Shown here in pieces: positions 1-64,000 of a DNA stretch of 64,000 bases. The notes under the pieces are model-generated. The model had not been told where the DNA came from. It ran no database searches and worked only from the letters and a program-made list of their open reading frames with translations. The position numbers and the translations under genes were made by a program. The stretch comes from Candidatus Zambryskibacteria bacterium CG10_big_fil_rev_8_21_14_0_10_42_12 (GTDB lineage: Bacteria > Patescibacteriota > Minisyncoccia > Phycocordibacterales > 1-14-0-10-42-12). The number at the start of each line of letters is the position of its first letter. The first letter of the stretch is position 1. The DNA lies in contig PCXL01000011.1 of assembly GCA_002787695.1 (NCBI GenBank), positions 61,155-125,154 of the forward strand. The letters run 5' to 3'.

Positions 1-1082
1 GATCCTGCTTCCGCTACTTTTTCTGCAAGCTTTTCTCGAAGATACTTGCTTGCCATAACACCTCCACCAAATGCACATGATTGTGCACCAGATTCGACCA
101 AAGCCTTGAAGAGCTTTGTGGTGAGCACATCGGCGACAGCTTCTTCAAATTCTCTCGCAAGACCCGCCTGCCATTCGGCTTGAGCCGTCAGGCGATTGGC
201 GGGCAGGCCCGCTTTTTCATCCTCACTAAATTCATTATCTCTCACTGCATAGAGCACTGCTGTCTTGAGTCCAGAAAAAGAAAAGTCTAGATCAGGTGTA
301 CCAATCATAGGTCGAGGAAGTTCTACGGGTGAAGGAATCTGTTCTACCCGTGCTCGTTCGGCGAGGCGTCCGATTTCCGGACCGCCGGGATATGAAAGAC
401 CCAAGAGGCGCGCAGTCTTGTCATAGGCTTCACCGACCGCATCGTCGCGTGTTTTGCCGACTATAGTATATGAACCCCAAGAATCCATGTGAATAATCTC
501 TGTGTGTCCACCAGAGACGAGGAGAGTTGTCATGGGGAAGTTTGGTGTCTTGATGACATTATTTTCAAACAGGGCAGAGACGAGGTGTCCCTCCATGTGA
601 TTCACCGGAATAACTTCGACATGAGGCCAGAGCACTTTGAGTGCATGGGCAAAATTGATACCGACCCAAAGCGCCGGTTCGAGCCCTGGGCCTTGCGTGA
701 TGGCAATCACATCAATTCCCTCACCACTTACCCCGAGTAAGTGTTGCACAATATGTTCATAGAGATCAGGTTCACGTTCGAGCACTTTCTGAATTTTTTC
801 TTTTGTCTCGATGCTTGCTTCGATCTGTGTTTTAAAGAGTTCATTTTCTTTTTCTTTACTCTCCGCAATCACTTTCAGCATTACTGGAACCAGGTTCAAT
901 CCATGCTCGCGTTTTGCAAGTGCTGGAAATACTCCCCCGAATTCGGCGTGTAGATTTGCTTGTGAATGCACGATATGTGCCAAAACATCGACAGATATGC
1001 CCGTATCTGTTTTGTGCGTTCGTATGAGTGCAATCGAAGTTTCGTCACAGCTTGTCTCTATAGATAGAATAGTTTTTTGCAT
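1..1082 (-). CDS. tsaD: tRNA N6-adenosine threonylcarbamoyltransferase TsaD (Kae1/Gcp family); C-terminus runs off the window edge
   Basis: Minus-strand translation from ATG at 1082: MQKTILSIETSCDETSIAL...HMEGH...LLVSGGHTEII...VGKTRDDAVGEAYDKTARLLGL...GGGVMASKY. These are canonical TsaD motifs. It has no stop within the window, so it is absent from the ORF track. Confidence 0.9.
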   Translation of the reverse strand, partial: MQKTILSIETSCDETSIALIRTHKTDTGISVDVLAHIVHSQANLHAEFGGVFPALAKREHGLNLVPVMLKVIAESKEKENELFKTQIEASIETKEKIQKVLEREPDLYEHIVQHLLGVSGEGIDVIAITQGPGLEPALWVGINFAHALKVLWPHVEVIPVNHMEGHLVSALFENNVIKTPNFPMTTLLVSGGHTEIIHMDSWGSYTIVGKTRDDAVGEAYDKTARLLGLSYPGGPEIGRLAERARVEQIPSPVELPRPMIGTPDLDFSFSGLKTAVLYAVRDNEFSEDEKAGLPANRLTAQAEWQAGLAREFEEAVADVLTTKLFKALVESGAQSCAFGGGVMASKYLREKLAEKVAEAG

Positions 1083-1127
1083 ACTTTTTGTGCGCGGTGA
1101 GGGACTCCCCGCCTGCCAACGCCTGAA

Positions 1128-1195
1128 GTCGTAGACAATAGCGGGCAGGGAACCCCCGGCATCAACAACGTCAATGTTGCGCTCTACCAACTGAC
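1128..1195 (-). pseudogene. Degenerate tRNA-Val(GAC)-like copy (D-arm and anticodon arm recognisable; acceptor and T arms do not fold canonically)
   Basis: The minus strand reads GGGTCAGTTGGTAGAGCGCAACATTGACGTTGTTG. It has a D-loop like AGTTGGTAGAGC and an anticodon stem CAACA/TGTTG with loop TTGACGT (anticodon GAC), but no acceptable T-arm. It lies directly 3' of the intact tRNA-Val and is bounded by 17-bp direct repeats CCGCCTGCCAACGCCTG at 1109-1125 and 1196-1212. Confidence 0.35.
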
Positions 1196-1210
1196 CCGCC
1201 TGCCAACGCC

Positions 1211-1285
1211 TGGTGATCCTTGGTGGGATCGAACCACCGACCTTTTCGATGTCAACGAAACGCTCTACCACTGAGCTAAAGGATC
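1211..1285 (-). tRNA. tRNA-Val (anticodon GAC)
   Basis: Minus strand: GATCCTTTAGCTCAGTGGTAGAGCGTTTCGTTGACATCGAAAAGGTCGGTGGTTCGATCCCACCAAGGATCACCA. It forms a cloverleaf with anticodon loop TTGACAT and an encoded CCA. Confidence 0.85.
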
Positions 1286-1358
1286 GTATGCATGGCGGGC
1301 AGCTAACCGCGCAGAACGGGGCTATAGTATCGTTTCTGGCTGTATATTTCAAATGGTA

Positions 1359-1769
1359 TTAATCTTCGTACGCAAGTACCACAAGTGCTGAAAACGCGAG
1401 AGTGAGGTTCTTTACAACAAATTCTCCGGCGAGTGAAAGCACGGGGAAATATGGATCAAATACGACGTGCCAGCCGTAGAGAAACGTTGAGAATGTCCCG
1501 GCAAGGTGCGCGACAAGAAGTACATGAGTAAGGCTGCGCGCTTTGTTGATGAGGATCATGATTCCCAAAATAGTTTCTATGATGCCGAGCGTGATGAGGC
1601 CTGCACCGTCTGAAAACCAGGGCACCATAGAGTGGTAAACCAAATCAAAGACAGGATTGAATCCAAATATTTTAAGCAATCCAAACCATATGAAAATAAT
1701 AGCGAGCGTGAGCCTCAGAGCGGTTAATAGATGGTGTTTATGCGGAGATGTTTTTAACATTTTTTCCAT
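1359..1769 (-). CDS. Small polytopic membrane protein, DUF417/YkgB(RclC)-like
   Basis: 136 aa with about four TM helices. N-terminal LRLTLAIIFIWFGLLKIFG resembles the YkgB-family signature. Assignment is from memory of the family. Confidence 0.45.
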   Translation of the reverse strand: MEKMLKTSPHKHHLLTALRLTLAIIFIWFGLLKIFGFNPVFDLVYHSMVPWFSDGAGLITLGIIETILGIMILINKARSLTHVLLVAHLAGTFSTFLYGWHVVFDPYFPVLSLAGEFVVKNLTLAFSALVVLAYED

Positions 1770-1850
1770 AAGAAATATTATATCAATTTAAAGGGTCGCT
1801 ATTTGGGGATTTGTCCCAACATTTCTGTCTAACATAAATCTCACCTTCAT

Positions 1851-1898
1851 CCTGTATACGTTTATTTTATGCTATAGCATAAAATAAACGTATACAGG
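1851..1898. terminator. Perfect 48-bp palindrome (24/24 bp arms, no loop) in the intergenic region
   Basis: CCTGTATACGTTTATTTTATGCTA|TAGCATAAAATAAACGTATACAGG. It lies between the stop of the 1916-2218 gene and the start of the 1359-1769 gene, both on the minus strand. It is either a terminator-like hairpin or a dyad operator. Confidence 0.5.
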
Positions 1899-1915
1899 TG
1901 AAAGAATGTGACCAG

Positions 1916-2218
1916 TTACTTCTTTGATTTTCTGGAGAGTACAAATTTTTGCGAGGGGCTTGCCGGCTTGTCTCTGCGATGAATGCAGCCGGCCCAACAG
2001 CAGGGGCGACGCTTACCTTTGGCAAGGTCACTGACCGCGCGTTTTATATGCTGTGTGCGTGTTTCTGCTTTTTTGACCGATATTACCCAACAGATCCATT
2101 CATTTCGTGCGAGCGGTGTAATATCTTCCCATACCCTTTGTGCTTTTGCTGAAGCAGAAAGTGCTTTCTGGAGATCGGCAGGGAGTTTGTGAGCTACGCC
2201 ATCTGAGAGTTTAGGCAT
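1916..2218 (-). CDS. YdeI/OmpD-associated (OmdA, bacteriocin-protection) family protein
   Basis: 100 aa. PADLQKAL...NEWICWVISVKKAETRTQHIKRAVSDLAKGK matches the P-DL-AL...WI..AKK.ETR..RI...LA.GK pattern of this family. Confidence 0.6.
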   Translation of the reverse strand: MPKLSDGVAHKLPADLQKALSASAKAQRVWEDITPLARNEWICWVISVKKAETRTQHIKRAVSDLAKGKRRPCCWAGCIHRRDKPASPSQKFVLSRKSKK

Positions 2219-2336
2219 ATATTGATTTTAGCAAATATACAAGCCGTCTCGAGTTGGAACTGTGGGAGGCCTTGTCCAGCTTGGTGGATTCAACGACATT
2301 GTAAACTCAATTTGATAGTGTCTCGTGCGTAACTCT

Positions 2337-2693
2337 CTAGATGATAGTTTCAGGATTTATAATTGCTTTAGATGGCACACCTTTCTTTTTTAATTCTTCC
2401 ATAATGATTGATATGACAGACATTTGCATACTCATGCCCATTTCTTTTGTTTTTATAGCACCTTCTGTTTGTAATATTGAAAAAGTGAAGTCAGTGAGAT
2501 TATCCAAGTAAGATATACGTTCATTCATTACCTCTTTTGCTCCATTTGGATTAAATGTTGCATACCTAATTTTAAGCATCTCATTCATAACATCTTGGAT
2601 AGTTTTCTCAGAAGAACTTAGTTTAAGATAGTTTTTTGCTACCCATCGTGCGGTTGAGCCAGTAGCTCCAAATTTAAGGATGAATTTCAACAT
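2337..2693 (-). CDS. Hypothetical protein
   Basis: A 118-aa ORF with no recognisable motifs. The coding call rests on ORF length and composition only. Confidence 0.35.
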   Translation of the reverse strand: MLKFILKFGATGSTARWVAKNYLKLSSSEKTIQDVMNEMLKIRYATFNPNGAKEVMNERISYLDNLTDFTFSILQTEGAIKTKEMGMSMQMSVISIIMEELKKKGVPSKAIINPETII

Positions 2694-2731
2694 AATCTTA
2701 TTGTATCACTAGCATCTCATGCTATCTGTTA

Positions 2732-2770
2732 ATGCGGAGAGGGAGGGAATTTCTCCCTCGACTTAAAACT
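2732..2770 (-). repeat. Partial duplicate of the tRNA-Ser 3' end (T-stem plus acceptor 3' strand, T-loop altered)
   Basis: Plus-strand ATGCGGAGAGGGAGGGA at 2732-2748 is identical to 2912-2928 at the tRNA-Ser 3' end. The six-base T-loop is then different (AATTTC against TTCGAA), followed by the conserved CCCTCG. On the minus strand this gives GAGGG-AGAAATT-CCCTC-CCTCTCC-GCA preceded by a 14-bp-stem hairpin. Confidence 0.5.
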
Positions 2771-2865
2771 TTTTCGTCAAAAAGTTTTAGTCTGGGCACC
2801 GGCTCGCGTACAGGCACTACTGTGCCTGACTTCGTACGCTCCGCCGTTCGAATCCCACCTCATCC

Positions 2866-2898
2866 GTAAAACAAAAGTCGCCCGATGCTACGCATCGG
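2866..2898 (-). terminator. Rho-independent terminator 3' of tRNA-Ser
   Basis: Minus strand CCGATGCGTAGCATCGG (7-bp stem) followed by GCGACTTTTGTTTTA. Confidence 0.5.
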
Positions 2899-2914
2899 AC
2901 TCCTTTGTTTTATG

Positions 2915-3001
2915 CGGAGAGGGAGGGATTCGAACCCTCGGTACGGTTTCCCGTACACCGCGTTTCGAGTGCGGCACATTCGACCACTCTGTCACCTCTC
3001 C
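2915..3001 (-). tRNA. tRNA-Ser (anticodon CGA), type II with long variable arm
   Basis: Minus strand: GGAGAGGTGACAGAGTGGTCGAATGTGCCGCACTCGAAACGCGGTGTACGGGAAACCGTACCGAGGGTTCGAATCCCTCCCTCTCCG. It has anticodon loop CTCGAAA, variable-arm hairpin GTACGG-GAAA-CCGTAC, and T-arm GAGGG/CCCTC. Confidence 0.8.
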
Positions 3002-3070
3002 GTGCAATCTAGAACACTATCATATCTTTTGCATTTTTGGTCAAAAATGATATAGTTTCTGCCGTATTTT

Positions 3071-3142
3071 GGCCCTATCGTCTAACGGTTAGGACATCGG
3101 CTTTTCAAGCCGGTAATCGGGGTTCGATTCCCCGTAGGGTCA
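3071..3142 (+). tRNA. tRNA-Glu (anticodon TTC)
   Basis: GGCCCTATCGTCTAACGGTTAGGACATCGGCTTTTCAAGCCGGTAATCGGGGTTCGATTCCCCGTAGGGTCA. It has anticodon loop TTTTCAA and T-loop TTCGATT. Confidence 0.9.
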
Positions 3143-3200
3143 CATGAAAAATGAAGAGGCTCCCGCAAGGGAGCTTTTTCATGTGACCCTACGGGCAGAA
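3143..3200. terminator. Compound hairpin terminator after tRNA-Glu; its outer stem is an inverted copy of the tRNA 3' end
   Basis: GGGTCACATGAAAAA-TGAAGAG-GCTCCC-GCAA-GGGAGC-TTTTTCATGTGACCC. The inner 6-bp stem plus T-run is flanked by a 15-bp outer inverted repeat. Confidence 0.6.
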
Positions 3201-3330
3201 AGGGGTCGGGGAAACTGGGTGTTTCCCCGTGGAGGAAGGCAGTGAGTCCTCGAACGTTGGAAAACCGTGGGTTTCCAAGGTCTCGTAAGGGTCAATGAAA
3301 AATTATCTGTGACCGAAAGTGTATTCACGT

Positions 3331-3348
3331 TTCCCCGTAGGGTCACAT
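3331..3348 (+). repeat. 18-nt perfect direct repeat of the tRNA-Glu 3' end (TTCCCCGTAGGGTCACAT)
   Basis: Identical to 3128-3145. The two copies bracket a 185-bp hairpin-rich segment at 3146-3330. Confidence 0.8.
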
Positions 3349-3391
3349 CAGGACTGATATTCTCGATAGATAATTATGATATATTTTCTTC

Positions 3392-4222
3392 ATGAAAATA
3401 TATCGCTATGTTATAGATGGGCTTGTGATACTCCTGGCACTCTTTGTTTTTGGTCCACATTTGTATTATCTCTTGCCGTATGACTACGTAGACACAACTC
3501 TTCCGGACGATGTTGCCGATTATAATATTGCGATGTATACGTACCTGGAAAGTTTACCTCAAGATTTCCAGACATTACTCGCAGAGCCAACTGGTCTCAC
3601 TGGTACGCAGCGCTTTCGCACACAGGAAAATCGAAGCTTATTATCGGCAGAAGAAGTGTATGAACAGAGCAAGGACAGTGTGGTGATTATCGAGACGATG
3701 GATATGTATGGAGACCCATATAGTGGCGGCGGTGTTGTGCTGTCATCTGATGGGCTGATTGTCACGAGTTATCATCAATTGCAGGATGCAGAAAAAGTTG
3801 CAGTTTCACTTTATGATGGCAGCATTGTCAAAGTCACCGATGTGGTTGCATACGACGAAGCGCTCGATATTGCATTTATAAAGATCGATAGTGTCGATCT
3901 GCAGCCGATGCCGATAGGAGACAGTGCGCTACTTTCGATCGGTGAGCGAGTCTACTCCATCGGGCATCCTGAAGGATTTCATCACTCGTTTGCAGAGGGT
4001 GTGGTCAGTGGTATCCGTGACTATTCGTCTAGAGGTGAAGGGATACAGATCCAGATGACGAATCCGATTTCAGCAGGGAATAGTGGTGGCGCGTTGCTCA
4101 ATACCTATGGCGAGCTTGTGGGTATTCCATCGTGGTCTCTTGAATACGAAGACAATATCGTCTCTATCCAAAACCTCAATTTCTCCATCCCGATCAGGGA
4201 GGCGCTCGGAATTTTAGAATAA
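3392..4222 (+). CDS. Trypsin-like serine protease (S1C/HtrA-like protease domain, no PDZ), N-terminal membrane anchor
   Basis: Catalytic triad context: TSYHQL (His), DIAFIKI (Asp), GNSGGAL (Ser). 276 aa. Confidence 0.85.
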   Translation: MKIYRYVIDGLVILLALFVFGPHLYYLLPYDYVDTTLPDDVADYNIAMYTYLESLPQDFQTLLAEPTGLTGTQRFRTQENRSLLSAEEVYEQSKDSVVIIETMDMYGDPYSGGGVVLSSDGLIVTSYHQLQDAEKVAVSLYDGSIVKVTDVVAYDEALDIAFIKIDSVDLQPMPIGDSALLSIGERVYSIGHPEGFHHSFAEGVVSGIRDYSSRGEGIQIQMTNPISAGNSGGALLNTYGELVGIPSWSLEYEDNIVSIQNLNFSIPIREALGILE

Positions 4223-4348
4223 GTCCAAACCTTGAAAATACGGCTTTATAAAAGAAAATTTTGTTTTTATATATTATAAAGAGCTTAAATCAGGAGTCGT
4301 CTTTTTTATTGATAAAGTTTATTTTTTGGACTAATATCCATAATACAG

Positions 4349-5671
4349 ATGAATACCAATCAACATCAAAAAAATTATGAGGTGAAACTACCCAGAATAA
4401 TGACGATCGTTTTAAGCATTGCTTCTTATTATAGAAAAACATATTTTAATACTAATGACTTAGCTATATTAGGAAACAAATATAAGCAGGATATAATACG
4501 CACCAGGAAAGATAAGGAGCACTATGCTTTTGCGAATGACACGAATTTCGGCGGAATTAGAGGTAATCTCGCTACTTTGTTGACTTGGAAGGGGGTTATT
4601 AAAAAAGATAATAGATTAGTTAATGCGTATTCTGTTGGCAGAAATGAACAAATAGTTAATGCTGTTGCTAGTGGAAAAATTATGCTTGATCTGACAAACG
4701 ACAAAGCTCATACACAGAATGAGAATCTTTTAAAATTATTGAAGGCTGAGATTTACTTAAGGTCAGTCAGGGAAGGTCAGGCACATATAAAAACATTTAT
4801 AAAGAACAATAACCATATTGGTTTTGGGAGAGATCTTGAGTTTCCAAAAACTTCTGTAGTAAAGACCAGTAAAGGTGTATGTTTTTTGAGGGCAATTGTT
4901 AATAATTTTGTAGATAGTAAAAATGAAGTTCTTAGTTATAGAATAGTCGATTTATGGTCTTCTAAAAAAATTTTAAAAGCTAATATTCATGTCTTATTTG
5001 TTGTTCCTAGAGGTAGTGACTATTGGTGTTCTATCTATGCTTTGTCTTTGGAGGAACTGTGGATCAATAAACCTGCAATTATAAATATAAACTTACTAAA
5101 CAAAAAATGTTTTGATGACATTGGAAAAGAGTATGAATTAAGAAAATTAGATTATGCGATAAATAATTTTACGAAAAGAGATGCAAATATAAATTTGCGT
5201 ATAGGGTATGATCCAAGAGAATTTTTAATTAGATATGTTATTGATGAAACAAAAAATAAGAGAATAAGGGAAAGTGAATTTAGTTTGTTTACCAAGAATT
5301 TCTTGAATTGGAATCCGAGAATAAAAATTAATAATGTGGAGGTGTGTAACATTATTGAATCAAGTTCTGGTGGTGTTGATCTGACACTCCAGTTTGTTAA
5401 TGGATCTGAGGCAAAGGTTGAGCTTGAGCATAATTGGAAAAATTATATTGATCATGGTCATCATACTAGTAACGCATGGTCAAAATGTTGGTTGTATGCT
5501 GATGAGCAGTGGGATTTCGATAATATAAAAAATATTTTTCAAACACATTTTAAAAAGCACGGAGACCGTGTTCCAACAACATTTCTAACTAAAATAGATG
5601 GTAAACAAAAGATATTTAGAGTTGATTGGCATACTCTTGATGTTTCGGAAATCGATATTACAAATTATTGA
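4349..5671 (+). CDS. Putative restriction endonuclease of the adjacent R-M system (no recognisable family; C-terminal D...EAK PD-(D/E)XK-like motif)
   Basis: A 440-aa ORF in a strongly AT-rich block of roughly 30% GC. It is convergent with, and ends 6 bp inside, a two-methyltransferase operon. The C-terminal GGVDLTLQFVNGSEAKVELEH resembles a PD-(D/E)XK core. The call is by genomic context. Confidence 0.4.
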   Translation: MNTNQHQKNYEVKLPRIMTIVLSIASYYRKTYFNTNDLAILGNKYKQDIIRTRKDKEHYAFANDTNFGGIRGNLATLLTWKGVIKKDNRLVNAYSVGRNEQIVNAVASGKIMLDLTNDKAHTQNENLLKLLKAEIYLRSVREGQAHIKTFIKNNNHIGFGRDLEFPKTSVVKTSKGVCFLRAIVNNFVDSKNEVLSYRIVDLWSSKKILKANIHVLFVVPRGSDYWCSIYALSLEELWINKPAIININLLNKKCFDDIGKEYELRKLDYAINNFTKRDANINLRIGYDPREFLIRYVIDETKNKRIRESEFSLFTKNFLNWNPRIKINNVEVCNIIESSSGGVDLTLQFVNGSEAKVELEHNWKNYIDHGHHTSNAWSKCWLYADEQWDFDNIKNIFQTHFKKHGDRVPTTFLTKIDGKQKIFRVDWHTLDVSEIDITNY

Positions 5672-6414
5672 TTTGTGATTTTCTTTATGTTTTTCAATTC
5701 TTTTAGTCTATTGATCATAATTGCGTAGTATTCACTATCTTTTTCTATACTTATACTATTTCTCTCTAGGTCATTTGCAACTTTTGTTATTGTTCCACTA
5801 CCAGCAAAACAGTCTAAAATCAGATCGTTTTTATTGGTGAAAATTTTAATTAGAAATTCAATAACTTTCTCAGGTTTTTGTGTAGGGTGTTTTGTTCTTT
5901 CTTTTCCCATACATATCGGTGTTTCTATAAAATTATGCATCTCTCTTTGGTTGCTAAAGTTGAAAGTGTAGCTGATTTTTTTATTATCGAAACCGTTCGT
6001 TGCCCATACAATTGCCTCATTGGAAGACAAAAAACCATTTTTTCTAATTTGTGGTGCCGGATTTGTTTTATGCCAAATTATTGTTGCATGATGTGAAAAA
6101 CCTAACGATTCGTAGATCCGCTTAATATCACTTATATATTCTAACTTACAGAATAAAACTAAATTACCATTTTCCTTTAAAACTTTTTTAATCTCACTTA
6201 CCCACTTTCTGGTAAAAACCAAGAATTCATCATCTTTAAAATAGTCCCATTCTCCAAAATCAGAAGAAAGAGCTTTTCTACCTTTCAATAATTTCGTATT
6301 TTTATTGGCAGTATTGTAGGGAGGATCCACAATAACGGCATCAACTTTTCTTTTGATTTTACCTAGGGAGTTAAAAACATCTCCAAGGATTAGTGTGTGT
6401 TTGTTCTTTTTCAT
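5665..6414 (-). CDS. Site-specific DNA methyltransferase (beta-class N6A/N4C, DPPY motif before FxGxG)
   Basis: VIVDPPYN (motif IV), HPTQKP, DCFAGSGTT (motif I) at the C-terminus. Its start codon overlaps the stop of the upstream methyltransferase (TAATG), indicating translational coupling. Confidence 0.85.
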   Translation of the reverse strand: MKKNKHTLILGDVFNSLGKIKRKVDAVIVDPPYNTANKNTKLLKGRKALSSDFGEWDYFKDDEFLVFTRKWVSEIKKVLKENGNLVLFCKLEYISDIKRIYESLGFSHHATIIWHKTNPAPQIRKNGFLSSNEAIVWATNGFDNKKISYTFNFSNQREMHNFIETPICMGKERTKHPTQKPEKVIEFLIKIFTNKNDLILDCFAGSGTITKVANDLERNSISIEKDSEYYAIMINRLKELKNIKKITNQ

Positions 6415-7343
6415 TAGGTTTTATTTTTTATTCTATCAATCGACATCTTGTAGAACGCGTTGTCTATTTCGCATCCAGAGTAAAACCTGTTCATTCTTTT
6501 GGCTACCACAGCAGTGGTACCAGATCCGAGAAAAGGGTCGAAAACAATGTCACCGCTGTTTGTTGTTGATTTAATAATTCTTTCTAGTAACCACTCAGGT
6601 TTCTGTGTTGGGTGTATCTTCTTTCCTCCAAAAGTTTTACCTTTTGGCCAAATAGATCTCATTTGCTTGCCATCATTGTCTTTTTTCATTAAATCATAAT
6701 TGAAAATATTCCCCTTTCCTTTTCTGGCCCAAATAAAATTTTCGTGATCTGCTACGAATCTAGTACAAGACAAATTGGGTGTCGCATCTGTTTTATGCCA
6801 CAAGATTTCATTTAATAATTCAAAGCCAGTTTTTTCTAATAAATAACCGGTCGTATAAATACTGTGATAAGTTCCTGCCACCCATATTGCTCCATTTTTT
6901 TTCAAAATACGGAATGCCTCGTCTATCCATTTTTTCGTAAATAGTTCATAATTATCGATTATGTCCCAAAGACCTTTATTAGTATATAGGTCTTTGCCAC
7001 CTGATTTTGTAAATTTAATTTTAAAATTGCTTTTACTGAGATTATAAGGGGGGTCTGCAAAAATGAGGTCTATAGACTCGTCTTCTATTGAGCTCATTAT
7101 CTTTATGCAGTCATCGTTAAAAATCTTATTCTTGAGCCCGTCTTTTGTTATTTTATCTCTCGCCTCTTTTTTAGGTTTTTTAGAGAGGGTAAGTAGATAT
7201 GCTAATGAATCTTTTTCAATTCTTCTGGCACCTCCAATTTTAATAGAAGGAATTATATTTTTAGATATGTATCTTTTTATAGTTATTTCAGACACATTTA
7301 AAAAATCAGAAGCTTCTTTTATTGTGTAAAAATTTGGCTGCAT
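6414..7343 (-). CDS. Site-specific DNA methyltransferase (beta-class) with N-terminal HTH domain
   Basis: N-terminal MQPNFYTIKEASDFLNVSEITIKRYI (HTH). IFADPPYN, HPTQKP, DPFLGSGTT. Confidence 0.85.
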   Translation of the reverse strand: MQPNFYTIKEASDFLNVSEITIKRYISKNIIPSIKIGGARRIEKDSLAYLLTLSKKPKKEARDKITKDGLKNKIFNDDCIKIMSSIEDESIDLIFADPPYNLSKSNFKIKFTKSGGKDLYTNKGLWDIIDNYELFTKKWIDEAFRILKKNGAIWVAGTYHSIYTTGYLLEKTGFELLNEILWHKTDATPNLSCTRFVADHENFIWARKGKGNIFNYDLMKKDNDGKQMRSIWPKGKTFGGKKIHPTQKPEWLLERIIKSTTNSGDIVFDPFLGSGTTAVVAKRMNRFYSGCEIDNAFYKMSIDRIKNKT

Positions 7344-7581
7344 TGTTTTTATCTAAGCTCGTAAAAGTATCAATTGGTATCAATTTTAGCAGTAATGGGT
7401 ATTTTGGTATGGGGATAACGTTTGTAGGTTAAAACCAAGTATAAATTTAGGGGAGGTTTTAGCAGTGGTGTAAAAATATTGGTGGTACATATCTTTGGCA
7501 TGAACAAATTCGCGATAGGAGGTCTTTATATTGTGATCCTACGAAGCATTTAACGGAGAATTGTGATATAACGCTTATATT

Positions 7582-8523
7582 ATGCCAGCAAATAATCTTG
7601 GGAAAATTTCAAAAGTGGAGTTTAGGAAAGCGTGGAATCATGAGGCTTCTGATTTTACAAATTGGCTCGCGGAGGAAGAAAACCTACGCCTCTTGAGTGA
7701 TGAAATCGGTATTGATATTAAACTTATTCAAACAGAAGCAAGTGTGGGGAAATTTAATGTTGATATTCTGGCAGAAGAGGAAAACACAGGAAAGAAGATT
7801 GTCATTGAAAATCAACTCGAAGCGACAAACCATGACCATCTTGGGAAAATTATTACCTATGCGTCTGGCTACGAGGCAAATATTGTCATTTGGGTTGTGA
7901 AGGAAGCGAGAGAGGAACATCGACAAGCGGTCGACTGGCTCAATGAGCATACTGATGAGGATCTTGCATTCTTTTTGATACAAATAGAATTGTGGCAGAT
8001 CGGGATGTCTCCGTTTGCACCTAAGTTTGAAATGATTTCTAAGCCAAATGATTGGGCTAAAACAATAAAGCAATCAGTCGGAAGTAATAAAGTAACCGAA
8101 ACAAAGGCGCAGCAATTGCAATTTTGGGAACAGTTTAAGAATTATGCAAAGGACCATAATACAAATTTGAGATTGCAGAAAGCTTATCCACATCACTGGA
8201 TGAACGTCAGTATTGGGAGTAGCCATGCACATATGGCACTTTCTATGAGTTCATTTGATGAGGTGATGCGAACAGAGCTGTATATACCAGATAATAAAGA
8301 AATATATAATTTTTTGTATAAGCAAAGAGATAAGATTGAAAAAGAATTTGGCATGAAGCTCGAGTGGATGGAATTACCAGAAAGAAAAGCGAGTCGTATA
8401 AAAGTAGAAACTTCAGGCCTTATAGATAATACGGACGAATGGGAAACATATTTTGCATGGCTTCAAAAAACCGCCGAAGATTTTCAACGAGTTTTTTCAA
8501 AAATTTTAAAAAAGTATAAATAA
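7582..8523 (+). CDS. PD-(D/E)XK nuclease-fold protein (DUF4268-like)
   Basis: N-terminal FNVDILAEEEN...KKIVIENQLEATNHDHLGKIITYA is typical of NucS/RecB-like nuclease cores. 313 aa, adjacent to the R-M operon. Confidence 0.5.
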   Translation: MPANNLGKISKVEFRKAWNHEASDFTNWLAEEENLRLLSDEIGIDIKLIQTEASVGKFNVDILAEEENTGKKIVIENQLEATNHDHLGKIITYASGYEANIVIWVVKEAREEHRQAVDWLNEHTDEDLAFFLIQIELWQIGMSPFAPKFEMISKPNDWAKTIKQSVGSNKVTETKAQQLQFWEQFKNYAKDHNTNLRLQKAYPHHWMNVSIGSSHAHMALSMSSFDEVMRTELYIPDNKEIYNFLYKQRDKIEKEFGMKLEWMELPERKASRIKVETSGLIDNTDEWETYFAWLQKTAEDFQRVFSKILKKYK

Positions 8524-8527
8524 TCCC

Positions 8528-8671
8528 ATGAACTCATCTAAAACTCTCTATATCATGTGTGGTGTGGGATTTGCGGGGAAATCTACCCTTGCGAAAAAGA
8601 TCGCGGAATATACCGGGGCGACTTTGGTCAGTCAGGATGCTATGTATTTTGAAAAAGAAGAGGTAAGTTGA
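8528..8671 (+). pseudogene. Truncated P-loop kinase/AAA-type ATPase gene fragment (49 codons, Walker A only)
   Basis: MNSSKTLYIMCGVGFAGKSTLAKKIAEYTGATLVSQDAMYFEKEEVS*. It has a Walker A motif GxxGxGKST and terminates after 49 aa, immediately upstream of a GC-rich ORF. Confidence 0.55.
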
Positions 8672-8714
8672 CACATTACGTGTTAAGTAGTATTAAGTAG
8701 ATGGAGGGCAGAGG

Positions 8715-9362
8715 ATGCCGAATCATACGAAGTGGACTGATGACAGGTTGGCTGTGGTTCGAGAACTTGCGAGTGAGCAAGGTCTTACTGCACGTGCAAT
8801 ATTTGCCCTGCAAAGACCAGAGCTTACTGGATTCACCGAGCGTGCGATCCAAAATACGATGGCTCGGTTTGGGTACACGGATCCAAGGCGGAGCGCGCAA
8901 CGAAAGCGTGCGCGTCGCCTAACGAAGGACGAGAAGGAACGACTGATCGAATATCTCGAAGGTGACGGCGCAAAGAAATCGAACAAGCTCGTGGCAAAGA
9001 AGCTCAAAGTGCCGCTTGCTAGTGTCGAGTACTGGCGTAAGCAACTAGGTCAACGGGTCGATCGTAACAAGATTTTCAAATCTGCTGTGTATCGGCGGAG
9101 CGCGTCACGTCGGGCAACTCTGTATGGCCAAGAGATCAGAGAGGCGCGTCGAGCGCAATTTCGGGCGAGGCGCACACGTCTTATCCAACAACTGAGGAAG
9201 CAACCGGACAAGGTTTGTAGGACCTGTAAGGAGCCTTGGTTTGAAGATGAATTCTTCTTTTATCGCGCTTCGACGCGAAGCAAAGACAACAAGCGCTTAT
9301 TGTTTGCGACGTGCAAGGCGTGCGTCAGTGAACAGAGGGCGCGACAACGACGTCATGTCTGA
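8715..9362 (+). CDS. Hypothetical Arg-rich DNA-binding protein (predicted HTH segments plus C-terminal CxxC...CxxC zinc ribbon)
   Basis: 215 aa, about 52% GC against a roughly 42% background. Contains CRTCKEPW...CKACV. It follows the truncated kinase fragment and may be a mobile-element remnant. Confidence 0.45.
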   Translation: MPNHTKWTDDRLAVVRELASEQGLTARAIFALQRPELTGFTERAIQNTMARFGYTDPRRSAQRKRARRLTKDEKERLIEYLEGDGAKKSNKLVAKKLKVPLASVEYWRKQLGQRVDRNKIFKSAVYRRSASRRATLYGQEIREARRAQFRARRTRLIQQLRKQPDKVCRTCKEPWFEDEFFFYRASTRSKDNKRLLFATCKACVSEQRARQRRHV

Positions 9363-10078
9363 AAATGGGGGTCACCTGAAACACGGGTGACCCTTGTTCT
9401 TTTTTGTCTGAGCATTCTATATAATGTACACGCATAGGTAGACTCGCCGGTTTTCAGGCTCTCAGTTTTTGAAAGAAGATCATCTTCTGAACATGACGCA
9501 TTCTTACATGCAGTTTTTGTATTGCAAAAACCCAGAACGGAGCGTTTGGGGAAACAACCCTTAAAAAGGATTGACAAACGCTCCGTTCTGGGTTTTTAAC
9601 GTGCTTTCACCTTCATGAATGCCTTGCGGGCATTTTAATGATTTACAAGCTAAAGTCAAATATATGGCTCTGTTGGGTTTGACACTCAAAAAAATGTATC
9701 TCTTGTCCACAAAATGTGGATAAAGTTCGTTGACTCTTCATGGTCACGTCGTACCATTAGAAGTACGAGAACTGATGGGAAACCAGTACTCGGTCGCCGA
9801 CTATGCAATACAACTGGTTTCCAAAATTTTTCATAGCAGTATAAAACCGACAAACCCGGGGAAGAGGTATGTCGGTTTTTCGTAAAATTTGAAACCAGTT
9901 AGTCGAGAACCTCGACAATCCAAATGACAGAGCACAGAACGTGTTTGTGTTTTGATATTTGGATTGCCATTACGTATATCCCTTACACGGAGTATGCGTA
10001 TCGCAATTCAAAGTTAATGGTCGATATCATTCTCGTACGAGAAATTTATTACAAGAATTAATTAATCAAAGTAAAGAT

Positions 10079-10714
10079 ATGAAGAAAGTAACAGCAATTA
10101 TTGCTACAGTAGCATTTCTCGCAAGTGTGAACGTAGCAAACGCATGGTACTGGGGCGGATGGAATGATGATGACAATACGGTAAACATCAATACTACAAA
10201 TTCTGCAACAGTTTCAAATACAGTAACTACAAAGGCAAACACTGGCTCAAACACAACAGTTGGCGGTAGTGCTGGTAACACAGTATCTGGGTATGGCAAC
10301 AACGGTGGTAATGATGCTACTGGAGGAGATGCAGATGTTGATACTGGTGATGCAACAGCAGTTAGTGATGTTCTCAACAATGTGAACGGAACTGACATTA
10401 ACGTTGTTGGTCCAGACTGTGGTTGTGAAGGTGACAACGAAGTAAACGTAAACGTTAGAAATAGCGCAACGGTTACAAACGATGTTTACACCAAAGCAAA
10501 CACGGGCTACAACACAACAGTTGGCGGCAGTGCAGGTAATGATGTAGACGGCGCTACTCGCCCATGGTGGAGAAGACATCATGTGGTAAATGGTGGCAAC
10601 AACGGTGGTAATGATGCTACTGGAGGAGATGCAGATGTTGATACTGGAGAAGCAGTAAGTGGTACGGTGGTATCTAATTACGTAAACCAGACAATAGTTC
10701 GCGTACGACGATAA
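10079..10714 (+). CDS. Secreted repeat protein (signal peptide; internal repeats TKANTGxNTTVGGSAGN and NGGNDATGGDADVDTG)
   Basis: Start chosen at MKKVTAIIATVAFLASVNVANA (signal peptide). Two near-identical internal repeat blocks. Confidence 0.6.
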   Translation: MKKVTAIIATVAFLASVNVANAWYWGGWNDDDNTVNINTTNSATVSNTVTTKANTGSNTTVGGSAGNTVSGYGNNGGNDATGGDADVDTGDATAVSDVLNNVNGTDINVVGPDCGCEGDNEVNVNVRNSATVTNDVYTKANTGYNTTVGGSAGNDVDGATRPWWRRHHVVNGGNNGGNDATGGDADVDTGEAVSGTVVSNYVNQTIVRVRR

Positions 10715-10736
10715 TCGTACAAGGTGAGGAAGGTTC

Positions 10737-10782
10737 CCTTCCTCCCGCAAAATCCCATATTTTCGGGATTTTGCGGGAGGAA
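10737..10782. terminator. Intercistronic 16-bp perfect inverted repeat (CCTCCCGCAAAATCCC / GGGATTTTGCGGGAGG)
   Basis: Lies between the stop at 10714 and the start at 10794. Confidence 0.5.
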
Positions 10783-10793
10783 CACCGAAAATT

Positions 10794-11285
10794 ATGAAAA
10801 GAAACATCGTGTACATACTCTATATGGGAATATTATGGGCACTCGCACTCCCTGCGCAGGCTTATACAGAGGTGACAAATACGGTGACAACAGAGGCAAA
10901 TACAGGAGGCGGAGGTGGTACGGCGACGGTCAACACAAAGATCTACACAGAGGTAAATGGGGAGGTGATAACTGATATCGATGAGACAAAGACAAGCACA
11001 GACGGTTCTCCTGTAGTGATAGAAAAGGAAATCACATATTCAGATAATTGGAGAGATATACCAACGGACATAGACATGGTTTCAGAAACTCGTACGGAGA
11101 CATCTGTACAGGTTAAAGAGGATTCAGTAATGATGAATGAAGATGATGTCGATGCTATGGAAGAAGTAATGGAGGAGATGACGGAGGAGCGTCTAGAAGA
11201 TGTTGAGGCAAGATCAGAGGCACAGGTAACCGTGTTTGCACGCATTAAAGTATTTTTCAAAACATATGTATTTTGGTGGCTATAA
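10794..11285 (+). CDS. Secreted acidic protein sharing the T(E/K)ANTG motif with neighbours
   Basis: Signal peptide MKRNIVYILYMGILWALALPAQA, then YTEVTNTVTTEANTGGGGG and an acidic C-terminal half. Confidence 0.5.
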   Translation: MKRNIVYILYMGILWALALPAQAYTEVTNTVTTEANTGGGGGTATVNTKIYTEVNGEVITDIDETKTSTDGSPVVIEKEITYSDNWRDIPTDIDMVSETRTETSVQVKEDSVMMNEDDVDAMEEVMEEMTEERLEDVEARSEAQVTVFARIKVFFKTYVFWWL

Positions 11286-13938
11286 AAAAGACCCAATATG
11301 TGAACAAGTGCTAGCGATATGGATCGCGCTTGTGCTTGTATGTGTTCCTGGTGCACCACTGTATGCTGAAGAAGGTGGAGATGCGGAGATAAACACTGGA
11401 GACGCGACTGTTTCGGTTGAAGCAACAAATAGTGCGAACAACAATGTTGTAGACACTGAACCAGAACCAGATCCAGCAGAGGAAGAAGAACAACCTGAAT
11501 CTGTAGAGGAACAAAGTGCTGGCGAGTCAGATGGATCAACAGAAGAAGGTGGGGACGACGAAGGTGCCACATCATCGCCGAGTTTATTGAGTCAGGAACA
11601 GCATGAATTGGCAACGAGTACGGCAACATCGACAGACCCAGTTGCTCAAACGGAGGTCGCTTCAACAACGGGCACGACTACTACACACACAACTATAGAT
11701 ATTGATAATGAAGCACATCTGGAATCAGGTGCCGATTTACTTGCACAGACAGGCGAGAATACTGCGACAAGCACAGGAACGACCACGATAGAAACGGGTG
11801 ATGCATATGCAAACGTAAATATTTTGAATATTGCGAATACAAATATTATTGATTCCTACGGTTTCATGTTGCTCCTTAATAGTTTTATGGGAGATATTGG
11901 AACGATAGATTTTAGAGATTTTATAGCACCATTACTTTTTAATAATAATCAGCAGTCATCTTGTGGTACCGGAGTTTGTGGAGGAGATGATACGCTCGAT
12001 ATTTCTGGAACCAGTACAACAACCATAAACAATGCCGTTATCGTGCGTTCGCAGACTGGTGGCAACTCTGCTTCTGGTGGTGATGCGTCAATACAAACAG
12101 GAGATGCATATGCGGGTGCTAATGTGGTCAATATCGCGAATACTAATATTGTTGATTCGAACTATATGTTGCTTGCCCTCAACAATTTTGGAGATTGGTC
12201 GGGGGATTTGGTGTTGCCTGGAAAAGATTTCTTTATCAATATGCTCTATGGCATGGGTACGACTGGCGCAGGAACAGTGACGGTGAATACAGAAAACAAT
12301 GCGAACATTGAAAACGGAGTTTCTACAGTTGCCGATACAGGAGGTAACACTGCAACAAGTACAGAGAGTGGAGCCAATATTGAAACAGGAAATGCTACAG
12401 CTCAAACAAACGTAACGAATGTAGTAAACCAAAATTTCTTTAATCAGGATTCACTATTTATTATCTTTAAAGTGCATGGCACATGGTCGGGAAATGTATT
12501 TGGACTACCGCCAGGGCTTTCATGGCGCGAGACACCGCATGGTATTGAAGTATTTGGAAGTGGACAGACGCAGACAGGTTCATCTGGTACTGGCTTGAAT
12601 AATCTCTCGATAAACCAACAGAACAATGCCGACATTAAAAACAACGTAGAACTGTATGCTCTTACGGGAGAAAATGAAGCAGGGGGAGGTAATACATCTA
12701 TTCAAACAGGTAATGCGTACGCCGGTGCCAATGTGGTTAATATGGCAAACACTAATATCATTGGCCGCAACTGGATACTTGCCATCGTAAACATCTTTGG
12801 TGACTGGAATGGAAACTTGGCCTTTGGACGACCTGACCTCTGGATAGGTGGCAAAATAGAGCCCGTAAACCCAATGAGTCCTATTGGACCCGGTTCTGAA
12901 CTTCGATATAAAGTTGTTGTGGTAAATAGAGGAGATTCTGATGCGACAGATGTTGTGCTTAAACATCGTTTTGATGTGCCATTTGTCTCATTTGTAGACA
13001 CAAGTAATCCTCAGAAGGTGAATGAGAGAGATACACTATGGAATATTGGCACGATCGCTGTTGGCGAACATGTTGAAATAACATTGCCTGCAGTGGTAAA
13101 AAGTGCACGTGAAATTGTAAGTGGTACAACTCGTATTGAGAGCATGTTTGAGGTTACGTCGTTTGAAACGGATGCTGACAGTGGTGACAACAAAGAGCAT
13201 CTTTCTGTTGTTATAGATAACTATGATGCAAACCTATCTCCAGTAAATCTAAATCCAAACATAGAAGAACCGGTCGTGCCGGTATTACCAGACTTTAGTG
13301 TAGTGAAGACGAGCAGTACTCATACAACAGTGGCAAGCAGTACAGTGGAATATACCGTGACGCTTAAAAATAATGGTGGGTTTGCGCCTGATGCGGTAGT
13401 GATCGATGCACTCAAAGATGAGAACGGAAATATTGTTTTTGAGCAGGTATGGCAACTCGGTCCCGTCTATGAGAATGAGGAAATTACCATTACATACGGA
13501 ACTATCTTTAGTGGTGATATGGAACCGGGATTATACACAAACACTGCAGAAGTCATTGCAAAAGTATCTACCGATAGCGAAGATGTTATCCGATCTTCCG
13601 CCGATGCGATCGTCGCACTGGAAGCAGGTGTAGTGGTAGAACCGCCAGTGATTCCTGCACCAGTGGTACAGCCTGTCAGACGACAGATTGTGGCGATGAA
13701 TGATACATACGGTATAACCCTGATCCCTCCGATGTGTAGCCTCTACAGTTGCTTAATAGATACGGATGATGAGGCTTCTACTCAATTTGGGTTCGGTAAC
13801 ATGTTTCTCGCATCAGCCTTTGGTAGCGGATTCCCGCCAAGTGACGATAGATCACTCAAACTCTTTATTTTGGCAGCAGTCATGTATGCGGTTGGCAGAC
13901 CAAGAGAGAATCGTCATGGCATGTCACTGTTCTTCTAA
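11266..13938 (+). CDS. Large cell-surface protein: signal peptide, Thr/Asn-rich beta-helix-like repeats (TGxNxAxxGxAxIQTGxAYAGANVVNxANTNI), two DUF11/CARDB-like domains, C-terminal hydrophobic anchor
   Basis: The repeat recurs at least four times. The DUF11-like segments are YKVVVVNRGDSDATDVVLKHRFDVP and YTVTLKNNGGFAPDAVVIDAL. The start is inferred at MYFGGY, overlapping the previous gene. Confidence 0.6.
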   Translation: MYFGGYKKDPICEQVLAIWIALVLVCVPGAPLYAEEGGDAEINTGDATVSVEATNSANNNVVDTEPEPDPAEEEEQPESVEEQSAGESDGSTEEGGDDEGATSSPSLLSQEQHELATSTATSTDPVAQTEVASTTGTTTTHTTIDIDNEAHLESGADLLAQTGENTATSTGTTTIETGDAYANVNILNIANTNIIDSYGFMLLLNSFMGDIGTIDFRDFIAPLLFNNNQQSSCGTGVCGGDDTLDISGTSTTTINNAVIVRSQTGGNSASGGDASIQTGDAYAGANVVNIANTNIVDSNYMLLALNNFGDWSGDLVLPGKDFFINMLYGMGTTGAGTVTVNTENNANIENGVSTVADTGGNTATSTESGANIETGNATAQTNVTNVVNQNFFNQDSLFIIFKVHGTWSGNVFGLPPGLSWRETPHGIEVFGSGQTQTGSSGTGLNNLSINQQNNADIKNNVELYALTGENEAGGGNTSIQTGNAYAGANVVNMANTNIIGRNWILAIVNIFGDWNGNLAFGRPDLWIGGKIEPVNPMSPIGPGSELRYKVVVVNRGDSDATDVVLKHRFDVPFVSFVDTSNPQKVNERDTLWNIGTIAVGEHVEITLPAVVKSAREIVSGTTRIESMFEVTSFETDADSGDNKEHLSVVIDNYDANLSPVNLNPNIEEPVVPVLPDFSVVKTSSTHTTVASSTVEYTVTLKNNGGFAPDAVVIDALKDENGNIVFEQVWQLGPVYENEEITITYGTIFSGDMEPGLYTNTAEVIAKVSTDSEDVIRSSADAIVALEAGVVVEPPVIPAPVVQPVRRQIVAMNDTYGITLIPPMCSLYSCLIDTDDEASTQFGFGNMFLASAFGSGFPPSDDRSLKLFILAAVMYAVGRPRENRHGMSLFF

Positions 13939-14195
13939 ACTTCTACAATAAGAGCAAGCGCCCCGTGATGGGGCGCCTTGGTTAGGAATACGGCCTGTCC
14001 GTTACTGTCCAGAACGGCGATGACATGTTTCAGTTTTTCCTCGAGCTGCTTCAGCTCATCAGGATTTGCAAGTTCGATTTCTTTTTTCAAACTTTCCTCC
14101 AGGGGTATTGATTCTGCCTGTAATAATACGCTATTTTCCTGTTTTTTTAAAAGGACACCTTACAAAGGTTGAACCTTTGTAAGGTTGGGATATGG

Positions 14196-15119
14196 TTACT
14201 TTCCAGCTTTCAAAAAGAGGTAAATGTCTTCAAGAGCTTTTACCGCATCGCCTGCAGCGATGTTGTTTTGGTGGTACTTTACATTCGTACAGTCGCCCGC
14301 AGCCCAGATACCAAGGGTACTCGTGCGCTGATTCCATGGATCGATCTCAATTTGTCCGTAGTCGTTGAGCTTCACCACATCCTTGGTGATGTTTGTTGCG
14401 GGTATTAATCCGATTTCTACAAAGATACCCGGCGCTGCAAGTTCTATGTCTTTGTTTTCTTTTGTGTCAGTGTATACGATGCTTGAGACGAATTTATCTC
14501 CTTTGATTTCTTTAGGTTGTGCGTTTAAAACGAGTTTGAAGTTTGGATGTTTTTTAACTTCATCGATGGTCACGGGATCTGCCTTGAGTGTCTCGCTTCT
14601 GTTGAGGAGGGTGACACTTTTTGCATAGGCGAGGAGCTGCGCCGCTGTTTCAAATGCTGCATTTCCACCACCCACGACCACCGTATCTTGACCTGCAAAC
14701 AGAGGGCCGTCACACGATGCGCAGTAGGTAAGTCCTTTATGTTCGAATGTGTCCGCACCAGGGACTTCGAGACGACGACGTTTGCTGCCGGATGTAATCA
14801 AAACCGTTTTTGTTCCGTAGCTACCCTTATCGGTTTCTACGGTAAAACCATTTCCACTTTGTGAAATATTTTTTACCCACTCGGGTACTTTTACATCCAC
14901 AATATCGCCTGCATATTGCTTTACGTGTGTTTCAAATGATTTAGCGAGATCTGCTCCTGAAATTGTAGGAGTTCCGATCCAGTTTTCAATGCCTTCTGAT
15001 ACATTGCTCTGTCCACCCCATTCTCCGGCAATAATAGCGCTCTTGAGGCGTTTTCGGGCCGCATAGACGGCTGCGGCGGCACCTGCAGGCCCGCCACCAA
15101 TAATGATTAAATCGTACAT
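14196..15119 (-). CDS. trxB: Thioredoxin-disulfide reductase
   Basis: IIIGGGPAGAAAAVYAAR (FAD), CASCDG redox-active disulfide, VVGGGNAA (NADPH). Confidence 0.9.
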   Translation of the reverse strand: MYDLIIIGGGPAGAAAAVYAARKRLKSAIIAGEWGGQSNVSEGIENWIGTPTISGADLAKSFETHVKQYAGDIVDVKVPEWVKNISQSGNGFTVETDKGSYGTKTVLITSGSKRRRLEVPGADTFEHKGLTYCASCDGPLFAGQDTVVVGGGNAAFETAAQLLAYAKSVTLLNRSETLKADPVTIDEVKKHPNFKLVLNAQPKEIKGDKFVSSIVYTDTKENKDIELAAPGIFVEIGLIPATNITKDVVKLNDYGQIEIDPWNQRTSTLGIWAAGDCTNVKYHQNNIAAGDAVKALEDIYLFLKAGK

Positions 15120-15185
15120 GGAACTCAGTATATAGTACTTGGTACGTAGTATCTAGTATGAGATATGAGGTATACTGACTCTAGC

Positions 15186-15488
15186 ATGAAGTACTATAAG
15201 CTCGTACGGGACAAGATTCCCGCCATCATCCAAGATAAAGGGCAAACCTGCACATTTCATGTTGCAGAAGAGGAAGAGTATGAGGTAAAACTCAAGGAAA
15301 AACTACGAGAAGAGATAGAGGAGTTTTTAGCGAAGTTACATGAGGAAGAACTCGCGGACGTGATGGAGGTTATTGAAGCGTTGATGAAGTTTAAGGGCAT
15401 AGATCGCGATCGTCTTGAACGCATCAAGCAACAGAAAAGAGATGAGCGAGGAGGATTTGATGCGCGATGTATTCTTGACGAGGCGTAA
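15186..15488 (+). CDS. MazG-like/HisE-like all-alpha nucleoside triphosphate pyrophosphohydrolase
   Basis: MKYYKLVRDKIPAII...EEFLAKLHEEELADVMEVIEAL matches the small NTP-PPase family. An alternative upstream ATG is at 15165. Confidence 0.6.
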   Translation: MKYYKLVRDKIPAIIQDKGQTCTFHVAEEEEYEVKLKEKLREEIEEFLAKLHEEELADVMEVIEALMKFKGIDRDRLERIKQQKRDERGGFDARCILDEA

Positions 15489-15517
15489 CATGCGCGCGAC
15501 CTCTGGTCGCGCGCATG
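15489..15517. terminator. Bidirectional hairpin (13-bp perfect stem CATGCGCGCGACC-TCT-GGTCGCGCGCATG) between convergent genes
   Basis: Perfect inverted repeat immediately after the stop at 15488 and before the ftsZ stop at 15532. Confidence 0.6.
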
Positions 15518-15531
15518 TTCTTTGTTATTGA

Positions 15532-16773
15532 TTATTTAAGTTTCGATCGTCTGAGAAATGCGGGTACAGCTCCCCAGTCGTCATCATCGTCCTCGTCTTC
15601 TTCATCGACGGGTTGTGGCTCAGGTTGTTTTGGTTGAGGTTTTGGTTCAGCAGGTCTTTGAGGCTGTTGTTGAGGTGCCTCTGTTCTTGGCTGAGAAACA
15701 GTATTAAAGATGCGTCCAATGCCTCTTGGTTCTTCTGAATCAGTCACTTCTTGTTGTTGAGGACGGACGACAGGGGTTGCTGGTTTAGATTCGTGAAAGA
15801 GTGTCTTTTTGAGAGCAGTTTCGGGGAATCCTGTCGCAATGACAGTAACTTTAACCTCACCTTTTTTAAGTTTATCGTCTCTTACTGTTCCAAAGATAAT
15901 TTTTGCTTCAGGATCTGCTGATTCAGTGATAACGCGGGCAGCGTCTTGGATCTCAAACATAGTGAGATCTTCACCGCCTGCAATAGAGAAGAGAACTCCA
16001 CGTGCTCCGTTTACTGAAAGTTCAAGTAGGGGAGAATTAATCGCGTTGCGTGCAGCTTCTTCCGCACGTTTCTCACCACTGGCTTTGCCGATACCCATGA
16101 GTGCAGGTCCTGCATTGGCCATAACTGCTCGTATGTCAGCAAAGTCGATGTTAATGATACCAGGTGTAGTGATAAGATCTGAGATGCCTTCTACTGCAGA
16201 TTTGAGCACATCATCGCACATAGCAAATGCGTTGCGGGCTGATGTGTCTTTGTCGATAGTGGCAAGGAGTCTGTCGTTTGGAATGACAATAATGGCATCA
16301 ACTGATTTTGAAAGTTCTTCAAGGCCTTTTTCAGCAAGGCGCATGCGCTGAGTTCCTTCAAATGAAAATGGTTTTGTCACAACGGCTACTGTCAGTGCGT
16401 CGAGTTCGTGTGCTGTCTTTGCAACTACTGGTGCAGCACCAGTACCAGTACCACCACCGAGGCCACTCGCGATAAACACCATGTCTGCACCTTTGATTGT
16501 TTCCTGGATTTCTTCTTTGGTTTCTTCGGCTGCGCGTTTACCCATGTCAGGGTTCATACCGGTACCGAGACCGCGGGTAAGATTTTTACCAATATGGATT
16601 TTCTTTTTAGCAAAAGAATTGTGAAGGTCTTGTGCATCAGTGTTTACAACGATAAATTCAACCCCTTTCACTTTTGAATTCACCATGTGGTTGACTGCGT
16701 TTTTTCCAGAACCACCAACACCGAGTACTTTGATTCGTGCAAATGTTTCAACATCCGGTTTAATTTGAGGCAT
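15532..16773 (-). CDS. ftsZ: Cell division protein FtsZ
   Basis: GGGTGTGAAPVVA tubulin signature and a long Pro/Gln-rich C-terminal linker. Confidence 0.95.
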   Translation of the reverse strand: MPQIKPDVETFARIKVLGVGGSGKNAVNHMVNSKVKGVEFIVVNTDAQDLHNSFAKKKIHIGKNLTRGLGTGMNPDMGKRAAEETKEEIQETIKGADMVFIASGLGGGTGTGAAPVVAKTAHELDALTVAVVTKPFSFEGTQRMRLAEKGLEELSKSVDAIIVIPNDRLLATIDKDTSARNAFAMCDDVLKSAVEGISDLITTPGIINIDFADIRAVMANAGPALMGIGKASGEKRAEEAARNAINSPLLELSVNGARGVLFSIAGGEDLTMFEIQDAARVITESADPEAKIIFGTVRDDKLKKGEVKVTVIATGFPETALKKTLFHESKPATPVVRPQQQEVTDSEEPRGIGRIFNTVSQPRTEAPQQQPQRPAEPKPQPKQPEPQPVDEEDEDDDDDWGAVPAFLRRSKLK

Positions 16774-16980
16774 AGCTTGTGTAGATTATATGTTCTAACT
16801 AGGGCCAGATATAAGGGAATTTTACTGTTATAAAGACAGAAAAACCGCTAGTTATGACCATAGTACCAAAGAAATAGGGCTTTACCATATTGACATCTTT
16901 TCAATACGGGTTGATGTACATGCTTTGTATGAGAAAGAGAACAGCCCGTCGCGTACGCGACGGGCTGGCGAAATTCATGG

Positions 16981-25539: not shown

Positions 25540-28014
25540 ATGGCAAAAAAGAACGAGGAATATAACCCTGAAGGAGAAGGCTTGATAGAGGCGAGTCGTG
25601 TCATTTCGCAGAGTATTGTCGATGAGATGAAGGCATCTTTTATCGACTATGCAATGTCCGTTATTACTGACCGTGCTCTGCCGGATGTGCGCGACGGATT
25701 AAAGCCGGTGCATCGTCGTATTCTTTTTGCAATGCAAGAAATGAATTTGACCTCAAGCGCAAAAACCAAAAAATCTGCTGCTGTTGTTGGTGAAGTGCTC
25801 GGTAAATATCACCCTCATGGAGATACTTCTGTATACGACGCGATGGTTAAGATGGCACAACCGTTCACTATGCGTTACCCACTTGTTATTGGGCAGGGAA
25901 ACTTCGGGTCTGTTGATGGTGATAGTCCGGCCGCTATGCGTTATACCGAAGCTAAGATGTCCAAACTGGCTGGGGAATTACTACGAGATATCGAAAAAAA
26001 GACTGTCGATACACGTCCAAACTATGACGGTACAAAACGAGAACCAGTCGTTCTTCCAACTGCTGTACCGAACTTATTGTTGAATGGCGGTCTTGGTATT
26101 GCGGTTGGTATGGCAACAAACATTCCGCCACATAACCTTACTGAAGTACTCGATGCGACGACACATTTGGTAGATAATCCGGATGCATCATCGGAAGACC
26201 TTATGCAATTTATAAAAGGTCCCGATTTTCCAACTGGAGGTGTGATTTTTAATGAAAAAGATATTCACCATGCGTATTCAACTGGGCGAGGTGGTATCGT
26301 GGCGCGCGGCGTAGCGGATATTGTTGAAACGAAAGGTGGCATGTTCCAGATTGTGATTTCTGCTATTCCATACCGTGTCAACAAACAGGATATGGTTATT
26401 AAAATTGCGGATTTGGTTCGCGAGAAAAAACTCGAAGGTATCAAAGGGCTTCGCGATGAATCAACAAAAGATATTCGAGTGGTTATTGATCTCAAGACAG
26501 GCGCACAGCCTCAAAAAGTGCTCAACTATTTGTATAAACACACACAGCTCGAAGACACATTCCATTTAAATCTCGTGGCACTTGTAGATGGTGTGCCGAA
26601 GACGCTTTCAGTCAAAGGTGTGCTCGAAGAATTTGTCGGACACCGTAAAGAGGTTATTCGTCGTCGCACAGAGTACGACCTCGAAAAAGCGCTCGATAGA
26701 GAGCATATCTTAATTGGTCTCAAAAAGGCACTTGATCATATAGATGAAATCATTGCGCTTATTAAGAAATCTAAGGATGTAGAAACAGCGCGCGCAGGTC
26801 TCATAAAGACATTTAAGTTCTCAGAGCGACAAGCAAACGCCATTCTTGAGATGAGACTTCAGAAGCTTTCCGGACTTGAACGCAAGAAGATTGAGGATGA
26901 ATTGAAGAGTGTACAAGCATTGATCAAAGAACTTAAATCAATTCTTGAAAGCCCAAAGAAGGTAATTCAGATCATCAAAGACGAGCTTGGGGAGATAAAA
27001 GAAAAATACGGAGATGAACGCCAAACGAAGGTTATGAAGGGAGGCGTAAAGAATATTTCTGTTGAAGACATGATTCCTGATGTTGAAAATGTGTTGGTGA
27101 TGACTGCTGGAGGGTATATCAAACGCACTAATCCTGAAGAATTTAAGCGACAAAAAAGAGGTGGTGTTGGTGTGATTGATCTCAATACCAAGGAGGAAGA
27201 TTTTGTAACACGACTTATTTCTGCTGGTACTCATGATAATGTGCTCTTCTTTACAGATAAGGGCAAAGTGTATCAGATAAAAATGTATGAATTGCCGGAA
27301 GGAAAAAGAGCAACAAAAGGTAAATCTGTTATGAATTTCTTGCCACTTGCTCAGGATGAACATATTACGTCTGTGCTCCCAGTTTCAAAAGAAGAAAAAG
27401 CTCAAAAAGACATGTCTATCATTATGGTAACAGAGGACGGCACCTCAAAGCGTGTATCCGCAGATGCATTTTCTGATGTGCGTACATCTGGAATCATTGC
27501 TATCAAGCTTGCACCGAATGACCGACTTATTGCAGCTTCACTGTTGGCTGAGAAGGATTCGGTGTTGGTAACTACACAGAAAGGCCAATCGATTCATTTC
27601 AAAGCAAATGATATTCGAGAGATGGGACGAACTGCTGGCGGTGTACGTTCTATTAAGCTCGGTAAGGGAGATAAAGTTATTGCAGCCCAAGTGGCACCGG
27701 CCGGCATGAAAGATGCAACACTTTTGATAGTTACAAAGAATGGATATGGCAAGAAAACACTACTCAAGGAATATAAAATACAAAAACGTGGCGGTTCTGG
27801 CATTAAGACAGTAAAACTTACGTCAAAAACAGGAGATCTGATCGCATCTATGATTATTACTGACCCAGAAACTGAAGTTGTGGCAATGTCTACAAAGGGC
27901 CAGGTGATTCGCACAGGAGTAGACGAAATCGCGCAGCTCGGAAGGCAAACTCAGGGAGTCCGTGTAATGAAACTTCGTGAAGGGGACGCCATTGCATCGT
28001 TTACGTGCCTGTAA
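25540..28014 (+). CDS. gyrA: DNA gyrase subunit A
   Basis: [23 protein letters not shown] with active-site Tyr region. C-terminal beta-pinwheel repeats. Confidence 0.95.
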
Positions 28015-28166
28015 TAGGAATTGAAAATTAAAGATTGAAGATTGAAAATTAAGCAGTGCGCCCGAAAGGTGTACTGCTTTGTGTATAACTTCAGTCATAT
28101 ATTATCGTATAATGCATGTATTGGATAAATCTAATACCTAGTACCTGACACCTAATATCTATCTTT

Positions 28167-28700
28167 ATGTTTTCAAATCCTATACAAAATGTACCGCGCT
28201 TTGGGTTGAAGCCCGGTATGAAAGTTGCAGATTTTGGTTCTGGTTCAGGTACTTATGCGAGAGAGCTCGCCCATTTCTTGGGGCCCGATGGCAAAGTGTA
28301 CGCCGTTGATATTCAGCGTGAGCTTCTCAATAATTTGGTTGCAGAAGCGGGCAGAGAGGGATTAAGAAATATTGAGCCAGTCTGGGCAGATCTTGAAAAA
28401 GTTGAGGGTAGTAACATTCCCAGCAATACACTTGATGCAGTAGTTATTTCTAACATTCTGTTTCAGGTCGGTAACAAAGAAGGACTCTTGCGTGAAGCCG
28501 TGCGTGTTACTCACCCGTATGGAAAAGTGATTTTAATCGACTGGATTGATTCATTTGGAAATCTTGGGCCACACCAAGGGAGTGTGGTGACACGAGATGA
28601 TGCTGTAGTACTGGCGGACAAAGTTGGGCTCTCGCTTCGATCAGAATTTGAGGCGGGGAGCAATCATTATGGTCTGATTTTTGAGAAGAAGTCTCAATAA
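28167..28700 (+). CDS. Class I SAM-dependent methyltransferase
   Basis: VADFGSGSGTYAREL (motif I). Confidence 0.75.
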   Translation: MFSNPIQNVPRFGLKPGMKVADFGSGSGTYARELAHFLGPDGKVYAVDIQRELLNNLVAEAGREGLRNIEPVWADLEKVEGSNIPSNTLDAVVISNILFQVGNKEGLLREAVRVTHPYGKVILIDWIDSFGNLGPHQGSVVTRDDAVVLADKVGLSLRSEFEAGSNHYGLIFEKKSQ

Positions 28701-28844
28701 GCTTCATTTTATAAACATGCCAGTCCCACGAGTTATCGTATAATGAAGCCACATGTTTACCGAGCACTTAGAAGTAGAATGTTTTAATAAAATACTGTAT
28801 CGAGGACTAAGTGCTTGGCTTATTAAATTATTCTGTCTATCCGT

Positions 28845-30134
28845 ATGAACCGTTTTCAGATCATTCTCATCGCAGCCTTCGCCTTTTTTGCTGTGTTTGG
28901 TGTATTTCTGTTTGCAACGTTCCGAGGTGCAGGTGAAAACCAACAGATCTCTGTCACGATGTGGGGTACTCTGCCACAGGTTGATTTCTATAGCTGGTAT
29001 AGCAGTACACCACTTAGTAAAAATAATAATATTACGGTCACATATGTGTATAAGAATCCGGATACATTTGACCAAGATTTTGTTGAAGCGCTTGCAGACG
29101 GAAGAGGTCCAGATATCATCTTTTTGCCTCATGAGAAAATTTTAGAACACGGCAACAGGATCTATCCGATTCCGTACGATACCCTTTCAGAACGCAATTT
29201 CAGAGATTTGTTCGTTGAAGGGACAGAGATTTTTCTTGGACCAAATGGATCTTACGCACTTCCGATCATCATTGATCCTTTAGTTATGTATTGGAATCGA
29301 GATATATTCCGAAATGCAGGCATTGCACAAGTACCACAATATTGGGATGAATTTCCATCACTTGCGCTGAGCTTGGTAGAACGTGATTCACTCAAAAATA
29401 TTACGCAAAGCGCTGTTGCTCTTGGAGAATACGGCAATGTATATCGGGCACGAGATATTATCTCCGTATTACTCATGCAAGCCGGTACGCCTATTACGCA
29501 ACAATCTTCATTGGGTCTCCAGTCCGTGTTGGGTAGTACGTTTAATTTTGCAACTATGCCTGCAGATGCGGCACTGACGTTTTATACACAGTTTGCAAAT
29601 CCGGCAAAAGATATTTACTCATGGAATCGCTCATTTAATAATTCATTAAACATTTTTGCATCAGGCGATCTGGGAATCCTGTTTGCACGTTCGTCAGATT
29701 TGTTTGCAATTCAATCACGTAATCCAAATTTAAACTTTGACGTAGCTCTTCTTCCTCAACCGCGTGAAGCGACAAATAAAATGACATATGGATACATGGA
29801 AGGTTTGGCGCTTGTAAAGCAGTCGCAAAAACTCTCTGGCGCATATCGTGTGATACAAGAGCTTACTAGTAAAGAGTCGGTGACTGCACTATCAAACATA
29901 CTCAAACTGCCTCCTGTTCGCCGAGATGTGCTGGTGAGCCGTCCGTCGGATGCATATCTCTCTGTGTTCTACGAGAGTGCTTTAATCTCTCAGGCGTGGC
30001 TTTCGCCACATCCTGCTACCACTGATAGTATTTTTAGAGATATGGTGGAATCTATTACAAGTGGGCGGTTGCGAATGGGTGAAGCGATTCGTGCTGCGAG
30101 TGATGCACTTAATCGTGCGCTCGGACGCAACTAA
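28845..30134 (+). CDS. Extracellular solute-binding protein (ABC transporter SBP family 1-like), N-terminal TM anchor
   Basis: DIIFLPHEKI and LPIIIDPLVMYWNRDIF are typical of sugar-type SBPs. Confidence 0.65.
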   Translation: MNRFQIILIAAFAFFAVFGVFLFATFRGAGENQQISVTMWGTLPQVDFYSWYSSTPLSKNNNITVTYVYKNPDTFDQDFVEALADGRGPDIIFLPHEKILEHGNRIYPIPYDTLSERNFRDLFVEGTEIFLGPNGSYALPIIIDPLVMYWNRDIFRNAGIAQVPQYWDEFPSLALSLVERDSLKNITQSAVALGEYGNVYRARDIISVLLMQAGTPITQQSSLGLQSVLGSTFNFATMPADAALTFYTQFANPAKDIYSWNRSFNNSLNIFASGDLGILFARSSDLFAIQSRNPNLNFDVALLPQPREATNKMTYGYMEGLALVKQSQKLSGAYRVIQELTSKESVTALSNILKLPPVRRDVLVSRPSDAYLSVFYESALISQAWLSPHPATTDSIFRDMVESITSGRLRMGEAIRAASDALNRALGRN

Positions 30135-30138
30135 CAAT

Positions 30139-30519
30139 ATGAAATTTCTAAACATAGCAGTTACAACCCTTATCACCGCGTCTCCTCTTTTATTGTATGC
30201 TCAAGAACAAGACGCAATGAGAGGAGAGATAACCGATGAGCGCTGTGAAGGATTTAGCTGTGATTATGGTGATTTAATAAATCTCATACAGGATATTTTA
30301 TTGTTTATGTTGAAGCTTTCAATACCGATCGCAGCTATCGCCCTTGCGGTTGCTGGGTTCAAGATTTTGACAGCACGAGATTCAGTCACAGAACGTAGTG
30401 AAGCTAAAACCATGATGCTTAAAATAGTAGGTGGCGTTATGATTATGTTGGCAGCAGGACTGATTGTGAATACGATTGTTGGTGCGTTATTGCAAGGCGA
30501 CTTTAATTTTTTGGATTAA
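30139..30519 (+). CDS. Small 2-TM pilin-like protein (TrbC/VirB2-like), paralog 1 of 6
   Basis: Signal peptide MKFLNIAVTTLITASPLLLYAQ, then two TM helices with a charged loop. Confidence 0.5.
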   Translation: MKFLNIAVTTLITASPLLLYAQEQDAMRGEITDERCEGFSCDYGDLINLIQDILLFMLKLSIPIAAIALAVAGFKILTARDSVTERSEAKTMMLKIVGGVMIMLAAGLIVNTIVGALLQGDFNFLD

Positions 30520-30523
30520 CATT

Positions 30524-30973
30524 ATGAAATATATCTTCATTACCGTGATACAGGCTGTTTTCATAGGAATGTTTATGATATCCAGTGTAAGTTTTGCGGA
30601 AACAGGTATTGAACCGGGCACCCCTAGTGGAGGTGGTACAGGTATTGAACCGGGCACCCCAGGTGGCAGTCCTGCGTCCCATCAAATCAACTTTCAAAAC
30701 CCGCTCTCGCTTGGAGAAAATGCAACCATCTCAACATTTATTGAGTCAATCCTTAGAAATATTGTTGTTCCGATAGGAGCAGTCGTATCTGTGTTCTTTA
30801 TTATCTATGCAGGCTTCCTGTTTGTGACAGCGCGCGGAAGCGAAGACAAAGTGACAAAAGCAAAAACTGCACTCCTCAATGCGGTTATTGGTACAGTTAT
30901 TATTTTAGGATCATGGGTGATTGCCCAGGCAATTTCAGGCACTGTCTCACAACTAGGAGGCCCAACGTTATAA
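30524..30973 (+). CDS. Small 2-TM pilin-like protein, paralog 2 (Gly/Pro-rich GIEPGTP repeat insert)
   Basis: Signal peptide, duplicated TGIEPGTPxGG, then TM-loop-TM. Confidence 0.5.
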   Translation: MKYIFITVIQAVFIGMFMISSVSFAETGIEPGTPSGGGTGIEPGTPGGSPASHQINFQNPLSLGENATISTFIESILRNIVVPIGAVVSVFFIIYAGFLFVTARGSEDKVTKAKTALLNAVIGTVIILGSWVIAQAISGTVSQLGGPTL

Positions 30974-30980
30974 ACGTATT

Positions 30981-31319
30981 ATGAAAAAAATCGTCTTACT
31001 TTCTACACTTTTTGCACCTCACCTGCTATTTGCCCAACTAATTACATCAGACTTTAAAAGTTTTGTTACGAGCCTGGTGAATGCGTTTTTACCGACACTG
31101 TTGGGTATCATTGCTCTTATTTTGTTTTTGTATTTCGTCTGGCGTGTAGCACAGTTTATTTTGCATGCAGACAGTAAAGAAACACGTTCATCTGCGAGTC
31201 GAGTGTTTCTCTGGGGTATTCTCGCTCTGTTTGTTGCAGCATCACTTGTTGCCATAATTTCATTTTTACTGGGAGAGTTTGGTTTTGGCGTACCGGTTAT
31301 TCCTAAATTGCCACAATAA
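30981..31319 (+). CDS. Small 2-TM pilin-like protein, paralog 3
   Basis: Signal peptide MKKIVLLSTLFAPHLLFAQ and a VFLWGILALFVAASL core. Confidence 0.5.
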   Translation: MKKIVLLSTLFAPHLLFAQLITSDFKSFVTSLVNAFLPTLLGIIALILFLYFVWRVAQFILHADSKETRSSASRVFLWGILALFVAASLVAIISFLLGEFGFGVPVIPKLPQ

Positions 31320-31378
31320 CAGTGGGTTGTTGATAAATAGTAGTCATTTGAGCATTAAACATATTACAATTAAAAATT

Positions 31379-31753
31379 ATGAAAAAAAGTATATATATAA
31401 GTTTGCTAGCATTATCACCACTCATTGTATTGGCACAACCATCTAGTGGTTATTTAACACAATCACAAGGTTTATTGGATGGAGTTTTAAATACGATTAC
31501 ATTACTTATTGGTATTGCAATTGTGCTCGCGTTTCTATTTTTTGTGTGGGGTATTGCAGAATTTATCCGTAAGGCAGATGATGCTGGCAATAGAGCAGAA
31601 GGTCGCCAGAGAATGATCTGGGGTATTGTTGCGCTCGCTGTTCTTGCAACTGTCTGGGGTATTGTGAGATGGCTACAGATTGAACTTGGTCTTTCTGCAA
31701 ACGAAGCTGCGCCGGGAATATTCCAATTCTTCCAGCTTTGGAGTGGTAACTAA
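31379..31753 (+). CDS. Small 2-TM pilin-like protein, paralog 4
   Basis: Signal peptide, then AGNRAEGRQRMIWGIVALAVLATVWGIV. Confidence 0.55.
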   Translation: MKKSIYISLLALSPLIVLAQPSSGYLTQSQGLLDGVLNTITLLIGIAIVLAFLFFVWGIAEFIRKADDAGNRAEGRQRMIWGIVALAVLATVWGIVRWLQIELGLSANEAAPGIFQFFQLWSGN

Positions 31754-31838
31754 TCCACATTGTATCCTTGCCACTTCCGTAGTAGCATTGTCTCATAGGT
31801 GCTAAACGCCCTTAATTATAAAGTTTTATTTACTCAAA

Positions 31839-32189
31839 ATGAAAAAAGCAGTTATTACTTCTTTGATGCTTGGCGCAATGCCGTTTATTGCAAGTGCCCA
31901 GCTTGAAAACATTGAAGACATTGTTGTATCAATTGGTGATATTATCGACCTTTTGGTACCTATTGTGTTTGCACTCGCTATCCTCTATTTCTTCTGGGGA
32001 CTTGCACAATTTATCTTGGCTTCAGGAGACGAAACCGCACGTGCAGAAGGCCGCCAGAAGATGATCTGGGGTATTGTAGCAATTGCAGTAATGGCATCTA
32101 TCTGGGGACTTGTGTTCTTCTTGCAAGATGCTGTTGGTGTAAGTCGAGTAGACGCACCGTCTATCGATGTTATTCCGACTGTCAACTAA
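31839..32189 (+). CDS. Small 2-TM pilin-like protein, paralog 5
   Basis: Signal peptide, then ARAEGRQKMIWGIVAIAVMASIWGLV, almost the same motif as paralog 4. Confidence 0.55.
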   Translation: MKKAVITSLMLGAMPFIASAQLENIEDIVVSIGDIIDLLVPIVFALAILYFFWGLAQFILASGDETARAEGRQKMIWGIVAIAVMASIWGLVFFLQDAVGVSRVDAPSIDVIPTVN

Positions 32190-32209
32190 CGAGAGTGCTA
32201 TAAGATTCC

Positions 32210-32485
32210 ATGGATAGCTTCGGAACATTGCTTGGTAAGATAAACGAGTTCATTATCAATCCGATTATCTACGTCCTCTTTGCGGTTGCATTTATCTTCT
32301 TCTTTATCGGACTTATACAGGTTGTCAAAGGATCAAAAGAAGGTGGAGATGATTTTGCAAAAGGGAAGAGAAACATGCTCTATGGACTTATCGGATTTGT
32401 CGTGATGTTTGGAGTTTACGGCATTATCAACCTGCTCTTAGGAACATTTGGAATCGATACACCGGAATATCTGCAAGGGTTGTAG
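32210..32485 (+). CDS. Small 2-TM membrane protein related to the pilin-like array (no signal peptide)
   Basis: FAKGKRNMLYGLIGFVVMFGVYGI motif analogous to the paralogs. Confidence 0.45.
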   Translation: MDSFGTLLGKINEFIINPIIYVLFAVAFIFFFIGLIQVVKGSKEGGDDFAKGKRNMLYGLIGFVVMFGVYGIINLLLGTFGIDTPEYLQGL

Positions 32486-32507
32486 AAAAATAAGATTCAG
32501 ATAACGA

Positions 32508-32552
32508 AAGACCGCCTGACGGATCCCTTGCGGGACCGTCAGGCGGTTTTGG
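32508..32552. terminator. Bidirectional compound hairpin terminator
   Basis: ACCGCCTGACGG...CCGTCAGGCGGT plus TTTT, between the pilin array and the convergent minus-strand gene. Confidence 0.6.
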
Positions 32553-32566
32553 TTGTGGAGGCGACA

Positions 32567-34873
32567 TCAGTCTACCTCCGGAAACAGAACCCATAGTCGA
32601 TTGACATATGGCTCTGCATTTTCGGTCATGATCCGGATGGTCCTGAAATTACTTCGCAGGACAGTTCCGGACTGACCGACTCTAAACGGTTCTCCGCCGT
32701 CTAGAGAGATGAGAAGTCGATCATCAACCATCATCAGTCGCTCGAGATTTGTGTATTTCGAGCGCGCTATGATGCTGTCGACTTGCGCCTTACCGTTCTC
32801 CATACCGAGCCGTTCGAGCTCGGAGGAGACATAGGAGCGGAGCTCTTCGACAACATCTATCGTTTCTCCCCAGACGCCATTGCCTGGGGCGGCAAACATG
32901 ATTCCTCTTTTTCTTTGGAATCCCCCTGCTCGAGCTTTTGCCTCGAGCTTGTCGATTGTTCGTTGCCAAGGAGAAAAACTCCTCCCGGCAGCAACATAGA
33001 CGGCATGTGCCCAGCGTACGTGCTCCTCGATGTCATGCTCATACGGGTCAATGCCCATATTGCGAGCAATTCCACCATGGAACCCGGCGTTGACTTGGCA
33101 TAAGCCTATGTCTTCATTGTCCGAACCGCGCAAGATCGTGCCGTCGTCATTGTAGTGACGTAAGCCCGACTCTTCGCGACAAATGGCGAGCATCCACCGG
33201 ACTGCTTCCGGACCTTCGCTGTCGAAGACTTGTTGGATAATCGCCTCTGCTTGAGCGGCAGGTATGAGATTGTGCTGCTCAAGGGCTTGTTCAGTTTGTT
33301 TCGGAGCATCGTCAGATCCTCCAAACCAGTCCAACCAACCTCCTTTATTCTCAGAGCGCTCGAGCTGCTGCTTGTACTGCAGCCAGCGGATACCTTCCTC
33401 CGAGGTTAACGGTTTTCCTGGAACTCCAATTCTCGAAGAACCAGGATTGTTGGCAACGCACGCATAGACGTGCACCATCCACCAATCTCCGTCTTCACCT
33501 GTAGGAGACGTATCTCCCTCAGGGCGACAGTACAGGGCAACCCCCTCTTTTGTGAAGAGGATATTGTCCTCAAAATCCTGCCTCATCTGCTTTGCCGTAT
33601 GGATTACTCCAGGAAGCGAAGTGATAAAGGAGGGAGTGAGAATGGTGAGTACCGTTCCCACAGTGGCTAGTGATGCCAGTGTGGTAAACCATGAACCTAC
33701 AACGCGAGAACCGGTTATCCGGTGGTACACTCCGTTAAAGGTCAGAATAGCGATACCGACCGCCATTATGGTGTGAAGTGTCGAGTGGTCTTTGAGCGGT
33801 AAGTGTGCAAGCATTCCGCTCATGAGACCAACGACCATCAGAAATCCGAGAACGGCCCAATACTTCTGCCGTGCGGGTTTGAAACCCATGAGGCGAAGCA
33901 TGAGTGCTCCTATTCCGAAGAGGAGCACGAGGGGGATTGCATACATAAGCAATTGCCCCAAAATAGATTCCGCTCCACTACCACTCACAACGAGTCCTAG
34001 TGCCAATTTATACCCAAAGTATACGATAAGCGCAGGACCCACGATGAAGATGATGATGGAGAAAGCGAAAACGGTGCATGCCAAGTACCACAGTGCTCGG
34101 GCAACTCTGTCTGCAGGTGCTTCTTCCTGCATCACAAACGGCACTGGGCCGTTTGGCGTGAACACGGGAACCATTCTCCCAGAACCGGCCATTCGTCCGA
34201 GTGACGCTAATCCGGGTCGTCGAGCGATTAAGCTCTCTGCGAACCGGGTGAATTTTTGCCAGCGAGTGGCTTGGTAGAGGAACTCGAGCTGGGACGTAAC
34301 CCACGCATCGTATTCTTGTACCGTTTCACCCTCTTTCATCTTCCGAAAAATACGCCGGAAGATGTTTACGAAAAGCTTTACCGGATCTCCAGCAGAAATC
34401 CAGGTAATGGTTCCATCGGGATTGCGTGTTGCCACGTCAAACCCATTTTTGGCCGCACGCCACGCCTGGCCGATCGCGTTCTCGCGATCGTCGGATGGGT
34501 TGCGGTGGAAATAGTCTTGGGCACGTGTCCAGCCGCTCTTGAGTTGATCGGCCAGGATCATCTTGGCTTCCTTGGCGTATTCGCCGCGGAAGGTTTTGAT
34601 GACGATATTGGCGATGACTTCGGCGGCTTTGTCAGGGTCGCCCCCGAAGCCGCCAACCACCTTTTTCCCCACGCTGATGATGATGTCGTACAGGACTTCA
34701 TCTTTCACCGCAGAGAACATGCCTTTTGCTGCGGATTTGATATTCCGCAGTATGTTTCGTAACATTTCTTCTCTCCTTGGCGCGAGATGCGCCGATACTC
34801 TAGATTGTGATAGACCTAAGTCCTCATATATTATAACAAAAAATGGTGAATTGTCAATGTAATTATTTGACAA
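32567..34873 (-). CDS. Polytopic membrane protein with C-terminal SLT-type lytic transglycosylase domain (VirB1-like activity on a VirB6-like multi-TM body?)
   Basis: Central block of five or more TM helices. C-terminal AICREESGLRHYN...DIGLCQVN...Y gives the SLT catalytic Glu-Ser, GLxQ and Tyr motifs. GC about 52-55%. Confidence 0.65.
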   Translation of the reverse strand: MSNNYIDNSPFFVIIYEDLGLSQSRVSAHLAPRREEMLRNILRNIKSAAKGMFSAVKDEVLYDIIISVGKKVVGGFGGDPDKAAEVIANIVIKTFRGEYAKEAKMILADQLKSGWTRAQDYFHRNPSDDRENAIGQAWRAAKNGFDVATRNPDGTITWISAGDPVKLFVNIFRRIFRKMKEGETVQEYDAWVTSQLEFLYQATRWQKFTRFAESLIARRPGLASLGRMAGSGRMVPVFTPNGPVPFVMQEEAPADRVARALWYLACTVFAFSIIIFIVGPALIVYFGYKLALGLVVSGSGAESILGQLLMYAIPLVLLFGIGALMLRLMGFKPARQKYWAVLGFLMVVGLMSGMLAHLPLKDHSTLHTIMAVGIAILTFNGVYHRITGSRVVGSWFTTLASLATVGTVLTILTPSFITSLPGVIHTAKQMRQDFEDNILFTKEGVALYCRPEGDTSPTGEDGDWWMVHVYACVANNPGSSRIGVPGKPLTSEEGIRWLQYKQQLERSENKGGWLDWFGGSDDAPKQTEQALEQHNLIPAAQAEAIIQQVFDSEGPEAVRWMLAICREESGLRHYNDDGTILRGSDNEDIGLCQVNAGFHGGIARNMGIDPYEHDIEEHVRWAHAVYVAAGRSFSPWQRTIDKLEAKARAGGFQRKRGIMFAAPGNGVWGETIDVVEELRSYVSSELERLGMENGKAQVDSIIARSKYTNLERLMMVDDRLLISLDGGEPFRVGQSGTVLRSNFRTIRIMTENAEPYVNRLWVLFPEVD

Positions 34874-34970
34874 ATAACTTAAATTATGATAATAAAGTGC
34901 TAGAACGGCTCTCTAAAGCCATTCGACCTTTTACATAGAGAATGTGGGTGAGGCCCACAGGGAGAAAATG

Positions 34971-36341
34971 ATGAGGAAACTTATCGTATTGGCGAGCGTG
35001 CTCGCCATGATGTGCACGATGCTGGCTTCGGGCCAGACGTTGTTCGAGGGTGTCATTCAGACGAACGACAACCGCGAGGAGGTCGTCAAAATCACGGAGC
35101 AACCAGCGGTGCAGCCGCAGAAGCAAATCCAGGCTGTTGCGCCACAGGCGCAGCAGATCGAAGAGACTCAGGTGGCGGCACCTGTCGATCAGTCGGCGGT
35201 GACTCCTGAACCGACTGCGCCGGCTCAGGATGTCGCGGTTCAGACAGGCATACCTGACAACCCGACAAGCGAGTGGTTGGTCGAGTACATGCTCGGTGGT
35301 CTCTACTGGATAGTCAGAGCCGCATCAGATCTGACATTCTGGCAGATTTTGCTCATTATCCTGGCTGTATTGGCGGTAGCGGGGTTAGGGTATGGATGGT
35401 CGCAATTTCCGCACCCAGTAGCAGATCTGAAATCAAGAATGCGATCGGTATGGCGCAAGTTGCGGGTAGTGTTCGGTGATCATAAGTATCACCGTACCGA
35501 AACTTCCGGCGGACCGTATCGTAAACTGACGCTACTCGAGGATGTATTACGCCAAGGTTCAAAGTCAGGACCTCAACTGGTCTTGTTCTTGGGACTTTAC
35601 GCTGGTGTAGCGTCGGCGGCAGTGCTGACCAACGAGCCTGTGCTTCACCCACAAAACATCGAGCCGGTTGCCGTTGTTGAGAACACGACGTCGACTGTCA
35701 CGATCAGTTGCACGGCGAACATGTCGTGCAACAAGGTGAAGTCTGCGCGACTGGGTACGTCTGACCACGTGTCTGTAACTGCAACATCCAAAGACAAACT
35801 GGTGTTGCAGGTGAAAACTGGTCCTCGTTCGCACATTCAGGAGGACCGTATCGTTCTCCACTACGGTGATGGGGTGGAAAGGCGAATCGCCGGATTCTTC
35901 ACGCTGCCACGTCAGGCAGCTGAGACGATCGAATTCATGATGCGGTTGCATCCTGGTGAGCAGGAGGCTGGAGGTGCACACAGTGCAATCACTGCGGTCC
36001 TCCAAGCTGAGATCGACCGGATCGACCAGCACAAAGTTGACCCGCTCCGTGAGGAGGTAGAGAAACTCAAAGCTCGTGTCCAAGAAAACGAGCAACGAGT
36101 CAGGACAAATACCGGTCTCATGGCCGAGGTGCGCGACGAAGTCGTTGCTCTTCGTGACAGGGTCGGCGAGACAGAAGAGCGACTCGGCAAGCTCGAGCAC
36201 ACCGAGCGCTCACAGGTACTCTACGCCTGTGCCGGTTTCGGCACACGGCAAGAAAATGGCGCCGCACTTGCTGCGGTTGCCAAACGAGAAGGGAAGACAC
36301 CGAAGCAAGTCTGCGAAGACATGCAAACGGATCCTTTCTGA
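34971..36341 (+). CDS. Hypothetical exported/membrane protein with Gln/Pro-rich linker and C-terminal coiled coil (GC-rich)
   Basis: Signal-like N-terminus MMRKLIVLASVLAMMCTML, an internal TM segment ILLIILAVLAVAGLGYGW, and a C-terminal heptad-rich EEVEKLKARVQENEQRV... About 58% GC. Confidence 0.5.
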   Translation: MRKLIVLASVLAMMCTMLASGQTLFEGVIQTNDNREEVVKITEQPAVQPQKQIQAVAPQAQQIEETQVAAPVDQSAVTPEPTAPAQDVAVQTGIPDNPTSEWLVEYMLGGLYWIVRAASDLTFWQILLIILAVLAVAGLGYGWSQFPHPVADLKSRMRSVWRKLRVVFGDHKYHRTETSGGPYRKLTLLEDVLRQGSKSGPQLVLFLGLYAGVASAAVLTNEPVLHPQNIEPVAVVENTTSTVTISCTANMSCNKVKSARLGTSDHVSVTATSKDKLVLQVKTGPRSHIQEDRIVLHYGDGVERRIAGFFTLPRQAAETIEFMMRLHPGEQEAGGAHSAITAVLQAEIDRIDQHKVDPLREEVEKLKARVQENEQRVRTNTGLMAEVRDEVVALRDRVGETEERLGKLEHTERSQVLYACAGFGTRQENGAALAAVAKREGKTPKQVCEDMQTDPF

Positions 36342-36496
36342 TCTGATCAGTTTCCAAATCCAGACCGAGTAGTACCACGTTGTACTGCTCGGCCTGTTTT
36401 AATTTCGAAAAATGTTTAAAATTAGCCATAAAAATGCTCATGGTATTATTAATAAGGAACACAGCTCTGCAATATATATAGGTATAGGAGGCTCAC

Positions 36497-37156
36497 ATGC
36501 GGAAAGGGGTAGTACTGGTTATCTTGTTGTCTCTTGTCGCAACCATTGTTTTTGGATGGTTGTGGTGGAAGACGACCAAGGTCACGCAGGAAGTCGACAG
36601 AGAGATACGTAGGTTGAGAGAGGATATACAACAATCGGAACAGGAATCACGTATAGAAGCTTTTGTCTCGTCGCAGACACAGGCTTTGACGGAAGCACAC
36701 ACGACCGATATGCGTGGACTGCGACAAGAGTTGGCTCAGAATCGACAAGAACTAGAGCGGATAGTGAAGGAGGTGGAAACTCAGAAGGCACTGATTGCCG
36801 AGCGCACTACTCGACAGGAAGTCCAAAAGGAAATAGACGCAAGAGCGAGTATCTTGGCAGATCGTCTCAAGCAGCTCGCTATACGTGTGCTCGATCTCAG
36901 TCGTCGTGTGCAAGAAAATCTGCAACTTGCTCTTGAAGCCAAAGGTGCTTTGGCGGAATTGCAAGACCATGTGCGACGTATAAAACAGGTGACCGATGAC
37001 AACACGCATGAGATACAGGAATTAAATCAAATGCATACATACCGGATTCGGACTGCCTGTGTGCTTGGATACAGCAATGATCCGGATCTTGTGCTGCGTG
37101 CGGAGCGTGTTCGCCTGTCACCTGCGGAGTTTTGTGAACAATTTTTGTCGCAATAG
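36497..37156 (+). CDS. Hypothetical membrane-anchored coiled-coil protein (GC-rich)
   Basis: N-terminal TM VVLVILLSLVATIVFGWLWW followed by about 150 aa of coiled-coil-like sequence. Confidence 0.5.
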   Translation: MRKGVVLVILLSLVATIVFGWLWWKTTKVTQEVDREIRRLREDIQQSEQESRIEAFVSSQTQALTEAHTTDMRGLRQELAQNRQELERIVKEVETQKALIAERTTRQEVQKEIDARASILADRLKQLAIRVLDLSRRVQENLQLALEAKGALAELQDHVRRIKQVTDDNTHEIQELNQMHTYRIRTACVLGYSNDPDLVLRAERVRLSPAEFCEQFLSQ

Positions 37157-37339
37157 CGACTTTCGTCGAGGAGAAGCGCTCCTCGACGAGTTTTTAATGT
37201 TTGTCAAAAAAGCAAAAATAAGCATACAATAGGGACTGCTTGTCCGGGTGATGGAATCCCAAGTAGCAAAGCGAAGCTTACTACGGGACGGGTTGGTAAC
37301 ATAGGAAAAATTACTGAGTGTTGTTTAATAATTTGGAAT

Positions 37340-37421
37340 GCCCGGGTGGCGGAACTGGTATACGCGCACGACTTAAAATCGTGTTCCGAAAGGGGTGCGG
37401 GTTCGATTCCCGCCCCGGGCA
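37340..37421 (+). tRNA. tRNA-Leu (anticodon TAA), type II
   Basis: GCCCGGGTGGCGGAACTGGTATACGCGCACGACTTAAAATCGTGTTCCGAAAGGGGTGCGGGTTCGATTCCCGCCCCGGGCA. Confidence 0.85.
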
Positions 37422-37610
37422 CAAGAATAAAAGAACTGGGCACGAATGTGTCTCGTGATTTTTATTCTCGCCTCGGGCGGGAATCGAAAGCCGGAGCGCG
37501 CGAAGCCGACCGTAGGTCGTGTGCGAGGCGGGGTCGCGACCTCCGTCGTGAAGATTTACCCAGCACTTATAACATAAGTGCTGGGTTTATCGAAACAGGA
37601 GAGTTGTGAC

Positions 37611-37628
37611 CGATTCCCGCCCCGGGCA
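37611..37628 (+). repeat. 18-nt direct repeat of the tRNA-Leu(TAA) 3' end (CGATTCCCGCCCCGGGCA)
   Basis: Identical to 37404-37421. The 190-bp segment between them contains hairpins and a partial inverted copy of the T-arm (GCGGGAATCGAA). Confidence 0.8.
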
Positions 37629-37677
37629 TCATATAAAAAGGAAATGCCCTCGCGGATGCGAGGGGCTTTATGGGGGA

Positions 37678-37851
37678 CTATGCAGCGTTGGCTGTCTCTC
37701 GGGCCAAAATAAGTTTTGGCCCGACTGGCTTGAGTTCACCACGTTTACCTATTTCAACATGGGTGAAATTTGCGAGCGTGATTAGGGCTCCTGGATTCAT
37801 GGCGACCAGGACGTCAATGACATCGTTAACAGGATAGACGCCAGGTTTCAT
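37678..37851 (-). CDS. Small hypothetical protein (57 aa) with its own hairpin terminator
   Basis: MKPGVYPVNDVIDVLVAMNPGALITLANFTHVEIGKRGELKPVGPKLILARETANAA. The stop is followed on the minus strand by GCCCCTCGCATCCGCGAGGGC plus a T-run. Confidence 0.3.
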   Translation of the reverse strand: MKPGVYPVNDVIDVLVAMNPGALITLANFTHVEIGKRGELKPVGPKLILARETANAA

Positions 37852-37988
37852 TTATATTGTTACTCCATACGAAAGATCGGGCCGAGAGTATTTTTATCAT
37901 ATCCTCGTATATATGCAACATAACGCATTCATGCATGCTTCATATGTAGACTGGGGGCGTCCTTTTTGTTATATTTCTTTTGTTTTAA

Positions 37989-38061
37989 CCGCCCATAGCT
38001 CAGTTGGTAGAGCAGTCGCCTCTTAAGCGAACGGTCGTAGGTTCGAATCCTACTGGGCGGA
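37989..38061 (+). tRNA. tRNA-Lys (anticodon CTT)
   Basis: CCGCCCATAGCTCAGTTGGTAGAGCAGTCGCCTCTTAAGCGAACGGTCGTAGGTTCGAATCCTACTGGGCGGA. It has anticodon loop CTCTTAA and an unusual C1:G72. Confidence 0.75.
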
Positions 38062-38076
38062 TGTAATTTAACTCTC

Positions 38077-38784
38077 GTGCTAATGTTTTTTATATTAATA
38101 TATGGTATACGCTATATGCCTTACAATATTAAATACTACAAAACATATCAGTGGAGTAAAAAGTTGGCATATATAATTGGACTTATTGCAACAGATGGAA
38201 GTCTGTCTGTTGACGAGCGTCATATTGATTTTACATCTAAAGATTTAGAGCTTATCAAAATTTTTAAAGATTGTCTGAAACTTTCAAATAAAATAGGTAT
38301 TAAGAAGAGCGGCACAAACAGAGTTTGTTTTTGTATACAATTTGGTAACAAGAATTTTTACAACTTTCTAAATTCTATAGGGATTTATAAGGCTAAATCC
38401 AAAACTATAAAAAGGATTGATATACCTAATAAATATTTTCCACATTTTTTACGTGGCTGTTTGGATGGCGATGGTAATATTGATTTATACAAACATGCAC
38501 AAAGTCAATATATGCAAATTAGATTTAGATTTGCATCTGCGAGTAAACCATTTCTAGAATGGATATTACAGGTATTAAAAATAAAATATAGTATTGAAGG
38601 AGGTTGGATTTATAGTCAAAAAAATAAATCAACCCATGTTTTAGTCTTTGGTAAGACAGACACTTTGAAAATTGGAAAAATCATGTATCATGACCATGCG
38701 AACTTATGCTTACAAAGGAAGTTTGCAAAATATAAACAATGGGCAAGTGGCGGAATTGGTATACGCGCTAGTCTTAGGAACTAG
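38077..38784 (+). CDS. LAGLIDADG homing endonuclease (double-motif), AT-rich; 3' end overlaps tRNA-Leu(TAG) by about 44 nt
   Basis: Two LAGLIDADG motifs, LAYIIGLIATDGSLS and FLRGCLDGDGNID. About 28% GC. It lies between tRNA-Lys and tRNA-Leu(TAG). Confidence 0.8.
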   Translation: MLMFFILIYGIRYMPYNIKYYKTYQWSKKLAYIIGLIATDGSLSVDERHIDFTSKDLELIKIFKDCLKLSNKIGIKKSGTNRVCFCIQFGNKNFYNFLNSIGIYKAKSKTIKRIDIPNKYFPHFLRGCLDGDGNIDLYKHAQSQYMQIRFRFASASKPFLEWILQVLKIKYSIEGGWIYSQKNKSTHVLVFGKTDTLKIGKIMYHDHANLCLQRKFAKYKQWASGGIGIRASLRN

Positions 38785-38822
38785 TGCCGCAAGGCTTGGG
38801 AGTTCGAGTCTCCCCTTGCCCA
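38741..38822 (+). tRNA. tRNA-Leu (anticodon TAG), type II
   Basis: GGGCAAGTGGCGGAATTGGTATACGCGCTAGTCTTAGGAACTAGTGCCGCAAGGCTTGGGAGTTCGAGTCTCCCCTTGCCCA. Confidence 0.85.
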
Positions 38823-38950
38823 CAGTGAGTTTTCGAACGAGGACAAGGACTAGCTTGTGATAACAAGCGTTAGTCTGACTCGAAGCCTGTTTGAGATATT
38901 TTGTGAGCTGGCGAAACAAAATATCCAAACACGGGTACTGAACCTGTAAG

Positions 38951-38974
38951 GTTCGAGTCTCCCCTTGCCCACAG
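38951..38974 (+). repeat. 24-nt direct repeat of the tRNA-Leu(TAG) 3' end (GTTCGAGTCTCCCCTTGCCCACAG)
   Basis: Identical to 38802-38825. The intervening 125 bp contains the hairpin GATATTTTGT...ACAAAATATC and a partial anticodon/T-arm-like stretch. Confidence 0.8.
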
Positions 38975-38984
38975 AAATATTAAT

Positions 38985-39059
38985 TGGAGGCGTAGAGGGG
39001 AATCGAACCCCTGCATAACGGTTTTGCAGACCGTCGTGTTACCACTTCACCACTACGCC
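38985..39059 (-). tRNA. tRNA-Cys (anticodon GCA), CCA encoded
   Basis: Minus strand GGCGTAGTGGTGAAGTGGTAACACGACGGTCTGCAAAACCGTTATGCAGGGGTTCGATTCCCCTCTACGCCTCCA. Confidence 0.85.
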
Positions 39060-39430
39060 ATTGTATCTGTATCGGACTCCAGATTATCATGTTCTTTAGA
39101 AAGAAGCATGTCGATACGCTGTCTATTTTTCTCTCCTTGATCGATATGAAAATCAATAGAAGGGAGTCTCGCAACTTTATATTTTGATTTGAGAAATGTG
39201 ACAAAATCTCTCCTGTTTCTATTCGCAAATAATGAGGCTTGCTCTTCGTATGATTCAGGAAAGACGGTAAACATGACAGAAGCCTTTTTCTTATCGCTTG
39301 ATAAGAGTACGCGCGTCACGGTAATGAGAGATTTACGATTTGATTCTTGTTCAAAGAAAAGGGCTGCACTTTTTCTAATTGCTTCAGTCAGCTGTTCATC
39401 CTTTTTTGCTTTTTGTTCAGGTGTGAGCAT
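39053..39430 (-). CDS. rbfA: Ribosome-binding factor A
   Basis: KSLITVTRVLLSSDKKKASVMFTV resembles the RbfA KH-like core. Located immediately downstream of infB, the conserved gene order. Confidence 0.75.
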   Translation of the reverse strand: MLTPEQKAKKDEQLTEAIRKSAALFFEQESNRKSLITVTRVLLSSDKKKASVMFTVFPESYEEQASLFANRNRRDFVTFLKSKYKVARLPSIDFHIDQGEKNRQRIDMLLSKEHDNLESDTDTMA

Positions 39431-40935
39431 TACTTTATTTCAATGGTAAACCCTTCGAGCGTGTCACCTGTTGCAACTTCAACACGAGATTCGAGCATGA
39501 GGCCGCATTCGTCTCCAGTCTCTGCCTTGCTTGCTTTTTGCTTGGCCTTTTGAAGTTCTTTGATGACTCCTGTGCCTAGTTTATTATCTCTTCGGTAGAT
39601 GTTTACTCTTCCTCCCAATAGAATCTCGCCTTCTTCTACACGACCGCCAATCACCTGCTTTTCTTTAGTTTTGCTAAACAGTTTGAGAATTTTGAGTTTG
39701 CCAGAAGCGACCTCAGTTTCGCTACGAGGAATACGCTTGTTCAGTATTTCATCGAGGCGTTCTGCGAGTTTGTATATGATATCAAAGCTTTCAGTTATGA
39801 TACCGTATTGTTCCGCAGTTCTTTTGGCTGCCTGATCAATTGCTACATTAAAGCCAATGACGATACCAGGAACTTTGCCAGTTACGAGACGTATGTCATT
39901 TTCAGTGATTGTGCCGATACCTGTGTGAACTATTTTTGGGAACAGACGTTCTTCATCCCATTTTGAAATTTCAAACATCACTGCATCGATACTGCCCGCA
40001 GTGTCTGCTTTGATGGCAATCGGAACTTGCAATGCATCTGCCATTTTTTCGGTTGATTCCGAACGTATATCATGTGGTTTGGCTTTGTGTGACTCTGCTG
40101 CGACAAGGGCTTCTTTTTTAGAATCAAACGTTGTAAATGTGCTTCCAACCTGTGGTAATTCAGACCAGCCAACAATACGGACAGGACTCGAGAATGTCGC
40201 TTCATCAATTGTTTTGCCTAAAAAGTTTTCAATACGCCGAACGGGCACAAAGCTGTTGCCAGACTGAATCGCCTGACCTGTTTTGAGGGTGCCGTTTTTA
40301 ATGATGAGTGTTGCACTGATGCCCTTTTTGGGATCAAGGTTGGTTTCGATTATGGCACCTGTTGCTGGTATAGATGTATCACCGGACAAATCTTCCATCT
40401 CTGCAGTGAGGAGCACTAGATCTAAGAGATCCGAAATACCTTCTCCTGTTTTAGCAGATATCGCTGCATAAGAAATATTTCCACCGTAGCCCTCGACGTA
40501 GACGTTATGTTCAGCGAGTGACTGCTTTGTGTTATCTATGTTTGCGCCCGGTTTATCAATTTTGTTGATTGCAACAATAAAGGTCAGTCCTGCTTCTTGT
40601 ATACAATTGAGTGCGTCCAATGTCTGACGTTTTACACCGTCGTCAGCTGCGACAACAAGAATGGCAATATCGGCAGCCTTGGCTCCACGTGTGCGGACAG
40701 AAGAAAATGCTTCGTGACCTGGTGTATCTAAAAAGGTGATTCGCTCGGTCTTCCCGTGCTGATCCGTGTGTTCGACTTCGTAGCTTGAAATATGTTGTGT
40801 GATACCACCTGCTTCGGTTTCAGTGATATTGGTTTTGCGGATATGGTCAAGAAGCGTCGACTTGCCATGGTCGATGTGTCCAAAAATGCCAACTACAGGC
40901 GGTCGTTTTGATTTGTGTGCGGGTTCTGTTGTCAT
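39430..40935 (-). CDS. infB: Translation initiation factor IF-2 (short form lacking the N-terminal extension)
   Basis: GHIDHGKSTLLD (G1), DTPGHEAF (G3), NKIDK (G4). Confidence 0.9.
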   Translation of the reverse strand: MTTEPAHKSKRPPVVGIFGHIDHGKSTLLDHIRKTNITETEAGGITQHISSYEVEHTDQHGKTERITFLDTPGHEAFSSVRTRGAKAADIAILVVAADDGVKRQTLDALNCIQEAGLTFIVAINKIDKPGANIDNTKQSLAEHNVYVEGYGGNISYAAISAKTGEGISDLLDLVLLTAEMEDLSGDTSIPATGAIIETNLDPKKGISATLIIKNGTLKTGQAIQSGNSFVPVRRIENFLGKTIDEATFSSPVRIVGWSELPQVGSTFTTFDSKKEALVAAESHKAKPHDIRSESTEKMADALQVPIAIKADTAGSIDAVMFEISKWDEERLFPKIVHTGIGTITENDIRLVTGKVPGIVIGFNVAIDQAAKRTAEQYGIITESFDIIYKLAERLDEILNKRIPRSETEVASGKLKILKLFSKTKEKQVIGGRVEEGEILLGGRVNIYRRDNKLGTGVIKELQKAKQKASKAETGDECGLMLESRVEVATGDTLEGFTIEIK

Positions 40936-41005
40936 AAAAGATCAATTCGGAGGTTACCATAAAACAGCAGCTAATGCCACGTAATATATATGTTTTATGT
41001 TTGAT

Positions 41006-41518
41006 TTATGAGAGTTTTGCGCGGGCTTCTTTGATTGCCTGCTTCTCTTCATTGGTGAGTTCAAACGTCGAAGAAAACTTTGAAAGTGGTTTGCCAAAGA
41101 GACTGACTCGTTCTCTAGAATAGAGGCTAGAAACAACAACGCCAGTACCTTCTTCGTCTACGAAGGCTGCAGCAAAACTCTGGTTGCCACCGGACCCTGT
41201 TCCTTTAAATGGATTGAAGCGGACAAGGGAGGTGCCACGCATACTACCTTTCATGCGCGCATCTAAGTTGTTAAACATGTCAGTTGCTGAATCGCGCCAG
41301 TCATCTAGTTCGTTTACGGCTTCACAGAGATCGACAATTGTTTTTTCAAGAGATACTGCACCTTTGCCTCGAACAAGGCGCGAAACACGACGAGATAGAT
41401 ATATTACAAATCCGATGAGAATGATATTTATAATAATCAAAAGCGTCACCGCTAGTGTTAGGGGATTGTTTAGAATCTCAGATCCATAGAATGTTGCTGT
41501 GTCAGTAAATGAGTTCAT
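41006..41518 (-). CDS. DUF4446 family protein (N-terminal TM anchor)
   Basis: RFNPFKGTGSGGNQSFAAAFVDEEGTGVVVSSLYSRE...NEEKQAIKEA matches the DUF4446 pattern as I recall it. Confidence 0.5.
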   Translation of the reverse strand: MNSFTDTATFYGSEILNNPLTLAVTLLIIINIILIGFVIYLSRRVSRLVRGKGAVSLEKTIVDLCEAVNELDDWRDSATDMFNNLDARMKGSMRGTSLVRFNPFKGTGSGGNQSFAAAFVDEEGTGVVVSSLYSRERVSLFGKPLSKFSSTFELTNEEKQAIKEARAKLS

Positions 41519-41593
41519 CGTGAAGATTATGGCAAATCCCTTGACCTTTTACAAATGTGGTGTGGAGAAAAATATCGTGTATACTCCTTACGT

Positions 41594-42790
41594 ATGAAAT
41601 TCCCGTTTTTTCGTGGAGATAAAAAAAGGGTATATCTCGATTATGCATCGAGCACACCAATCGACCCTTCTGTGACTCGCATACTCACAGAGTCGTTTGC
41701 AGTGTTTTATAATCCCTCATCAATTCATAAAGAAGGTGTTCTCGCTCGAAACAAAATTGAGTTAGCACGAAGTGAGGCTGTCCGTTTTATCGACGCACAG
41801 CCGGATGAAATTATTTTTACTGGAAGCGGAACTGAATCGTGCGTACTTGCAATTCGAGGTGTGGTAGAGCAGGCGCGTTCTGTTGTGGGGAAGCCACATG
41901 TCATTACATCAATGATAGAACATGCATCAGTGCTCGAAACGATTAAAGATCTTGAAAGACGAGCTGTTATTCGCGCTACATATCTGCAACCAGATCATGA
42001 AGGAAGAATATCGGTAGATGACATAAAAGAGTCTATACAGGAAGACACTGTACTCATTTCTGTGATGATGGTAAATAATGAAGTGGGTACAATCGAGCCT
42101 ATAAAGGATATTGGATTGCTTGTGAGAAAGCATAAAAATGAAAAAGGATATCCGTTGTTCCATACGGACGCGTCTCAGGCGGTACTCTATAACGAAATAT
42201 CAGTATTGAAACTCCATACAGACCTGTTGACTCTCGATGGTATAAAGTGTCGCGGACCACGCGGTATAGGTTTGTTGTATGTTAAGCGCGGCATTCGACT
42301 CGCACCCGTGTTAACGGGAGGGGGACAAGAAAAAGGATTACGTTCAGGTACAGAAAATATTTCTGCAATATGTGGATTTGCGCATGCACTCACACAAGCA
42401 AAGCAAGAGAGAGAAGTGGAGACAAATCGTGTCGAGGAGGTGCGTGCATACGCAAAAATAAAGATAAAAAACGTGATTCCAAACGTTGTGTTTAATGAAA
42501 GCAAAACACACCATAGTCCTCATATCTTGAGTGTTTGTTTTCCTGCATGCGATGCTGAGTTCGTTGTTATTTCACTAGACGCTCTTGGTATTGCAGCTGC
42601 GTGGGGAAGTGCATGTAAAAGTATTCACGGAGACACGTCGTCATACGTTCTTGCCGCTATGGGCAAAGATGATTGTATGCAGTCATCAGTCCGCTTTTCC
42701 TTTGGAAAAGAAACGACAAAGAAAGATATTGATGCACTTTGTGATGCACTTGTAGAACTTGTCCACCGAAAAGTTATTACAACAACATAA
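41594..42790 (+). CDS. Aminotransferase class V / cysteine desulfurase-like PLP enzyme (SxHK motif is DGIK here)
   Basis: RVYLDYASSTPIDP, GSGTESCVLAIRG, HTDASQAV, and DGIKCRGPRGIGLLYV with the Lys retained and the His replaced. Confidence 0.7.
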   Translation: MKFPFFRGDKKRVYLDYASSTPIDPSVTRILTESFAVFYNPSSIHKEGVLARNKIELARSEAVRFIDAQPDEIIFTGSGTESCVLAIRGVVEQARSVVGKPHVITSMIEHASVLETIKDLERRAVIRATYLQPDHEGRISVDDIKESIQEDTVLISVMMVNNEVGTIEPIKDIGLLVRKHKNEKGYPLFHTDASQAVLYNEISVLKLHTDLLTLDGIKCRGPRGIGLLYVKRGIRLAPVLTGGGQEKGLRSGTENISAICGFAHALTQAKQEREVETNRVEEVRAYAKIKIKNVIPNVVFNESKTHHSPHILSVCFPACDAEFVVISLDALGIAAAWGSACKSIHGDTSSYVLAAMGKDDCMQSSVRFSFGKETTKKDIDALCDALVELVHRKVITTT

Positions 42791-42810
42791 TATTGTTATA
42801 ATACATACAC

Positions 42811-43620
42811 ATGGAAGAACTTAATCAACACCAACTTATTTTACTTGTACTCTTAGTGAGTTTTGTCACCTCTATAGGTACAGGAATCATTACGGTCTCT
42901 CTGCTCCAAGAAGCACCTCCGGTTGTGACATCTACCGTTAATCGCGTGGTTGAAAAAACAATTGAGACAGTCGTACAAGGTCCGTCAGAAAATAATGGAA
43001 ATAATAATACTGAAACGGTACGAGAGGTTACGGTAGTGGTAAACCAAGAAGATCTGGTAACTGAGTCAATTGCACAAAATTCTAAAAGTTTGGTACGCAT
43101 TTATGAGACACGACCACTTGGGAGCGAGCGTTTTTATGGTGTAGGAATTATGGTTCCGGGCGGAGTTATTTCCGGCATATCTTCACCGTATGATGGGTCA
43201 GCAAATTATAGAATCGAATATCCAGATGGTACCGAAACGCTTGTTACAAGGGTGCAAAATACAGCAGAAGAACAATTGGCTGCTTTTAAAATAACTGATG
43301 ATACGACTCATGCACCAGTGACGTTTGGTAATTCAGCTGCACTTAAACTCGGACAGACACTTATAACGATTGGTGGAGAATCGCAAAACGTGATATCTAT
43401 TGGCACGCTTTCGTCTCTCGTCACAGATGCAAGTGGTGTGCCAACAAGACTCGATCTTTCTATTGATGAAAAAGACTCTATAGCGGGTGCTCCTGTTATT
43501 ACATTACAGGGTAATATTGTAGGTATTCGTACACGCGAAACTCTCGCAGATGGAACGGTACGCGTGCGCTATATTCCTGCTCACGTTATTCAAAGTACGA
43601 TAGCTAAAATATCCAGTTAG
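42811..43620 (+). CDS. Membrane-anchored trypsin-like peptidase-domain protein, probably non-catalytic (no GNSGG serine motif)
   Basis: N-terminal TM. PDZ-less S1-like fold features GVGIMVPGGVISGISSPYDG and GAPVITLQGNIVGIRTRE. No His/Asp/Ser triad context found. Confidence 0.45.
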   Translation: MEELNQHQLILLVLLVSFVTSIGTGIITVSLLQEAPPVVTSTVNRVVEKTIETVVQGPSENNGNNNTETVREVTVVVNQEDLVTESIAQNSKSLVRIYETRPLGSERFYGVGIMVPGGVISGISSPYDGSANYRIEYPDGTETLVTRVQNTAEEQLAAFKITDDTTHAPVTFGNSAALKLGQTLITIGGESQNVISIGTLSSLVTDASGVPTRLDLSIDEKDSIAGAPVITLQGNIVGIRTRETLADGTVRVRYIPAHVIQSTIAKISS

Positions 43621-43744
43621 AAGGTTAGAATCCTATTGCATTTTATCAATTTTTGAAGTATAATTTGCCCATCAGTTGGTGCACATTGACTGTTTTTCAT
43701 CATTTCTACACGGGACAACTGGATAATTTAAAACGTATACATAT

Positions 43745-46423
43745 ATGCCACCATTTGGAAATTTCACAACTAAAGCAAAAGAAGCAATTAAACGAGCTCA
43801 TGAGCTTGCTATTGAACGTGGACAAAACCACGTAAACCAGCTTCATCTCCTAGCCTCATTATTGCTCCAGGATGAAAGCATGGTTATTTCTGTTCTTGAT
43901 CGATTAGAAATAGACACGGTACTACTCTCTGATGTAACGGTAGAAAGTATTGAGACACCAGATGCGGGTGGAACGCTGTCTCCTTCATACCAGATTTATC
44001 TCACGCCAGAACTGGCACACACGATCGAACATTCAGCAAAGGTGGCGCGCGAGATGGGAGATGAGTTTGTCTCAACCGAGCACTTGTTCCTCGCTATCCT
44101 TGATGTGAAAGGTCCTGCTACAGAAGTTCTTGCAAAGTTTAAGATCGAACGATCTGATGTACTTCGTCTCATCAATGAGATCAAGCATAGTCGCGAAGCA
44201 GAGGTTCCTCAGCAAAAGAAATTTAAATTTCTTGCAAAATTCACACGAAATCTTACGAAGCTTGCATTGCAAAACAAACTTGATCCGGTCATTGGTCGCG
44301 ATGAAGAAATTTCTCGTATCATTCAGATTCTTTCTCGTCGTACCAAAAACAATCCTATTTTAATTGGTGAAGCTGGTGTTGGAAAAACAGCAATTGTTGA
44401 AGGGCTCGCTATTCGCATGGCGACAGGCGACGTGCCAGAGTCACTCAAAAATAAAGAACTCGTTTCTCTCGATCTCGGACTTTTGATTGCTGGAACAAAA
44501 TATCGTGGAGAATTTGAAGAGCGACTCAAAAATATCTTGAAAGAAATCGAACGCGCTGACGGCAACATCATCATATTTATCGATGAGATTCATACGATTG
44601 TTGGTGCAGGATCTGCAGAAGGGTCAATCGATGCTTCAAATATGCTCAAACCGCCACTGGCTCGTGGAGAACTCCGAGCTATTGGTGCAACAACTATAAA
44701 AGAATATCAGCAACACATCGAAAAGGATCCGGCGCTCACGCGTCGTTTTCAGCCCGTGTTTGTCGAGGAACCTTCTCTTGATGACGCAGTGACAATCATG
44801 CGTGGTCTCAAAGAACGATACGAGCTCTATCATGGTGTACGTATTACAGATGATGCAATTGTCGCTTCCGTACATCTTTCCAGTCGTTACATCGCAGACC
44901 GATTCTTGCCTGATAAAGCAGTTGATCTTATTGATGAAGCAGCATCTCACCTCAAGATCTCTCTTGAGAGTATGCCCGCTGAACTTGAAGAAACGCACTC
45001 AAAGATTGTGAAGCTTGAAATAGAAAGAGAAGCTTTGAATCAGGAAGTGAGTGCATCTACGCGTAACGCAAAAGCAAAAAAACGCATTAAAGAAATCGAA
45101 CAAGAAATCGCTGATCTCCGAGAAACGACGAGTGAGCTTGAGATGCGTTGGAAAACAGAAAAAGAAATCGTAACTGATATTAAGTCTGTAAAAAAACAAC
45201 TTGATGAACTTCGCATTGAAGCTGAGGGGGCAGAAGCGCAGGCTGATCTTTCACGCGCCGCAGAGATTCGTTATGGAAAAATTCCAACCCTCGAGAAAGA
45301 ACTTGATCAAAATACCAAACGTCTTAAAACACTTCAGAAATCACGTCGCATTTTGAAAGAAGAAATTACGGAACAAGATATTGCGGACATTGTCTCACGA
45401 TGGACCGGGATTCCTGTTTCTCGCATGCTCGAAGAAGAAGCTGAGCGACTTCAAAAAATGGAAGACGAACTCAAGAAGCGCGTTGTAGGACAAGGTGAGG
45501 CCGTGTCGCGAATCGCGGATACTATCCGACGTTCACGTGTGGGAATTTCTGATCCAAATAGACCAATCGGCTCATTCATCTTCCTGGGACCAACTGGTGT
45601 TGGTAAAACAGAACTCACGAAAGCACTTGCCGAGTTTATGTTTGACGACGAAAAAGCACTTGTCCGCGTAGACATGTCTGAGTTTATGGAGAAGCATTCG
45701 GTTTCTAAACTGATTGGTTCACCTCCTGGATATGTGGGACATGACGAAGGAAGTGCGTTTGCAGAGAAGATTCGCCATCGACCATATTCTGTCGTTCTCT
45801 TTGATGAGATCGAAAAAGCTCATCCTGAAGTATTCAATGTATTGCTTCAAGTTCTTGATGACGGTCGTCTTACCGATGGAAAGGGACGTGTGATTAACTT
45901 CAAAAACGCTATCATCATTATGACCTCAAATATTGGTGCACAGTATATTGATAAAATGGAAAAGATTGGGTTCCATGGTGGCAGTGAAGCTGAAAAATAT
46001 GCAGACATGAAGGAGAAGGTGCTTGAAGCGCTCAAAGACCATTTCCGTCCAGAATTCATTAACCGTCTCGATGAAGTCATTGTCTTTGATGTCCTCGCAC
46101 CAGAGGTGATTAGCGATATCGTACATATTCAGATTGATGAAGTGAAGAAGCGATTGCTCGAAAAAGAAATTACATTGAAGCTTACTGATGAAGCACTCAA
46201 GGAACTCGGTAAGCAAGGATACAACCCAGAGTTCGGTGCACGTCCCTTGAAACGATTGATTCAGACAAAGATTCTCAATCATGCTGCGTCACTTATTATT
46301 TCAAAAGGAATTCAGCGCGGTGGTGAGATTATGGTTGATTGGAAAAATAATGAGTTTGTCTTTGAAGTGAAGAAGGGGAGGAAGGGGAGTATCTTGAAGA
46401 AGGCATTGGTGGAGACGGTGTAA
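43745..46423 (+). CDS. clpB: ATP-dependent chaperone ClpB
   Basis: Two AAA+ modules ([15 protein letters not shown]; [15 protein letters not shown]) and a long middle coiled-coil domain. Confidence 0.95.
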
Positions 46424-46470
46424 AATTCATACGAAGTAACGAATAAATACACAAATTGCTACGAAAAAAC

Positions 46471-46499
46471 AAAAACCGCCTGAGGCGGTTTTTGTTTTG
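46471..46499 (+). terminator. Rho-independent terminator after clpB
   Basis: AACCGCC-TGAG-GGCGGTT followed by TTTTGTTTT. Confidence 0.7.
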
Positions 46500-46624
46500 G
46501 TGCGCCGGGAAGGACTGCGAACACCTTGGAAACCCACAAACCGGGAAGGATTCGCCCCACATTTTATTTATAGAAACAAAACTGTTAACATTAATACTCA
46601 ACAGGTCAATTGTGAAATATAAGA

Positions 46625-47431
46625 ATGGCTAGACGCTGGACAAAAGAAGAAGAGAAGTATTATCGAGATGAATTAGTAAATTTATATTACTCCAAAAACT
46701 TGAGCATGCATGAGGTAGCAAAGGTTTTGAATATAAAATCAGCTACGGTTTTTGATAGATTGCGCCGGTTACGTATTAACACGGTGCCTCATCTTAAGAA
46801 GGGTTATCGAAACGTTCGCAAAGATATTCGTATCCCAGATTGTCATGATGCAAATTTGGCAGAATTTTTTGGCATCATGTTGGGCGACGGCCACCTTTCT
46901 CATTTTCAAGTAACCGTAACATTGGGAACAAAAGAATATGTGTATGTGCAATATGTAAAAAAGTTAATGGAAAAAATTTTTAAAGTGCCAGTTAAAATCT
47001 CAGAAAGGAAGTTTAAGCGAACGGATAATAAGCATTATACTGTTTATTTTGGTTCAACCGTAACGAGTCAGTGGTTAAAAACTGAGGGTTTAGTAGAAAA
47101 TAAAGTGAAAAATCAAGTCGATGTTCCAAAGTGGATATTTGAAAATAATATATTCATGGAAAGATTTTTAAGAGGGTTTTTTGATACTGATGGATCGGTT
47201 TATAAATTGAGGCACGGCATACAAATTGGACTAACAAACCGTTCACTACCGATGCTGAAATCTTTACAATTGATGCTAAAAACACTAGAATACAGGACGT
47301 CTGAAATCAGTGGTTTTCGCTTGTATATAACAAAGAAGCAGGATCTAAAAAGGTTTTTTAAAGAGATTAAACCGAAAAATCCAAAACATACTGCCAGATT
47401 TCAGGAATATCTCAATGCGTCAGTCGCATAG
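46625..47431 (+). CDS. LAGLIDADG homing endonuclease (double-motif) with N-terminal HTH; 3' end overlaps tRNA-Tyr by 15 nt
   Basis: Two LAGLIDADG motifs, LAEFFGIMLGDGHLS and FLRGFFDTDGSVY. N-terminal LSMHEVAKVLNIKSATVFDRLRRL is HTH-like. AT-rich. The stop codon TAG lies inside the tRNA-Tyr acceptor/D region. Confidence 0.8.
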   Translation: MARRWTKEEEKYYRDELVNLYYSKNLSMHEVAKVLNIKSATVFDRLRRLRINTVPHLKKGYRNVRKDIRIPDCHDANLAEFFGIMLGDGHLSHFQVTVTLGTKEYVYVQYVKKLMEKIFKVPVKISERKFKRTDNKHYTVYFGSTVTSQWLKTEGLVENKVKNQVDVPKWIFENNIFMERFLRGFFDTDGSVYKLRHGIQIGLTNRSLPMLKSLQLMLKTLEYRTSEISGFRLYITKKQDLKRFFKEIKPKNPKHTARFQEYLNASVA

Positions 47432-47500
47432 TGGCAATTGCACGAGACTGTAAATCTCGCGGCCTTTTGGCCTACGGGGGTTCGAGTCCCTCCTGGCGCA
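47417..47500 (+). tRNA. tRNA-Tyr (anticodon GTA), type II
   Basis: GCGTCAGTCGCATAGTGGCAATTGCACGAGACTGTAAATCTCGCGGCCTTTTGGCCTACGGGGGTTCGAGTCCCTCCTGGCGCA. Confidence 0.8.
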
Positions 47501-47568
47501 CAATAAAGTAAAACAGCTCGCAAGGAGCTGTTTTACTTTGTATTGCTCTGTTTGGTATATTTAATCCT

Positions 47569-48435
47569 ATGTCAGAATCATACTGTTTTCTAAACGGAAA
47601 GATTATCCCTGAAAAGGATGCATCACTACCTCTTTCAGACATCGGAATTTTGCGGGCATTTTCTGTCTATGACGGCATTGCGTCATTTGAGGGTAAACCA
47701 TTTCTTTTTCAAAATCATTACGAAAGGTTTGTGCGATCGGCTACTGCGCTCGGTATAGCTATTCCATACAGTAATGAAGAACTCTATGAGGCACTCTGCG
47801 AAATGCTACAAAAGTCTCACCTAACTGAGCGTGCAAATATTCGCGCGGTTGCAACTGGAGGTACGACTATCGCGGGTATTGAATTTAAACCAGAAAACAG
47901 CACTATATTTTTTACAGCAGTAAATTTTGTACCATTGCCGAAAGAATTTTACGAGACGGGTGCAAAACTTATCACCCATGAGTACAAACGAGAATTTCCA
48001 GAATATAAAACAGTAAACTATATCACTGGTGTACTTCTACAAAAACGAAGAAAGGAAGCGGGAGCAGTGGAAATACTTTATGTGAAAGACGGACACGTAT
48101 ACGAATGTGCAACCAGCAATATTTTTATTGTGAAGAATGGCGAACTCGTTACTCCGCACAAAGACGTGCTTCCGGGGATTACAAAGAAACTTGTCTGTGT
48201 ATTAGCGATGAAAGAAGGGATTGTTTGTAGAGAAGGAGACGTATCGGTCGATGATCTATTTGCTGCTGAAGAGGTATTTATTACCTCCAGTTTCAAAGAT
48301 ATTGTGCCTATTGTGGAGATAGATGGAAAGATGATTAAAGACGGAAAAAAAGGTTTAAAAACGAGGCAGATTATGAGTTTGGTTCAGAATTATCTTGATT
48401 CGCGACAGGGACTTGATCTCCAAACCAGAGTGTAG
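47569..48435 (+). CDS. Class IV (fold type IV) PLP aminotransferase (branched-chain amino acid / D-amino acid aminotransferase family)
   Basis: GILRAFSVYDG, EVFITSS, about 290 aa. Confidence 0.75.
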   Translation: MSESYCFLNGKIIPEKDASLPLSDIGILRAFSVYDGIASFEGKPFLFQNHYERFVRSATALGIAIPYSNEELYEALCEMLQKSHLTERANIRAVATGGTTIAGIEFKPENSTIFFTAVNFVPLPKEFYETGAKLITHEYKREFPEYKTVNYITGVLLQKRRKEAGAVEILYVKDGHVYECATSNIFIVKNGELVTPHKDVLPGITKKLVCVLAMKEGIVCREGDVSVDDLFAAEEVFITSSFKDIVPIVEIDGKMIKDGKKGLKTRQIMSLVQNYLDSRQGLDLQTRV

Positions 48436-48630
48436 TAAAGTATGCGAGAACTTTTTTCGAAAATAATAGGCTAAGCAAGTCTGAAAATTTTGAGAAAAAA
48501 ATAGAGGATGAGGAGGGAGTTCTAGCACCGCTAAAACAACTGACGAAACACGATTTTTTGCCAAAATTTTCAGGTTTGATTGTCTAAGATTTATTTGGTT
48601 ATTTTCGAGAGAAGTTCTAAACACAAAATT

Positions 48631-48804
48631 ATGTCACAGGATAGACTCATAAAACTTGTTACGAAAGGCGACGAAAAAGGCGTGGGCAAAGGTCACACGT
48701 ACTATACCTTTAAGAATAAGAAAAAAGTTGAACGCAAAATCGAGCTCAAAAAATATAACCCAATCGCTCGAAAGCACACCGTTTACAAGGAAGCAAAGAA
48801 ATAA
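48631..48804 (+). CDS. rpmG: 50S ribosomal protein L33
   Basis: [33 protein letters not shown]. Followed by the terminator AAACCCCAGACATGGGGTTTTGTTT. Confidence 0.75.
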
Positions 48805-48839
48805 ACAAAACCCCAGACATGGGGTTTTGTTTATACTAG

Positions 48840-48911
48840 CGGGTCCACGAGGACTCGAACCTCGAACTTCGGTTTTGGAGACCGACGTTTTACCATTGAA
48901 ACTATAGACCC
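48840..48911 (-). tRNA. tRNA-Trp (anticodon CCA)
   Basis: Minus strand GGGTCTATAGTTTCAATGGTAAAACGTCGGTCTCCAAAACCGAAGTTCGAGGTTCGAGTCCTCGTGGACCCG. Confidence 0.85.
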
Positions 48912-48927
48912 TGACGGCCCGAGTATA

Positions 48928-49824
48928 TCACAAACGGATTAGATTGAGGATCTTGGCGATTTCATTTTTTTCAATCCATTTAATCTCCTTATTCCTCTTA
49001 AACCACGTCATTTGGCGCTTGGCATAATCGACAATAGCTTTTTCAAGCTGAACAATCATTTTTTCTTTTGATATTTTGTTTTGAAGATAATCGGCGAGGT
49101 ACCTGTATTCAAGCCCGAGTTCACGCATGCGTTTGTATGACAATCTATTCTCATGAAGTCGTTGTGCTTCAGTAACCATACCCTTTTTCATACGAGAAAT
49201 GAGGCGATCGTGGATGCGTTTTTTGAGTTCTTCTGGTTCCGACTTAATACCAATCCATGTGACATCATAAGGAACGTTATTTTTTTGCTTGGGAACTTTA
49301 CCAAGAGATTTTACTATCTCAATAGCACGTATGAGGCGTACTTTATTATGGTGGTCTATTGTTTGTGCGCGCTCCGGATCAAGTTTTTTGAGTGTTTCAA
49401 AAAGTTTTTCAGTACTTTGTTTTTGTAGTTCGTTGCGCAGTTTTTTGTTCGGCAAGACTTCGGGGAATGTTTGACCTAAAAGGAGTGCATCAATATAAAA
49501 ACCAGTGCCTCCGCACACAATTGGTGCCTTACTACGATCAAGAATATTCGTAATGGTTTTGTTTGCATCACGCGTAAACTGTGCAACGGTGTATGTTTTT
49601 TTGGGATCTGTCACATCAAGTAGGTGGTGTGGAACGCCTCGCATTTCGCGTTTTGTTATTTTTCCAGTGCCAATATCAAGTCCTTTGTATACTTGGCGAG
49701 AGTCTGCAGAAATTACCTCACCTCCAATTTTTTGAGCAAGCAAAACCGCGAGATCACTCTTGCCGGATGCAGTCGGTCCGACAATCGCAATTACTCGCGG
49801 TCTTGTTTTTTTCTTGAGAGCCAT
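48928..49824 (-). CDS. miaA: tRNA dimethylallyltransferase
   Basis: VIAIVGPTASGKSDLAV (P-loop), DSRQVYKGLDIGTGK. Confidence 0.9.
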   Translation of the reverse strand: MALKKKTRPRVIAIVGPTASGKSDLAVLLAQKIGGEVISADSRQVYKGLDIGTGKITKREMRGVPHHLLDVTDPKKTYTVAQFTRDANKTITNILDRSKAPIVCGGTGFYIDALLLGQTFPEVLPNKKLRNELQKQSTEKLFETLKKLDPERAQTIDHHNKVRLIRAIEIVKSLGKVPKQKNNVPYDVTWIGIKSEPEELKKRIHDRLISRMKKGMVTEAQRLHENRLSYKRMRELGLEYRYLADYLQNKISKEKMIVQLEKAIVDYAKRQMTWFKRNKEIKWIEKNEIAKILNLIRL

Positions 49825-49831
49825 TTAGGAA

Positions 49832-50770
49832 TTAATTATATGTGGGTGCAGGCGCGTATGTGGGAGCAGATGTATAAGCTGGTGCATCTCCGTAACTTGG
49901 TGCGGACGTATATGCAGGAGCGCTACCGTACGCTGGTGCTGACTGATAGTCCGGAGTAGATCCATATGTAGGTGCGCCACTGTATGTTGGGGCATTATCG
50001 GACGTTCGCGCATTGCTGTATGCTGGCGCATCTCCATATGTTGGCGCGGTGCCATAGTTGGGAGCATCATCGTATGTAGAAGCATTTCCGTAGGTTGGAG
50101 CAGTATTGTATGTTGGACCGTCTGAATAAGATGGTGCTTCGCCGTATGCTGGAGCACTACCATAACGAGGAGTATTGCCGTAACTCGGTGCTGATTGGTA
50201 GGATGGAGCGTTGCCATAAGAAGGCGCATTTCTATAGTCTGGTGCGTTATCATATGATGGTGCACGACGGTACGATCCGCTATTTCGATACGATGATGTA
50301 CGTGAATATTGCACATTCTTGTATCGAGGCGCTGACTCATAAGCCGGAGCGTCTTCATACGCAATTGATTCGTACGAGTCTACTTTTTCGTATGTTTGTG
50401 TTCGTGTTTCATTTCCTTCACGATTTGTTGCTTCATCGAATGCAGCAACTGCTTCTTCTCTGAAATAGCCGTCTGCTATAAAACGAGGATCAAGAGATTG
50501 TTTCGCCCAAAATTCTGGACAGTCTGGGTCGTCCATATCAATAAGGCCGTCGCCGTCGTTGTCTGATGCATCGGCGCATTTTGGACAGTCGATATCTTCA
50601 AGGTCGGCATATCCATCGCCGTCGTTGTCTATACCATCAAAACACATAGCATAAAGTGGGGCAGGATAGGGCAGTGTGTCGTTTGGAATTTCGGCAATAA
50701 CTAAAGACGGCACTATGACAGAAAGTGCTAAAAATGAGCTAAAAACCTTATTCTTTAGGCTTAATTTCAT
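49832..50770 (-). CDS. Secreted protein with Ca-binding-like DxDxDG motifs and a long C-terminal Tyr/Pro/Ala hexapeptide tandem repeat (xAPxYG)n
   Basis: Signal peptide. DGIDNDGDGYADLEDIDC and DNDGDGLIDMDDPDC. About 30 consecutive hexamers such as NAPSYG, SAPSYG, TAPTYG, DAPAYS. Confidence 0.6.
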   Translation of the reverse strand: MKLSLKNKVFSSFLALSVIVPSLVIAEIPNDTLPYPAPLYAMCFDGIDNDGDGYADLEDIDCPKCADASDNDGDGLIDMDDPDCPEFWAKQSLDPRFIADGYFREEAVAAFDEATNREGNETRTQTYEKVDSYESIAYEDAPAYESAPRYKNVQYSRTSSYRNSGSYRRAPSYDNAPDYRNAPSYGNAPSYQSAPSYGNTPRYGSAPAYGEAPSYSDGPTYNTAPTYGNASTYDDAPNYGTAPTYGDAPAYSNARTSDNAPTYSGAPTYGSTPDYQSAPAYGSAPAYTSAPSYGDAPAYTSAPTYAPAPTYN

Positions 50771-50821
50771 ATTAGTATATTATAACACTTAATATTATGA
50801 AAATCAAGTGAATCAGGATTT

Positions 50822-50867
50822 GTATTGTATGTGCCACGCGAGGGAATTGAACCCTCATGGATCACTC
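50822..50867 (-). pseudogene. 3'-half fragment of a tRNA-Leu-like gene (variable arm, T-arm, acceptor 3' strand only)
   Basis: Minus strand GATCGTGTGGAGTGATCCATGAGGGTTCAATTCCCTCGCGTGGCA is about 75% identical to the 3' half of the adjacent tRNA-Leu(CAA). No 5' half is present. Confidence 0.6.
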
Positions 50868-50899
50868 CACACGATCTGCTTCAGGCTTTGAAAACACGG

Positions 50900-50981
50900 T
50901 GCTGGGAGGGAGAATCGAACTCCCATGGATTGCTCCACACGATTTTGAGTCGTGCGCGTCTACCAATTCCGCCACCCCAGC
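50900..50981 (-). tRNA. tRNA-Leu (anticodon CAA), type II
   Basis: Minus strand GCTGGGGTGGCGGAATTGGTAGACGCGCACGACTCAAAATCGTGTGGAGCAATCCATGGGAGTTCGATTCTCCCTCCCAGCA. Confidence 0.85.
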
Positions 50982-51075
50982 ATGCGCGTTTAGTCTAGCG
51001 CAGAAGGATATTCTTCTCAACATTTTTGAGTCTAGAGATCTTTCCCGTATAATGACAGAGTAACTTAAAACAGGC

Positions 51076-52071
51076 ATGTCACATTTCTTTCAAGATTCAG
51101 TATTTTGGGTTGAGCTCGATAAGATAAAACCCAATCCATATCAGCCGCGTCGTGAATTTGATGAAGCGGAACTCAAGAGTCTCGCAGACTCTATTCGTCA
51201 GTACGGTCTTTTGCAAGCGCTTGTGGTAACGCGTACAGAGGTTCCGCGTGAAGATGGTGGACTTGCAGTTGAATACGAACTTATTGCTGGCGAGCGACGA
51301 CTCCGGGCTTCTAAAATTGCAGGACTTTCTCAGGTTCCGGTTCTTATTAAATCTGGTGAAGAGAGCGGACTCATGAAGCTTGAGCTTGCCATTATTGAAA
51401 ACGTACAACGAGAAGATCTGAATGCAGTTGATCGAGCACGCGCTTTTGATCGGTTGGCTTCAGAATTTGGACTAAAACATGTCGATATTGCAAAAAAGAT
51501 TGGTAAAAGTCGAGAATATGTATCAAACACGATGCGCATCTTGGCTCTTCCAGATGACATGCTCTCAGCACTTGCAGAAGGACAGATTGCAGAAGGTCAC
51601 ACGCGGCCACTCTTGATGCTCATTGAGCGTCCTGATGAACAAAGAACATTGTTTAAAGAAATTATTCACAAAAAAATGCCGGTGCGTGAAGCGGAACTTA
51701 TAGCGCGCGGTATTGCGTTTGAACGTGCACGAAAAAGAGAGTCTCTTAATGACCCGGAGATTGCAACGCTGGAACATCAGCTCTCAGAGTCACTCGGGAC
51801 ACGTGTTAAAATTGAAGCAAAAGAGAAAGGGGGCAAGATTCATATCGACTATTTTTCACCAGATGATCTGCGATTTATTCTTGAGGCACTTAAAAATCGA
51901 GAAAAAAGAGGAGAACACGGCATGCTCAACGACCATATTGCAAAAGTTGGAGATCAGGAATCACAAAGTGACGGCGAGCATCCACGGAATGTTTCTTTTG
52001 AACCTGAAGAGAAAAAAGAACAGGATTTTGACACCGATGATATGTATTCAATCTCGAATTTTTCTGTATAA
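51076..52071 (+). CDS. parB: ParB/Spo0J-family partition protein (no parA in window)
   Basis: LIAGERRLRASKIAG (ParB box II region), followed by an HTH and an acidic C-terminal tail. Confidence 0.8.
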   Translation: MSHFFQDSVFWVELDKIKPNPYQPRREFDEAELKSLADSIRQYGLLQALVVTRTEVPREDGGLAVEYELIAGERRLRASKIAGLSQVPVLIKSGEESGLMKLELAIIENVQREDLNAVDRARAFDRLASEFGLKHVDIAKKIGKSREYVSNTMRILALPDDMLSALAEGQIAEGHTRPLLMLIERPDEQRTLFKEIIHKKMPVREAELIARGIAFERARKRESLNDPEIATLEHQLSESLGTRVKIEAKEKGGKIHIDYFSPDDLRFILEALKNREKRGEHGMLNDHIAKVGDQESQSDGEHPRNVSFEPEEKKEQDFDTDDMYSISNFSV

Positions 52072-52109
52072 TATATGAGGATCAACAGATTCGCGCTTCC
52101 TTCATGGGT

Positions 52110-52148
52110 GGTGGCAAGTTGTCGGGGGACGCTTGCCACCTATTTTTA
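52110..52148 (+). terminator. Rho-independent terminator after parB
   Basis: GGTGGCAAG...CTTGCCACC plus TATTTTTA. Confidence 0.6.
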
Positions 52149-52228
52149 ATGAGTGATATGATAAATCAGTCGGTGCAATGCCGACCATTAGGTCCGGGTC
52201 CCGCGCTACGCTCCACACACCCCCGGAC

Positions 52229-53749
52229 CTATTTTTTATAGTGATTATTATTTTCTTGAATTGCTGATCGTATTTTTCTTCGGGCACTTGCAGTTTTTGC
52301 GTATTCGAGCCACTTAGAAGACGGTTTTGCATTTTTTTTAGTAACAATTTCTACGATATCTCCATTGTGCAATGTGGTGCCAAGGGAAATCATTTTTCCA
52401 TTTATGCGAGCACCAGAAATATGACCACCAATTTCAGAATGAATTGCATATGCAAAATCAATTGGGGTAGAATCGATCGGCAGATCGATTACATCACCTT
52501 CCGGAGTAAAGACAAAAATGCGATGACTGAAAAAATCAGATTTGATTTGGTCTCCCCATTCGTCTTCTCCGTCGGATTCATGTTTTTGATAGTCGACTAA
52601 ATCTCTTATCCAATTCGGCACATCTTCGACGCCATCTTCTTTGGTGGCACCATGTTGTATTGGTTGTGGAGTAATTAGTCGTTTGATCCAGTCGAGTCCT
52701 GGAAGTGGTAACGTGCGGCCGGCTATTTTGGCTTTGTATCGGAGGTGGGACGCAATACCGTACTCTGATTCGCGATGCATTTCTTCTGTTTTTATTTGAA
52801 TTTCTACGATATTTCGATCTCCTGTAAACACAGTGGTGTGAATCGCTCGGTAGCCATTTGGTTTTGGAAAAGCGATAAAGTCTTTGATACGACCTGGGAG
52901 CGGTCTCCACGTCGAGTGGATTGCTCCAAGTGCACGGTAACAATCGCCAACAGTTGGGACAACAACGCGGAGTGCTAAAATATCGTAAATATTCTCGATC
53001 TCTTTTTTACGTCGTAACTTTCGATATAACGAGAATAGACCTTTGATGCGATAATCAGTTTTTATTTGTGTAATACCGGATGTCCCTAAAGTTTTTTTCA
53101 AATTTCTTAAAAATTTCTCGAGACTTTCTTCCATTTCTTTACGCTTTCGCTTGAGTAGACTTTCTGTTTCTCTGTGAGCTTCTGGGTCAATAAAAGGAAA
53201 GCAGAGGTCTTCCAGTTCACGATGCAGTTTCCTAATACCAAGTCTATAAGCAATCGGTACGTATACTTCCATAGTTTCGCGCGCGATGCGTTCCTGTTTT
53301 TCTTTTGGAACATACGAGAGTGTGCGCATGTTATGGAGTCGGTCGGCGAGCTTTACGATAAGTACTCGAATGTCTTTTGACATTGCAACAAAAAGTTTAC
53401 GCAGACTTTCGTTGTGTCTGTCTGATCCACGATATCGTACGTGACCCAGTTTAGTAACACCATCGACAATGAACAAAATGTCTTTGCCGAATTCTTTTTC
53501 GATGGTTTCTGGTGTGACTCCTGCGTCTTCGATAGAATCGTGAAGTAGTCCTGCGGCAACTGTGGTGGCACTCATGCCAAGTTCAGCAAGTGTTTTGGCA
53601 GTTTCGTAGAGATGTACAAAATATGGTTCACCGGAGTTTCTTTTATGCTCTTTGTGAGCGCCTTCTGCGAAATAGTATGCTTTTTCAACAAGTGCAACGT
53701 CTTGAGGTGTGGCGTTTAAAAGTTTGTCTGTAATATCTTTTGGCAACAT
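52229..53749 (-). CDS. relA: Bifunctional (p)ppGpp synthetase/hydrolase (short RSH: HD, synthetase and TGS domains)
   Basis: HD motif LLHDSIED, synthetase RVVVPTVGDCY...AIHTTV, TGS FVFTPEGDVIDLP. Confidence 0.9.
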   Translation of the reverse strand: MLPKDITDKLLNATPQDVALVEKAYYFAEGAHKEHKRNSGEPYFVHLYETAKTLAELGMSATTVAAGLLHDSIEDAGVTPETIEKEFGKDILFIVDGVTKLGHVRYRGSDRHNESLRKLFVAMSKDIRVLIVKLADRLHNMRTLSYVPKEKQERIARETMEVYVPIAYRLGIRKLHRELEDLCFPFIDPEAHRETESLLKRKRKEMEESLEKFLRNLKKTLGTSGITQIKTDYRIKGLFSLYRKLRRKKEIENIYDILALRVVVPTVGDCYRALGAIHSTWRPLPGRIKDFIAFPKPNGYRAIHTTVFTGDRNIVEIQIKTEEMHRESEYGIASHLRYKAKIAGRTLPLPGLDWIKRLITPQPIQHGATKEDGVEDVPNWIRDLVDYQKHESDGEDEWGDQIKSDFFSHRIFVFTPEGDVIDLPIDSTPIDFAYAIHSEIGGHISGARINGKMISLGTTLHNGDIVEIVTKKNAKPSSKWLEYAKTASARRKIRSAIQENNNHYKK

Positions 53750-53814
53750 ATCCTCATTGTACTCGGCTTTATATTTTTAACAAAGACTGTCGTTAGCGAC
53801 AGTCTTTGTTGCGG

Positions 53815-56010
53815 TTATTTTTTCTTGGTACGTCCTCGTCTTGTTTTCTTTGGTTCCTTTAATATTTCAAGGGCACGAGGAAGTTCTATCTTATAGACGT
53901 CATCTTCCTTAAGAGATCGGAAGTCGCCGTCATGGACAATATATGGTCCAAAGCGTCCGTTGTTCGCAACAATTTCCTTTCCCGTATCTGGATGATTGCC
54001 AAGTATACGAGGGAGGGAGAGGTAGGTGAGCGCATCGTCGAGAGTGACTTCGTCCATTTTTTTATCTTTGGGAAGGCTGGCGCGTTTTGGTTTTGTTTTC
54101 TTTCCTTTTTCAAGTTCACCCAGTTGCACATATGGTCCAAACCGTCCATCAAGTACAAAGACAGGGAGCTCTGATTCTGGATCAGTGCCAAGCGGTTCTG
54201 CATCCTTAATCTCTTCTCCGGTAATGGTCCGTGCACCTTCACAATCTGGGAAACGTTCACAGCTCATAAATTTACCACCACGGCCGAGCTTAATAATCAT
54301 AGGACTACTACATTTTGGACATTTCCATTTACTGTCTGCTTTACCAAGGTCAGTAATCTTTGGACTATTTTCTTTAGCTTCTACATCTTTGGTGAATGGT
54401 TTGTAAAAGTCGGTAAGTGTTTTGGTGTAATCTCTTTTACCTTCGGCAATTTCGTCCAATTCATTTTCCATTTCAGCCGTAAAAGAGTCGCTGATATATT
54501 TCATAAAATTGTTTTCGAGGAAGGTAGATACCACATCTCCTGTATCTGTTGGAATAAGTGTTCGTCCGTTTTTTTCTACATATCCTCGATCGACAATAGT
54601 TTTAATGATTGATGCATATGTTGAAGGGCGACCGATATCTCTTTTTTCAAGTTCTTTCACGAGACCTGCTTCGGTATACCGATGAGGTGGCTCTGTTTGT
54701 TTTTCTTCGGAATCAAGAGAAAGTAGGGCGAGTGGTTCGCCAGAGGTTACCTTAGGAAGTTCAACATCTTCACCACGTGCTTGTGGGTCGGCGAGCAGCC
54801 AACCAGGAGAAATGACACGAGATCCGGTAATGGCAAAATGAGGAATAGAAGTATCTGTGATGTTTGCTTCTATGCGAGTGCGCATGATCTTTGCGTCCTG
54901 CATCTGTGAAGAAACCGTGCGTTGCCAAATAAGTCTGTAAAGACGCTTTTGTTCGTCAGTGTTACCGGCACCCGTCTTGAGACAATTTGTCGGCCGAATT
55001 GCTTCGTGGGCTTCTTGAGCATTCTTACTTTTAGTTTTATATGCACGGTTTTGATAGAGTTCGCTTCCAAATTCTTCCTCAACGTATTTTTTTATTTGAC
55101 TATACGCAAGACCAGACAGGTTTGTGCTGTCTGTACGCATATAGGTGATATGACCTGCTTCGTAGAGTTTTTGTGCAATACCCATGGTACGAGATGGAGA
55201 AAAGCCGAGGCGAGAACTCGCTGCTTGCTGGAGCGTTGATGTGGTAAACGGTGGACGAGGACTACGTTTCGCTTCGGTTTCTTTTACGTCTGTGATTGAC
55301 CAATCATGCGTCTTACCTTTCTCTAGGATCTCCTCTGCTTGTTTTTTGTCTCTAGGCTCTTCAGAACAGGTGAGCTTTATGTCATCTCCTGATTTAGTTT
55401 TAAATAACCCCTCGATAACATAAAACGTTTCTGGAATGAATGCGCGGATTTCTCGTTCGCGCTCCATCAAAATACGAAGTGCAGGAGATTGCACACGTCC
55501 TGCTGAAAGTCCGTAGCGAACTTTCTTCCAGATAAGACCAGAAAGGTCGTAGCCGACGAGTCGGTCGAGAACGCGGCGTGCTTCTTGGGCACGGCGGAGA
55601 TTTTCATCTATATCACGTGGATGTTTGATAGCTTCTGCTACCGCGTCTTTGGTGATTTCGTGAAAAACTACGCGCTTTGGATGCGAGAGTTTTGCCGCCT
55701 CTGCAATATGCCAAGCGATCGCTTCGCCTTCTCGGTCGGGGTCGGTTGCGAGGTAGACTTCGCTTGCATTTTTTGCGAGTGCTTTGATATCAGAAACTAC
55801 CTTCTCTTTGCCTTTAGAAATTTCGTAGTGGGGGAGAAATCCTTTTTCAATATCAACTGCTTTTTTGTTGCTTTTAGGAAGATCACGAATGTGGCCGACA
55901 GACGCGGTTACAAGAAAATCTCCACCGAGATATTTACCGATTGTTTTTGCTTTAGCAGGGGACTCAACTATTAAAAGTTTCTTGCCCGTTGCGTTTTTTG
56001 TAGAAGTCAT
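53815..56010 (-). CDS. topA: DNA topoisomerase I with C-terminal zinc-ribbon repeats
   Basis: TOPRIM LLIVESPAKAKTIGKYLG, active-site Tyr region, CPKCSSPMIIKLGRGGKFMSCERFPDC. Confidence 0.95.
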   Translation of the reverse strand: MTSTKNATGKKLLIVESPAKAKTIGKYLGGDFLVTASVGHIRDLPKSNKKAVDIEKGFLPHYEISKGKEKVVSDIKALAKNASEVYLATDPDREGEAIAWHIAEAAKLSHPKRVVFHEITKDAVAEAIKHPRDIDENLRRAQEARRVLDRLVGYDLSGLIWKKVRYGLSAGRVQSPALRILMEREREIRAFIPETFYVIEGLFKTKSGDDIKLTCSEEPRDKKQAEEILEKGKTHDWSITDVKETEAKRSPRPPFTTSTLQQAASSRLGFSPSRTMGIAQKLYEAGHITYMRTDSTNLSGLAYSQIKKYVEEEFGSELYQNRAYKTKSKNAQEAHEAIRPTNCLKTGAGNTDEQKRLYRLIWQRTVSSQMQDAKIMRTRIEANITDTSIPHFAITGSRVISPGWLLADPQARGEDVELPKVTSGEPLALLSLDSEEKQTEPPHRYTEAGLVKELEKRDIGRPSTYASIIKTIVDRGYVEKNGRTLIPTDTGDVVSTFLENNFMKYISDSFTAEMENELDEIAEGKRDYTKTLTDFYKPFTKDVEAKENSPKITDLGKADSKWKCPKCSSPMIIKLGRGGKFMSCERFPDCEGARTITGEEIKDAEPLGTDPESELPVFVLDGRFGPYVQLGELEKGKKTKPKRASLPKDKKMDEVTLDDALTYLSLPRILGNHPDTGKEIVANNGRFGPYIVHDGDFRSLKEDDVYKIELPRALEILKEPKKTRRGRTKKK

Positions 56011-56065
56011 TGGACTACATTAATACTCTAAATGAAAATGAATTGCAATTCACAAGTGAAATTTA

Positions 56066-56117
56066 GAAAAAAGAAAACGCCCCGGCACGGTCGCGAATGG
56101 AACACATTCGCGACCGT
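56066..56117 (-). terminator. Rho-independent terminator after dprA (14-bp perfect stem)
   Basis: CACGGTCGCGAATG-GAACA-CATTCGCGACCGTG, followed on the minus strand by a T-rich run. Confidence 0.65.
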
Positions 56118-56300
56118 GCGCCGGTGCGGGCAACTCAACTCCATTTTCTGTTGGTGAGCCAGCGTCCCGTAGGGACGGCGACAAGCACCAGCAGACAAAA
56201 AAAGCCGATGCAGTATAGCAATGGCGGCATCTCTCCTCCAAAAGGTCCATGGATGGTACCTGATTAAAATAATAATATATTTATATAAAAAAGTCAAGTA

Positions 56301-57170
56301 TCAAAATTTGAGGGAAATTTCACTAGATATTTCTTTGATGAATCCTTTTATTTCTAGACTCATAAGGGCGATTTGTGCTCGGGATATTTCGAGACCTGAA
56401 TTTTGAATGAGTAAATCTTTTTCAAGCGATCTTTGTCCTAATGTTTTTACGATTTTTTGCTCGTCTTCGCTTAAGGCACTCATATCAATTTCTTTTTGTG
56501 ATTGTGCTTCTGCTTCAATGCTAAGTGCTTCTAATATGTCTTCTGGTTTTGTCACTGGCGTTGCACCAAGACGGATAAGCATATGTGGTCCGGCACTTTG
56601 TGATGAGAAAATTGATCCAGGCACGGTGAGTACTTCGCGATTGTATTCCGTGGCGAGACGTGAGGTTATAAGTGTTCCTGATTTTTCTTCTGCTTCTACT
56701 ACAAGCACAGCGTGGCTCATTCCTGCCATAATTCTGTTTCTTTGTGGAAATGACCATTTGGTTGCATCAAAGTCTGGTTCAAATTCAGATAATAATCCAC
56801 CACCACTTTCGGTAATTTCTTCTGCGAGGTGTACGTGTGATTTCGGGTAGAGTACCTTTGGTGATAAACCAGAACCGGGAACTGCGATAGTTTGTAAACC
56901 ATGTTTAAGTGCAGATTTGTGTGCAATAGAATCAATGCCGAGTGCGAGGCCGGAGACAATAGTAATGGGGTATCCTTTAAGGCCTTCCAGTAAAGATTCA
57001 CAGACTTCTTTTCCATACGGACTATACTTTCGTGAGCCGACAACGGTGAGAATTTTATTGTTTTTATGAGGAAGAGATCCAGCTAGAAAAAGCTTCTTGG
57101 GTTTGTCTGGTATCTCATGAAGAAGTTCTGGCCAGTCTGTTTGTGGTAGTTCTCTGATCTCGTATGCCAT
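56301..57170 (-). CDS. dprA: DNA processing protein DprA (Smf)
   Basis: TVVGSRKYSPYGKEV...VSGLALGIDSIAHKSAL Rossmann-like DprA core. Confidence 0.9.
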   Translation of the reverse strand: MAYEIRELPQTDWPELLHEIPDKPKKLFLAGSLPHKNNKILTVVGSRKYSPYGKEVCESLLEGLKGYPITIVSGLALGIDSIAHKSALKHGLQTIAVPGSGLSPKVLYPKSHVHLAEEITESGGGLLSEFEPDFDATKWSFPQRNRIMAGMSHAVLVVEAEEKSGTLITSRLATEYNREVLTVPGSIFSSQSAGPHMLIRLGATPVTKPEDILEALSIEAEAQSQKEIDMSALSEDEQKIVKTLGQRSLEKDLLIQNSGLEISRAQIALMSLEIKGFIKEISSEISLKF

Positions 57171-57185
57171 ACATATATTGTATCA

Positions 57186-57214
57186 ATAACAGTTTACACA
57201 TATAATGGCTTTAC
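57186..57214 (+). promoter_or_regulatory. Candidate sigma70-type promoter for serS (TTGTAT-17 nt-TATAAT)
   Basis: TTGTATCAATAACAGTTTACACATATAAT, 14 nt upstream of the serS ATG. Confidence 0.4.
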
Positions 57215-57227
57215 ATAACGCAGAAAT

Positions 57228-58499
57228 ATGCTCGATATAAAATTCATTAGAGAGAATAAGGACATTATTAAAGAAGCGGCTCGCAAGAAGCATGTGAAGT
57301 TTGAAGTGGACGAGCTGTTGAAGGTGGACGAGGAACGCCGAGAGGTGTTGCAGGTAGTTGAAGAGCTTCGTTTTAAGCAAAACGATGTGTCTCGCAGAAT
57401 CAATAATGTGTCTGAACCAGAGCGTCCTTTTGTTATCAAAGAGATGCAAGGTGTAAAGGAAGAACTTAAGGAAAAAGAAGAAAAACTAAAGGGAATCATG
57501 AAAGACTGGCAGACACTCATGCTTCAGGTGCCGAATATTCCGGATATGTCTGTGCCCGAAGGAAAAACTGATGAAGAAAATAAAGAAGTGAAAGACTGGG
57601 GGGAGAAAAAAGAATTTTCATTCAAACCAAAAAACCATATCGAACTCTGTGAACTGCATGACTTGGCAGATTTCGAGCGTGGCACTAAGATCGCAGGATT
57701 TCGTGGATATGTTTTAAAAAATGAAGGTGCAGCGTTGTCGTTTGCACTGTGGCAACTGGCATTTAAACACTTTACCCAAAAAGGATTTGAACCAATGGTT
57801 GTACCGTCTCTTGTACGTAAAGAGCTTCTGTATGGAAGTGGATATTTGCCACAAGGCGAAGACGATCTCTATAAAACGCAGGACGAAGATTACTTGGCTG
57901 GAACCGGTGAAGTTTCTACGATGGGTTACTACATGAATGAGGTGCTACCAAAAGACATGTTGTCAAAAAAAATGTTGGCATTTTCACCGTGTTTTAGGCG
58001 TGAAGCTGGAAGCCATAGTAAAGACACAAAAGGATTGATGCGTGTGCATGAATTTTTCAAACTAGAACAAGTAGTGCTTTGTGAAGCGAGTCATGAAGTG
58101 TCGGTTAAACTGCATGAAGAAATCAATCGAAACACTGAAGAGCTTATTGAAATACTCGGTATTCCGTATCGTACGGTTGTAAATTGTGGCGGTGACCTAG
58201 GGCTTGGTCAGGTTAAAAAATACGACATCGAGTTATGGGTACCTTCGCAGGATACCTATAGGGAAATTAGTTCAGCATCATACTTTCATGATTTTCAGAC
58301 ACGGAGACTTAATATCAAATATAAAGATGATGATGGCACTATGCGATTTGCGCACTCTCTTAACTGCACAGGATTACCTAGTCCGCGTATACTGATTGCG
58401 CTTTTAGAAAACAATCAAAACGAAGATGGTTCGATTACTATTCCAGAAGTACTGCGTCCATATCTTGGTGGTCAAGAGATCATAAATAAAAAACAATAA
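57228..58499 (+). CDS. serS: Seryl-tRNA synthetase
   Basis: N-terminal coiled-coil arm and class II motifs (FRREAGS, GLGQVKKYDIE). Confidence 0.95.
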   Translation: MLDIKFIRENKDIIKEAARKKHVKFEVDELLKVDEERREVLQVVEELRFKQNDVSRRINNVSEPERPFVIKEMQGVKEELKEKEEKLKGIMKDWQTLMLQVPNIPDMSVPEGKTDEENKEVKDWGEKKEFSFKPKNHIELCELHDLADFERGTKIAGFRGYVLKNEGAALSFALWQLAFKHFTQKGFEPMVVPSLVRKELLYGSGYLPQGEDDLYKTQDEDYLAGTGEVSTMGYYMNEVLPKDMLSKKMLAFSPCFRREAGSHSKDTKGLMRVHEFFKLEQVVLCEASHEVSVKLHEEINRNTEELIEILGIPYRTVVNCGGDLGLGQVKKYDIELWVPSQDTYREISSASYFHDFQTRRLNIKYKDDDGTMRFAHSLNCTGLPSPRILIALLENNQNEDGSITIPEVLRPYLGGQEIINKKQ

Positions 58500-58503
58500 G
58501 TAT

Positions 58504-59343
58504 ATGATGTTGGGAAGAGACGCCCTGCACTCTCGCTCTTATGCGAGAAAATATAAAAAAAGGTCAAAGATTTTTCTGTGGCTTGCCGGTATCCTATTTC
58601 TGCTCGGTATTCTTTTTTCATGGTGGGTCACCGATAAGTCACCACTGGTTATAAAACATGTAGAAGTTGTTGGTGCTCGCGCACTGTCGGTTAGCAGTAT
58701 ACAAGATGTGGCTCAAAACGAATTACAACATAGGTATCTCATGTGGCACGTTGGAAATGCAATCTTGGCGCCGAGAAAACGTATTGAAGAGCAGCTCAAA
58801 GAGAAATTCTCACTTATTAAAACAGTCGATGTGGAAGTGAAAGGTATTTCGAATTTAGAAATATCTATTGAAGAATACGAGTCTACATATCTCATATGCT
58901 CTCAAACAGACCCTTCTCGATGTTATTTGGCTGATGGAACAGGATATGTGTTTGCGCCAGCTATTCTTTCGGAGGAAACGCGTGCGTATATACGATTTAA
59001 TGTAACATTTGGTGATGAGGTGGTAGGTAGTCGTGTTATCTCTCGAAATAATTTTGAAAAAATAATTTTGTTTAAAGAAGCGCTTGCTGACAGTGGATTG
59101 TCTGTACAAGAGATTACGGTCGTTAGTGATCAAGAAGTAAAACTTCGAATCATAGAAGGAGCCAATATTGTGATAGATATGCAAAGTAATATAGATGAAA
59201 TGCTCGGAAACTTCCTATTATTGCTTGCAGAAGAAACGGAAAAAAATTCGAGTCGGGAGGTGTTTTTAGAGAATACAGAGTACATTGATGTACGTCATGG
59301 AAATAAAGTTTTCTACAAGGCACGTGGAGAGAATGCTTTATAA
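58504..59343 (+). CDS. FtsQ/DivIB-like cell-division protein (cytoplasmic N-terminus, one TM, POTRA-like domain)
   Basis: TM ILFLLGILFSWWV, then VIKHVEVVGARALSVSSIQDV, which is POTRA-like. Confidence 0.5.
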   Translation: MMLGRDALHSRSYARKYKKRSKIFLWLAGILFLLGILFSWWVTDKSPLVIKHVEVVGARALSVSSIQDVAQNELQHRYLMWHVGNAILAPRKRIEEQLKEKFSLIKTVDVEVKGISNLEISIEEYESTYLICSQTDPSRCYLADGTGYVFAPAILSEETRAYIRFNVTFGDEVVGSRVISRNNFEKIILFKEALADSGLSVQEITVVSDQEVKLRIIEGANIVIDMQSNIDEMLGNFLLLLAEETEKNSSREVFLENTEYIDVRHGNKVFYKARGENAL

Positions 59344-59351
59344 TATACATC

Positions 59352-59741
59352 ATGACACAGGCGCTGCTTTTAGCAGATTACATGAGGTGGCACTATACGC
59401 GCGCATTCTCTTCAATGTGGCGTGTCACCAATAATTTTGTTTATTTTTTTTATAATCTTTTTTCAATTTCATTATTGCTCCATACGTTTTTTGCGCCATG
59501 GAAAATGATGACAGAACAAAAAACAAAAGGATTTACATCACTGAGTTCATTATTTGAAAGAATTTTTGGAAATTTTTTGGTGCGTGTGATAGGTGCGATC
59601 ATTCGCTTTGTGACGATAACTATCGGTCTTATCTTTTGTGTGGGTACGTTTTTATGTGGGTTGGTATTTACGATCTTTTGGGTTGTCGCACCATTAGTGA
59701 TGGTCTTTTCTCTAATTGTTGGTATTCGTTTGATTATATAA
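59352..59741 (+). CDS. Hypothetical 4-TM membrane protein
   Basis: 129 aa, hydrophobic, no motifs. Confidence 0.35.
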   Translation: MTQALLLADYMRWHYTRAFSSMWRVTNNFVYFFYNLFSISLLLHTFFAPWKMMTEQKTKGFTSLSSLFERIFGNFLVRVIGAIIRFVTITIGLIFCVGTFLCGLVFTIFWVVAPLVMVFSLIVGIRLII

Positions 59742-59743
59742 AT

Positions 59744-62146
59744 ATGACGTGGAACGACTTAGCACAAAAAGTACATAAATGGCGAGGAGTTTTGTGGCTT
59801 AATCACATATTTCCTCATGCCATACGAAAAATCCTATTTTTTATAAGTGCAGTGGCATTGCTCATTTCCGTAACACTCTCATTGCCGGTAGTGAATATGG
59901 GAAATGAATTTATTTACGGTGTGTTTTTTGTAGGTGCGAGTATCTGGCTTTTCGTGTTTATGCTCGAGGCCTATTATAAATCATATTATTTTGCTGGAAT
60001 TATTGATCGAAAAGGTAAGGCGGATCTTTATACTTATGAAATTGCAGACATTCTCATGGTGGGGGCAGGTACGGATGTTGCGCGCGGTATATTCTTTTCT
60101 GAACTTGGAAAAGAAAGAATAATTCGACTCGGAATCAAGACGCAAGATGTAGACATGTTTTTCAAAAGTCGCCATCGACCGATTGGTTCGCATATTCTTG
60201 AATATACAGGAGACAATGTAACAGCGAGAGAGCTCGCAAAAGCTGTTATTGAATATGATGCTGAACTCAAGGAATTTCTTGCGGGATATGGTATTACACC
60301 GCAAACATTTGTCGGTGCAGTAGATTGGGTTTCAAAAACTCATATGATCACCTTGCAAGAAGAAGCATGGTGGACGAGACAAAAGCTCTCGAGAATACCA
60401 GGTATTGGCAAGAGTTGGTCCCTTGGATATGTATCTGAACTTTCTCGTTTAGGCAATCCACTTTCAGAGAGTCCAGAATATAAAGTAGTAACGATAACAT
60501 CGACTTCAGAAAAGACAGTTGATGAAATTGAGTCAATTCTCTCGAGAACAAACAACGCAAACGTACTCGTGGTAGGAGAGAATCAACACAACATGATGGG
60601 TCTGGTAGCGTCTCTCGGTAGGCGTATCGAACAAGGTAGCGCATATCCGGAGATTGAACACAAACGCATGTATGTGCTGTATCATGATCGTATTTTTGCA
60701 GAAGCAAAAGATACACAAACTCTTGAATCGTTGCTTCATAAAATGTTTAAAGAAGCTGTCAGATCAGAAGAAGTGATAATCGTGATTCGGGATCTCAATG
60801 GATTTATAGAAACTGCTCGAAGCTATTCAGTCGATCTTATTGAGTTTATGAGACCGTATATTTCTTCACCCTTGGTGCAGATTATTGGTTTGGTTGAGAA
60901 GTCTGTGTTCGAGTCATCTATGAGAACGAATCACAATATACTTGGTCTATTTGATCATGTCTCGTATGACGAAAAAGAAACAAACGATTCGTTACTCCAG
61001 ATAGTTGAGCAGGAGGTACTCACGATAGAACATGACGTTGATGTTCGTTTTACCTATGCTGCAGTACATGTGGCATCGGAACAAATCGGCAGATTGTTTG
61101 CAACAGGCGAGCAATTGACACGTGTTCATACGATTCTATCTGAATTAGCACTCAAGGCGAAAAATGAAAAACACGGTTTTGTTACAAAGAATGATGTTGA
61201 GGATTTGCTTCACGTAAAAACTGGAGTACCAGGTAGTCATGTCTCAAAAGAAGAAAAGGCGATACTATTGGAACTTGAATCGTTACTCCATAATCGTGTC
61301 GTGGGACAAGATGATGCGATTCGTGCGATTGGTGATGCTCTGCGGAAAAAACGATCTGGTATTGGGAACCCTAACAAACCAATCGGTTCATTCCTGTTTT
61401 TGGGCTCAACGGGTGTGGGAAAGACGGAAACAGCGCGGACACTTGCAGATGTATTTTTTGGTAGTGAAAGCGATATGGTTCGGTTTGACATGACTGAATT
61501 CAGTGGTGCAGACGCACTCGTACGGTTGTTGGGTGATTTTAAAACTGGTAAGCCAGGATTACTTGTGTCAAAACTTCGTGAAAAACCATACAGCATTATT
61601 TTGTTAGACGAGTTTGAAAAAGCACATAAAGATGTGCACGATTTGTTTCTTCAGATCCTTGATGAGGGAGTATTTTCAGATATGAAAGGGGAACAGGTGA
61701 ATGCGCGCAACACGATCATTGTTGCCACATCAAATGCAGGAAGCGATCTTATTTGGAATTTGATGGCGAAACAGACACCGCCCGCACATATGCGTGAGAC
61801 AGTGATAGATCATATTATTGATGAGGCAATATTTCGCCCAGAATTACTCAATCGATTTGACGGGGTCATTGTCTTTCACCCTCTTGAGAAATCTCATTTG
61901 AGCCAAGTTGCAGAGAGAATGCTTGCAAAACTTTCAGAACGTTTGCGAGATCAAGGGTATCATTTTTCATACAGCAAGGACCTCGTAGATCGATTGGTGC
62001 AAATAGGTAGTGATCCAAAATTTGGTGCACGCCCTATTGCACGTGCTATATCTGAACGGGTAGAAGGTGCTATTGCACGACATATTCTCCAAGGGAAAAT
62101 AAAGACGGGGGACACCATACATATTTCTGCTAAGGATCTTTTGTAG
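59744..62146 (+). CDS. Membrane-anchored Clp/Hsp100-like AAA+ protein with degenerate first ATPase domain (Walker A lost) and intact second domain
   Basis: N-terminal two TM helices. The D1-homologous region VDEIESILSRTNNANVLVVGENQHNMMGLVASLGRR aligns to Clp[38 protein letters not shown] but lacks GxxGxGKT. D2 is intact: FLFLGSTGVGKTETARTLA, a sensor, and a C-terminal small domain. Confidence 0.7.
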   Translation: MTWNDLAQKVHKWRGVLWLNHIFPHAIRKILFFISAVALLISVTLSLPVVNMGNEFIYGVFFVGASIWLFVFMLEAYYKSYYFAGIIDRKGKADLYTYEIADILMVGAGTDVARGIFFSELGKERIIRLGIKTQDVDMFFKSRHRPIGSHILEYTGDNVTARELAKAVIEYDAELKEFLAGYGITPQTFVGAVDWVSKTHMITLQEEAWWTRQKLSRIPGIGKSWSLGYVSELSRLGNPLSESPEYKVVTITSTSEKTVDEIESILSRTNNANVLVVGENQHNMMGLVASLGRRIEQGSAYPEIEHKRMYVLYHDRIFAEAKDTQTLESLLHKMFKEAVRSEEVIIVIRDLNGFIETARSYSVDLIEFMRPYISSPLVQIIGLVEKSVFESSMRTNHNILGLFDHVSYDEKETNDSLLQIVEQEVLTIEHDVDVRFTYAAVHVASEQIGRLFATGEQLTRVHTILSELALKAKNEKHGFVTKNDVEDLLHVKTGVPGSHVSKEEKAILLELESLLHNRVVGQDDAIRAIGDALRKKRSGIGNPNKPIGSFLFLGSTGVGKTETARTLADVFFGSESDMVRFDMTEFSGADALVRLLGDFKTGKPGLLVSKLREKPYSIILLDEFEKAHKDVHDLFLQILDEGVFSDMKGEQVNARNTIIVATSNAGSDLIWNLMAKQTPPAHMRETVIDHIIDEAIFRPELLNRFDGVIVFHPLEKSHLSQVAERMLAKLSERLRDQGYHFSYSKDLVDRLVQIGSDPKFGARPIARAISERVEGAIARHILQGKIKTGDTIHISAKDLL

Positions 62147-62175
62147 GCTTTGCTAAATTTAAGTTTTAGTTTACC

Positions 62176-63315
62176 TTGTTATCCATGTCTTACTATATGG
62201 GATTTTGGGAAAAACTGAAAAAACCGATTTATGCATTGGCGCCGATGGCGGATGTTACTGATGCAGCTTTCAGGCAACTCATCGCACGAAAAAGTAAATT
62301 TGATAAAAAAGGCGGTAATACAGGTGCGGAGTATGTCTCATGGACAGAATTTGTTTCAGCAGACGGTCTTGCACTTGCTCCCGAAGAAGGGAGACAGAAA
62401 CTGATGAAAGCGTTACTGTATTCCGAGATTGAACGGCCCATTGTCGCACAATTTTTTGGAAGCAATCCGGATCATATGGAAGCAGCGGCACGCCTTGCGT
62501 TAGAGCTCGGTTTTGATGGAGTAGATATCAATATGGGTTGCCCAGATCGCTCTATTGAGAAACAAGGTGCAGGTGCTGCGATGATAAAAACTCCTGAGGT
62601 GGCACGTGAGATTATTCGTGCTGTAAAACGAGGTGCCCGCCTGCCATCGTCTACGACTTCAGTCAATGGCGGGCAGGCTACACAGGGAGACAAACAAATC
62701 CCTGTTTCTGTAAAAACGCGTCTTGGGTACAACAAAGATGAACTCGATACATGGCTTCTTGTACTTCTGGAAGAAAAGCCGGCAGCTGTAACAATTCATG
62801 CGAGAACAAGAAAGGAGATGTCTAAAGTTCCTGCACACTGGAACAGGATTAAAGATGCGGTAGATATCAGAAACGAGATGGGAAGTAAAACTTTGATTAT
62901 TGGTAATGGAGATTTGGGGACACTTAGTGATGGGGATCAGAAAATACAAGAGACTGGTGCAGATGGGGTCATGTTTGGTCGTGGAGTTTTTGGTAATCCA
63001 TGGTTTTTTAATAAAGAATTAGTTTCAGATGATGAAGTTGCTTTACCAGTTCGTGGTCAGACAGAAGGAGATAAGGTGCGATACAGTAATACTAAAATTT
63101 CCCAGGAAGACAGATTGAAAACTTTGTTAGAACATGCAGAATTGTTTGATGAATTTTTGGGAGACACTAAAAGTTTTGCTGTCATGAAAAAACATGTGAA
63201 GGCATATATCTCCGGTTTCCTCGGCGCAAAGGAAATCCGTGATCAACTTATGCAGACAAAAGATCTTCAAGAATTTCGCAACTCTCTTAAAATTTATAAA
63301 CTTGCTACCGACTGA
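62176..63315 (+). CDS. dus: tRNA-dihydrouridine synthase with an in-frame insert of about 20 aa encoded by a GC-rich hairpin repeat element
   Basis: ALAPMADVTDAAFR, GVDINMGCP, IPVSVKTRLGY. The insert RGARLPSSTTSVNGGQATQGDKQ corresponds to the 42-bp element at 62636-62677. Confidence 0.85.
   Translation: MLSMSYYMGFWEKLKKPIYALAPMADVTDAAFRQLIARKSKFDKKGGNTGAEYVSWTEFVSADGLALAPEEGRQKLMKALLYSEIERPIVAQFFGSNPDHMEAAARLALELGFDGVDINMGCPDRSIEKQGAGAAMIKTPEVAREIIRAVKRGARLPSSTTSVNGGQATQGDKQIPVSVKTRLGYNKDELDTWLLVLLEEKPAAVTIHARTRKEMSKVPAHWNRIKDAVDIRNEMGSKTLIIGNGDLGTLSDGDQKIQETGADGVMFGRGVFGNPWFFNKELVSDDEVALPVRGQTEGDKVRYSNTKISQEDRLKTLLEHAELFDEFLGDTKSFAVMKKHVKAYISGFLGAKEIRDQLMQTKDLQEFRNSLKIYKLATD
62636..62677. 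repeat. 42-bp GC-rich hairpin element (arms CCCGCCTGCCA ... GCGGGCAGG), copy B, in-frame within dus; copy A at 1108-1149
   Basis: Copies A and B have identical length and identical arms in the same orientation. The central 14-bp core (CTGAAGTCGTAGAC against GTCTACGACTTCAG) is inverted between them. Confidence 0.6.
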
Positions 63316-63490
63316 TATTGCTAATAAATTTAGTATTGGCTATGATAAGGAGAGTATCAAACTGTTTGCGAGAATTGTCTCGCAACACTCTGCTCTTTAC
63401 TCTACCTTGTAGAGTGTACCCTCGATATCAACCCCACGCCGTCCATCCTCAGGTGGACGGCGTAACCCTTTTTTGCGAAAATAGACAGAC

Positions 63491-64000
63491 ATGCAGGAAA
63501 CAGATGGTTCTAAAAAATTTTCTACCATATTGCTCGCCCTTATCCTTATGGTTGGATCCTACTCAGTGGGATATTCTCGTGGACACACGAGTGGCGAAAT
63601 AGAAGGTTCTACGCAACATATTTTAAACAGAGACCCAGAGGCTCTTTCCGTTGACTTTGCGCCATTTTGGAAGGCGTGGGGGATTCTTGAAGAGAAATAT
63701 GTATCGACCTCAACCACTACTACTGAGGTGACGGATCAGCAAAAAATCTGGGGTTCTATTGCAGGCCTTGCATCATCGCTCGGAGATCCATATACCGTCT
63801 TCTTCCCACCTCAAGAAGCAAAGACATTTGCAGAAGATATTAGCGGCAATTTTCAGGGTGTAGGCATGGAAATGACCGTGCGCGACGGTGTGTTGACTGT
63901 CATTGCGCCCCTCAAGGGTATGCCTGCTGATAGGGCTGGAATCATGGCGGGTGATAAAGTGATCGGTATTGATGGAGAATCAACTGGCAATATGACAATC
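63491..64000 (+). CDS. C-terminal processing peptidase (S41 family), N-terminal part; continues beyond the window
   Basis: Signal/TM KFSTILLALILMVG, then IWGSIAGLASSLGDPYTVFF...GNFQGVGMEM (S41 N-domain), and a PDZ start GIMAGDKVIGIDGEST. No stop before the window end. Confidence 0.7.
   Translation, partial: MQETDGSKKFSTILLALILMVGSYSVGYSRGHTSGEIEGSTQHILNRDPEALSVDFAPFWKAWGILEEKYVSTSTTTTEVTDQQKIWGSIAGLASSLGDPYTVFFPPQEAKTFAEDISGNFQGVGMEMTVRDGVLTVIAPLKGMPADRAGIMAGDKVIGIDGESTGNMTI

Follow-up and report, generated by a model that had tools for sequence, protein, structure and literature searches.

Small structured units ending in a copy of the tRNA 3' end behind tRNA genes of Paceibacterota, with four members in a 64-kb stretch of a Candidatus Zambryskibacteria genome

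The window analysed here, a 64,000-nt stretch of a Candidatus Zambryskibacteria genome, contains behind tRNA-Leu(TAG) a 149-nt non-coding insert, which is bracketed by a 24-nt repeat of the tRNA 3' end and is neither a pseudo-tRNA nor a decayed island. The insert belongs to a family of units that are situated immediately 3' of tRNA genes, on the same strand, in Paceibacterota, bacteria of the candidate phyla radiation, and the single 64-kb window holds four members of this apparently unrecognised, structurally well-supported family. With moderate confidence, the units are regarded as small structured non-autonomous elements inserting specifically at Paceibacterota tRNA 3' ends; it is their distribution that points to mobility.

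Repeat and insert behind tRNA-Leu(TAG)

The 24-mer GTTCGAGTCTCCCCTTGCCCACAG occurred exactly twice in the window, both times on the + strand and identical at 24/24 nt (Table 1). No match was obtained in 100 dinucleotide shuffles with up to 3 mismatches tolerated, so that none is expected by chance, and the perfect repeat of the tRNA-Leu(TAG) 3' end reported in the initial annotation is thus real. Copy 2 was found to end 13 nt from the convergent tRNA-Cys(GCA), in agreement with the proximity to an opposite-strand tRNA-Cys that had been noted before. Behind tRNA-Cys, a family A element was present in L083, L103, L007 and L021.

The borders of the insert were set by alignment with the syntenic locus of L107, 38802-38950 being an equally valid drawing. 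L107, L108 and L110 share the gene order of the window (tRNA-Leu-TAA, tRNA-Lys, a LAGLIDADG gene overlapping the 5' end of tRNA-Leu-TAG, convergent tRNA-Cys, rbfA, infB); tRNA-Leu(TAG) and tRNA-Cys are separated by ~13 nt in these three, and the window has 149 extra bases. The covariance model described below gave no match in L107. This syntenic empty site supports the view that an insertion at the tRNA 3' end left the repeat as its footprint and, together with LAGLIDADG genes at the 5' end of this tRNA and of two other tRNAs, also the hotspot for mobile DNA proposed earlier. L107 is distant from the window genome (IF-2 45%), which leaves the presumed insertion event in the window undated. Copy 2 was also considered as an inversion breakpoint, the Leu/Lys/Leu block being inverted relative to close relatives; because L107 has the inverted order without the element, inversion and element are unrelated.

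Table 1 Features of the tRNA-Leu(TAG) locus and of the further units, given as nucleotide positions of the window
Feature	Position	Strand	Description	Basis
LAGLIDADG homing-endonuclease gene	38077..38784	+	free-standing; abuts tRNA-Leu(TAG) 5' end	Pfam PF14528; PDB 2dch; homologues
tRNA-Leu(TAG)	38741..38822	+	intact, no encoded CCA	ARAGORN; Rfam tRNA 58.9 bits
Direct repeat copy 1	38802..38825	+	G53 (last T-stem base) to discriminator, plus CAG (3 nt beyond)	
Insert (149 nt)	38826..38974	+	125-nt body and 24-nt copy 2	alignment with syntenic empty site L107
H0	38829..38844	+	short hairpin GUUUUC-GAAC-GAGGAC following GTGAGT motif	folds
Arm a	38841..38848	+	GGACAAGG, complement of acceptor 3' strand CCTTGCCC in copy 2	
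H1	38849..38874	+	hairpin exactly at acceptor/T-stem boundary of the arms	folds
Arm b	38875..38887	+	CTGACTCGAAGCC, complement of T-loop and T-stem 3' strand (GGTTCGAGTC) of copy 2	folds; helix 2
H2	38888..38931	+	long hairpin, apical loop GAGCTGGCGAA	folds; helices 3 and 4 covary
H3	38940..38954	+	GAACCU-GUA-AGGUUC, family-invariant GTAA; 3' strand enters copy 2	alignment; helix 5 covaries
Direct repeat copy 2	38951..38974	+	3' strand of closing helix; followed by native A-rich spacer toward tRNA-Cys	
tRNA-Cys(GCA)	38988..39059	-	convergent; without element in the window genome	
Terminator hairpin between tRNA-Leu(TAA) and its unit	37424-37468			
Core family A unit behind tRNA-Leu(TAA) (37340-37421)	37469..37628	+	copy 2 at 37611-37628	
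Core family A unit behind tRNA-Ser(CGA) (2915-3001)	2732..2866	-	copy 2 at 2732-2748	
Core family B unit behind tRNA-Glu(TTC) (3071-3142)	3183..3348	+	copy 2 at 3331-3348	

The insert carries a core of type C (covariance model R1 match at 38840-38974, 69.2 bits, E 4e-16), and no ORF was found in its 125-nt body. H0 takes the position of a terminator-like hairpin in other members, and its GAGT-hairpin motif was seen again in L021, L103 and the Glu unit of the window. Arm a forms 7/8 pairs with copy 2, one position being A.C, and was paired in the DNA fold as well as in the duplex fold. H1 corresponds to family helix 1, in which 9/9 pairs showed compensatory changes, and GTGAGCTGGCGA of the H2 apical loop is also present in the L021 element. 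Both strands of this unit folded equally well, as did the DNA form.

The LAGLIDADG ORF covers the first 44 nt of tRNA-Leu(TAG), confirming the overlap with the tRNA 5' end that had been described. Its conserved part stops at the first base of the tRNA and the final 13 codons are read-through; the gene is a separate selfish element outside the 3' insert. LAGLIDADG genes were found to abut tRNA-Leu(TAG), tRNA-Tyr and, in L087, tRNA-Cys.

Distribution and structure of the units

All ten tRNAs of the window were subjected to a repeat scan and a direct test, and four of them (Leu-TAG, Leu-TAA, Ser-CGA and Glu-TTC) bear a unit. At Leu(TAA), Ser(CGA) and Glu(TTC), where the pattern had been missed in the initial annotation, the tRNA's own 3' end recurs 180-207 nt downstream. 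The Glu(TTC) unit is closed by a perfect 12-bp stem, TGACCCTACGGG/CCCGTAGGGTCA.

A total of 214 tRNAs from ~1 Mb of related genomes and metagenome contigs were screened for sequences with at least 13/16 identity to the tRNA 3' end within 450 nt. IF-2-based scans of metagenomes and species genomes delivered relatives of ~50% identity only; closer relatives were obtained via RbfA and LAGLIDADG look-ups. Matches were found downstream in 15 cases vs 2 upstream, the latter probably reflecting neighbouring tRNAs; one downstream case (L061) consists of two adjacent tRNA-Ala genes. All repeat spacings among the 214 tRNAs fell within 100-210 nt and no island-sized or kb-scale repeat was detected behind any of them, long-range matches arising only from paralogous Leu tRNAs. 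Altogether, ~27 units of 100-255 nt were collected in ~1 Mb, behind Leu, Tyr, Cys, Ser, Glu, Gly and Lys tRNAs, with related cores using at least eight tRNA species. Direct repeats of intact units are 17-24 nt long. An assembly artefact is an unlikely source of the repeats, the structure being present in independent assemblies (L001, L031/L052, L103/L105).

Read on the tRNA strand, a unit consists of H0, a complement of the acceptor 3' strand, often H1, a complement of the T-stem 3' strand and T-loop, the core, and the copy of the tRNA 3' end. H0 comes in two forms: a short hairpin that follows a GAGT motif and has a GNRA-like loop, and a full terminator-like hairpin. The terminal copy extends from T54-C56 of the T-loop to the discriminator plus 1-3 nt, its left edge lying constantly at T55|C56 in type A. 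Three core types (A, B and C) were distinguished, with the junction sequences GTGAC|CGAWT or CTGTAAG|GWTC.

Nine type C units were aligned, in which the GTAA and GTAC motifs are invariant. RNAalifold on this alignment gave 32 pairs, 26 of them compensatory (both sides changed). Paired cells amounted to 86.8% vs 63.0% in shuffles, the observed value being reached by 0/500 shuffles, and the covariation score was 0.67 vs 0.23 in shuffles and at most 0.16 in slid registers; five helices covary strongly. A covariance model built on the nine units was searched against 982 kb at E<=1 and returned 15 matches, 13 of them directly behind a tRNA and on the tRNA strand. One of the two exceptions, at 11.8 kb in L043, adjoins a decayed tRNA-like 3' remnant and the other, in L058, is non-significant (E 0.16). 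In the weaker matches the same 5' architecture accompanies a type A core, and types A, B and C are therefore considered one superfamily. The type A scaffold is conserved too, and its junction stems covary (e.g. GTC/GAC vs GCT/AGC).

Folding was slightly better on the tRNA strand in 12/14 units; counts of G.U vs A.C in the alignment, examined as a strand indicator, pointed to neither strand decisively. The cores show GNRA-type loops and a GGA/GAG internal loop of the tandem G.A type, and such multi-helix cores look more like functional RNA than like recombination sites, which speaks against a reading as insertion elements. Promoter and terminator scans confirmed terminators between tRNA and element and yielded no convincing promoter for the element. 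About half the units have a strong terminator immediately before them, so that simple co-transcription with the tRNA is disfavoured.

The match between the ends of a unit and its tRNA was assessed by gapped duplex energies of the 5' region. Pairing with the unit's own 3' copy gave a mean of -22.8 kcal/mol vs -16.8 kcal/mol for non-self copies (p=0.001), and among 15 copies the own copy ranked first in 7 units and no lower than third in 12. Every unit has the T-loop/T-stem complement. The acceptor complement is perfect in 4/15; in several further units it is nearly perfect or carries a bulge, and in a few it is weak. It is weak or absent in the Leu-TAG units of L031 and L038 and in the Gly unit of L013. 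The 5' segment was also considered as a copy of the tRNA's own 5' acceptor strand; at G.U positions, inspection by eye showed it to follow the perfect complement of the 3' strand in ~5 cases and the 5' strand in ~3, a split that decides for neither origin. In L103 (tRNA-Leu-TAG) and L038 (tRNA-Tyr) the arms match copy 2, yet differ from the resident tRNA. A unit is thus self-contained, since arms and copy 2 agree with each other and not with the tRNA; these two cases go back either to import of the unit or to later replacement of the tRNA, possibly via co-conversion with the adjacent homing-endonuclease gene.

Occurrence of the units is sporadic per tRNA and per genome. Among relatives with RbfA of 82-87% identity, L083 is filled at tRNA-Cys (type A, perfect 19-nt copy), and L085, L086 and the window are empty at this site. 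Tandem units or fragments were found in L021, L059 and L083, where a perfect copy adjoins the tRNA and decay or truncation affects those further away. Uncompensated decay of the 3' copy was recorded in L021, L059, the Tyr unit of L031, L007 and L018, which suggests that inserted units are not under lasting selection. Units at Tyr, at Leu-TAA and at a Leu-TAG-like remnant, in hosts whose IF-2 is only 52-56% identical, have cores with 67-70% identity (85% over 74 nt), and within one genome, L031, the Tyr unit and the Leu-TAG unit are alike. Type C units are placed behind tRNA-Tyr in 5 deeply diverged genomes.

The window and its surroundings were searched for known families and enzymes. Rfam, applied at the gathering threshold to the whole window and at E<=10 to three tRNA regions, returned real tRNAs and noise only. 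A Pfam scan of 36 window ORFs, each of at least 130 aa, revealed no integrase, transposase, TnpB, reverse transcriptase or HUH protein. A mobilising enzyme was detected neither in the 64-kb window nor among the genes listed near related loci nor on viral contigs, and the searches yielded no excised form or autonomous relative. Two core motifs gave 0 and 10 matches on viral contigs; the 10 matches (best 13 bits, E 0.1, no adjacent tRNA) are chance. No description of such tRNA-linked units was found in the literature, and the family is apparently undescribed so far.

Proposed explanation and alternatives

As an insertion element, a unit would move as a single-stranded, dumbbell-folded intermediate of DNA or RNA, in which the 5' segments paired with the 3' copy would rebuild the duplex of the tRNA gene 3' end. 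When the unit is closed to a circle, the predicted stem of arms and copy would comprise ~18-20 bp, with H0 closing one end and the core the other. An enzyme encoded elsewhere would carry out recombination or strand transfer of this stem with the tRNA gene, and joining just after the tRNA end would leave the tRNA intact and produce the direct repeat. The product predicted by this scheme (tRNA, H0, arms, core, copy, native trailer) has the observed order. H0, when present as a full terminator, would serve the tRNA, and after insertion the unit would no longer be maintained and would decay. The scheme does not explain the adaptation of the two 5' segments and of the 3' copy to a new tRNA, a point that speaks against it.

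A bolder and rather doubtful proposal is that the units are base-pair-guided, retargetable non-autonomous insertion elements or, alternatively, tRNA-specific minihelix mimics with a cellular role. If guided, the two guide-like segments beside H1 would read 15-20 nt of the tRNA gene 3' end, and the conserved core would recruit a trans-acting enzyme, leading to insertion just behind the tRNA.

As the main rival, likewise unlikely, the units could constitute a host-maintained structured non-coding RNA family, which is linked to tRNA genes and not primarily mobile. The closing helix copies the acceptor/T-stem 3' strand of the neighbouring tRNA and could make the RNA a candidate for RNase P/RNase Z cutting, for CCA addition, or for a role as tRNA-specific mimic or decoy. 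Strong covariation in five helices, GNRA-like loops with a tandem G.A-type internal loop, the tRNA strand favoured in folding, termination of the closing helix at the discriminator plus 1-3 nt, and the presence of type C at tRNA-Tyr in deeply diverged genomes are all in favour of such an RNA gene. Set against these points are the uncompensated decay of distal tandem units and of several single units, the sporadic occurrence, and near-identical cores at different tRNAs of distant hosts. Moreover, in many cases a strong intrinsic terminator precedes the unit so closely that a promoter would not fit, and the T-loop of the units is base-paired, not presented as a loop as in true tRNA mimics.

Integration into tRNA genes classically leaves a direct repeat that spans the tRNA from T-loop to 3' end, and the locus might accordingly be seen as the relic of an integrase-mediated island or prophage in tRNA-Leu, of which attL and attR were left and the interior was deleted. 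This is largely refuted and very improbable, as the 125-nt body shows the conservation and covariation of a family member and is no random residue, the ~27 units all measure 100-255 nt with no kb-sized version among 214 tRNAs, and no integrase was found among the scanned window ORFs. Related cores at eight tRNA species would, in addition, not be produced by a single site-specific integrase.

A pseudo-tRNA, formed by partial tandem duplication of tRNA-Leu(TAG) and degeneration of the 5' part, would explain why copy 2 is identical to the tRNA 3' end, and CTGTAAG in H3 is anticodon-loop-like, but for Tyr, not Leu. Between 38823 and 38987, however, the tRNA model at E<=10 and ARAGORN were both silent, so that the suggested tRNA-like fold of the 125-bp segment was not borne out, and ACGGGTACTGAACCTGTAAG before copy 2, once taken for an anticodon/T-arm remnant, is instead hairpin H3 with its invariant GTAA and covarying stem. 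Homologues of the body stand behind tRNA-Tyr, tRNA-Cys and tRNA-Leu-TAA, and its 5' segments complement the 3' part of the tRNA instead of copying it. This reading is highly improbable and is refuted by the membership of the insert in the element family. In one sense copy 2 does lie within another RNA, since it supplies the 3' strand for the closing helix in a conserved structured element (covariance model 69 bits, E 4e-16). Filler DNA from the repair of LAGLIDADG breaks at the tRNA is an exceedingly improbable source in spite of the endonuclease genes adjoining tRNA-Leu(TAG), tRNA-Tyr and the L087 tRNA-Cys, as 3/4 window elements have no neighbouring endonuclease gene, tRNA-Tyr and the Leu-TAG locus of L107 have the endonuclease and no element, and a covarying family is not expected from filler DNA.

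With insertion elements as the preferred explanation, an integration footprint otherwise made by kb islands is here made by gene-less units of 100-255 nt in very small genomes. If the units are mobile, something recognises or builds a copy of the target duplex, which would amount to compact sequence-programmable insertion; should they instead be functional RNAs, they would form a new class of RNA linked to tRNA genes. In practice, the units break short-read assemblies at tRNA genes, create spurious 'att sites', and merit modelling in the annotation of Paceibacterota-type genomes.

Comparison with known systems

Integrase-bearing islands of kilobase size are well known to insert at the 3' ends of tRNA genes; tyrosine-integrase prophages and cis-mobilisable remnants belong to the same group. 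With such tRNA-targeting integrative elements, the units have in common the intact tRNA, the repeat from T-loop to 3' end, tandem stacking, and a terminator supplied to the tRNA by the element. They differ in size (100-255 nt vs kilobases), in the absence of an integrase or ORF, in the use of at least eight tRNA species, and in carrying a complement of the repeat and a covarying multi-helix core.

As in integron attC and the CTX-phage attP hairpin, an imperfect duplex site with bulged bases in the stem forms when two segments of a single strand pair, structure is kept more than sequence, and the newest unit of an array adjoins the target. Unlike attC, the units lack GTTRRRY/RYYYAAC core triplets, the stem copies the target gene, and the cassette is without a gene; no recombinase was found in the window and no integrase or Xer connection was obtained.

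IS200/IS605 elements make no target duplication, and guide segments beside a hairpin pair with their cleavage or target site. Like these elements and the derived PATEs, the units are small, hairpin-rich and non-coding, with strand-specific structure and a target that would be read by segments flanking a hairpin (H1). In contrast to IS200/IS605, pairing extends over 15-20 nt vs 4, a direct repeat of 17-24 nt is present vs none, and the core sequences show no relationship to any Rfam or IS RNA. No TnpA or other transposase for movement of the IS200/IS605 type was found in the 64-kb window, and an IS200/IS605-derived PATE is excluded by the 17-24-nt duplication. The units also resemble MITEs in being small, non-coding and multi-copy (~27 units) with target duplication; a strict MITE was rejected, as the inverted segments vary per unit and match the local tRNA, not being constant terminal repeats.

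An acceptor/T-stem 3'-strand helix ending at the discriminator is shared with the t-elements of plant mitochondria and the mascRNA/MALAT1 3' end. In the units, unlike these, the T-loop is paired to a complement and the helix copies the specific neighbouring tRNA; the closing helix is a possible candidate substrate for RNase P/RNase Z, to judge from its modelled form.

Duplicated targets measure 14-15 bp in casposons and the whole repeat in CRISPR. Casposon and CRISPR spacer integration resemble the units in tRNA 3'-end insertion and an unusually long duplicated target; the units differ in having no Cas1 and no fixed terminal inverted repeats and in being far smaller.

A group I intron was rejected, there being no Rfam match at gathering threshold or at E<=10, a site at the 3' end and an intact tRNA; the tRNA group I introns of Patescibacteria occupy the anticodon loop only, at position 35/36 (PMC13011429). 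TIGR-Tas was considered on account of its split guides, which are tandem guides with box C/D-like motifs reading opposite strands (PMC12045711). Both a TIGR-Tas tigRNA and an IS110 bridge RNA were rejected, because both arms of a unit read one contiguous stretch on one strand and no array or associated gene was seen. The units are therefore placed as a variant of tRNA-end-specific insertion elements, with a real chance of novelty as guided elements or as an RNA class.

Homing-endonuclease genes at tRNA 5′ ends

The 5′ ends of three separate tRNAs, Leu(TAG), Tyr and Cys, were each entered by the last few bases of a free-standing LAGLIDADG gene; the mutual identity of the proteins encoded at these sites was only 24–32%. 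A LAGLIDADG homologue in the related contig L099 was placed about 85 nt 3′ of tRNA-Leu(TAG), instead of at the tRNA 5′ end. Homologues of the protein encoded at window 38077–38742 numbered at least 243, and all those sampled were set in the infB-rbfA / T4SS-pilin neighbourhood. With its counterpart in the distant contig L107 (3028–3609), this protein shared 52% identity, as against 45% for IF-2 and 40% for RbfA in the same genome pair, and this comparison of sequences suggests that the endonuclease gene moved horizontally. In L107, a short GIY-YIG domain protein is possibly what is left of a further homing endonuclease at this same tRNA cluster.

Coordinates of tRNA-associated features and of the methyltransferase pair
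Feature	Contig and position	Strand	Associated element
tRNA-Val(GAC)	window 1214–1285	-	downstream region 1108–1212
Two adjacent N6/N4 DNA methyltransferase genes	window 5665–7343	-	
LAGLIDADG gene	window 46625–47431	+	tRNA-Tyr 47417–47500
tRNA-Leu(CAA)	window 50900–50981	-	pseudo-copy downstream, about 50830–50875
LAGLIDADG gene	L087 6521–7408		tRNA-Cys 7399
GIY-YIG domain protein, 83 aa	L107 3786–4037	-	between tRNA-Cys and rbfA

tRNA order and contig ends

The window block at 37340–38825, consisting of tRNA-Leu(TAA), tRNA-Lys, the LAGLIDADG gene and tRNA-Leu(TAG), had, with respect to rbfA and tRNA-Cys, the opposite orientation to that in the close relatives L083, L085 and L086; in L107, the block from tRNA-Leu(TAA) to tRNA-Leu(TAG) also stood in the inverted order of the window. 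Independent short-read contigs of relatives (L079–L082 and L084) ended about 30–35 nt into tRNA-Cys in five of five cases, and these breaks are consistent with assembly disrupted by repeats or polymorphism behind this tRNA.

tRNA-like pieces and composite units

Downstream of tRNA-Val(GAC), the perfect 18-nt direct repeat CCCGCCTGCCAACGCCTG was located at window 1108–1125 and 1195–1212. The two copies enclosed a degenerate stretch resembling tRNA-Val, in which CAACATTGACGTTGTTG was similar to an anticodon arm; neither ARAGORN nor Rfam gave a call for this stretch within 1108–1212. About 25 nt behind tRNA-Leu(CAA), the pseudo-copy ATCGTGTGGAGTGATCCATGAGGGTTCAATTCCCTCGCGTGGCA resembled a tRNA-Leu 3′ half and had its own compensated T-stem.

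Pieces of other alleles were also located near the structured units behind tRNA genes. In L008 (10616–10735), a displaced 3′ half from another tRNA-Leu(TAA) allele (…GGTTCGATTCCCACCCCGGGCACCA) separated the tRNA-Leu(TAA) gene from its type C unit; as read from the sequence, this suggests that the tRNA gene itself was replaced. Behind the tRNA-Cys type A unit of L083 (1258–1531), an older fragment from the 3′ end of another tRNA-Cys allele, TTCGATTCCCGCTCAGGTCTC, was followed by spacer homologous to the empty site of L086. The window Glu unit (3183–3348, core type B) carried internally the GTGAGTCCTCGAACG motif, which marks the 5′ end in other units, and may combine two units in one; the unit behind tRNA-Gly(CCC) in L013 was its sole clear relative.

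Gene blocks elsewhere in the window

A block at about 32000–37200, with a GC content of 50–53% versus about 42%, ended at tRNA-Leu(TAA). It encoded large proteins of membrane or coiled-coil type, together with a lysozyme-like C-terminus, and T4SS-pilin/TrbC-like genes, according to the L001 annotation, were located upstream; the block may represent a conjugative or pilus island. The methyltransferase pair was situated in a low-GC block (32–34%) with an adjoining DUF4268 protein; this block may constitute an island of restriction-modification genes or orphan methylases.

Follow-up and report, generated by a model that had tools for sequence, protein, structure and literature searches.

The LAGLIDADG gene that runs into tRNA-Tyr within the window, as we term the 64,000-nucleotide stretch of DNA that was analyzed, probably forms part of a free-standing homing-endonuclease cassette, without an intron, that sits within the tRNA-Tyr gene of Candidatus Zambryskibacteria. 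Comparison with endonuclease-free relatives places the cassette within the tRNA gene at the junction of the D arm and the anticodon arm, at position ~27/28; its parts are a short leader, the gene for the HTH-LAGLIDADG protein and a copy of tRNA positions 1-27 that serves as a replacement. The ORF is thus flanked by a duplicated stretch of its host gene, with the functional copy downstream and a displaced remnant, hereafter the stub, upstream. Since the ORF enters the replacement 5' copy, it would always meet the tRNA and borrow a stop codon there.

The 268-aa protein encoded by the window gene matches Pfam LAGLIDADG_3 in two stretches (E = 6e-17), preceded by an N-terminal HTH for which Pfam returns weak matches only (UPF0122 at 1.5e-4, MarR and sigma-70 region 4) and for which profile matches were obtained to the HTH chains of UPF0122, RacA and WhiA. 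In an AlphaFold2 (AF2) model built with 27 homologues as input (pLDDT 91), an N-terminal bundle of three helices precedes two LAGLIDADG domains in tandem, each of alpha-beta-beta-alpha-beta-beta-alpha topology, the arrangement of the DNA-binding saddle of such enzymes. The nearest solved folds are the TliVMA intein endonuclease (Foldseek E = 1e-10), I-Tsp061I, I-DmoI, I-SceI, PI-SceI and WhiA. Pfam, AF2 and ARAGORN therefore agree with the preliminary description of this ORF as a LAGLIDADG gene with an N-terminal HTH and a TAG stop inside tRNA-Tyr-GTA. All homologues compared, 27/27 in one set and 80/80 in another, keep the two acidic residues, D88 and D189, a count biased by the peptide patterns used for fetching the loci, which include motif 2. 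The protein is predicted to be a LAGLIDADG endonuclease that is still catalytically competent. The GC content of the endonuclease ORF is 33-37%, as against 40-48% for the upstream clpB. A Candidatus Zambryskibacteria MAG encodes an identical protein, which places the window in a CPR/Patescibacteria bacterium.

About 900 relatives of the protein could be detected, almost all in Patescibacteria (53-61% identical, full length). When one genome per species was scanned, 263 genomes proved to contain relatives, and 80 loci were fetched for study. Wherever enough downstream sequence was present (78 loci), tRNA-Tyr(GTA) lay on the same strand directly 3' of the ORF, complete and with compensatory acceptor pairs in all 78. 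The stop codon falls inside the tRNA in 62 of these loci and no more than 14 nt upstream of it in the other 16; in 27 loci it is the UAA of the anticodon loop CUGUAAA. The family varies in its C-terminal tails, among them ASVA, ASVG and RRSDSGYSRRL, and these tails are translated tRNA. The pairing of ORF and tRNA is thus beyond chance. Indeed, the view that both LAGLIDADG ORFs of the window are each tied to one class II tRNA, and not by coincidence, is borne out by 78/78 related contexts for tRNA-Tyr and 5/5 for tRNA-Leu.

In most related loci, the motif T-GG(Y)AGAG(Y)GGTCAATT(R)CA precedes the start codon. The 16-nt core of the motif recurs in 55 of the 76 loci, where shuffles give 4.7, and in 30 loci the stub ends at -29 to -31 from the ATG. 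Positions 8-27 of the stub are conserved and positions 1-7 are at background level, but five loci (L040, L025, L051, L012 and L002) retain full stubs of positions 1-27 that reach GCGTCGGT, the acceptor strand. The only other places where the motif occurs are the D arms of tRNA-Tyr and, by chance, one stretch of clpB coding sequence. Extra stub copies far upstream were considered and rejected, as these are clpB codons for KGRVVNFKN.

To sample empty alleles, metagenomes were scanned for tRNA-Tyr genes with a stub-type D loop, giving 120 loci, 108 of which have tRNA-Tyr; no relative of either LAGLIDADG gene was present in these 108 D-loop-selected loci. The endonuclease-free tRNA-Tyr genes begin with GCGTCGGTGGTAGAGTGGTCAATTACA followed by ACAGACTGTAAA, and the stub sequence equals their 5' part up to position 27, with no similarity beyond. 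One such gene reads GCGTCGGTGGTAGAGTGGTCAATTACAACAGACTGTAAATCTGTCG. Many empty and occupied loci share the synteny clpB-tRNA-Tyr, with a spacer of 45-180 nt in many empty loci and of 843-1200 nt in most occupied ones, where the order is clpB, stub (tRNA ~8-27, sometimes 1-27), ~30 nt, ORF and complete tRNA-Tyr. The search for empty sites proposed in the preliminary description was therefore fruitful, since endonuclease-free clpB-tRNA-Tyr loci do exist among close relatives. Its suggestion that the tRNA 5' flank is the target needs amending: because the stub upstream of the ORF is the tRNA's own 5' part in endonuclease-free relatives with shared synteny, and extends as far as position ~27, we place the cassette inside the tRNA gene.

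At the window locus itself only a decayed stub is left. It scores just 10/16 in the core against the consensus T-GGYAGAGYGGTCAATTRCA and, at only 9-13 nt, is recognizable mainly through comparison with other loci. When the window tRNA-Tyr was used as the stub query over 1.2 kb upstream, the result was not significant because its D arm (GCATAGTGG-CAATTGC, as against GGTAGAGTGGTCAATTAC in endonuclease-free relatives) differs from the stub. The first ~27 bases of the window tRNA-Tyr would represent the cassette-borne replacement segment, within which the TAG stop of the ORF makes up bases 13-15. Two further features deserve mention. Degenerate fragments of a tRNA-Tyr 3' end lie on the opposite strand between clpB and the stub, and intact convergent tRNA-Tyr genes are found at an equal distance from clpB in five other loci (L111, L108, L180, L162 and L045); an alternative origin for the fragments is as the remnant of a tRNA-3'-end element. 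In addition, a promoter-like site within the 3' end of the ORF could be a candidate driver of tRNA-Tyr. Coordinates are collected in Table 1.

Table 1. Features of the two LAGLIDADG loci, with positions counted from the first nucleotide of the window.
Feature	Position	Strand	Remarks
First LAGLIDADG gene	38116..38784	+	222 aa from ATG at 38116 (ORF 38077/38116..38784); Pfam LAGLIDADG_3
Stub TGGTATACGC, tRNA-Leu(TAG) positions 17-26	38103..38112	+	3 nt before ATG of first LAGLIDADG gene
tRNA-Leu(TAG), partner of first LAGLIDADG gene	38741..38823	+	ARAGORN, Rfam
Degenerate tRNA-Tyr 3'-end fragments (T arm, acceptor, CCA)	46499..46560	-	75 nt past clpB stop
Decayed stub of displaced tRNA-Tyr D arm (GGTCAATTG)	46604..46612	+	13 nt upstream of ATG
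HTH and double-motif LAGLIDADG endonuclease gene	46625..47431	+	268 aa; without own stop before tRNA
N-terminal three-helix HTH domain, residues 7-48	46643..46768	+	AF2 helices 7-23, 28-35, 39-48; weak Pfam; profile matches
LAGLIDADG motif 1 (LAEFFGIMLGDGH; GIMLGDG)	46856..46894	+	Acidic D88 at 46886-46888
LAGLIDADG motif 2 (RFLRGFFDTDGS; FFDTDG)	47159..47197	+	Acidic D189 at 47189-47191
Promoter-like site in ORF 3' end (TTTACA-17-TAGAAT)	47263..47291	+	Consensus match only
ORF/tRNA overlap	47417..47431	+	Codons GCG TCA GTC GCA TAG = tRNA bases 1-15
tRNA-Tyr(GTA), class II, predicted functional	47417..47501	+	ARAGORN; Rfam 54 bits
Hairpin and T-rich run 3' of tRNA-Tyr	47507..47539	+	Probable terminator; by eye from sequence, unflagged in simple scan

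The stub appears to have been put to further use in the expression of the cassette. A sigma-70-type promoter match of at least 9/12 was present in 34 of 76 loci, against 2.7 expected, with the TTGCAA of the stub (tRNA positions 22-27) forming the -35 box. In 23 of the 34 promoter loci, exactly 6 nt separate the end of the -10 box from the start codon, implying that the endonuclease gene would be read from a leaderless mRNA. The promoter scan found no intact version of this conserved stub promoter at the window locus. As positions 8-27 of the stub are kept while positions 1-7 decay, we argue that the stub is functional and, besides acting as a promoter, it may be a candidate operator for autoregulation by the enzyme. 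I-TevI, for instance, represses its own promoter. A second level of control may lie at the other end of the gene: with the stop codon within the tRNA, cleavage by RNase P at the tRNA 5' end would remove it, leaving a stop-less mRNA and presumably yielding less protein.

In a homing cycle of this kind, the enzyme would recognize the intact tRNA-Tyr gene across position 27/28 and cut there, and repair from an occupied allele would copy the cassette into the cut gene. Occupied alleles should themselves be immune because the site is split and because the replacement D arm and anticodon stem have diverged. At matched ClpB distance, identity in the anticodon arm is 67% for occupied versus empty loci and 87% between empty loci, with corresponding values of 82% and 91% for the T arm and acceptor. 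The D-arm difference of the occupied tRNAs is partly one of ascertainment because the empty sample was chosen by its D-loop pattern, and a target-like D arm is retained in four occupied loci (L004, L013, L041 and L078).

The clpB-tRNA-Tyr site is a single, defined site that is polymorphic for presence and absence among related genomes. Loci with and without the gene are intermingled where ClpB (C-terminal halves) is 83-87% identical, and the gene is absent from 27 of 69 loci with a ClpB neighbor, interleaved with carriers, in what is a biased sample. Endonuclease lineages just 48-54% identical occur within one host clade, both in L015, L017 and L022 versus L071 and L075 and in the discordant pair L014/L070 (ClpB 83%, endonuclease 48%). 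Conversely, L051 and L058 form a reciprocal-best endonuclease pair in distant hosts, with ClpB 64% and endonuclease 72% identical. The nearest endonuclease relatives are nonetheless usually the nearest ClpB relatives (Mantel r 0.40), such that inheritance of the gene is largely vertical; a segment-wise Mantel analysis of the tRNA 5' segment against endonuclease or host gave weak correlations (r ~0.1). With dN/dS of 0.04-0.18 over dS from 0.5 to saturation, the endonuclease gene is under purifying selection as strong as that for ordinary genes, and 79 of 80 copies are intact, the decayed exception being the pseudogene L074. An exact-protein look-up of the neighboring aminotransferase revealed no within-strain polymorphism, the same-strain contigs all being occupied. 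We conclude that the element is an old homing-type cassette that is mostly vertically inherited, occasionally lost or replaced, and kept intact by selection. A purely selfish reading is uncertain because of this mostly vertical descent and strong purifying selection.

The first LAGLIDADG gene of the window presents a related, if less clear, picture. Its ORF extends 44 nt into tRNA-Leu(TAG), a tRNA that is abutted or entered by an ORF in 5/5 contexts of its family, and the C-terminal tails of this family are the translated tRNA-Leu 5' region in all three frames. The preliminary description had taken the two window proteins for probable members of one family; this stands insofar as they share a Pfam family, but with 24% identity over 150 aa (E = 5e-8) in a pairwise alignment they are distant relatives rather than close paralogues. 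The stub before the first gene reaches a score matched within 100 nt by 6 of 500 shuffles, at the window locus only. A search for a tRNA-Leu(tag) stub over 1.2 kb upstream was marginal (29 of 200 shuffles), and the stub is absent in three of the four contexts examined (relatives L201, L202 and L204). A further apparent stub near 37240, seen by eye upstream of tRNA-Leu(taa), gained no support.

The LAGLIDADG family is not alone in occupying this position of tRNA-Tyr. In L082, the stub reads GCGTCGGTGGTAGAGC, a 23-nt hairpin and GTCAATTACAA, and is followed by a GIY-YIG ORF and then by tRNA-Tyr; 26 of the 27 stub bases are identical to the locus's own tRNA-Tyr. In L179, a PD-(D/E)XK (PF11645) ORF ends 7 nt before tRNA-Tyr, and in L166 and L186 an uncharacterized HTH protein adjoins it. 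The presence of three nuclease families at one site suggests that position 27/28 of tRNA-Tyr is a cassette hotspot. A further, though on balance doubtful, extension is that CPR bacteria harbor a guild of intron-less nuclease cassettes (LAGLIDADG, GIY-YIG and PD-(D/E)XK) in essential tRNA genes, each bringing a replacement 5' tRNA segment, with the stub serving as promoter and operator and the fusion of ORF and tRNA letting RNase P throttle expression. Loss of a cassette would recreate a cleavable tRNA gene, so that each might act as an addiction module, which, if true, would explain the long-term purifying selection.

Other explanations need to be weighed against a homing-type cassette. The LAGLIDADG-HTH protein may instead have been domesticated, the insertion being an ancient one that is kept for a host role and no longer homes. 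Such a role might be to regulate the tRNA-Tyr locus or the gene's own promoter, or to act as a nuclease against foreign DNA. Strong purifying selection over long divergence (dN/dS 0.04-0.18), together with 79/80 intact copies, can be explained by a host function no less readily than by repeated homing; mostly vertical descent, the selective conservation of a stub (8-27) that overlaps the gene's own -35 box, the added HTH domain and the structural similarity to WhiA point in the same direction. WhiA, however, has lost the catalytic aspartates, both of which are invariant here. The gene is also patchily present among relatives with 83-87% identical ClpB, distinct endonuclease lineages exist inside one host clade, other nuclease families use the same site and the base composition looks foreign. 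Thus, we regard domestication as unlikely, albeit a reading to be taken seriously.

It is less likely still that the cassette is targeted to the 5' flank just outside the tRNA and that the upstream motif is a promoter element resembling the D arm by chance. Although ORF and tRNA 5' end adjoin at every locus, the spacer between tRNA-Lys and ATG in L202 is no longer than an empty-locus spacer, and stubs are wanting in three of four contexts of the tRNA-Leu family, a chance resemblance sits poorly with the five stubs that begin at tRNA position 1 and include the acceptor strand, with the near-perfect (26/27) match of the L082 stub to its own tRNA, or with the restriction of the motif elsewhere to tRNA-Tyr D arms and one coincidental clpB stretch. 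Least credible of all is an ORF housed in a self-splicing or otherwise removed tRNA-Tyr intron, the mature tRNA being joined from the stub and positions 28-85. The tRNA genes of Patescibacteria commonly contain group I introns (PMC13011429), and stub and downstream 3' part could in principle be joined, but whether the gathering threshold or E <= 1 was applied, Rfam reported only tRNAs in and around both cassettes and hence no intron family or ribozyme. Furthermore, all 78 loci have a complete downstream tRNA in which the acceptor pairs are compensatory, decay has affected positions 1-7 of the stub at most loci, and the known tRNA introns of the phylum lie in the anticodon loop (PMC13011429). 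Two other vehicles were rejected: a phage, as viral contigs hold only remote relatives (25-27% identical), and a tRNA-targeting integrative element with a tyrosine recombinase, as only one ORF is present in the cassette and it is the 5' end of the tRNA, not the 3' end, that has been duplicated.

Taken together, a homing-type cassette in tRNA-Tyr would represent a third route into stable-RNA genes, in which a homing-type nuclease uses neither intron nor intein but carries a spare copy of the piece that it displaces, a trick documented until now, as far as we found, only for fungal mitochondrial protein genes. We found no published description of a nuclease cassette inside a tRNA gene with a replacement 5' segment, and the arrangement is not described in the accounts of Patescibacteria tRNA introns (PMC13011429) or CPR rRNA insertions (PMC11270868). 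Relatives of the gene occur in 263 or more species-level genomes of a large, uncultured bacterial radiation, and the arrangement accounts for annotated ORFs that "end inside a tRNA". Moreover, it supplies concrete target sequences for new tRNA-gene-specific meganucleases, and the question of whether the element is selfish or domesticated becomes a testable one.

The closest parallel lies in the mobile endonuclease ORFs (mORFs) of fungal mitochondria, which reside in atp6, atp9, cox2 or nad3, as in Allomyces macrogynus atp6 and Glomus atp6/atp9/cox2/nad3, and carry a replacement C-terminus while the native C-terminus is left downstream (PMC3630166). In both systems, a free-standing LAGLIDADG or GIY-YIG gene is found inside an essential gene without an intron and brings a copy of the displaced segment, the native segment remaining alongside and decaying; the ORF can lie in phase with its host gene and lack a stop of its own, and presence is patchy. 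The tRNA-Tyr cassette differs in that it occupies a tRNA gene of a bacterial chromosome and in that it duplicates the 5' end, leaving the stub upstream as a mirror image of the fungal arrangement. It differs too in that the stub is reused as a promoter and the element is long-lived under purifying selection.

Free-standing homing enzymes of phages spread by cutting the empty allele, with co-conversion of flanks. Seg and Mob of T4 are such enzymes, for which the term 'intronless homing' is used, and SegB is located in a tRNA gene cluster (PMC2988022, PMC13096335). Like the tRNA-Tyr cassette, these are intron-less nuclease genes between or beside conserved genes, and SegB acts in a tRNA gene region; unlike it, the phage enzymes are GIY-YIG or HNH proteins sited between genes with no duplicated gene segment. 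Nor do viral contigs hold close relatives of the 268-aa protein.

At the protein level, the fold, the two motifs and the conserved acidic residues are shared with the TliVMA intein endonuclease, I-Tsp061I, I-DmoI and PI-SceI, although identity to intein and archaeal-intron LAGLIDADG enzymes is only 17-22% and the 268-aa protein lies outside any intein or intron and has an extra N-terminal HTH. The combination of LAGLIDADG fold and HTH, with predicted promoter binding as a possibility, recalls WhiA; here, however, the HTH is N-terminal, the catalytic aspartates are kept and the distribution is patchy rather than universal. Finally, the group I introns that interrupt tRNA genes of Patescibacteria (PMC13011429) and the LAGLIDADG genes that lie in rRNA insertions of CPR bacteria (PMC11270868) share with the cassette the phylum, the general class of mobile nuclease gene and stable-RNA genes as targets. 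In contrast to the tRNA introns, the cassette is without a ribozyme and lies at 27/28 instead of in the anticodon loop, and its host tRNA would be saved by duplication rather than by splicing.

Three other types of small (putative) nuclease gene occur directly 5' of tRNA-Tyr in relatives without the LAGLIDADG gene (see table), which suggests that nuclease genes turn over at a single hotspot, the upstream site of this tRNA. At the related locus L082, the stub, that is, the displaced 5' part of tRNA-Tyr, is a near-perfect 27-nt copy broken by a 23-nt hairpin. A short TCCACA / ACACA motif is repeated 8-12 nt 5' of the stub at L016, L005, L011, L037, L046, L057 and other related loci; it could form a candidate inverted repeat with the GTGG of the stub. 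The homologous endonuclease gene at L074 is split into two ORFs and is therefore a decaying copy.

The first LAGLIDADG gene wholly occupies the spacer between tRNA-Lys and tRNA-Leu(TAG) (window 37989-38061 to 38116), which measures 680 nt in the window as against 19-114 nt in endonuclease-free relatives (L124, L108). A family of structured elements, each of 110-190 nt, is found 3' of tRNA genes both in the window and at L025, L052, L082, L085 and other related loci. Each opens with a terminator hairpin; next comes the T-loop/T-stem/acceptor 3' strand of the tRNA in inverted copy, then a core that is conserved (TTCGAA-GRCGGAGC ... CGCGAGCCGGTGCC ... and a hairpin with loop GCGACGG), and last an exact direct repeat of 14-22 nt of the tRNA 3' end. 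No match to the element was found in Rfam. It follows 30 of 398 tRNA genes, representing ten tRNA species; the cores are homologous between different tRNAs, and compensatory changes occur in 21 of the 25 predicted pairs.

Features of the window and of related loci (L-numbers)
Feature	Location	Strand	Remark
GIY-YIG gene	L082		directly upstream of tRNA-Tyr
PD-(D/E)XK gene	L179		directly upstream of tRNA-Tyr
Unknown HTH protein gene	L166 and L186		directly upstream of tRNA-Tyr; motif LYWCEGSK / LYWAEGYK
Broken homologous endonuclease gene	L074 4016-4798
tRNA-following structured element	window ~2734-2913	-
tRNA-following structured element	window 3144-3346
tRNA-following structured element	window 37423-37628
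tRNA-following structured element	window 38824-38972
Two degenerate tRNA-Tyr 3'-end copies	window 46499-46560	-	one ends ...CCCGGCGCACCA

Among the related loci, tRNA-Tyr is either co-directional with or convergent to the neighbouring clpB, and both orientations are seen whether or not the endonuclease gene is present, which implies repeated inversions around tRNA-Tyr. The degenerate tRNA-Tyr 3' ends of the window lie 75 nt past the clpB stop, on the opposite strand, and at the same distance from clpB relatives possess an intact, convergent tRNA-Tyr. This segment has GTGGGTTTCCAAGGT in common with the element behind tRNA-Glu, and its TGGTGCGCCGGGAAGG recurs in L179 upstream of the PD-(D/E)XK gene. 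It is probably a scar left by an earlier gene arrangement.

Follow-up and report, generated by a model that had tools for sequence, protein, structure and literature searches.

The window, i.e., the whole stretch of 64,000 nucleotides analysed here, contains at 59744–62146 on the plus strand a gene for a membrane-anchored Clp/Hsp100-like protein of 800 amino acids, followed by a stop codon. The architecture of the product is secure: a presumably cytoplasmic N-terminus, a transmembrane (TM) hairpin, a Clp_N-like domain, a Trp-rich insertion, a catalytically dead D1, a D2 and a D2-small domain follow each other in this order. Its function has to be inferred. We give a probability of about 0.5 to the reading that it is a D2-powered, membrane-bound machine for protein remodelling or extraction, which works together with a small membrane partner and represents a class-I Clp paralogue specific for Patescibacteria.

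Clp/Hsp100 machines are textbook examples of soluble unfoldases with two motors. To our knowledge, no bacterial member is known as an integral membrane protein. A search of the full-text literature yielded no account of a bacterial Hsp100 that is anchored in the membrane or has a dead D1, nor of this family in CPR.

Affiliation to the Clp/Hsp100 proteins

Judged from its sequence, the protein is a class-I Clp/Hsp100 paralogue in the broad sense, as it combines a D2 of the AAA_2 type, a D2-small domain and a homologous D1. In phmmer comparisons, its residues 256–794 are colinear with ClpA 192–733, and the nucleotide-binding domain (NBD) of Skd3 is matched at 1e-32. The AlphaFold2 (AF2) model of the monomer (pLDDT 92.4, pTM 0.87) finds its best Foldseek matches in the PDB among ClpC and ClpB protomers (E 1e-37 to 1e-39, TM-score about 0.75 per target), the match extending over two tiers.

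The protein is none of the established types. With the ClpB model TIGR03346 it reaches 342 bits, the cut-off being 1232, and with PRK10865 310 bits (cut-off 1417); in both cases only D2 aligns. The cut-offs for ClpA (TIGR02639; 295 versus 993 bits) and ClpV/TssH (TIGR03345; 259 versus 885 bits) are not reached either, and no type VI secretion genes stand beside the gene, whose neighbours encode SerRS, an FtsQ-like protein and Dus. A Peptidase_M41 domain (PF01434) was not detected in the protein, the ATPase being of the AAA_2/Clp type. A genuine ClpB is encoded in the same window (43745–46423), and the claim of the initial annotation that the two are distinct paralogues is correct. Because ClpB coexists with it, the Clp-like protein would fulfil an added function and not replace ClpB.

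The M-domain of ClpB sits in D1-small and couples ClpB to DnaK. Such a coiled-coil M-domain is absent here: the D1 alignment stops near ClpB residue 404, the D2 alignment starts near 520–527, and nothing is found in between. The colinearity with ClpA, which lacks an M-domain, leads to the same conclusion. The domain order (N-domain, D1, D2, D2-small) is thus shared with ClpA, ClpC and ClpB, yet the M-domain of ClpB and ClpC is missing, and the TM hairpin at the N-terminus, the insertion with its RWW motif and the small membrane partner are extra.

D2, the domain with intact motifs

The large AAA+ domain of D2 extends over 61286–61879 (aa 515–712). It contains the Walker A motif GSTGVGKT (61403–61426), the Walker B motif IILLDEFEK (61595–61621), the sensor-1 TSN (61727–61735) and the arginine finger in NRFD (61850–61861). 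It is followed by a ClpB_D2-small domain (61883–62128, aa 714–795) with the sensor-2 GAR (62024–62032). Pfam recognises AAA_2 (PF07724) in aa 545–706 (2e-42, 145 bits, cut-off 27) and ClpB_D2-small (PF10431) in aa 714–794 (7.5e-22, 77.6 bits, cut-off 21.9). The domain shares 36% identity with the D2 of the window's ClpB (E 2e-62).

Conservation was judged from an alignment of 114 family members, on which all motif counts given here are based. Without exception (114/114), the members have K560, T561, D622, E623, N664 and R704, and G761 and R763 of sensor-2 are likewise invariant. The initial annotation had ascribed Walker motifs, a sensor and a C-terminal domain to D2; to these the arginine finger and the sensor-2 can be added. 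The arginine finger acts in trans, and its invariance suggests assembly of the protein into a ring. Taken with it, the invariant residues of Walker A, Walker B, sensor and arginine finger together point to a hexameric ring that would hydrolyse ATP in D2.

The pore loop of D2 is peculiar. Where ClpB has a longer GYVG loop, the family member in the window reads GDFKTGKPG (61532–61558), modelled by AF2 between the helices 591–596 and 606–613. In all but two of the 114 members this loop is 4–6 residues shorter than in ClpB. An aromatic residue is retained in 64 of them (56%) and missing in 44%; Phe or Tyr occurs in about 80% of the long-loop majority, and the protein discussed here carries F599.

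ClpA and ClpC dock to ClpP via an IGL/VGF loop, which the Clp-like protein does not have. As the initial annotation had stated and a motif check verified, the docking tripeptide [ILV]-G-[FL] (IGF/LGF) behind sensor-1 of D2 is absent from it, and among the 114 members only one has it; the region has the length typical of ClpB without the tripeptide. A partnership with ClpP was also considered and rejected, since the docking loop is missing and the scanned open reading frames of the window did not include a ClpP.

D1, a tier that has lost its catalytic motifs

D1, comprising large and small subdomains, is encoded at 60491–61168 (aa 250–475). Its descent is clear, as had been proposed from the outset: hhalign aligns the family profile with D1 of the window's ClpB at a probability of 99.7% (E 2e-26). 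Residues 249–441 align with residues 170–361 of Thermus thermophilus ClpB (domain E 2e-4), and phmmer matches the domain to D1 of the ClpB and ClpA structures.

All catalytic motifs, however, have decayed, in contrast to ClpA, ClpC and ClpB. Exactly where ClpB has GEAGVGKTA, the Walker A remnant GENQHNMMG is found (60575–60601), as initially described. Of the 114 family members, 31 still have the Lys, and Ser/Thr, and with it a GK[ST] motif, survives in one. According to AF2, the helix that follows strand 274–278 begins by residue 281, and a P-loop would therefore no longer exist. The idea that an intact, though unorthodox, Walker A might hide in D1 was considered as well: the site offers neither a Lys nor a Gly-rich loop, and a helix is modelled in its place. 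The Walker B remnant VIIVIRDLN (60773–60799; ClpB IIFIDEIH) has IVIRDL in place of FIDEIH, and the catalytic Glu is kept in 5/114 members. The pore-loop remnant EAKDTQTLE (60701–60727; ClpB GTKYRGEFE) has lost the Tyr in every member (0/114), but a Glu downstream of it, E328, is kept in 106. The second arginine-finger position is an Arg in 41/114.

D1 is therefore a pseudo-ATPase, i.e., an AAA+ fold without Walker A, Walker B and pore Tyr and mostly without arginine finger. Its mean pairwise identity within the family is 30%, that of D2 57%. Compared with ClpB, which has two functional nucleotide sites and a pore Tyr, the Clp-like protein has lost the D1 site, and GYVG in D2 is changed to DFKTGKP. 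What is left of the pore loops does not secure the label "unfoldase", which the protein had been given initially: the Tyr of D1 is absent throughout, and the loop of D2 is short and aromatic in 64/114 only. Classical threading by this protein is doubtful.

Membrane hairpin and N-terminal region

The TM hairpin (59816–59989) consists of TM1 (aa 25–45), an outside loop (aa 46–53) and TM2 (aa 54–82), the last including a juxtamembrane E..YY.S.YF motif. AlphaFold2 predicts helices at 25–45 and 54–82 with a pLDDT of about 85–96, and Kyte-Doolittle averages over 19 residues exceed 1.6 around aa 26–53 and 55–78. Two hydrophobic segments are present at this site in 98 of 114 members. The net charge is +2.5 before TM1 and −0.4 in the loop; by the positive-inside rule this bias suggests an N-in/C-in orientation.

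Behind the hairpin follows a divergent Clp_N-like (Clp R) domain (60026–60358, aa 95–205), for which AF2 predicts seven helices. When the N-region alone is aligned locally with Clp N-domains by hhalign, the match is weak (probability 43%, E 2e-4). The relationship is better seen within the longer family profile, which covers the second Clp_N repeat of ClpB.

At the junction between the N-domain and D1 lies a family-specific Trp-rich insertion (60359–60448), reading EEAWWTRQKLSRIPGIGKSWSLGY. It falls into a gap when aligned with ClpB by hhalign, and with a mean pairwise identity of 44% it is the best-conserved N-terminal segment. Its family consensus is RWWSR..L.RIPGIGK.W.YG; W210 and G228 are invariant or nearly so, W209, L215 and G222 highly conserved.

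The small membrane partner and the gene neighbourhood

Directly upstream of the Clp-like gene, at 59352–59741 on the same strand, a small membrane protein of 129 amino acids is encoded; this gene does not appear in the initial annotation. Of 65 family loci, 64 have a homologue immediately upstream in the same orientation. The median gap to the Clp-like gene is 2 nt, 60 of the 64 gaps measure 15 nt or less, and 12 are overlaps of four nucleotides. Such constancy makes the two genes a module: the partner is co-translated with the Clp-like protein, and the pair is a conserved unit. Gene adjacency further suggests that the two proteins form a complex.

The partner begins with a Y..WHY motif, continues with FS...L..T.F.PW.R and a basic cytoplasmic stretch and ends with about 45 hydrophobic, charge-free residues, which probably form a TM hairpin turning at W110..P114. 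The outer loops of both hairpins, in the partner and in the Clp-like protein, are very short and unconserved. The AF2 model of the partner is all-helical (pLDDT 90.8); it matched no fold in the PDB, and the sequence matched nothing in Pfam even at E ≤ 5. The 201 homologues found measure about 127–135 residues. Wherever the source is named, the entry is a "hypothetical protein" and comes from Paceibacterota, Kaiser-, Taylor- or Nealsonbacteria.

The module is part of a tight run on the plus strand, which starts with seryl-tRNA synthetase (57228–58499), continues with an FtsQ/DivIB-like gene (58504–59343), the partner and the Clp-like gene and ends with a dihydrouridine synthase (Dus, 62176–63315; Pfam Dus 2e-54), the gaps being 4, 8, 2 and 29 nt. 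A terminator scan detects a hairpin of the terminator type behind Dus (63436–63463). Of 50 loci, 37 have Dus on the downstream side. An AAA+ gene that recurs downstream was considered as a linked factor and turned out to be DnaX.

The FtsQ-like protein has an N-terminal TM segment and a POTRA_1 domain (Pfam 3e-5). Its gene lies upstream in 36 of 56 loci (64%) and directly adjoins the partner gene in 31. The envelope apparatus initially suspected nearby thus shrinks to one gene with a POTRA domain, and the synteny is restricted to these 36 of 56 loci. Still, it might indicate a role more specific than quality control, such as one in cell division.

Distribution of the family

A word-indexed homology search with the N-terminal 478 residues returned two matches, so the family could not be enumerated in this way, and with a profile of 28 sequences of the same region the matches were swamped by canonical ClpB and ClpV. 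Related loci were retrieved with an alignment of a hand-picked subset sharing the RWWSRD/MPDKA motifs, and the family was enumerated by an exhaustive HMMER search. With a threshold of E<1e-10 it comprises about 510 clusters at 50% identity; 191 of them pass E<1e-30. The family is found in about 70 of 80 confirmed GTDB loci. Nearly all of its loci are titled Patescibacteria, Parcubacteria or just "bacterium", mainly Parcubacteria/Paceibacteria; one is a short contig in a bin titled Myxococcales. The organism of the window is Candidatus Zambryskibacteria.

The family is large, old and specific for Patescibacteria, and the impression of a singular oddity, which the gene had made at first, did not hold. 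The pair of Clp-like protein and partner recurs throughout a vast radiation of uncultivated bacteria.

Comparison with other AAA+ machines

FtsH and Msp1/ATAD1 are single-ring AAA proteins of the classical clade with conserved aromatic pore loops; FtsH in addition carries an M41 protease domain. With them the Clp-like protein shares an N-terminal anchor, the proposed task of extracting membrane proteins and, in our case presumably, an AAA+ ring whose entry face is turned to the membrane. The Clp-like protein differs by being of the Hsp100 type and by having two tiers, of which the upper one is dead; its pore loop is weak, and it lacks a protease domain. As to FtsH, only the topology of the N-terminal TM hairpin is analogous.

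As in Torsins and Skd3 (human CLPB), a motor of the ClpB-D2 type would be the sole active ATPase domain, but the family is bacterial and keeps a complete, inactive D1 tier and an N-domain. Torsins are derived from ClpB-D2, are associated with membranes, have no aromatic residues in the pore and require partners in the membrane. They have no arginine finger, whereas R704 is invariant here, and the partner in our case is a tiny helical membrane protein, not an AAA-like activator. With its arginine finger, its D1 tier and a pore loop that is only partly degenerate, the Clp-like protein is not a Torsin.

Inactive tiers that are kept as structural rings are also known from D2 of NSF, D1 of PEX1/PEX6 and the plant proteins SMAX1/D53; SMAX1 (9kkx), which is ClpB-like, is a weak match to the Clp-like protein (E 1.4e-4). 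All of these, in contrast to the latter, are eukaryotic and soluble. The inactive ring of NSF still binds ATP, whereas most members of our family, including the one in the window, are without any P-loop.

Possible mechanisms

In ClpA, ClpB and ClpC the face made of N-domain and D1 is the one where the substrate enters. The N-terminal anchor of the Clp-like protein is only about 15 residues away from the N-domain, which suggests that this face points at the membrane. The hairpins of ATPase and partner would sit above it. The D1 tier might serve as a non-catalytic scaffold or spacer, with D2 as the sole motor. With its entry face so oriented, the machine would work from the cytoplasm on proteins embedded in the membrane or associated with it. 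It could extract, disassemble or remodel them like an FtsH without protease or an Msp1-like dislocase, and the extracted proteins may then be refolded or left to other proteases. As the pore loop of D2 is short and only partly aromatic, short-range pulling or remodelling is to be expected, not long processive threading. Quality control of membrane proteins is a reasonable guess for the physiological role.

The pore loops are, of course, not those of a classical extraction or threading motor; a short D2 loop, which has no aromatic in 44% of the members, and the lack of any pore-loop aromatic in D1 count against it. By analogy to Torsins, ATP cycling in D2 may instead switch the conformation or assembly of the partner or of divisome and envelope proteins, which is less probable than remodelling or extraction. 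The FtsQ-like neighbour would be an example of a target, and here, too, a lesser probability applies to the idea that no polypeptide is pulled through the pore at all. A canonical pore loop is indeed seen in neither ring, the Clp-like gene has a single small membrane protein as its obligate companion, 31 of 56 loci have the FtsQ-like gene next to the module, and Torsins likewise are ClpB-D2 derivatives at membranes that lack pore aromatics. Yet the invariance of the arginine finger, sensor-2 and the entire catalytic set of D2 distinguishes the family from Torsins and is typical of ring motors. Moreover, F599 is kept here, as is Phe or Tyr in some 80% of the long-loop majority, and the protein retains, predicted with high confidence, the full N-domain and D1 tier known from Clp proteins that handle substrates.

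The remodelling or extraction machine can also be framed more ambitiously, as a new membrane machine of Patescibacteria and the first integral-membrane Clp/Hsp100 ring, with a lone D2 by which polypeptides would be drawn into the cytoplasm, either from within the membrane or across it. This we regard as rather improbable. The same low expectation applies to the assembly it would need, in which the ATPase contributes 12 TM helices and the partner about 12, all placed over a dead D1 as spacer ring, and, by analogy to Hsp93/TIC or Cdc48/Hrd1, to protease-less dislocation or even import as its task. If true, a membrane machine driven by a lone D2 could be a core adaptation of ultra-small, host-dependent cells.

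More remote is a motor of a translocation channel, be it for import or retro-translocation, as Hsp93/ClpC at TIC, or for export, as HSP101 of the Plasmodium PTEX; this is unlikely, and so is a conduit that would be built from the TM hairpins of ATPase and partner. With two TM helices from each ATPase protomer and two from each partner, as many as 24 would lie over the ring axis of a hexamer, if the stoichiometry is 1:1. Also, an entry face at the membrane suits inward pulling, and Patescibacteria are host-dependent auxotrophs. But the outer loops of both hairpins are short and unconserved, an obvious polar pore lining is missing, the pore loops are weak, and the neighbourhood contains no conserved genes for secretion or uptake. 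For export, even the orientation is wrong, since the exit face (D2) points away from the membrane.

The Clp-like protein is a candidate for membrane-protein quality control or for the assembly of division and envelope proteins in the genome-reduced Patescibacteria. A presumed scaffold ring, a truncated pore loop in the other ring and an obligate orphan partner are further features of the family. The family amounts to a natural experiment on a D1 tier that no longer burns ATP, and the pair, comprising just two genes, lends itself well to heterologous expression and cryo-EM.

Gene start, annotation and defence systems

The longest open reading frame starts with TTG (59636–62146). The ATG at 59744, 2 nt past the stop of the partner gene (59741), yields the product of 800 residues, which is identically called by JGI and Logan; the NCBI gene call is a version of 830 residues. 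In the family alignment, 105 of 114 homologues have a Met in the start column. The conserved Met and the agreement between JGI and Logan imply that the TM segments do not result from a mis-called start, a caveat raised initially; the two N-terminal helices stand, hairpin and start being conserved traits of the family.

That the gene is an ordinary soluble ClpC or ClpA with a wrong start, or a decaying paralogue that will end as a pseudogene, is accordingly very improbable. The IMG label ClpC of relatives, the alternative NCBI start and the degenerate D1 motifs might suggest it; the family, however, keeps the start Met (105/114) and the hairpin (98/114), open reading frames are intact across hundreds of lineages, the catalytic residues of D2 are invariant, D1 is predicted to fold with a pLDDT >90 and conserves the structural residues N273, E328 and E429, and the curated equivalog cut-offs for ClpB and ClpA are widely missed. 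A mis-called start and a pseudogene were thus ruled out by family conservation.

Equally far-fetched is an anti-phage ATPase related to DolB (Dodola) or PDC-M37B: PADLOC matches aa 501–782 to both (4e-31 and 5e-31, respectively), but these matches are confined to D2, which is of the generic ClpB type, neither the partner nor the FtsQ-like protein is matched, and the locus is a conserved housekeeping neighbourhood across the class (SerRS, FtsQ-like, Dus, DprA, TopA, MiaA, ParB, RF, DnaX) and not a variable island. Dodola proper, in which DolB is paired with DolA in a defence island, was discarded for the same reasons, D2 alone matching and the context being housekeeping.

Database labels within the family read "hypothetical", "Clp R domain-containing" or, wrongly, "ClpC". 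UniRef names the 830-residue version "Clp R domain-containing protein", and it is in IMG that some relatives are labelled "ClpC". The automatic annotation can now be corrected in two points, the start codon and the label ClpC.

The gene pair and its distribution

The gene at 59744-62146 of the window (+ strand) encodes a Clp/Hsp100-like protein of 800 residues with a hydrophobic hairpin at its N-terminus, the membrane Clp. Together with a 129-residue membrane protein, the partner, which is encoded at 59352-59741 (+), it constitutes a widespread, uncharacterised two-gene membrane module around a remodelled Hsp100. That its architecture is as described here is, in our view, highly probable; the data below also establish that the hairpin and the gene pair are conserved.

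The longest reading frame of the membrane Clp, 59636-62146, starts with TTG. The ATG at 59744 lies 2 nt past the stop of the partner gene and yields the 800-residue product, which was called identically and independently in the JGI and Logan assemblies. The NCBI entry from the same organism, PIR38266.1, titled Candidatus Zambryskibacteria, is an 830-residue version that starts 30 codons upstream of this ATG (window 59636-59743), inside the partner gene, and overlaps it. In the alignment of 114 full-length family representatives, 105 have a methionine at the start column. Alignment and gene calls favour 59744 as the true start, and the public 830-residue annotation is probably over-extended. 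The database names are "hypothetical protein" (NCBI), "Clp R domain-containing protein" (UniRef) and ClpC.

The membrane Clp is no accident but belongs to a large family. An exhaustive HMMER search of 1.84 billion cluster representatives with the N-terminal 478 residues yielded 964 matches at E ≤ 1e-3, 510 at ≤ 1e-10 and 191 at ≤ 1e-30; almost all of the top 150 have about 790-850 residues and align from residue 1. Scanning of GTDB species genomes by pattern and tblastn yielded 80 loci; about 70 of these (L003-L072 and L076) match the family strongly. Almost all of the strong loci carry one of the following titles: Patescibacteria, Parcubacteria group, Paceibacterota, Kaiser-, Taylor-, Lloyd-, Yonath-, Campbell- or Nomurabacteria, plain "bacterium" or the catch-all "uncultured Candidatus Saccharibacteria". 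One of them, L010, is a short contig whose bin bears the title Myxococcales. The remaining, weak matches (L073-L075, L077-L082) are canonical Clp proteins from other phyla. Mean pairwise identity within the family is 21% in the TM region, 24% in the N-domain, 30% in D1, the first AAA+ module, 40% in the D2-small domain, 44% in the insertion between N-domain and D1, and 57% in D2, the second module. In the full-text literature we found neither a membrane-integral or D1-dead bacterial Hsp100 nor this family in CPR bacteria. The module should be structurally surprising to AAA+ specialists.

Membrane hairpin and N-terminal region

Hydropathy and AlphaFold2 agree on two N-terminal TM helices (residues 25-45 and 54-82; full model pLDDT 92.4, pTM 0.87), and 98 of the 114 representatives have both hydrophobic segments. 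These helices had already been proposed in the initial annotation; with the start methionine common to 105 homologues, they are not the product of a mis-called start. The net charge is +2.5 ahead of TM1 and -0.4 in the loop, as would be expected of an N-in/C-in hairpin that leaves the ATPase in the cytoplasm.

Residues 95-205, seven helices in the AlphaFold2 model, are probably a divergent Clp_N (R) domain. Taken alone, the N-region matches Clp N-domains weakly (hhalign probability 43%, E 2e-4); within the long family profile the second Clp_N repeat of ClpB aligns here, and UniProt's rule-based name agrees. Then follows a conserved, Trp-rich basic insertion (residues 206-235; consensus RWWSR..L.RIPGIGK.W.YG), which is not present in ClpB according to hhalign of the family profile with the window's ClpB.

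A decayed D1 and an intact D2

Pfam does not recognise D1; its only matches are AAA_2 (residues 545-706, 2e-42) and ClpB_D2-small (714-794, 8e-22). The homology of D1 to that of ClpB, as claimed initially, is nevertheless sound. The 28-sequence family profile matches residues 106-404 of the window's ClpB with 99.7% probability (hhalign, E 2e-26). Residues 249-441 align with Thermus thermophilus ClpB 170-361, residues 256-794 are colinear with ClpA 192-733, and the NCBIfam ClpA model spans 256-795. The best PDB matches in Foldseek are two-tier ClpC/ClpB protomers (E 1e-37 to 1e-39; TM-score about 0.75 per target).

The catalytic motifs of this module are gone. The Walker A of ClpB, GEAGVGKTA, is replaced by GENQHNMMG, as had been noticed, Walker B (IIFIDEIH) by VIIVIRDL and the pore loop (TKYRGEFE) by AKDTQTLE. 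In the model, strand 274-278 is followed directly by a helix from residue 281, so no phosphate-binding loop is left. To judge by its motifs, D1 has lost catalysis. Among the 114 representatives the Walker A lysine is retained in 31, its Ser/Thr in 1, the Walker B glutamate in 5 and the pore tyrosine in none; 41 have an arginine at the second Arg-finger position. The P-loop site shows graded decay, from GE.GVGK[LMI] to random sequence. The sole member with a canonical D1 Walker A (GEAGVGKS) is P0087, an 813-residue protein from an ENA contig, and its Walker B already reads VIEN; in many others Leu, Met or Ile comes after GE.GVGK. Seen together, these sequences resemble successive stages in the loss of the P-loop, and nucleotide binding by D1 may persist in some members.

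D2, 36% identical to that of the window's ClpB, has its motifs intact (GSTGVGKT, LLDEFEK, TSN, NRFD, GAR) and, with the D2-small domain, agrees with the reading of Walker A/B, sensor and C-terminal domain in the initial annotation. K560, T561, D622, E623, T662, N664, R704, G761 and R763 are invariant in the representatives. A single canonical Walker A, in D2, is found in 113 of them; P0087 has its second one in D1. The M-domain is absent: D1 stops at about ClpB 404 and D2 starts at about ClpB 520-527, with no sequence between. The ClpP-docking tripeptide, not seen in the first reading either, is absent here and found in 1/114 members; nor was ClpP found among the window ORFs scanned.

By sequence, the membrane Clp belongs to the class-I Clp/Hsp100 superfamily, taken broadly: AAA_2 and D2-small both exceed the Pfam cut-offs, and its D1 is a homologue. 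It falls outside every narrower class tried. It reaches 342 bits against a cut-off of 1232 for ClpB, whose M-domain and D1 site it lacks; 295 against 993 for ClpA/ClpC, without their ClpP loop, though it is colinear with ClpA and, like ClpA, has no M-domain; and 259 against 885 for ClpV, without T6SS context. Unlike FtsH, it has no M41 domain. By analogy, it may be most like a hybrid of FtsH/Msp1 geometry and a double-tier AAA+ protein with a single active ring (NSF, PEX1/6, SMAX1).

The partner and the gene neighbourhood

The ORFs of all fetched loci were searched with the proteins neighbouring the membrane Clp in the window. In 64 of the 65 loci with enough upstream sequence, the gene directly upstream of the ATPase, in the same orientation, encodes a partner homologue. 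The median gap is 2 nt; it is ≤15 nt in 60/64, and 12 pairs overlap by 4 nt. Such spacing is a sequence signature that suggests coupled translation of the two genes and a complex of fixed stoichiometry. The partner matches no Pfam family. Its 201 homologues (about 127-135 residues) occur in the same lineages as the ATPase, and those named by their source are all "hypothetical protein". Conserved are Y10, W13-H14-Y15, N28, F37-S38, P49-W-x-R52, R78..G81, R85 and W110..P114; after a central basic stretch, the C-terminal 45 or so residues are hydrophobic and free of charges. The AlphaFold2 model is all-helical and confident (pLDDT 90.8), and no PDB structure resembles it. At one Parcubacteria locus (L047) the membrane Clp gene is directly followed by a second copy of the partner gene (7121-7510), and a separate 483-residue, D2-only Clp-like ATPase (AAA_2 and D2-small) is encoded on the opposite strand (9568-11022).

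In the window, SerRS, an FtsQ-like POTRA protein, partner, ATPase and Dus form a one-strand run with gaps of 4, 8, 2 and 29 nt, and a strong terminator-like hairpin lies 3' of Dus. The FtsQ-like gene is upstream in 36/56 loci, directly adjoining the partner in 31, and Dus is downstream in 37/50; elsewhere MiaA, ParB, a cytidylyltransferase, RF or DnaX are neighbours. Thus, the only invariant linkage is that of partner and ATPase, and the pair sits among housekeeping genes. A defence ATPase was considered and rejected: the PADLOC matches to DolB and PDC-M37B reflect generic D2 similarity, PADLOC had no match among the neighbours, and, in contrast to DolB, the locus has neither DolA nor a defence island.

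Possible mode of action

The membrane Clp presumably assembles as a ring, because its invariant trans-acting Arg finger is sensible in an oligomer only. D1 would be a non-catalytic scaffold tier, as are D2 of NSF or D1 of PEX1/6, and D2 the sole motor. The hairpins of partner and ATPase may pack together, and the membrane interface may hold both the aromatic N-terminus of the partner and the Trp-rich insertion of the ATPase. Since the protein is anchored by its N-terminal end, with only about 15 residues between anchor and N-domain, the face matching the substrate entrance of ClpA/B/C would point at the membrane. So placed, the ATPase would be well suited to pull, from the cytoplasm, on proteins embedded in or bound to the membrane, and it might work as a protease-less FtsH or an Msp1-like dislocase or remodeller. 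As an FtsQ-like gene is often nearby, the clients could belong to the divisome or the envelope. To D2-powered remodelling or extraction near the membrane, in the form stated, we assign a probability of about 0.5.

The main argument against processive threading is the weak pore loops. The D2 pore loop of ClpB, [13 protein letters not shown], connects a helix with LIG at its end to the one that follows; that of the family is 4-6 residues shorter (GDFKTGKPG in the membrane Clp), and 64/114 members have an aromatic residue in it, mostly Phe in the 9-residue version. These loops keep alive a Torsin-like switch, in which D2 would remodel the partner or a client without translocation; in contrast to Torsin, the membrane Clp has an Arg finger and a D1 tier, and we consider such a switch rather unlikely. 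A translocation channel, for import or retro-translocation, is a further possibility; the outer loops, short and not conserved, make it less likely, and the orientation would be the wrong one for an exporter.

Other genes of the window

The canonical ClpB (43745-46423, +; 892 residues) aligns over the whole ClpB model, M-domain included, and with 1193 bits scores just below the TIGR03346 cut-off of 1232. An 8-residue insertion with KIGFHGG lies past D2 sensor-1 and ahead of [10 protein letters not shown]; it corresponds in position and length to the ClpP-docking loop of ClpC/ClpA, which in Bacillus subtilis ClpC reads KYVGF. Possibly, this ClpB naturally possesses a ClpP loop. Just upstream lie a DUF4446 protein (41006-41518, -) and a trypsin-like (Trypsin_2) peptidase (42811-43620, +). 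Two free-standing LAGLIDADG_3 homing-endonuclease-like ORFs are found, one just downstream of ClpB beside a tRNA (46625-47431, +; E 6e-17), the other within the tRNA cluster 37340-39059 (38077-38784, +; E 2e-13). Two large ORFs of 767 (32567-34873, -) and 465 residues (34944-36341, +), which have no Pfam match at all, and a 900-residue protein with only DUF11 repeats (11236-13938, +) are typical candidates for CPR "dark" surface proteins.

Follow-up and report, generated by a model that had tools for sequence, protein, structure and literature searches.

How does a GC-rich hairpin come to lie, in frame, inside an intact gene for an essential tRNA-modifying enzyme? The question is raised by dus, the tRNA-dihydrouridine synthase gene (PF01207; 62176–63315, plus strand; an intact ORF of 379 aa) in the window, i.e. 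the whole stretch of 64,000 nt from Candidatus Zambryskibacteria bacterium CG10_big_fil_rev_8_21_14_0_10_42_12 that was analyzed here. At positions 62636–62677 of the plus strand it carries a 42-nt hairpin element (CCCGCCTGCCATCGTCTACGACTTCAGTCAATGGCGGGCAGG, copy B) encoding RLPSSTTSVNGGQA. Copy B very probably got there by a recent and exact insertion of a small mobile hairpin of DNA that is non-autonomous; it belongs to a new family of mobile hairpins that resemble REPs and RPEs.

The insertion is an exact addition of 42 nt, or 14 codons. Its 14 residues occur in P0001, the window's own protein, and in none of the 26 aligned Dus orthologs (P0002–P0007 and 20 others), in agreement with the initial view of a repeated element rather than an ancestral Dus loop. 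Relatives at 67–83% identity read RGA[Q/D/K][N/D]G[D/E]K where copy B sits. Removal of the 42 nt gives GGT GCT ACA CAG GGA, an empty site at codon level, and a length equal to that of the orthologs. The first-pass annotation of this DNA had proposed an extra loop of about 20 residues. Copy B does lie in frame inside such a loop, but the inserted part comprises exactly 14 residues; the flanking A..TQGDKQ belongs to an older variable loop, which reads AQNGDKQ in close relatives. At this site some orthologs have 4–7 additional residues, and P0112 has 17. In an AlphaFold model of Dus (pLDDT 85.7) the insert is placed between helix 140–153 and strand 177–181, with a pLDDT of 51 for residues 161–170. 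The copy B peptide is modeled as a surface loop, of low confidence and leading from alpha to beta on the non-catalytic side of the TIM barrel; the insert corresponds to a gap in the PDB homologs 1VHN and 6EI9. Very probably the element in dus is a tolerated passenger and not a functional module. The JGI contig Ga0066639_10001303 (L001) is 100% identical to the window across copy B, although its sample is possibly the same.

A second copy of 42 nt, copy A (CCCGCCTGCCAACGCCTGAAGTCGTAGACAATAGCGGGCAGG), is located at 1108–1149 on the plus strand. The first 11 and the last 9 nt of the two copies, the arms CCCGCCTGCCA...GCGGGCAGG, are identical and co-oriented, while the 14-nt centers, CTGAAGTCGTAGAC in copy A and GTCTACGACTTCAG in copy B, are exact reverse complements of each other, as had been described before. 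Inverted identity over the whole element is 79% in a repeat search, compared with 71% in direct orientation by hand count. Since the arms are direct and the centers inverted, the pair is a chimera. The flip is confined to the apical 14 nt, and the spacers adjacent to the arms stay direct. The arms CCCGCCTGCC and GGCGGGCAGG are terminal inverted repeats in which 8 of 10 positions pair, the other two being a T-G and a C-A. The stem favored by ViennaRNA has a bulged A and a G-T pair. For copy B the DNA fold has an energy of -8.3 to -9.0 kcal/mol (z about -2.2). Exact matches to the 10-mer CCCGCCTGCC number four in the 64 kb; if up to one mismatch is allowed there are five, against 0.88 expected from shuffles. 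A GC-spike scan of the window yielded zero additional family members, and the other GC-rich hairpins are mostly terminator-like.

The inverted center is not peculiar to this pair. The longest common stretch of copies A and B is 14 nt as reverse complement and 4 nt in direct orientation. The corresponding values are 16 and 5 nt for L036 against L134/L135, where L060 groups with L036 in the same flip, and 14 and 6 nt for copy C (see below) against L112. Hence, with two further independent pairs, inversion across the inverted repeat recurs in the family. The assumption that B and C have like-oriented cores, with A as the odd one out, was rejected on the basis of the wider family: A and C show the loop orientation that is most common for their types of core (A being the canonical flip form), whereas B is the flipped, or flop, form. 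Copy B has the architecture of flop copies on unrelated metagenome contigs. Copy B and L134/L135 differ at 4 of 42 positions, copy A and L097 at 3 of 42.

Copy A had been regarded as intergenic. Its location is not as plain as that: it lies in the T-loop of a disrupted, ancestral tRNA-Val(GAC) gene (tRNA-Val#2; 1091–1312, minus strand), between positions 56 and 57. The exon-like pieces of this gene are found at 1312–1302, 1194–1150 and 1107–1091. Its D-stem is interrupted as well, between positions 11 and 12, by a split fourth copy with a total length of 107 nt (1195–1301, plus strand). The ends of the split copy are the X arm with AACGCC (1195–1210) and GTATGCATGGCGGGCA (1286–1301), and it has an 18-nt direct repeat, CCCGCCTGCCAACGCCTG, in common with copy A. 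Deletion of the 42-nt and 107-nt inserts restores a 74-nt tRNA-Val(gac) that is accepted by ARAGORN, with zero duplicated bases. L126–L128 have an intact tRNA-Val in the corresponding place upstream of tsaD, to which positions 1–40 of tRNA-Val#2 show 93% identity. Rfam assigns only 21.8 bits to its middle piece plus arms. At E ≤ 10 over 1000–1320 nothing relevant was detected beyond tRNAs and this pseudo-tRNA, and at the gathering threshold the whole window gave tRNAs only.

The apical loop of the split copy contains a functional tRNA-Val(GAC) gene (tRNA-Val#1; 1211–1285, minus strand), recognized by ARAGORN and by Rfam with 71.9 bits. Its sequence shows no relation to the resident tRNA-Val in the relatives, and it has no match at their loci or in viral contigs (IMG/VR). 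Since this second, intact tRNA-Val(GAC) is present, a function of tRNA-Val#2 would not be required. The CCA encoded by tRNA-Val#1 was considered as a sign of retro-insertion and rejected; CCA is encoded by two of the ten tRNAs, and two of the three bases here belong to the element repeat, so that its presence is not significant. The JGI contig _10045581 (L137), possibly from the same sample, is 100% identical to the window over copies A and C and the tRNA nest. Breakage at the hairpin apex or template switching, followed by repair on an oppositely aligned copy or on filler DNA, could have produced both the flipped loops and the captured tRNA gene; we give this origin about an even chance. For the flip as such, recombination, template switching or the repair of a hairpin break may be responsible.

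Housekeeping genes other than dus are affected too. Copy C, a 45-nt element at 163–207 (plus strand), lies in frame in the minus-strand tsaD and encodes GLPANRLTAQAEWQA. It was found in none of 12 TsaD orthologs, some of them 81% identical, and L127 shows the empty site. Conversely, topA of the relative L003 carries a 45-nt copy that is missing from the window and from L005. Together with in-frame copies in the genes for RNase J and a UvrD-like helicase, five housekeeping proteins (Dus, TsaD, TopA, RNase J and UvrD-like helicase) are thus hit, and the proposed in-frame tolerance, as in Rickettsia palindromic elements, extends well beyond dus. Among the matches listed, the length is a multiple of three in 10 of 11 copies embedded in coding sequences, compared with 27 of 50 elsewhere. 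The surviving in-gene copies are stop-free and in frame and add 13–16 residues in loops, and they occur about equally on both strands of the ORFs. Lengths of 3n and the lack of stops in coding copies are what selection by read-through translation would produce. Orthologous copies are present in two Nomurabacteria MAGs from separate studies.

The window contains four copies in total, i.e. two (163–207 and 1195–1301) in addition to A and B. A genome pattern scan, in which the arms were set by the search pattern and the CC prefix was not required, gave at least 120 matches. These include at least 61 distinct sequences of 38–48 nt from low-GC MAGs that are bracketed by the family ends, 5'-CCCGCCTGCCA ... 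(R)GCGGGCAGG-3'. The ends are slightly asymmetric and invariant among the matches listed, but because the pattern fixes the arms this invariance is partly circular. Independent support for the arms comes only from the CC prefix, present in nearly all low-GC-locus matches among those listed, and from the low-GC background. Together the ends form a stem of 10 bp, which includes a G-T pair and, in addition, a C-A mismatch or a bulged A. The sequence between them is variable, usually a hairpin itself, and may hold cargo. In an alignment of 17 members of 42 nt, covariation support was limited to the invariant arms.

According to their labels, which can be wrong, the host MAGs belong to at least eight phyla: Patescibacteria (Doudna-, Nomura-, Jackson-, Lipton- and Curtissbacteria, Saccharibacteria and SR1), Desulfobacterota, Bacteroidota, Ignavibacteriota, Chlorobiota, Fidelibacterota/Marinimicrobia, Chloroflexota, Planctomycetota, Actinomycetota and Gammaproteobacteria. 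Among the matches listed, all were from MAGs and none from isolates. For this organism about 74 kb contained four copies, and the relatives' loci (L002–L005 and L126–L129) contained one in about 120 kb. Copies are also carried by the complete MAG chromosomes CP070673.1 and CP070843.1. Nested or tandem copies occur in L030, L101, L109 and L122, and some copies lie immediately downstream of tRNA genes (L060) or within terminator-like hairpins (L108, L041 and L042). BLAST against INPHARED phage records gave no match and against PLSDB plasmid records only partial matches at chance level, in GC-rich plasmids; an IMG/VR scan with the element pattern gave 4 matches in 2.9 million contigs. A literature search with the arm strings and keywords, which also covered the GTAG/CGTC REP survey, revealed no description of the family, which is apparently undescribed.

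Presence or absence between related genomes was observed at four sites, namely dus, tsaD, topA and tRNA-Val. The flanks of 65 copies among the matches listed contain a target-site duplication, of 2 nt, at a single copy. They show no conserved base upstream or downstream and no conserved GTAG/CGTC tag or IS200/IS605-type target motif. Copy B happens to be followed directly by CTAC; copies A and C are not. Flanking complementarity of at least 6 paired bases was found at 6 loci, compared with 4.2 ± 1.8 in shuffles, which is no significant excess; at three loci it extends over 10–12 bp. All-against-all ORF clustering and Pfam annotation of copy-cluster neighbors detected no transposase or other recurrent gene, apart from housekeeping genes, in the surrounding 8 kb at about 56 family loci. 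Among the 30 window ORFs, Pfam found no transposase either. Since a transposase was seen neither near the loci nor in the window, the mobilizing enzyme is one that we wholly infer. The elements might move as a single-stranded hairpin intermediate that is handled in trans by a hairpin-specific enzyme of the HUH/Y1 type. This rests on analogy to the proposals for REP/RAYT and IS200/IS605, and we regard it as a rather doubtful possibility.

Of the known systems, the REP/REPIN-RAYT elements are similar in several respects. They are imperfect GC-rich hairpins of 20–40 nt that are repeated in the genome without target-site duplication and occur in tandem or inverted pairs, as do members of our family (L030 and L108). 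The family likewise consists of short palindromes, with units of 38–48 nt, four copies in 64 kb and hairpin folds. REP copies can also sit in coding regions; Di Nocera et al. (2013; PMC3733652) reported them in genes for repair, for tRNA synthetases and for pseudouridine synthases. The GTAG/CGTC end tag of REPs, however, is not found in the family, whose ends are CCCGCC.../...GGCAGG, and no RAYT gene was seen in the 8-kb flanks of the approximately 56 loci or among the 30 window ORFs. Parts of the literature describe REP/RAYT systems as lineage-restricted and vertically inherited. REP stems are lineage-specific, whereas the family ends are identical in MAGs labeled as at least eight phyla and are not restricted to a lineage. 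The family further differs in its variable interior with possible cargo, and its matches so far come only from uncultivated low-GC lineages.

Rickettsia palindromic elements (RPEs) were reportedly described by Ogata and colleagues in 2000 as palindromic selfish DNA that inserts in frame into housekeeping ORFs, and also into RNA genes, and is translated as an extra surface segment. The toleration of in-frame insertion as an additional peptide is thus shared. By their description the two are nevertheless set apart, as RPEs are AT-rich, about 100–150 bp long and confined to Rickettsia, while our elements are GC-rich in AT-rich hosts, 38–48 nt long and spread across phyla. MITEs, which are likewise non-autonomous, have short terminal inverted repeats that enclose arbitrary filler, and they can be nested as well. 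They differ in their target-site duplication, which is lacking here (1 of 65 copies, and none in the rebuilt tRNA); a parent IS with the family ends was not found, and a typical bacterial MITE is several times as large as a unit of the family. IS200/IS605-derived (PATE-like) elements have a fixed tetra- or pentanucleotide target 5' of the insertion, for which the family shows no counterpart, and a hairpin at each end, whereas here both ends together form one hairpin. Fungal mitochondrial GC clusters, double-hairpin and byp elements are GC-rich palindromes of 30–50 nt that spread in AT-rich genomes and enter protein genes, like our elements. All of these are organellar, however, and byp elements are bypassed by the ribosome and need not have 3n lengths, in contrast to the copies inside genes seen here. 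Both orientations of a segment between inverted repeats, with the stem kept, are also known from chloroplast minute inversions and parvovirus terminal repeats. Parvovirus flip and flop arise by hairpin-primed replication of the whole terminus, whereas in the family the flip is limited to the inner part, and the asymmetric outer arms keep their orientation.

The arms might instead be a site that is useful to the host, for protein binding or as a structure, and that was spread and kept by selection rather than selfishly, with the in-gene copies as accidents. REPs serve gyrase, IHF or mRNA stability, and the two non-Watson-Crick positions of the stem are the same in all retrieved copies; the copies next to tRNA genes or in terminator-like hairpins would also fit. 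We nevertheless consider such a role unlikely. A tRNA gene was interrupted twice and five housekeeping proteins were hit, the orientation relative to genes is random, there is no rule of position, and the search pattern itself accounts for part of the arms' invariance. Moreover, a host factor common to eight phyla but missing from cultured bacteria is hard to picture. It is less probable still that the hairpin acts at the RNA level, by intron-like excision or byp-like translational bypass, so that Dus and tRNA-Val#2 would be made without the insert. The exact D-stem and T-loop positions are indeed like those of non-canonical archaeal tRNA introns, and removal leaves a perfect tRNA. Yet neither excision nor bypass requires the 3n length and freedom from stops seen in 10 of 11 coding copies, and the ORF copies occur in both orientations. 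Archaeal bulge-helix-bulge introns have two bulges of 3 nt with a 4-bp helix between them, whereas the stem of the family is continuous, with G-T and C-A or a 1-nt bulge, and the element is also found in ORFs and intergenic DNA. No Rfam family matches, and next to an intact tRNA-Val(GAC) a working tRNA-Val#2 would not be required.

Template switching is known to create new hairpins and loop inversions, and each hairpin could in principle have formed separately at its site by local switching or palindrome formation, with a convergent or accidental likeness. This is extremely improbable and, as judged from sequence comparison, already contradicted by the family: the same 11 + 10-nt ends bracket at least 61 sequences from low-GC genomes, compared with about one chance match in 596 Gb by a composition estimate, and cores are common to different genomes (A with L097, B with L134/L135). 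Hardly more credible is an ancestral loop or an assembly artifact in Dus. The longer orthologs, including P0112, would be in line with it, but it is already contradicted: orthologs of 67–83% identity lack the 14 residues, L001 and L137 reproduce the window exactly over B and over A, C and the tRNA nest (if possibly from a shared sample), the two Nomurabacteria MAGs carry orthologous copies, and the bias toward in-frame lengths is biological in character.

REPs, RPEs and other small palindromic repeats are as a rule limited to one lineage, and their mode of spread is debated. We tentatively propose, as somewhat short of an even chance, that the mobile hairpins form an undescribed class of transposon of about 40 nt, with fixed, asymmetric 10-nt ends common to several phyla, which enters proteins and tRNA loops and leaves no footprint, flips its loop and can bear cargo in its apical part. 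Its hosts would be uncultivated, mostly anaerobic or groundwater lineages, and the foreign tRNA-Val gene would be cargo replacing the resident tRNA-Val that the element destroyed. If true, this implies a widely transferred, hitherto unrecognized hairpin-specific enzyme. A cross-phylum family with identical ends would offer copies that can be dated by presence or absence in close relatives, that enter protein and tRNA loops precisely and, in one case, hold a working tRNA gene in the loop; the movement of hairpin DNA, the limits on insertion into genes and the ferrying of genes would become testable in consequence. Such elements also hide tRNA genes from tRNA finders and make predicted genes in MAGs too long or extend them wrongly; the TsaD gene model P0121, for instance, runs on through copy A.

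The ORF at 62176–63315, which encodes a Dus-family protein (PF01207), contains a GC-rich hairpin element of 42 nt (copy B; 62636–62677, CCCGCCTGCCATCGTCTACGACTTCAGTCAATGGCGGGCAGG). A second 42-nt element, copy A, is located at 1108–1149 (CCCGCCTGCCAACGCCTGAAGTCGTAGACAATAGCGGGCAGG). As the first-pass annotation had stated, both copies have identical, co-oriented arms and 14-nt centres that are exact reverse complements of each other. Over the full length, the pair shows 79% identity as an inverted repeat (repeat search) versus 71% as a direct repeat (hand count). Hence, the pair is chimeric, combining direct arms with a flipped centre. In the window (43% GC), there are exactly four occurrences of the 10-mer CCCGCCTGCC; with one mismatch permitted, five matches are found versus 0.88 expected. 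The individual element strands fold into hairpins of -8 to -14 kcal/mol (z -1.7 to -3.3), in which the stem contains one G-T pair plus a C-A mismatch or, alternatively, a bulged A.

The dus ORF belongs to a Patescibacteria organism, with the closest named matches in Kaiserbacteria and Paceibacterota. In an alignment of 28 sequences, the segment RLPSSTTSVNGGQA is confined to the Dus protein of the window and its identical cluster P0001. Orthologs with 67–83% identity carry RGAQNGDKQIPVSVK or a similar sequence at this site, and in more distant orthologs the loop is shorter still. Since close orthologs lack the segment, copy B is an insertion and not an old loop of Dus. Without the 42 nt, dus reads GGT GCT ACA CAG GGA, which has the same length as GGA GCA CAA AAC GGA in relatives. 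Consequently, copy B adds exactly 14 codons within an older variable loop of 6–7 residues; the insertion is in frame as proposed earlier, but smaller than the suggested 20 residues or so. In an AlphaFold model of the protein (pLDDT 85.7), the insert is found between helix 140–153 and strand 177–181, and residues 161–170 have a pLDDT of 51. The model places the insert in an alpha-to-beta loop on the side of the TIM barrel that faces away from the catalytic beta-to-alpha loops. Two solved Dus structures, 1VHN and 6EI9, have an alignment gap at this position.

Copy C (163–207, 45 nt, CCCGCCTGCCATTCGGCTTGAGCCGTCAGGCGATTGGCGGGCAGG) is antisense to tsaD and inserts GLPANRLTAQAEWQA into TsaD. This segment is missing in 12 TsaD orthologs, two of them 81% identical, and the tsaD DNA of a relative shows the empty site AAA GCG GGA CTC GCA. 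A 45-nt copy in topA of the related locus L003 (Dus 71% identical) adds PARQSPEGSNQMAGE to topoisomerase I and has no counterpart in the window or in the locus L005. Thus, three protein genes show presence or absence of the element inside one lineage.

Copy A had been regarded as intergenic. Reconstruction with ARAGORN and the intact gene of relatives locate it instead in the T-loop of a disrupted ancestral tRNA-Val. On the minus strand, GCGCGGTTAGC and TGCCCGCCATGCATAC are followed by a complete tRNA-Val(GAC) (1285–1211), GGCGTTGGCAGGCGGG, TCAGTTGG...GGGGGTTC, copy A and GAGTCCCTCACCGCGCA, whose end lies 8 nt upstream of the tsaD start codon. Removal of the 107-nt (1195–1301) and 42-nt inserts leaves 74 nt with a normal cloverleaf, recognized by ARAGORN as tRNA-Val(gac). 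Over its first 40 nt, this reconstructed tRNA shares 93% identity with the intact tRNA-Val(gac) at the equivalent place upstream of tsaD in three relatives (L126–L128). Therefore, the ancestral tRNA-Val received two elements, one in the T-loop (56/57) and one in the D-stem (11/12). Both insertions are base-exact with zero duplication. The apical loop of the D-stem insert contains the whole tRNA-Val(GAC), a gene of unrelated sequence; the window has no other intact tRNA-Val(GAC). This arrangement suggests how events may have followed one another: the cargo-bearing copy would have destroyed the resident tRNA-Val and simultaneously replaced it, and copy A, which has 18 nt in common with the cargo-bearing copy, would have entered the dead gene later. 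The start of the public TsaD gene call P0121 (445 aa; window 1083–1340) is placed upstream of the true start; because copy A is stop-free in that frame, the call extends across both it and the dead tRNA-Val, reading ...AGGSLPAIVYDFRRWQAGS...

One genome per species (596 Gb) was scanned with the pattern CGCCTGCCA-N17-28-RGCGGGCAGG, which gave at least 120 matches. Among the matches listed, those in GC-rich genomes look like chance occurrences, since they lack a CC prefix and lie within ordinary coding sequence. At loci below 56% GC, nearly all matches listed bear this prefix, which the pattern does not demand. The low-GC matches comprise at least 61 distinct sequences of 38–48 nt; from base composition, we estimate that chance would yield about one such match were the entire collection at 45% GC. 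Hosts of the family among the matches listed are without exception MAGs, labelled as Patescibacteria (Doudna-, Nomura-, Jackson-, Lipton- and Curtissbacteria, Saccharibacteria, SR1), Desulfobacterota, Bacteroidota, Ignavibacteriota, Chlorobiota, Fidelibacterota/Marinimicrobia, Dehalococcoidales (Chloroflexota), Planctomycetia, Actinomycetota and 'Gammaproteobacteria'. Viral contigs rarely contain family members (4 matches in 2.9 million), and phage and plasmid records contain none. A common core is AACGCCTGAAGCCG[C/T]AGGCAAT; three positions distinguish copy A from L097, and copy C is similar to L087. Further members have unrelated, in some cases wholly non-palindromic cores, so that constancy is limited to the ends, partly because these were the search pattern.

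A 2-nt duplication was found beside only one of 65 copies, and their flank positions yielded no consensus target motif. Flanking complementarity is not enriched overall, with three copies lying within flanking stems of 10–12 bp. Desulfobacterota loci often contain copies that are nested or abut one another. In the Saccharibacteria locus L068, three copies follow TCGA[A/G]TCC in repeats resembling tRNA 3' ends, and in L060 two copies are located about 48 nt downstream of tRNA genes. Lengths are multiples of three for 10 of 11 copies deep inside long ORFs versus 27 of 50 elsewhere. Orientations within ORFs are about equal, and two reading frames recur, ARLP...GGQ on one strand and LPAN...WQAG on the other, in proteins as unrelated as Dus, RNase J, TsaD and a UvrD-like helicase. 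The helicase copy is common to two Nomurabacteria species.

The inverted core noted earlier for copies A and B recurs in two further pairs. In a pairwise comparison of inner parts, three pairs match far better reverse-complemented than directly, as judged by the longest stretch in common: A/B (14 versus 4 nt), L036 or L060 with L134/L135 (16 and 14 versus 5–6 nt) and C/L112 (14 versus 6 nt, nearly the entire interior being flipped). When metagenomes were scanned for the canonical core with the 'wrong' arm after it, CCCGCCTGCCATCGCCTGCGGCTTCAGCCAATGGCGGGCAGG was found in two contigs of unrelated organisms (43–44% GC), with the architecture of copy B and 38 of 42 positions identical to it. Copies A and B have two transitions in common relative to the widespread core (GAAGTCGTAGAC versus GAAGCCGTAGGC). 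Hence, the two centres are sisters, which places the flip, or else a conversion between copies aligned in opposite directions, within the lineage of the window. Hybrid arms, as expected from exchange inside the stem, are present in L087 (CCTGCCTGCC/GGCAGGCAGG) and L122 (GGCGGGCGGG). Together with the three flipped pairs, they make inversion across the inverted repeat a recurrent feature. Candidate routes are recombination, template switching or repair of a break at the hairpin apex. Since flips and tRNA cargo are both located in the apical loop, it appears to be a fragile point.

The element is a non-autonomous hairpin repeat that is dispersed and polymorphic, inserts with precision and is tolerated in frame. 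By analogy to proposals for REPs and IS200/IS605, it might move as a single-stranded hairpin whose asymmetric stem would be recognized by a trans-acting HUH/Y1-type enzyme. The missing target-site duplication and the conserved stem irregularities fit this route, but it is weakened by the lack of a tag, of a target motif and of an enzyme near the copies, and we regard it as rather doubtful. No transposase or other recurring gene was seen within 8 kb of about 56 family loci or among 30 window ORFs scanned with Pfam. REPs behave similarly and also occur within coding regions (PMC3733652); the present family, however, lacks a GTAG or CGTC tag and is not lineage-specific. The suggested likeness to Rickettsia palindromic elements extends to in-frame tolerance, but not to size, composition or host. 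The family further differs from MITEs by the absent target-site duplication, from IS200/IS605 derivatives by the absence of a fixed target and from bulge-helix-bulge introns by the absence of that motif. No Rfam family matched, and no prior description was found in the literature searched, the coverage of which is incomplete. We file the family with the small palindromic mobile repeats, among which its identical ends across phyla, cargo capacity, tRNA-loop insertions and loop flip-flop are unusual.

Between two family copies in L060 (5225–5270), a related hairpin has different arms (CCCCGTCCGCCATCGGCTCCGCCTTCAGGCGTGCCGGGCGGGCA), so there may be sister families whose ends differ. Arms without interior, forming units of 20 nt, were found in L049 (7319–7338, CCAGCCTGCCGGCTGGCAGG), L087 (3506–3525, CCTGCCTGCCGGCAGGCAGG) and L111 (1686–1705, CCCGCCTGCCGGCAGACAGG). 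Such units could represent minimal forms or the footprints of excision.

Other inserts adjoin tRNA genes. At 37422–37640, tRNA-Leu(taa) is immediately followed by an insert of about 200 nt, which terminates with the tRNA 3' end repeated in direct orientation (CGATTCCCGCCCCGGGCA) and also contains an inverted copy of this end and the GC-rich core GCCGGAGCGCGCGAAGCCGACCGTAGGTCGTGTGCGAGGCGGGGTCGCGACC. The same core (94% identity) lies between tRNA-Val and tsaD in L126–L128 (L127 9860–9945), again followed by a tRNA 3'-end remnant. The pattern suggests a second type of small element, targeting tRNA 3' ends. After tRNA-Leu(tag) (38824–38974), a 127-nt insert, unrelated in sequence to the one after tRNA-Leu(taa), precedes 24 nt that repeat the tRNA 3' end exactly (GTTCGAGTCTCCCCTTGCCCACAG). 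In L068, which is from a Saccharibacteria MAG, tRNA-Arg genes are succeeded by units of about 140 nt (5643–5950 and 6383–6560), each unit ending in a copy of its own tRNA-Arg 3' end; the first unit is tandemly duplicated, and the hairpin elements lie within these repeated ends, after TCGA[A/G]TCC. Two free-standing LAGLIDADG-type ORFs (PF14528; 38077–38784 and 46625–47431) adjoin tRNA-Lys and tRNA-Leu in one case and tRNA-Tyr in the other, and may be homing endonucleases acting on tRNA loci. Two neighbouring N6/N4 DNA methyltransferase genes (PF01555; 5665–7343), one with an N-terminal HTH domain, are adjoined by a DUF4268 protein and probably form a restriction-modification or orphan methylase island. 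Several direct repeats of 60–114 nt (10165–12108) are located within and just upstream of a 900-aa ORF (11236–13938), the product of which is repetitive and Gly/Asp-rich.
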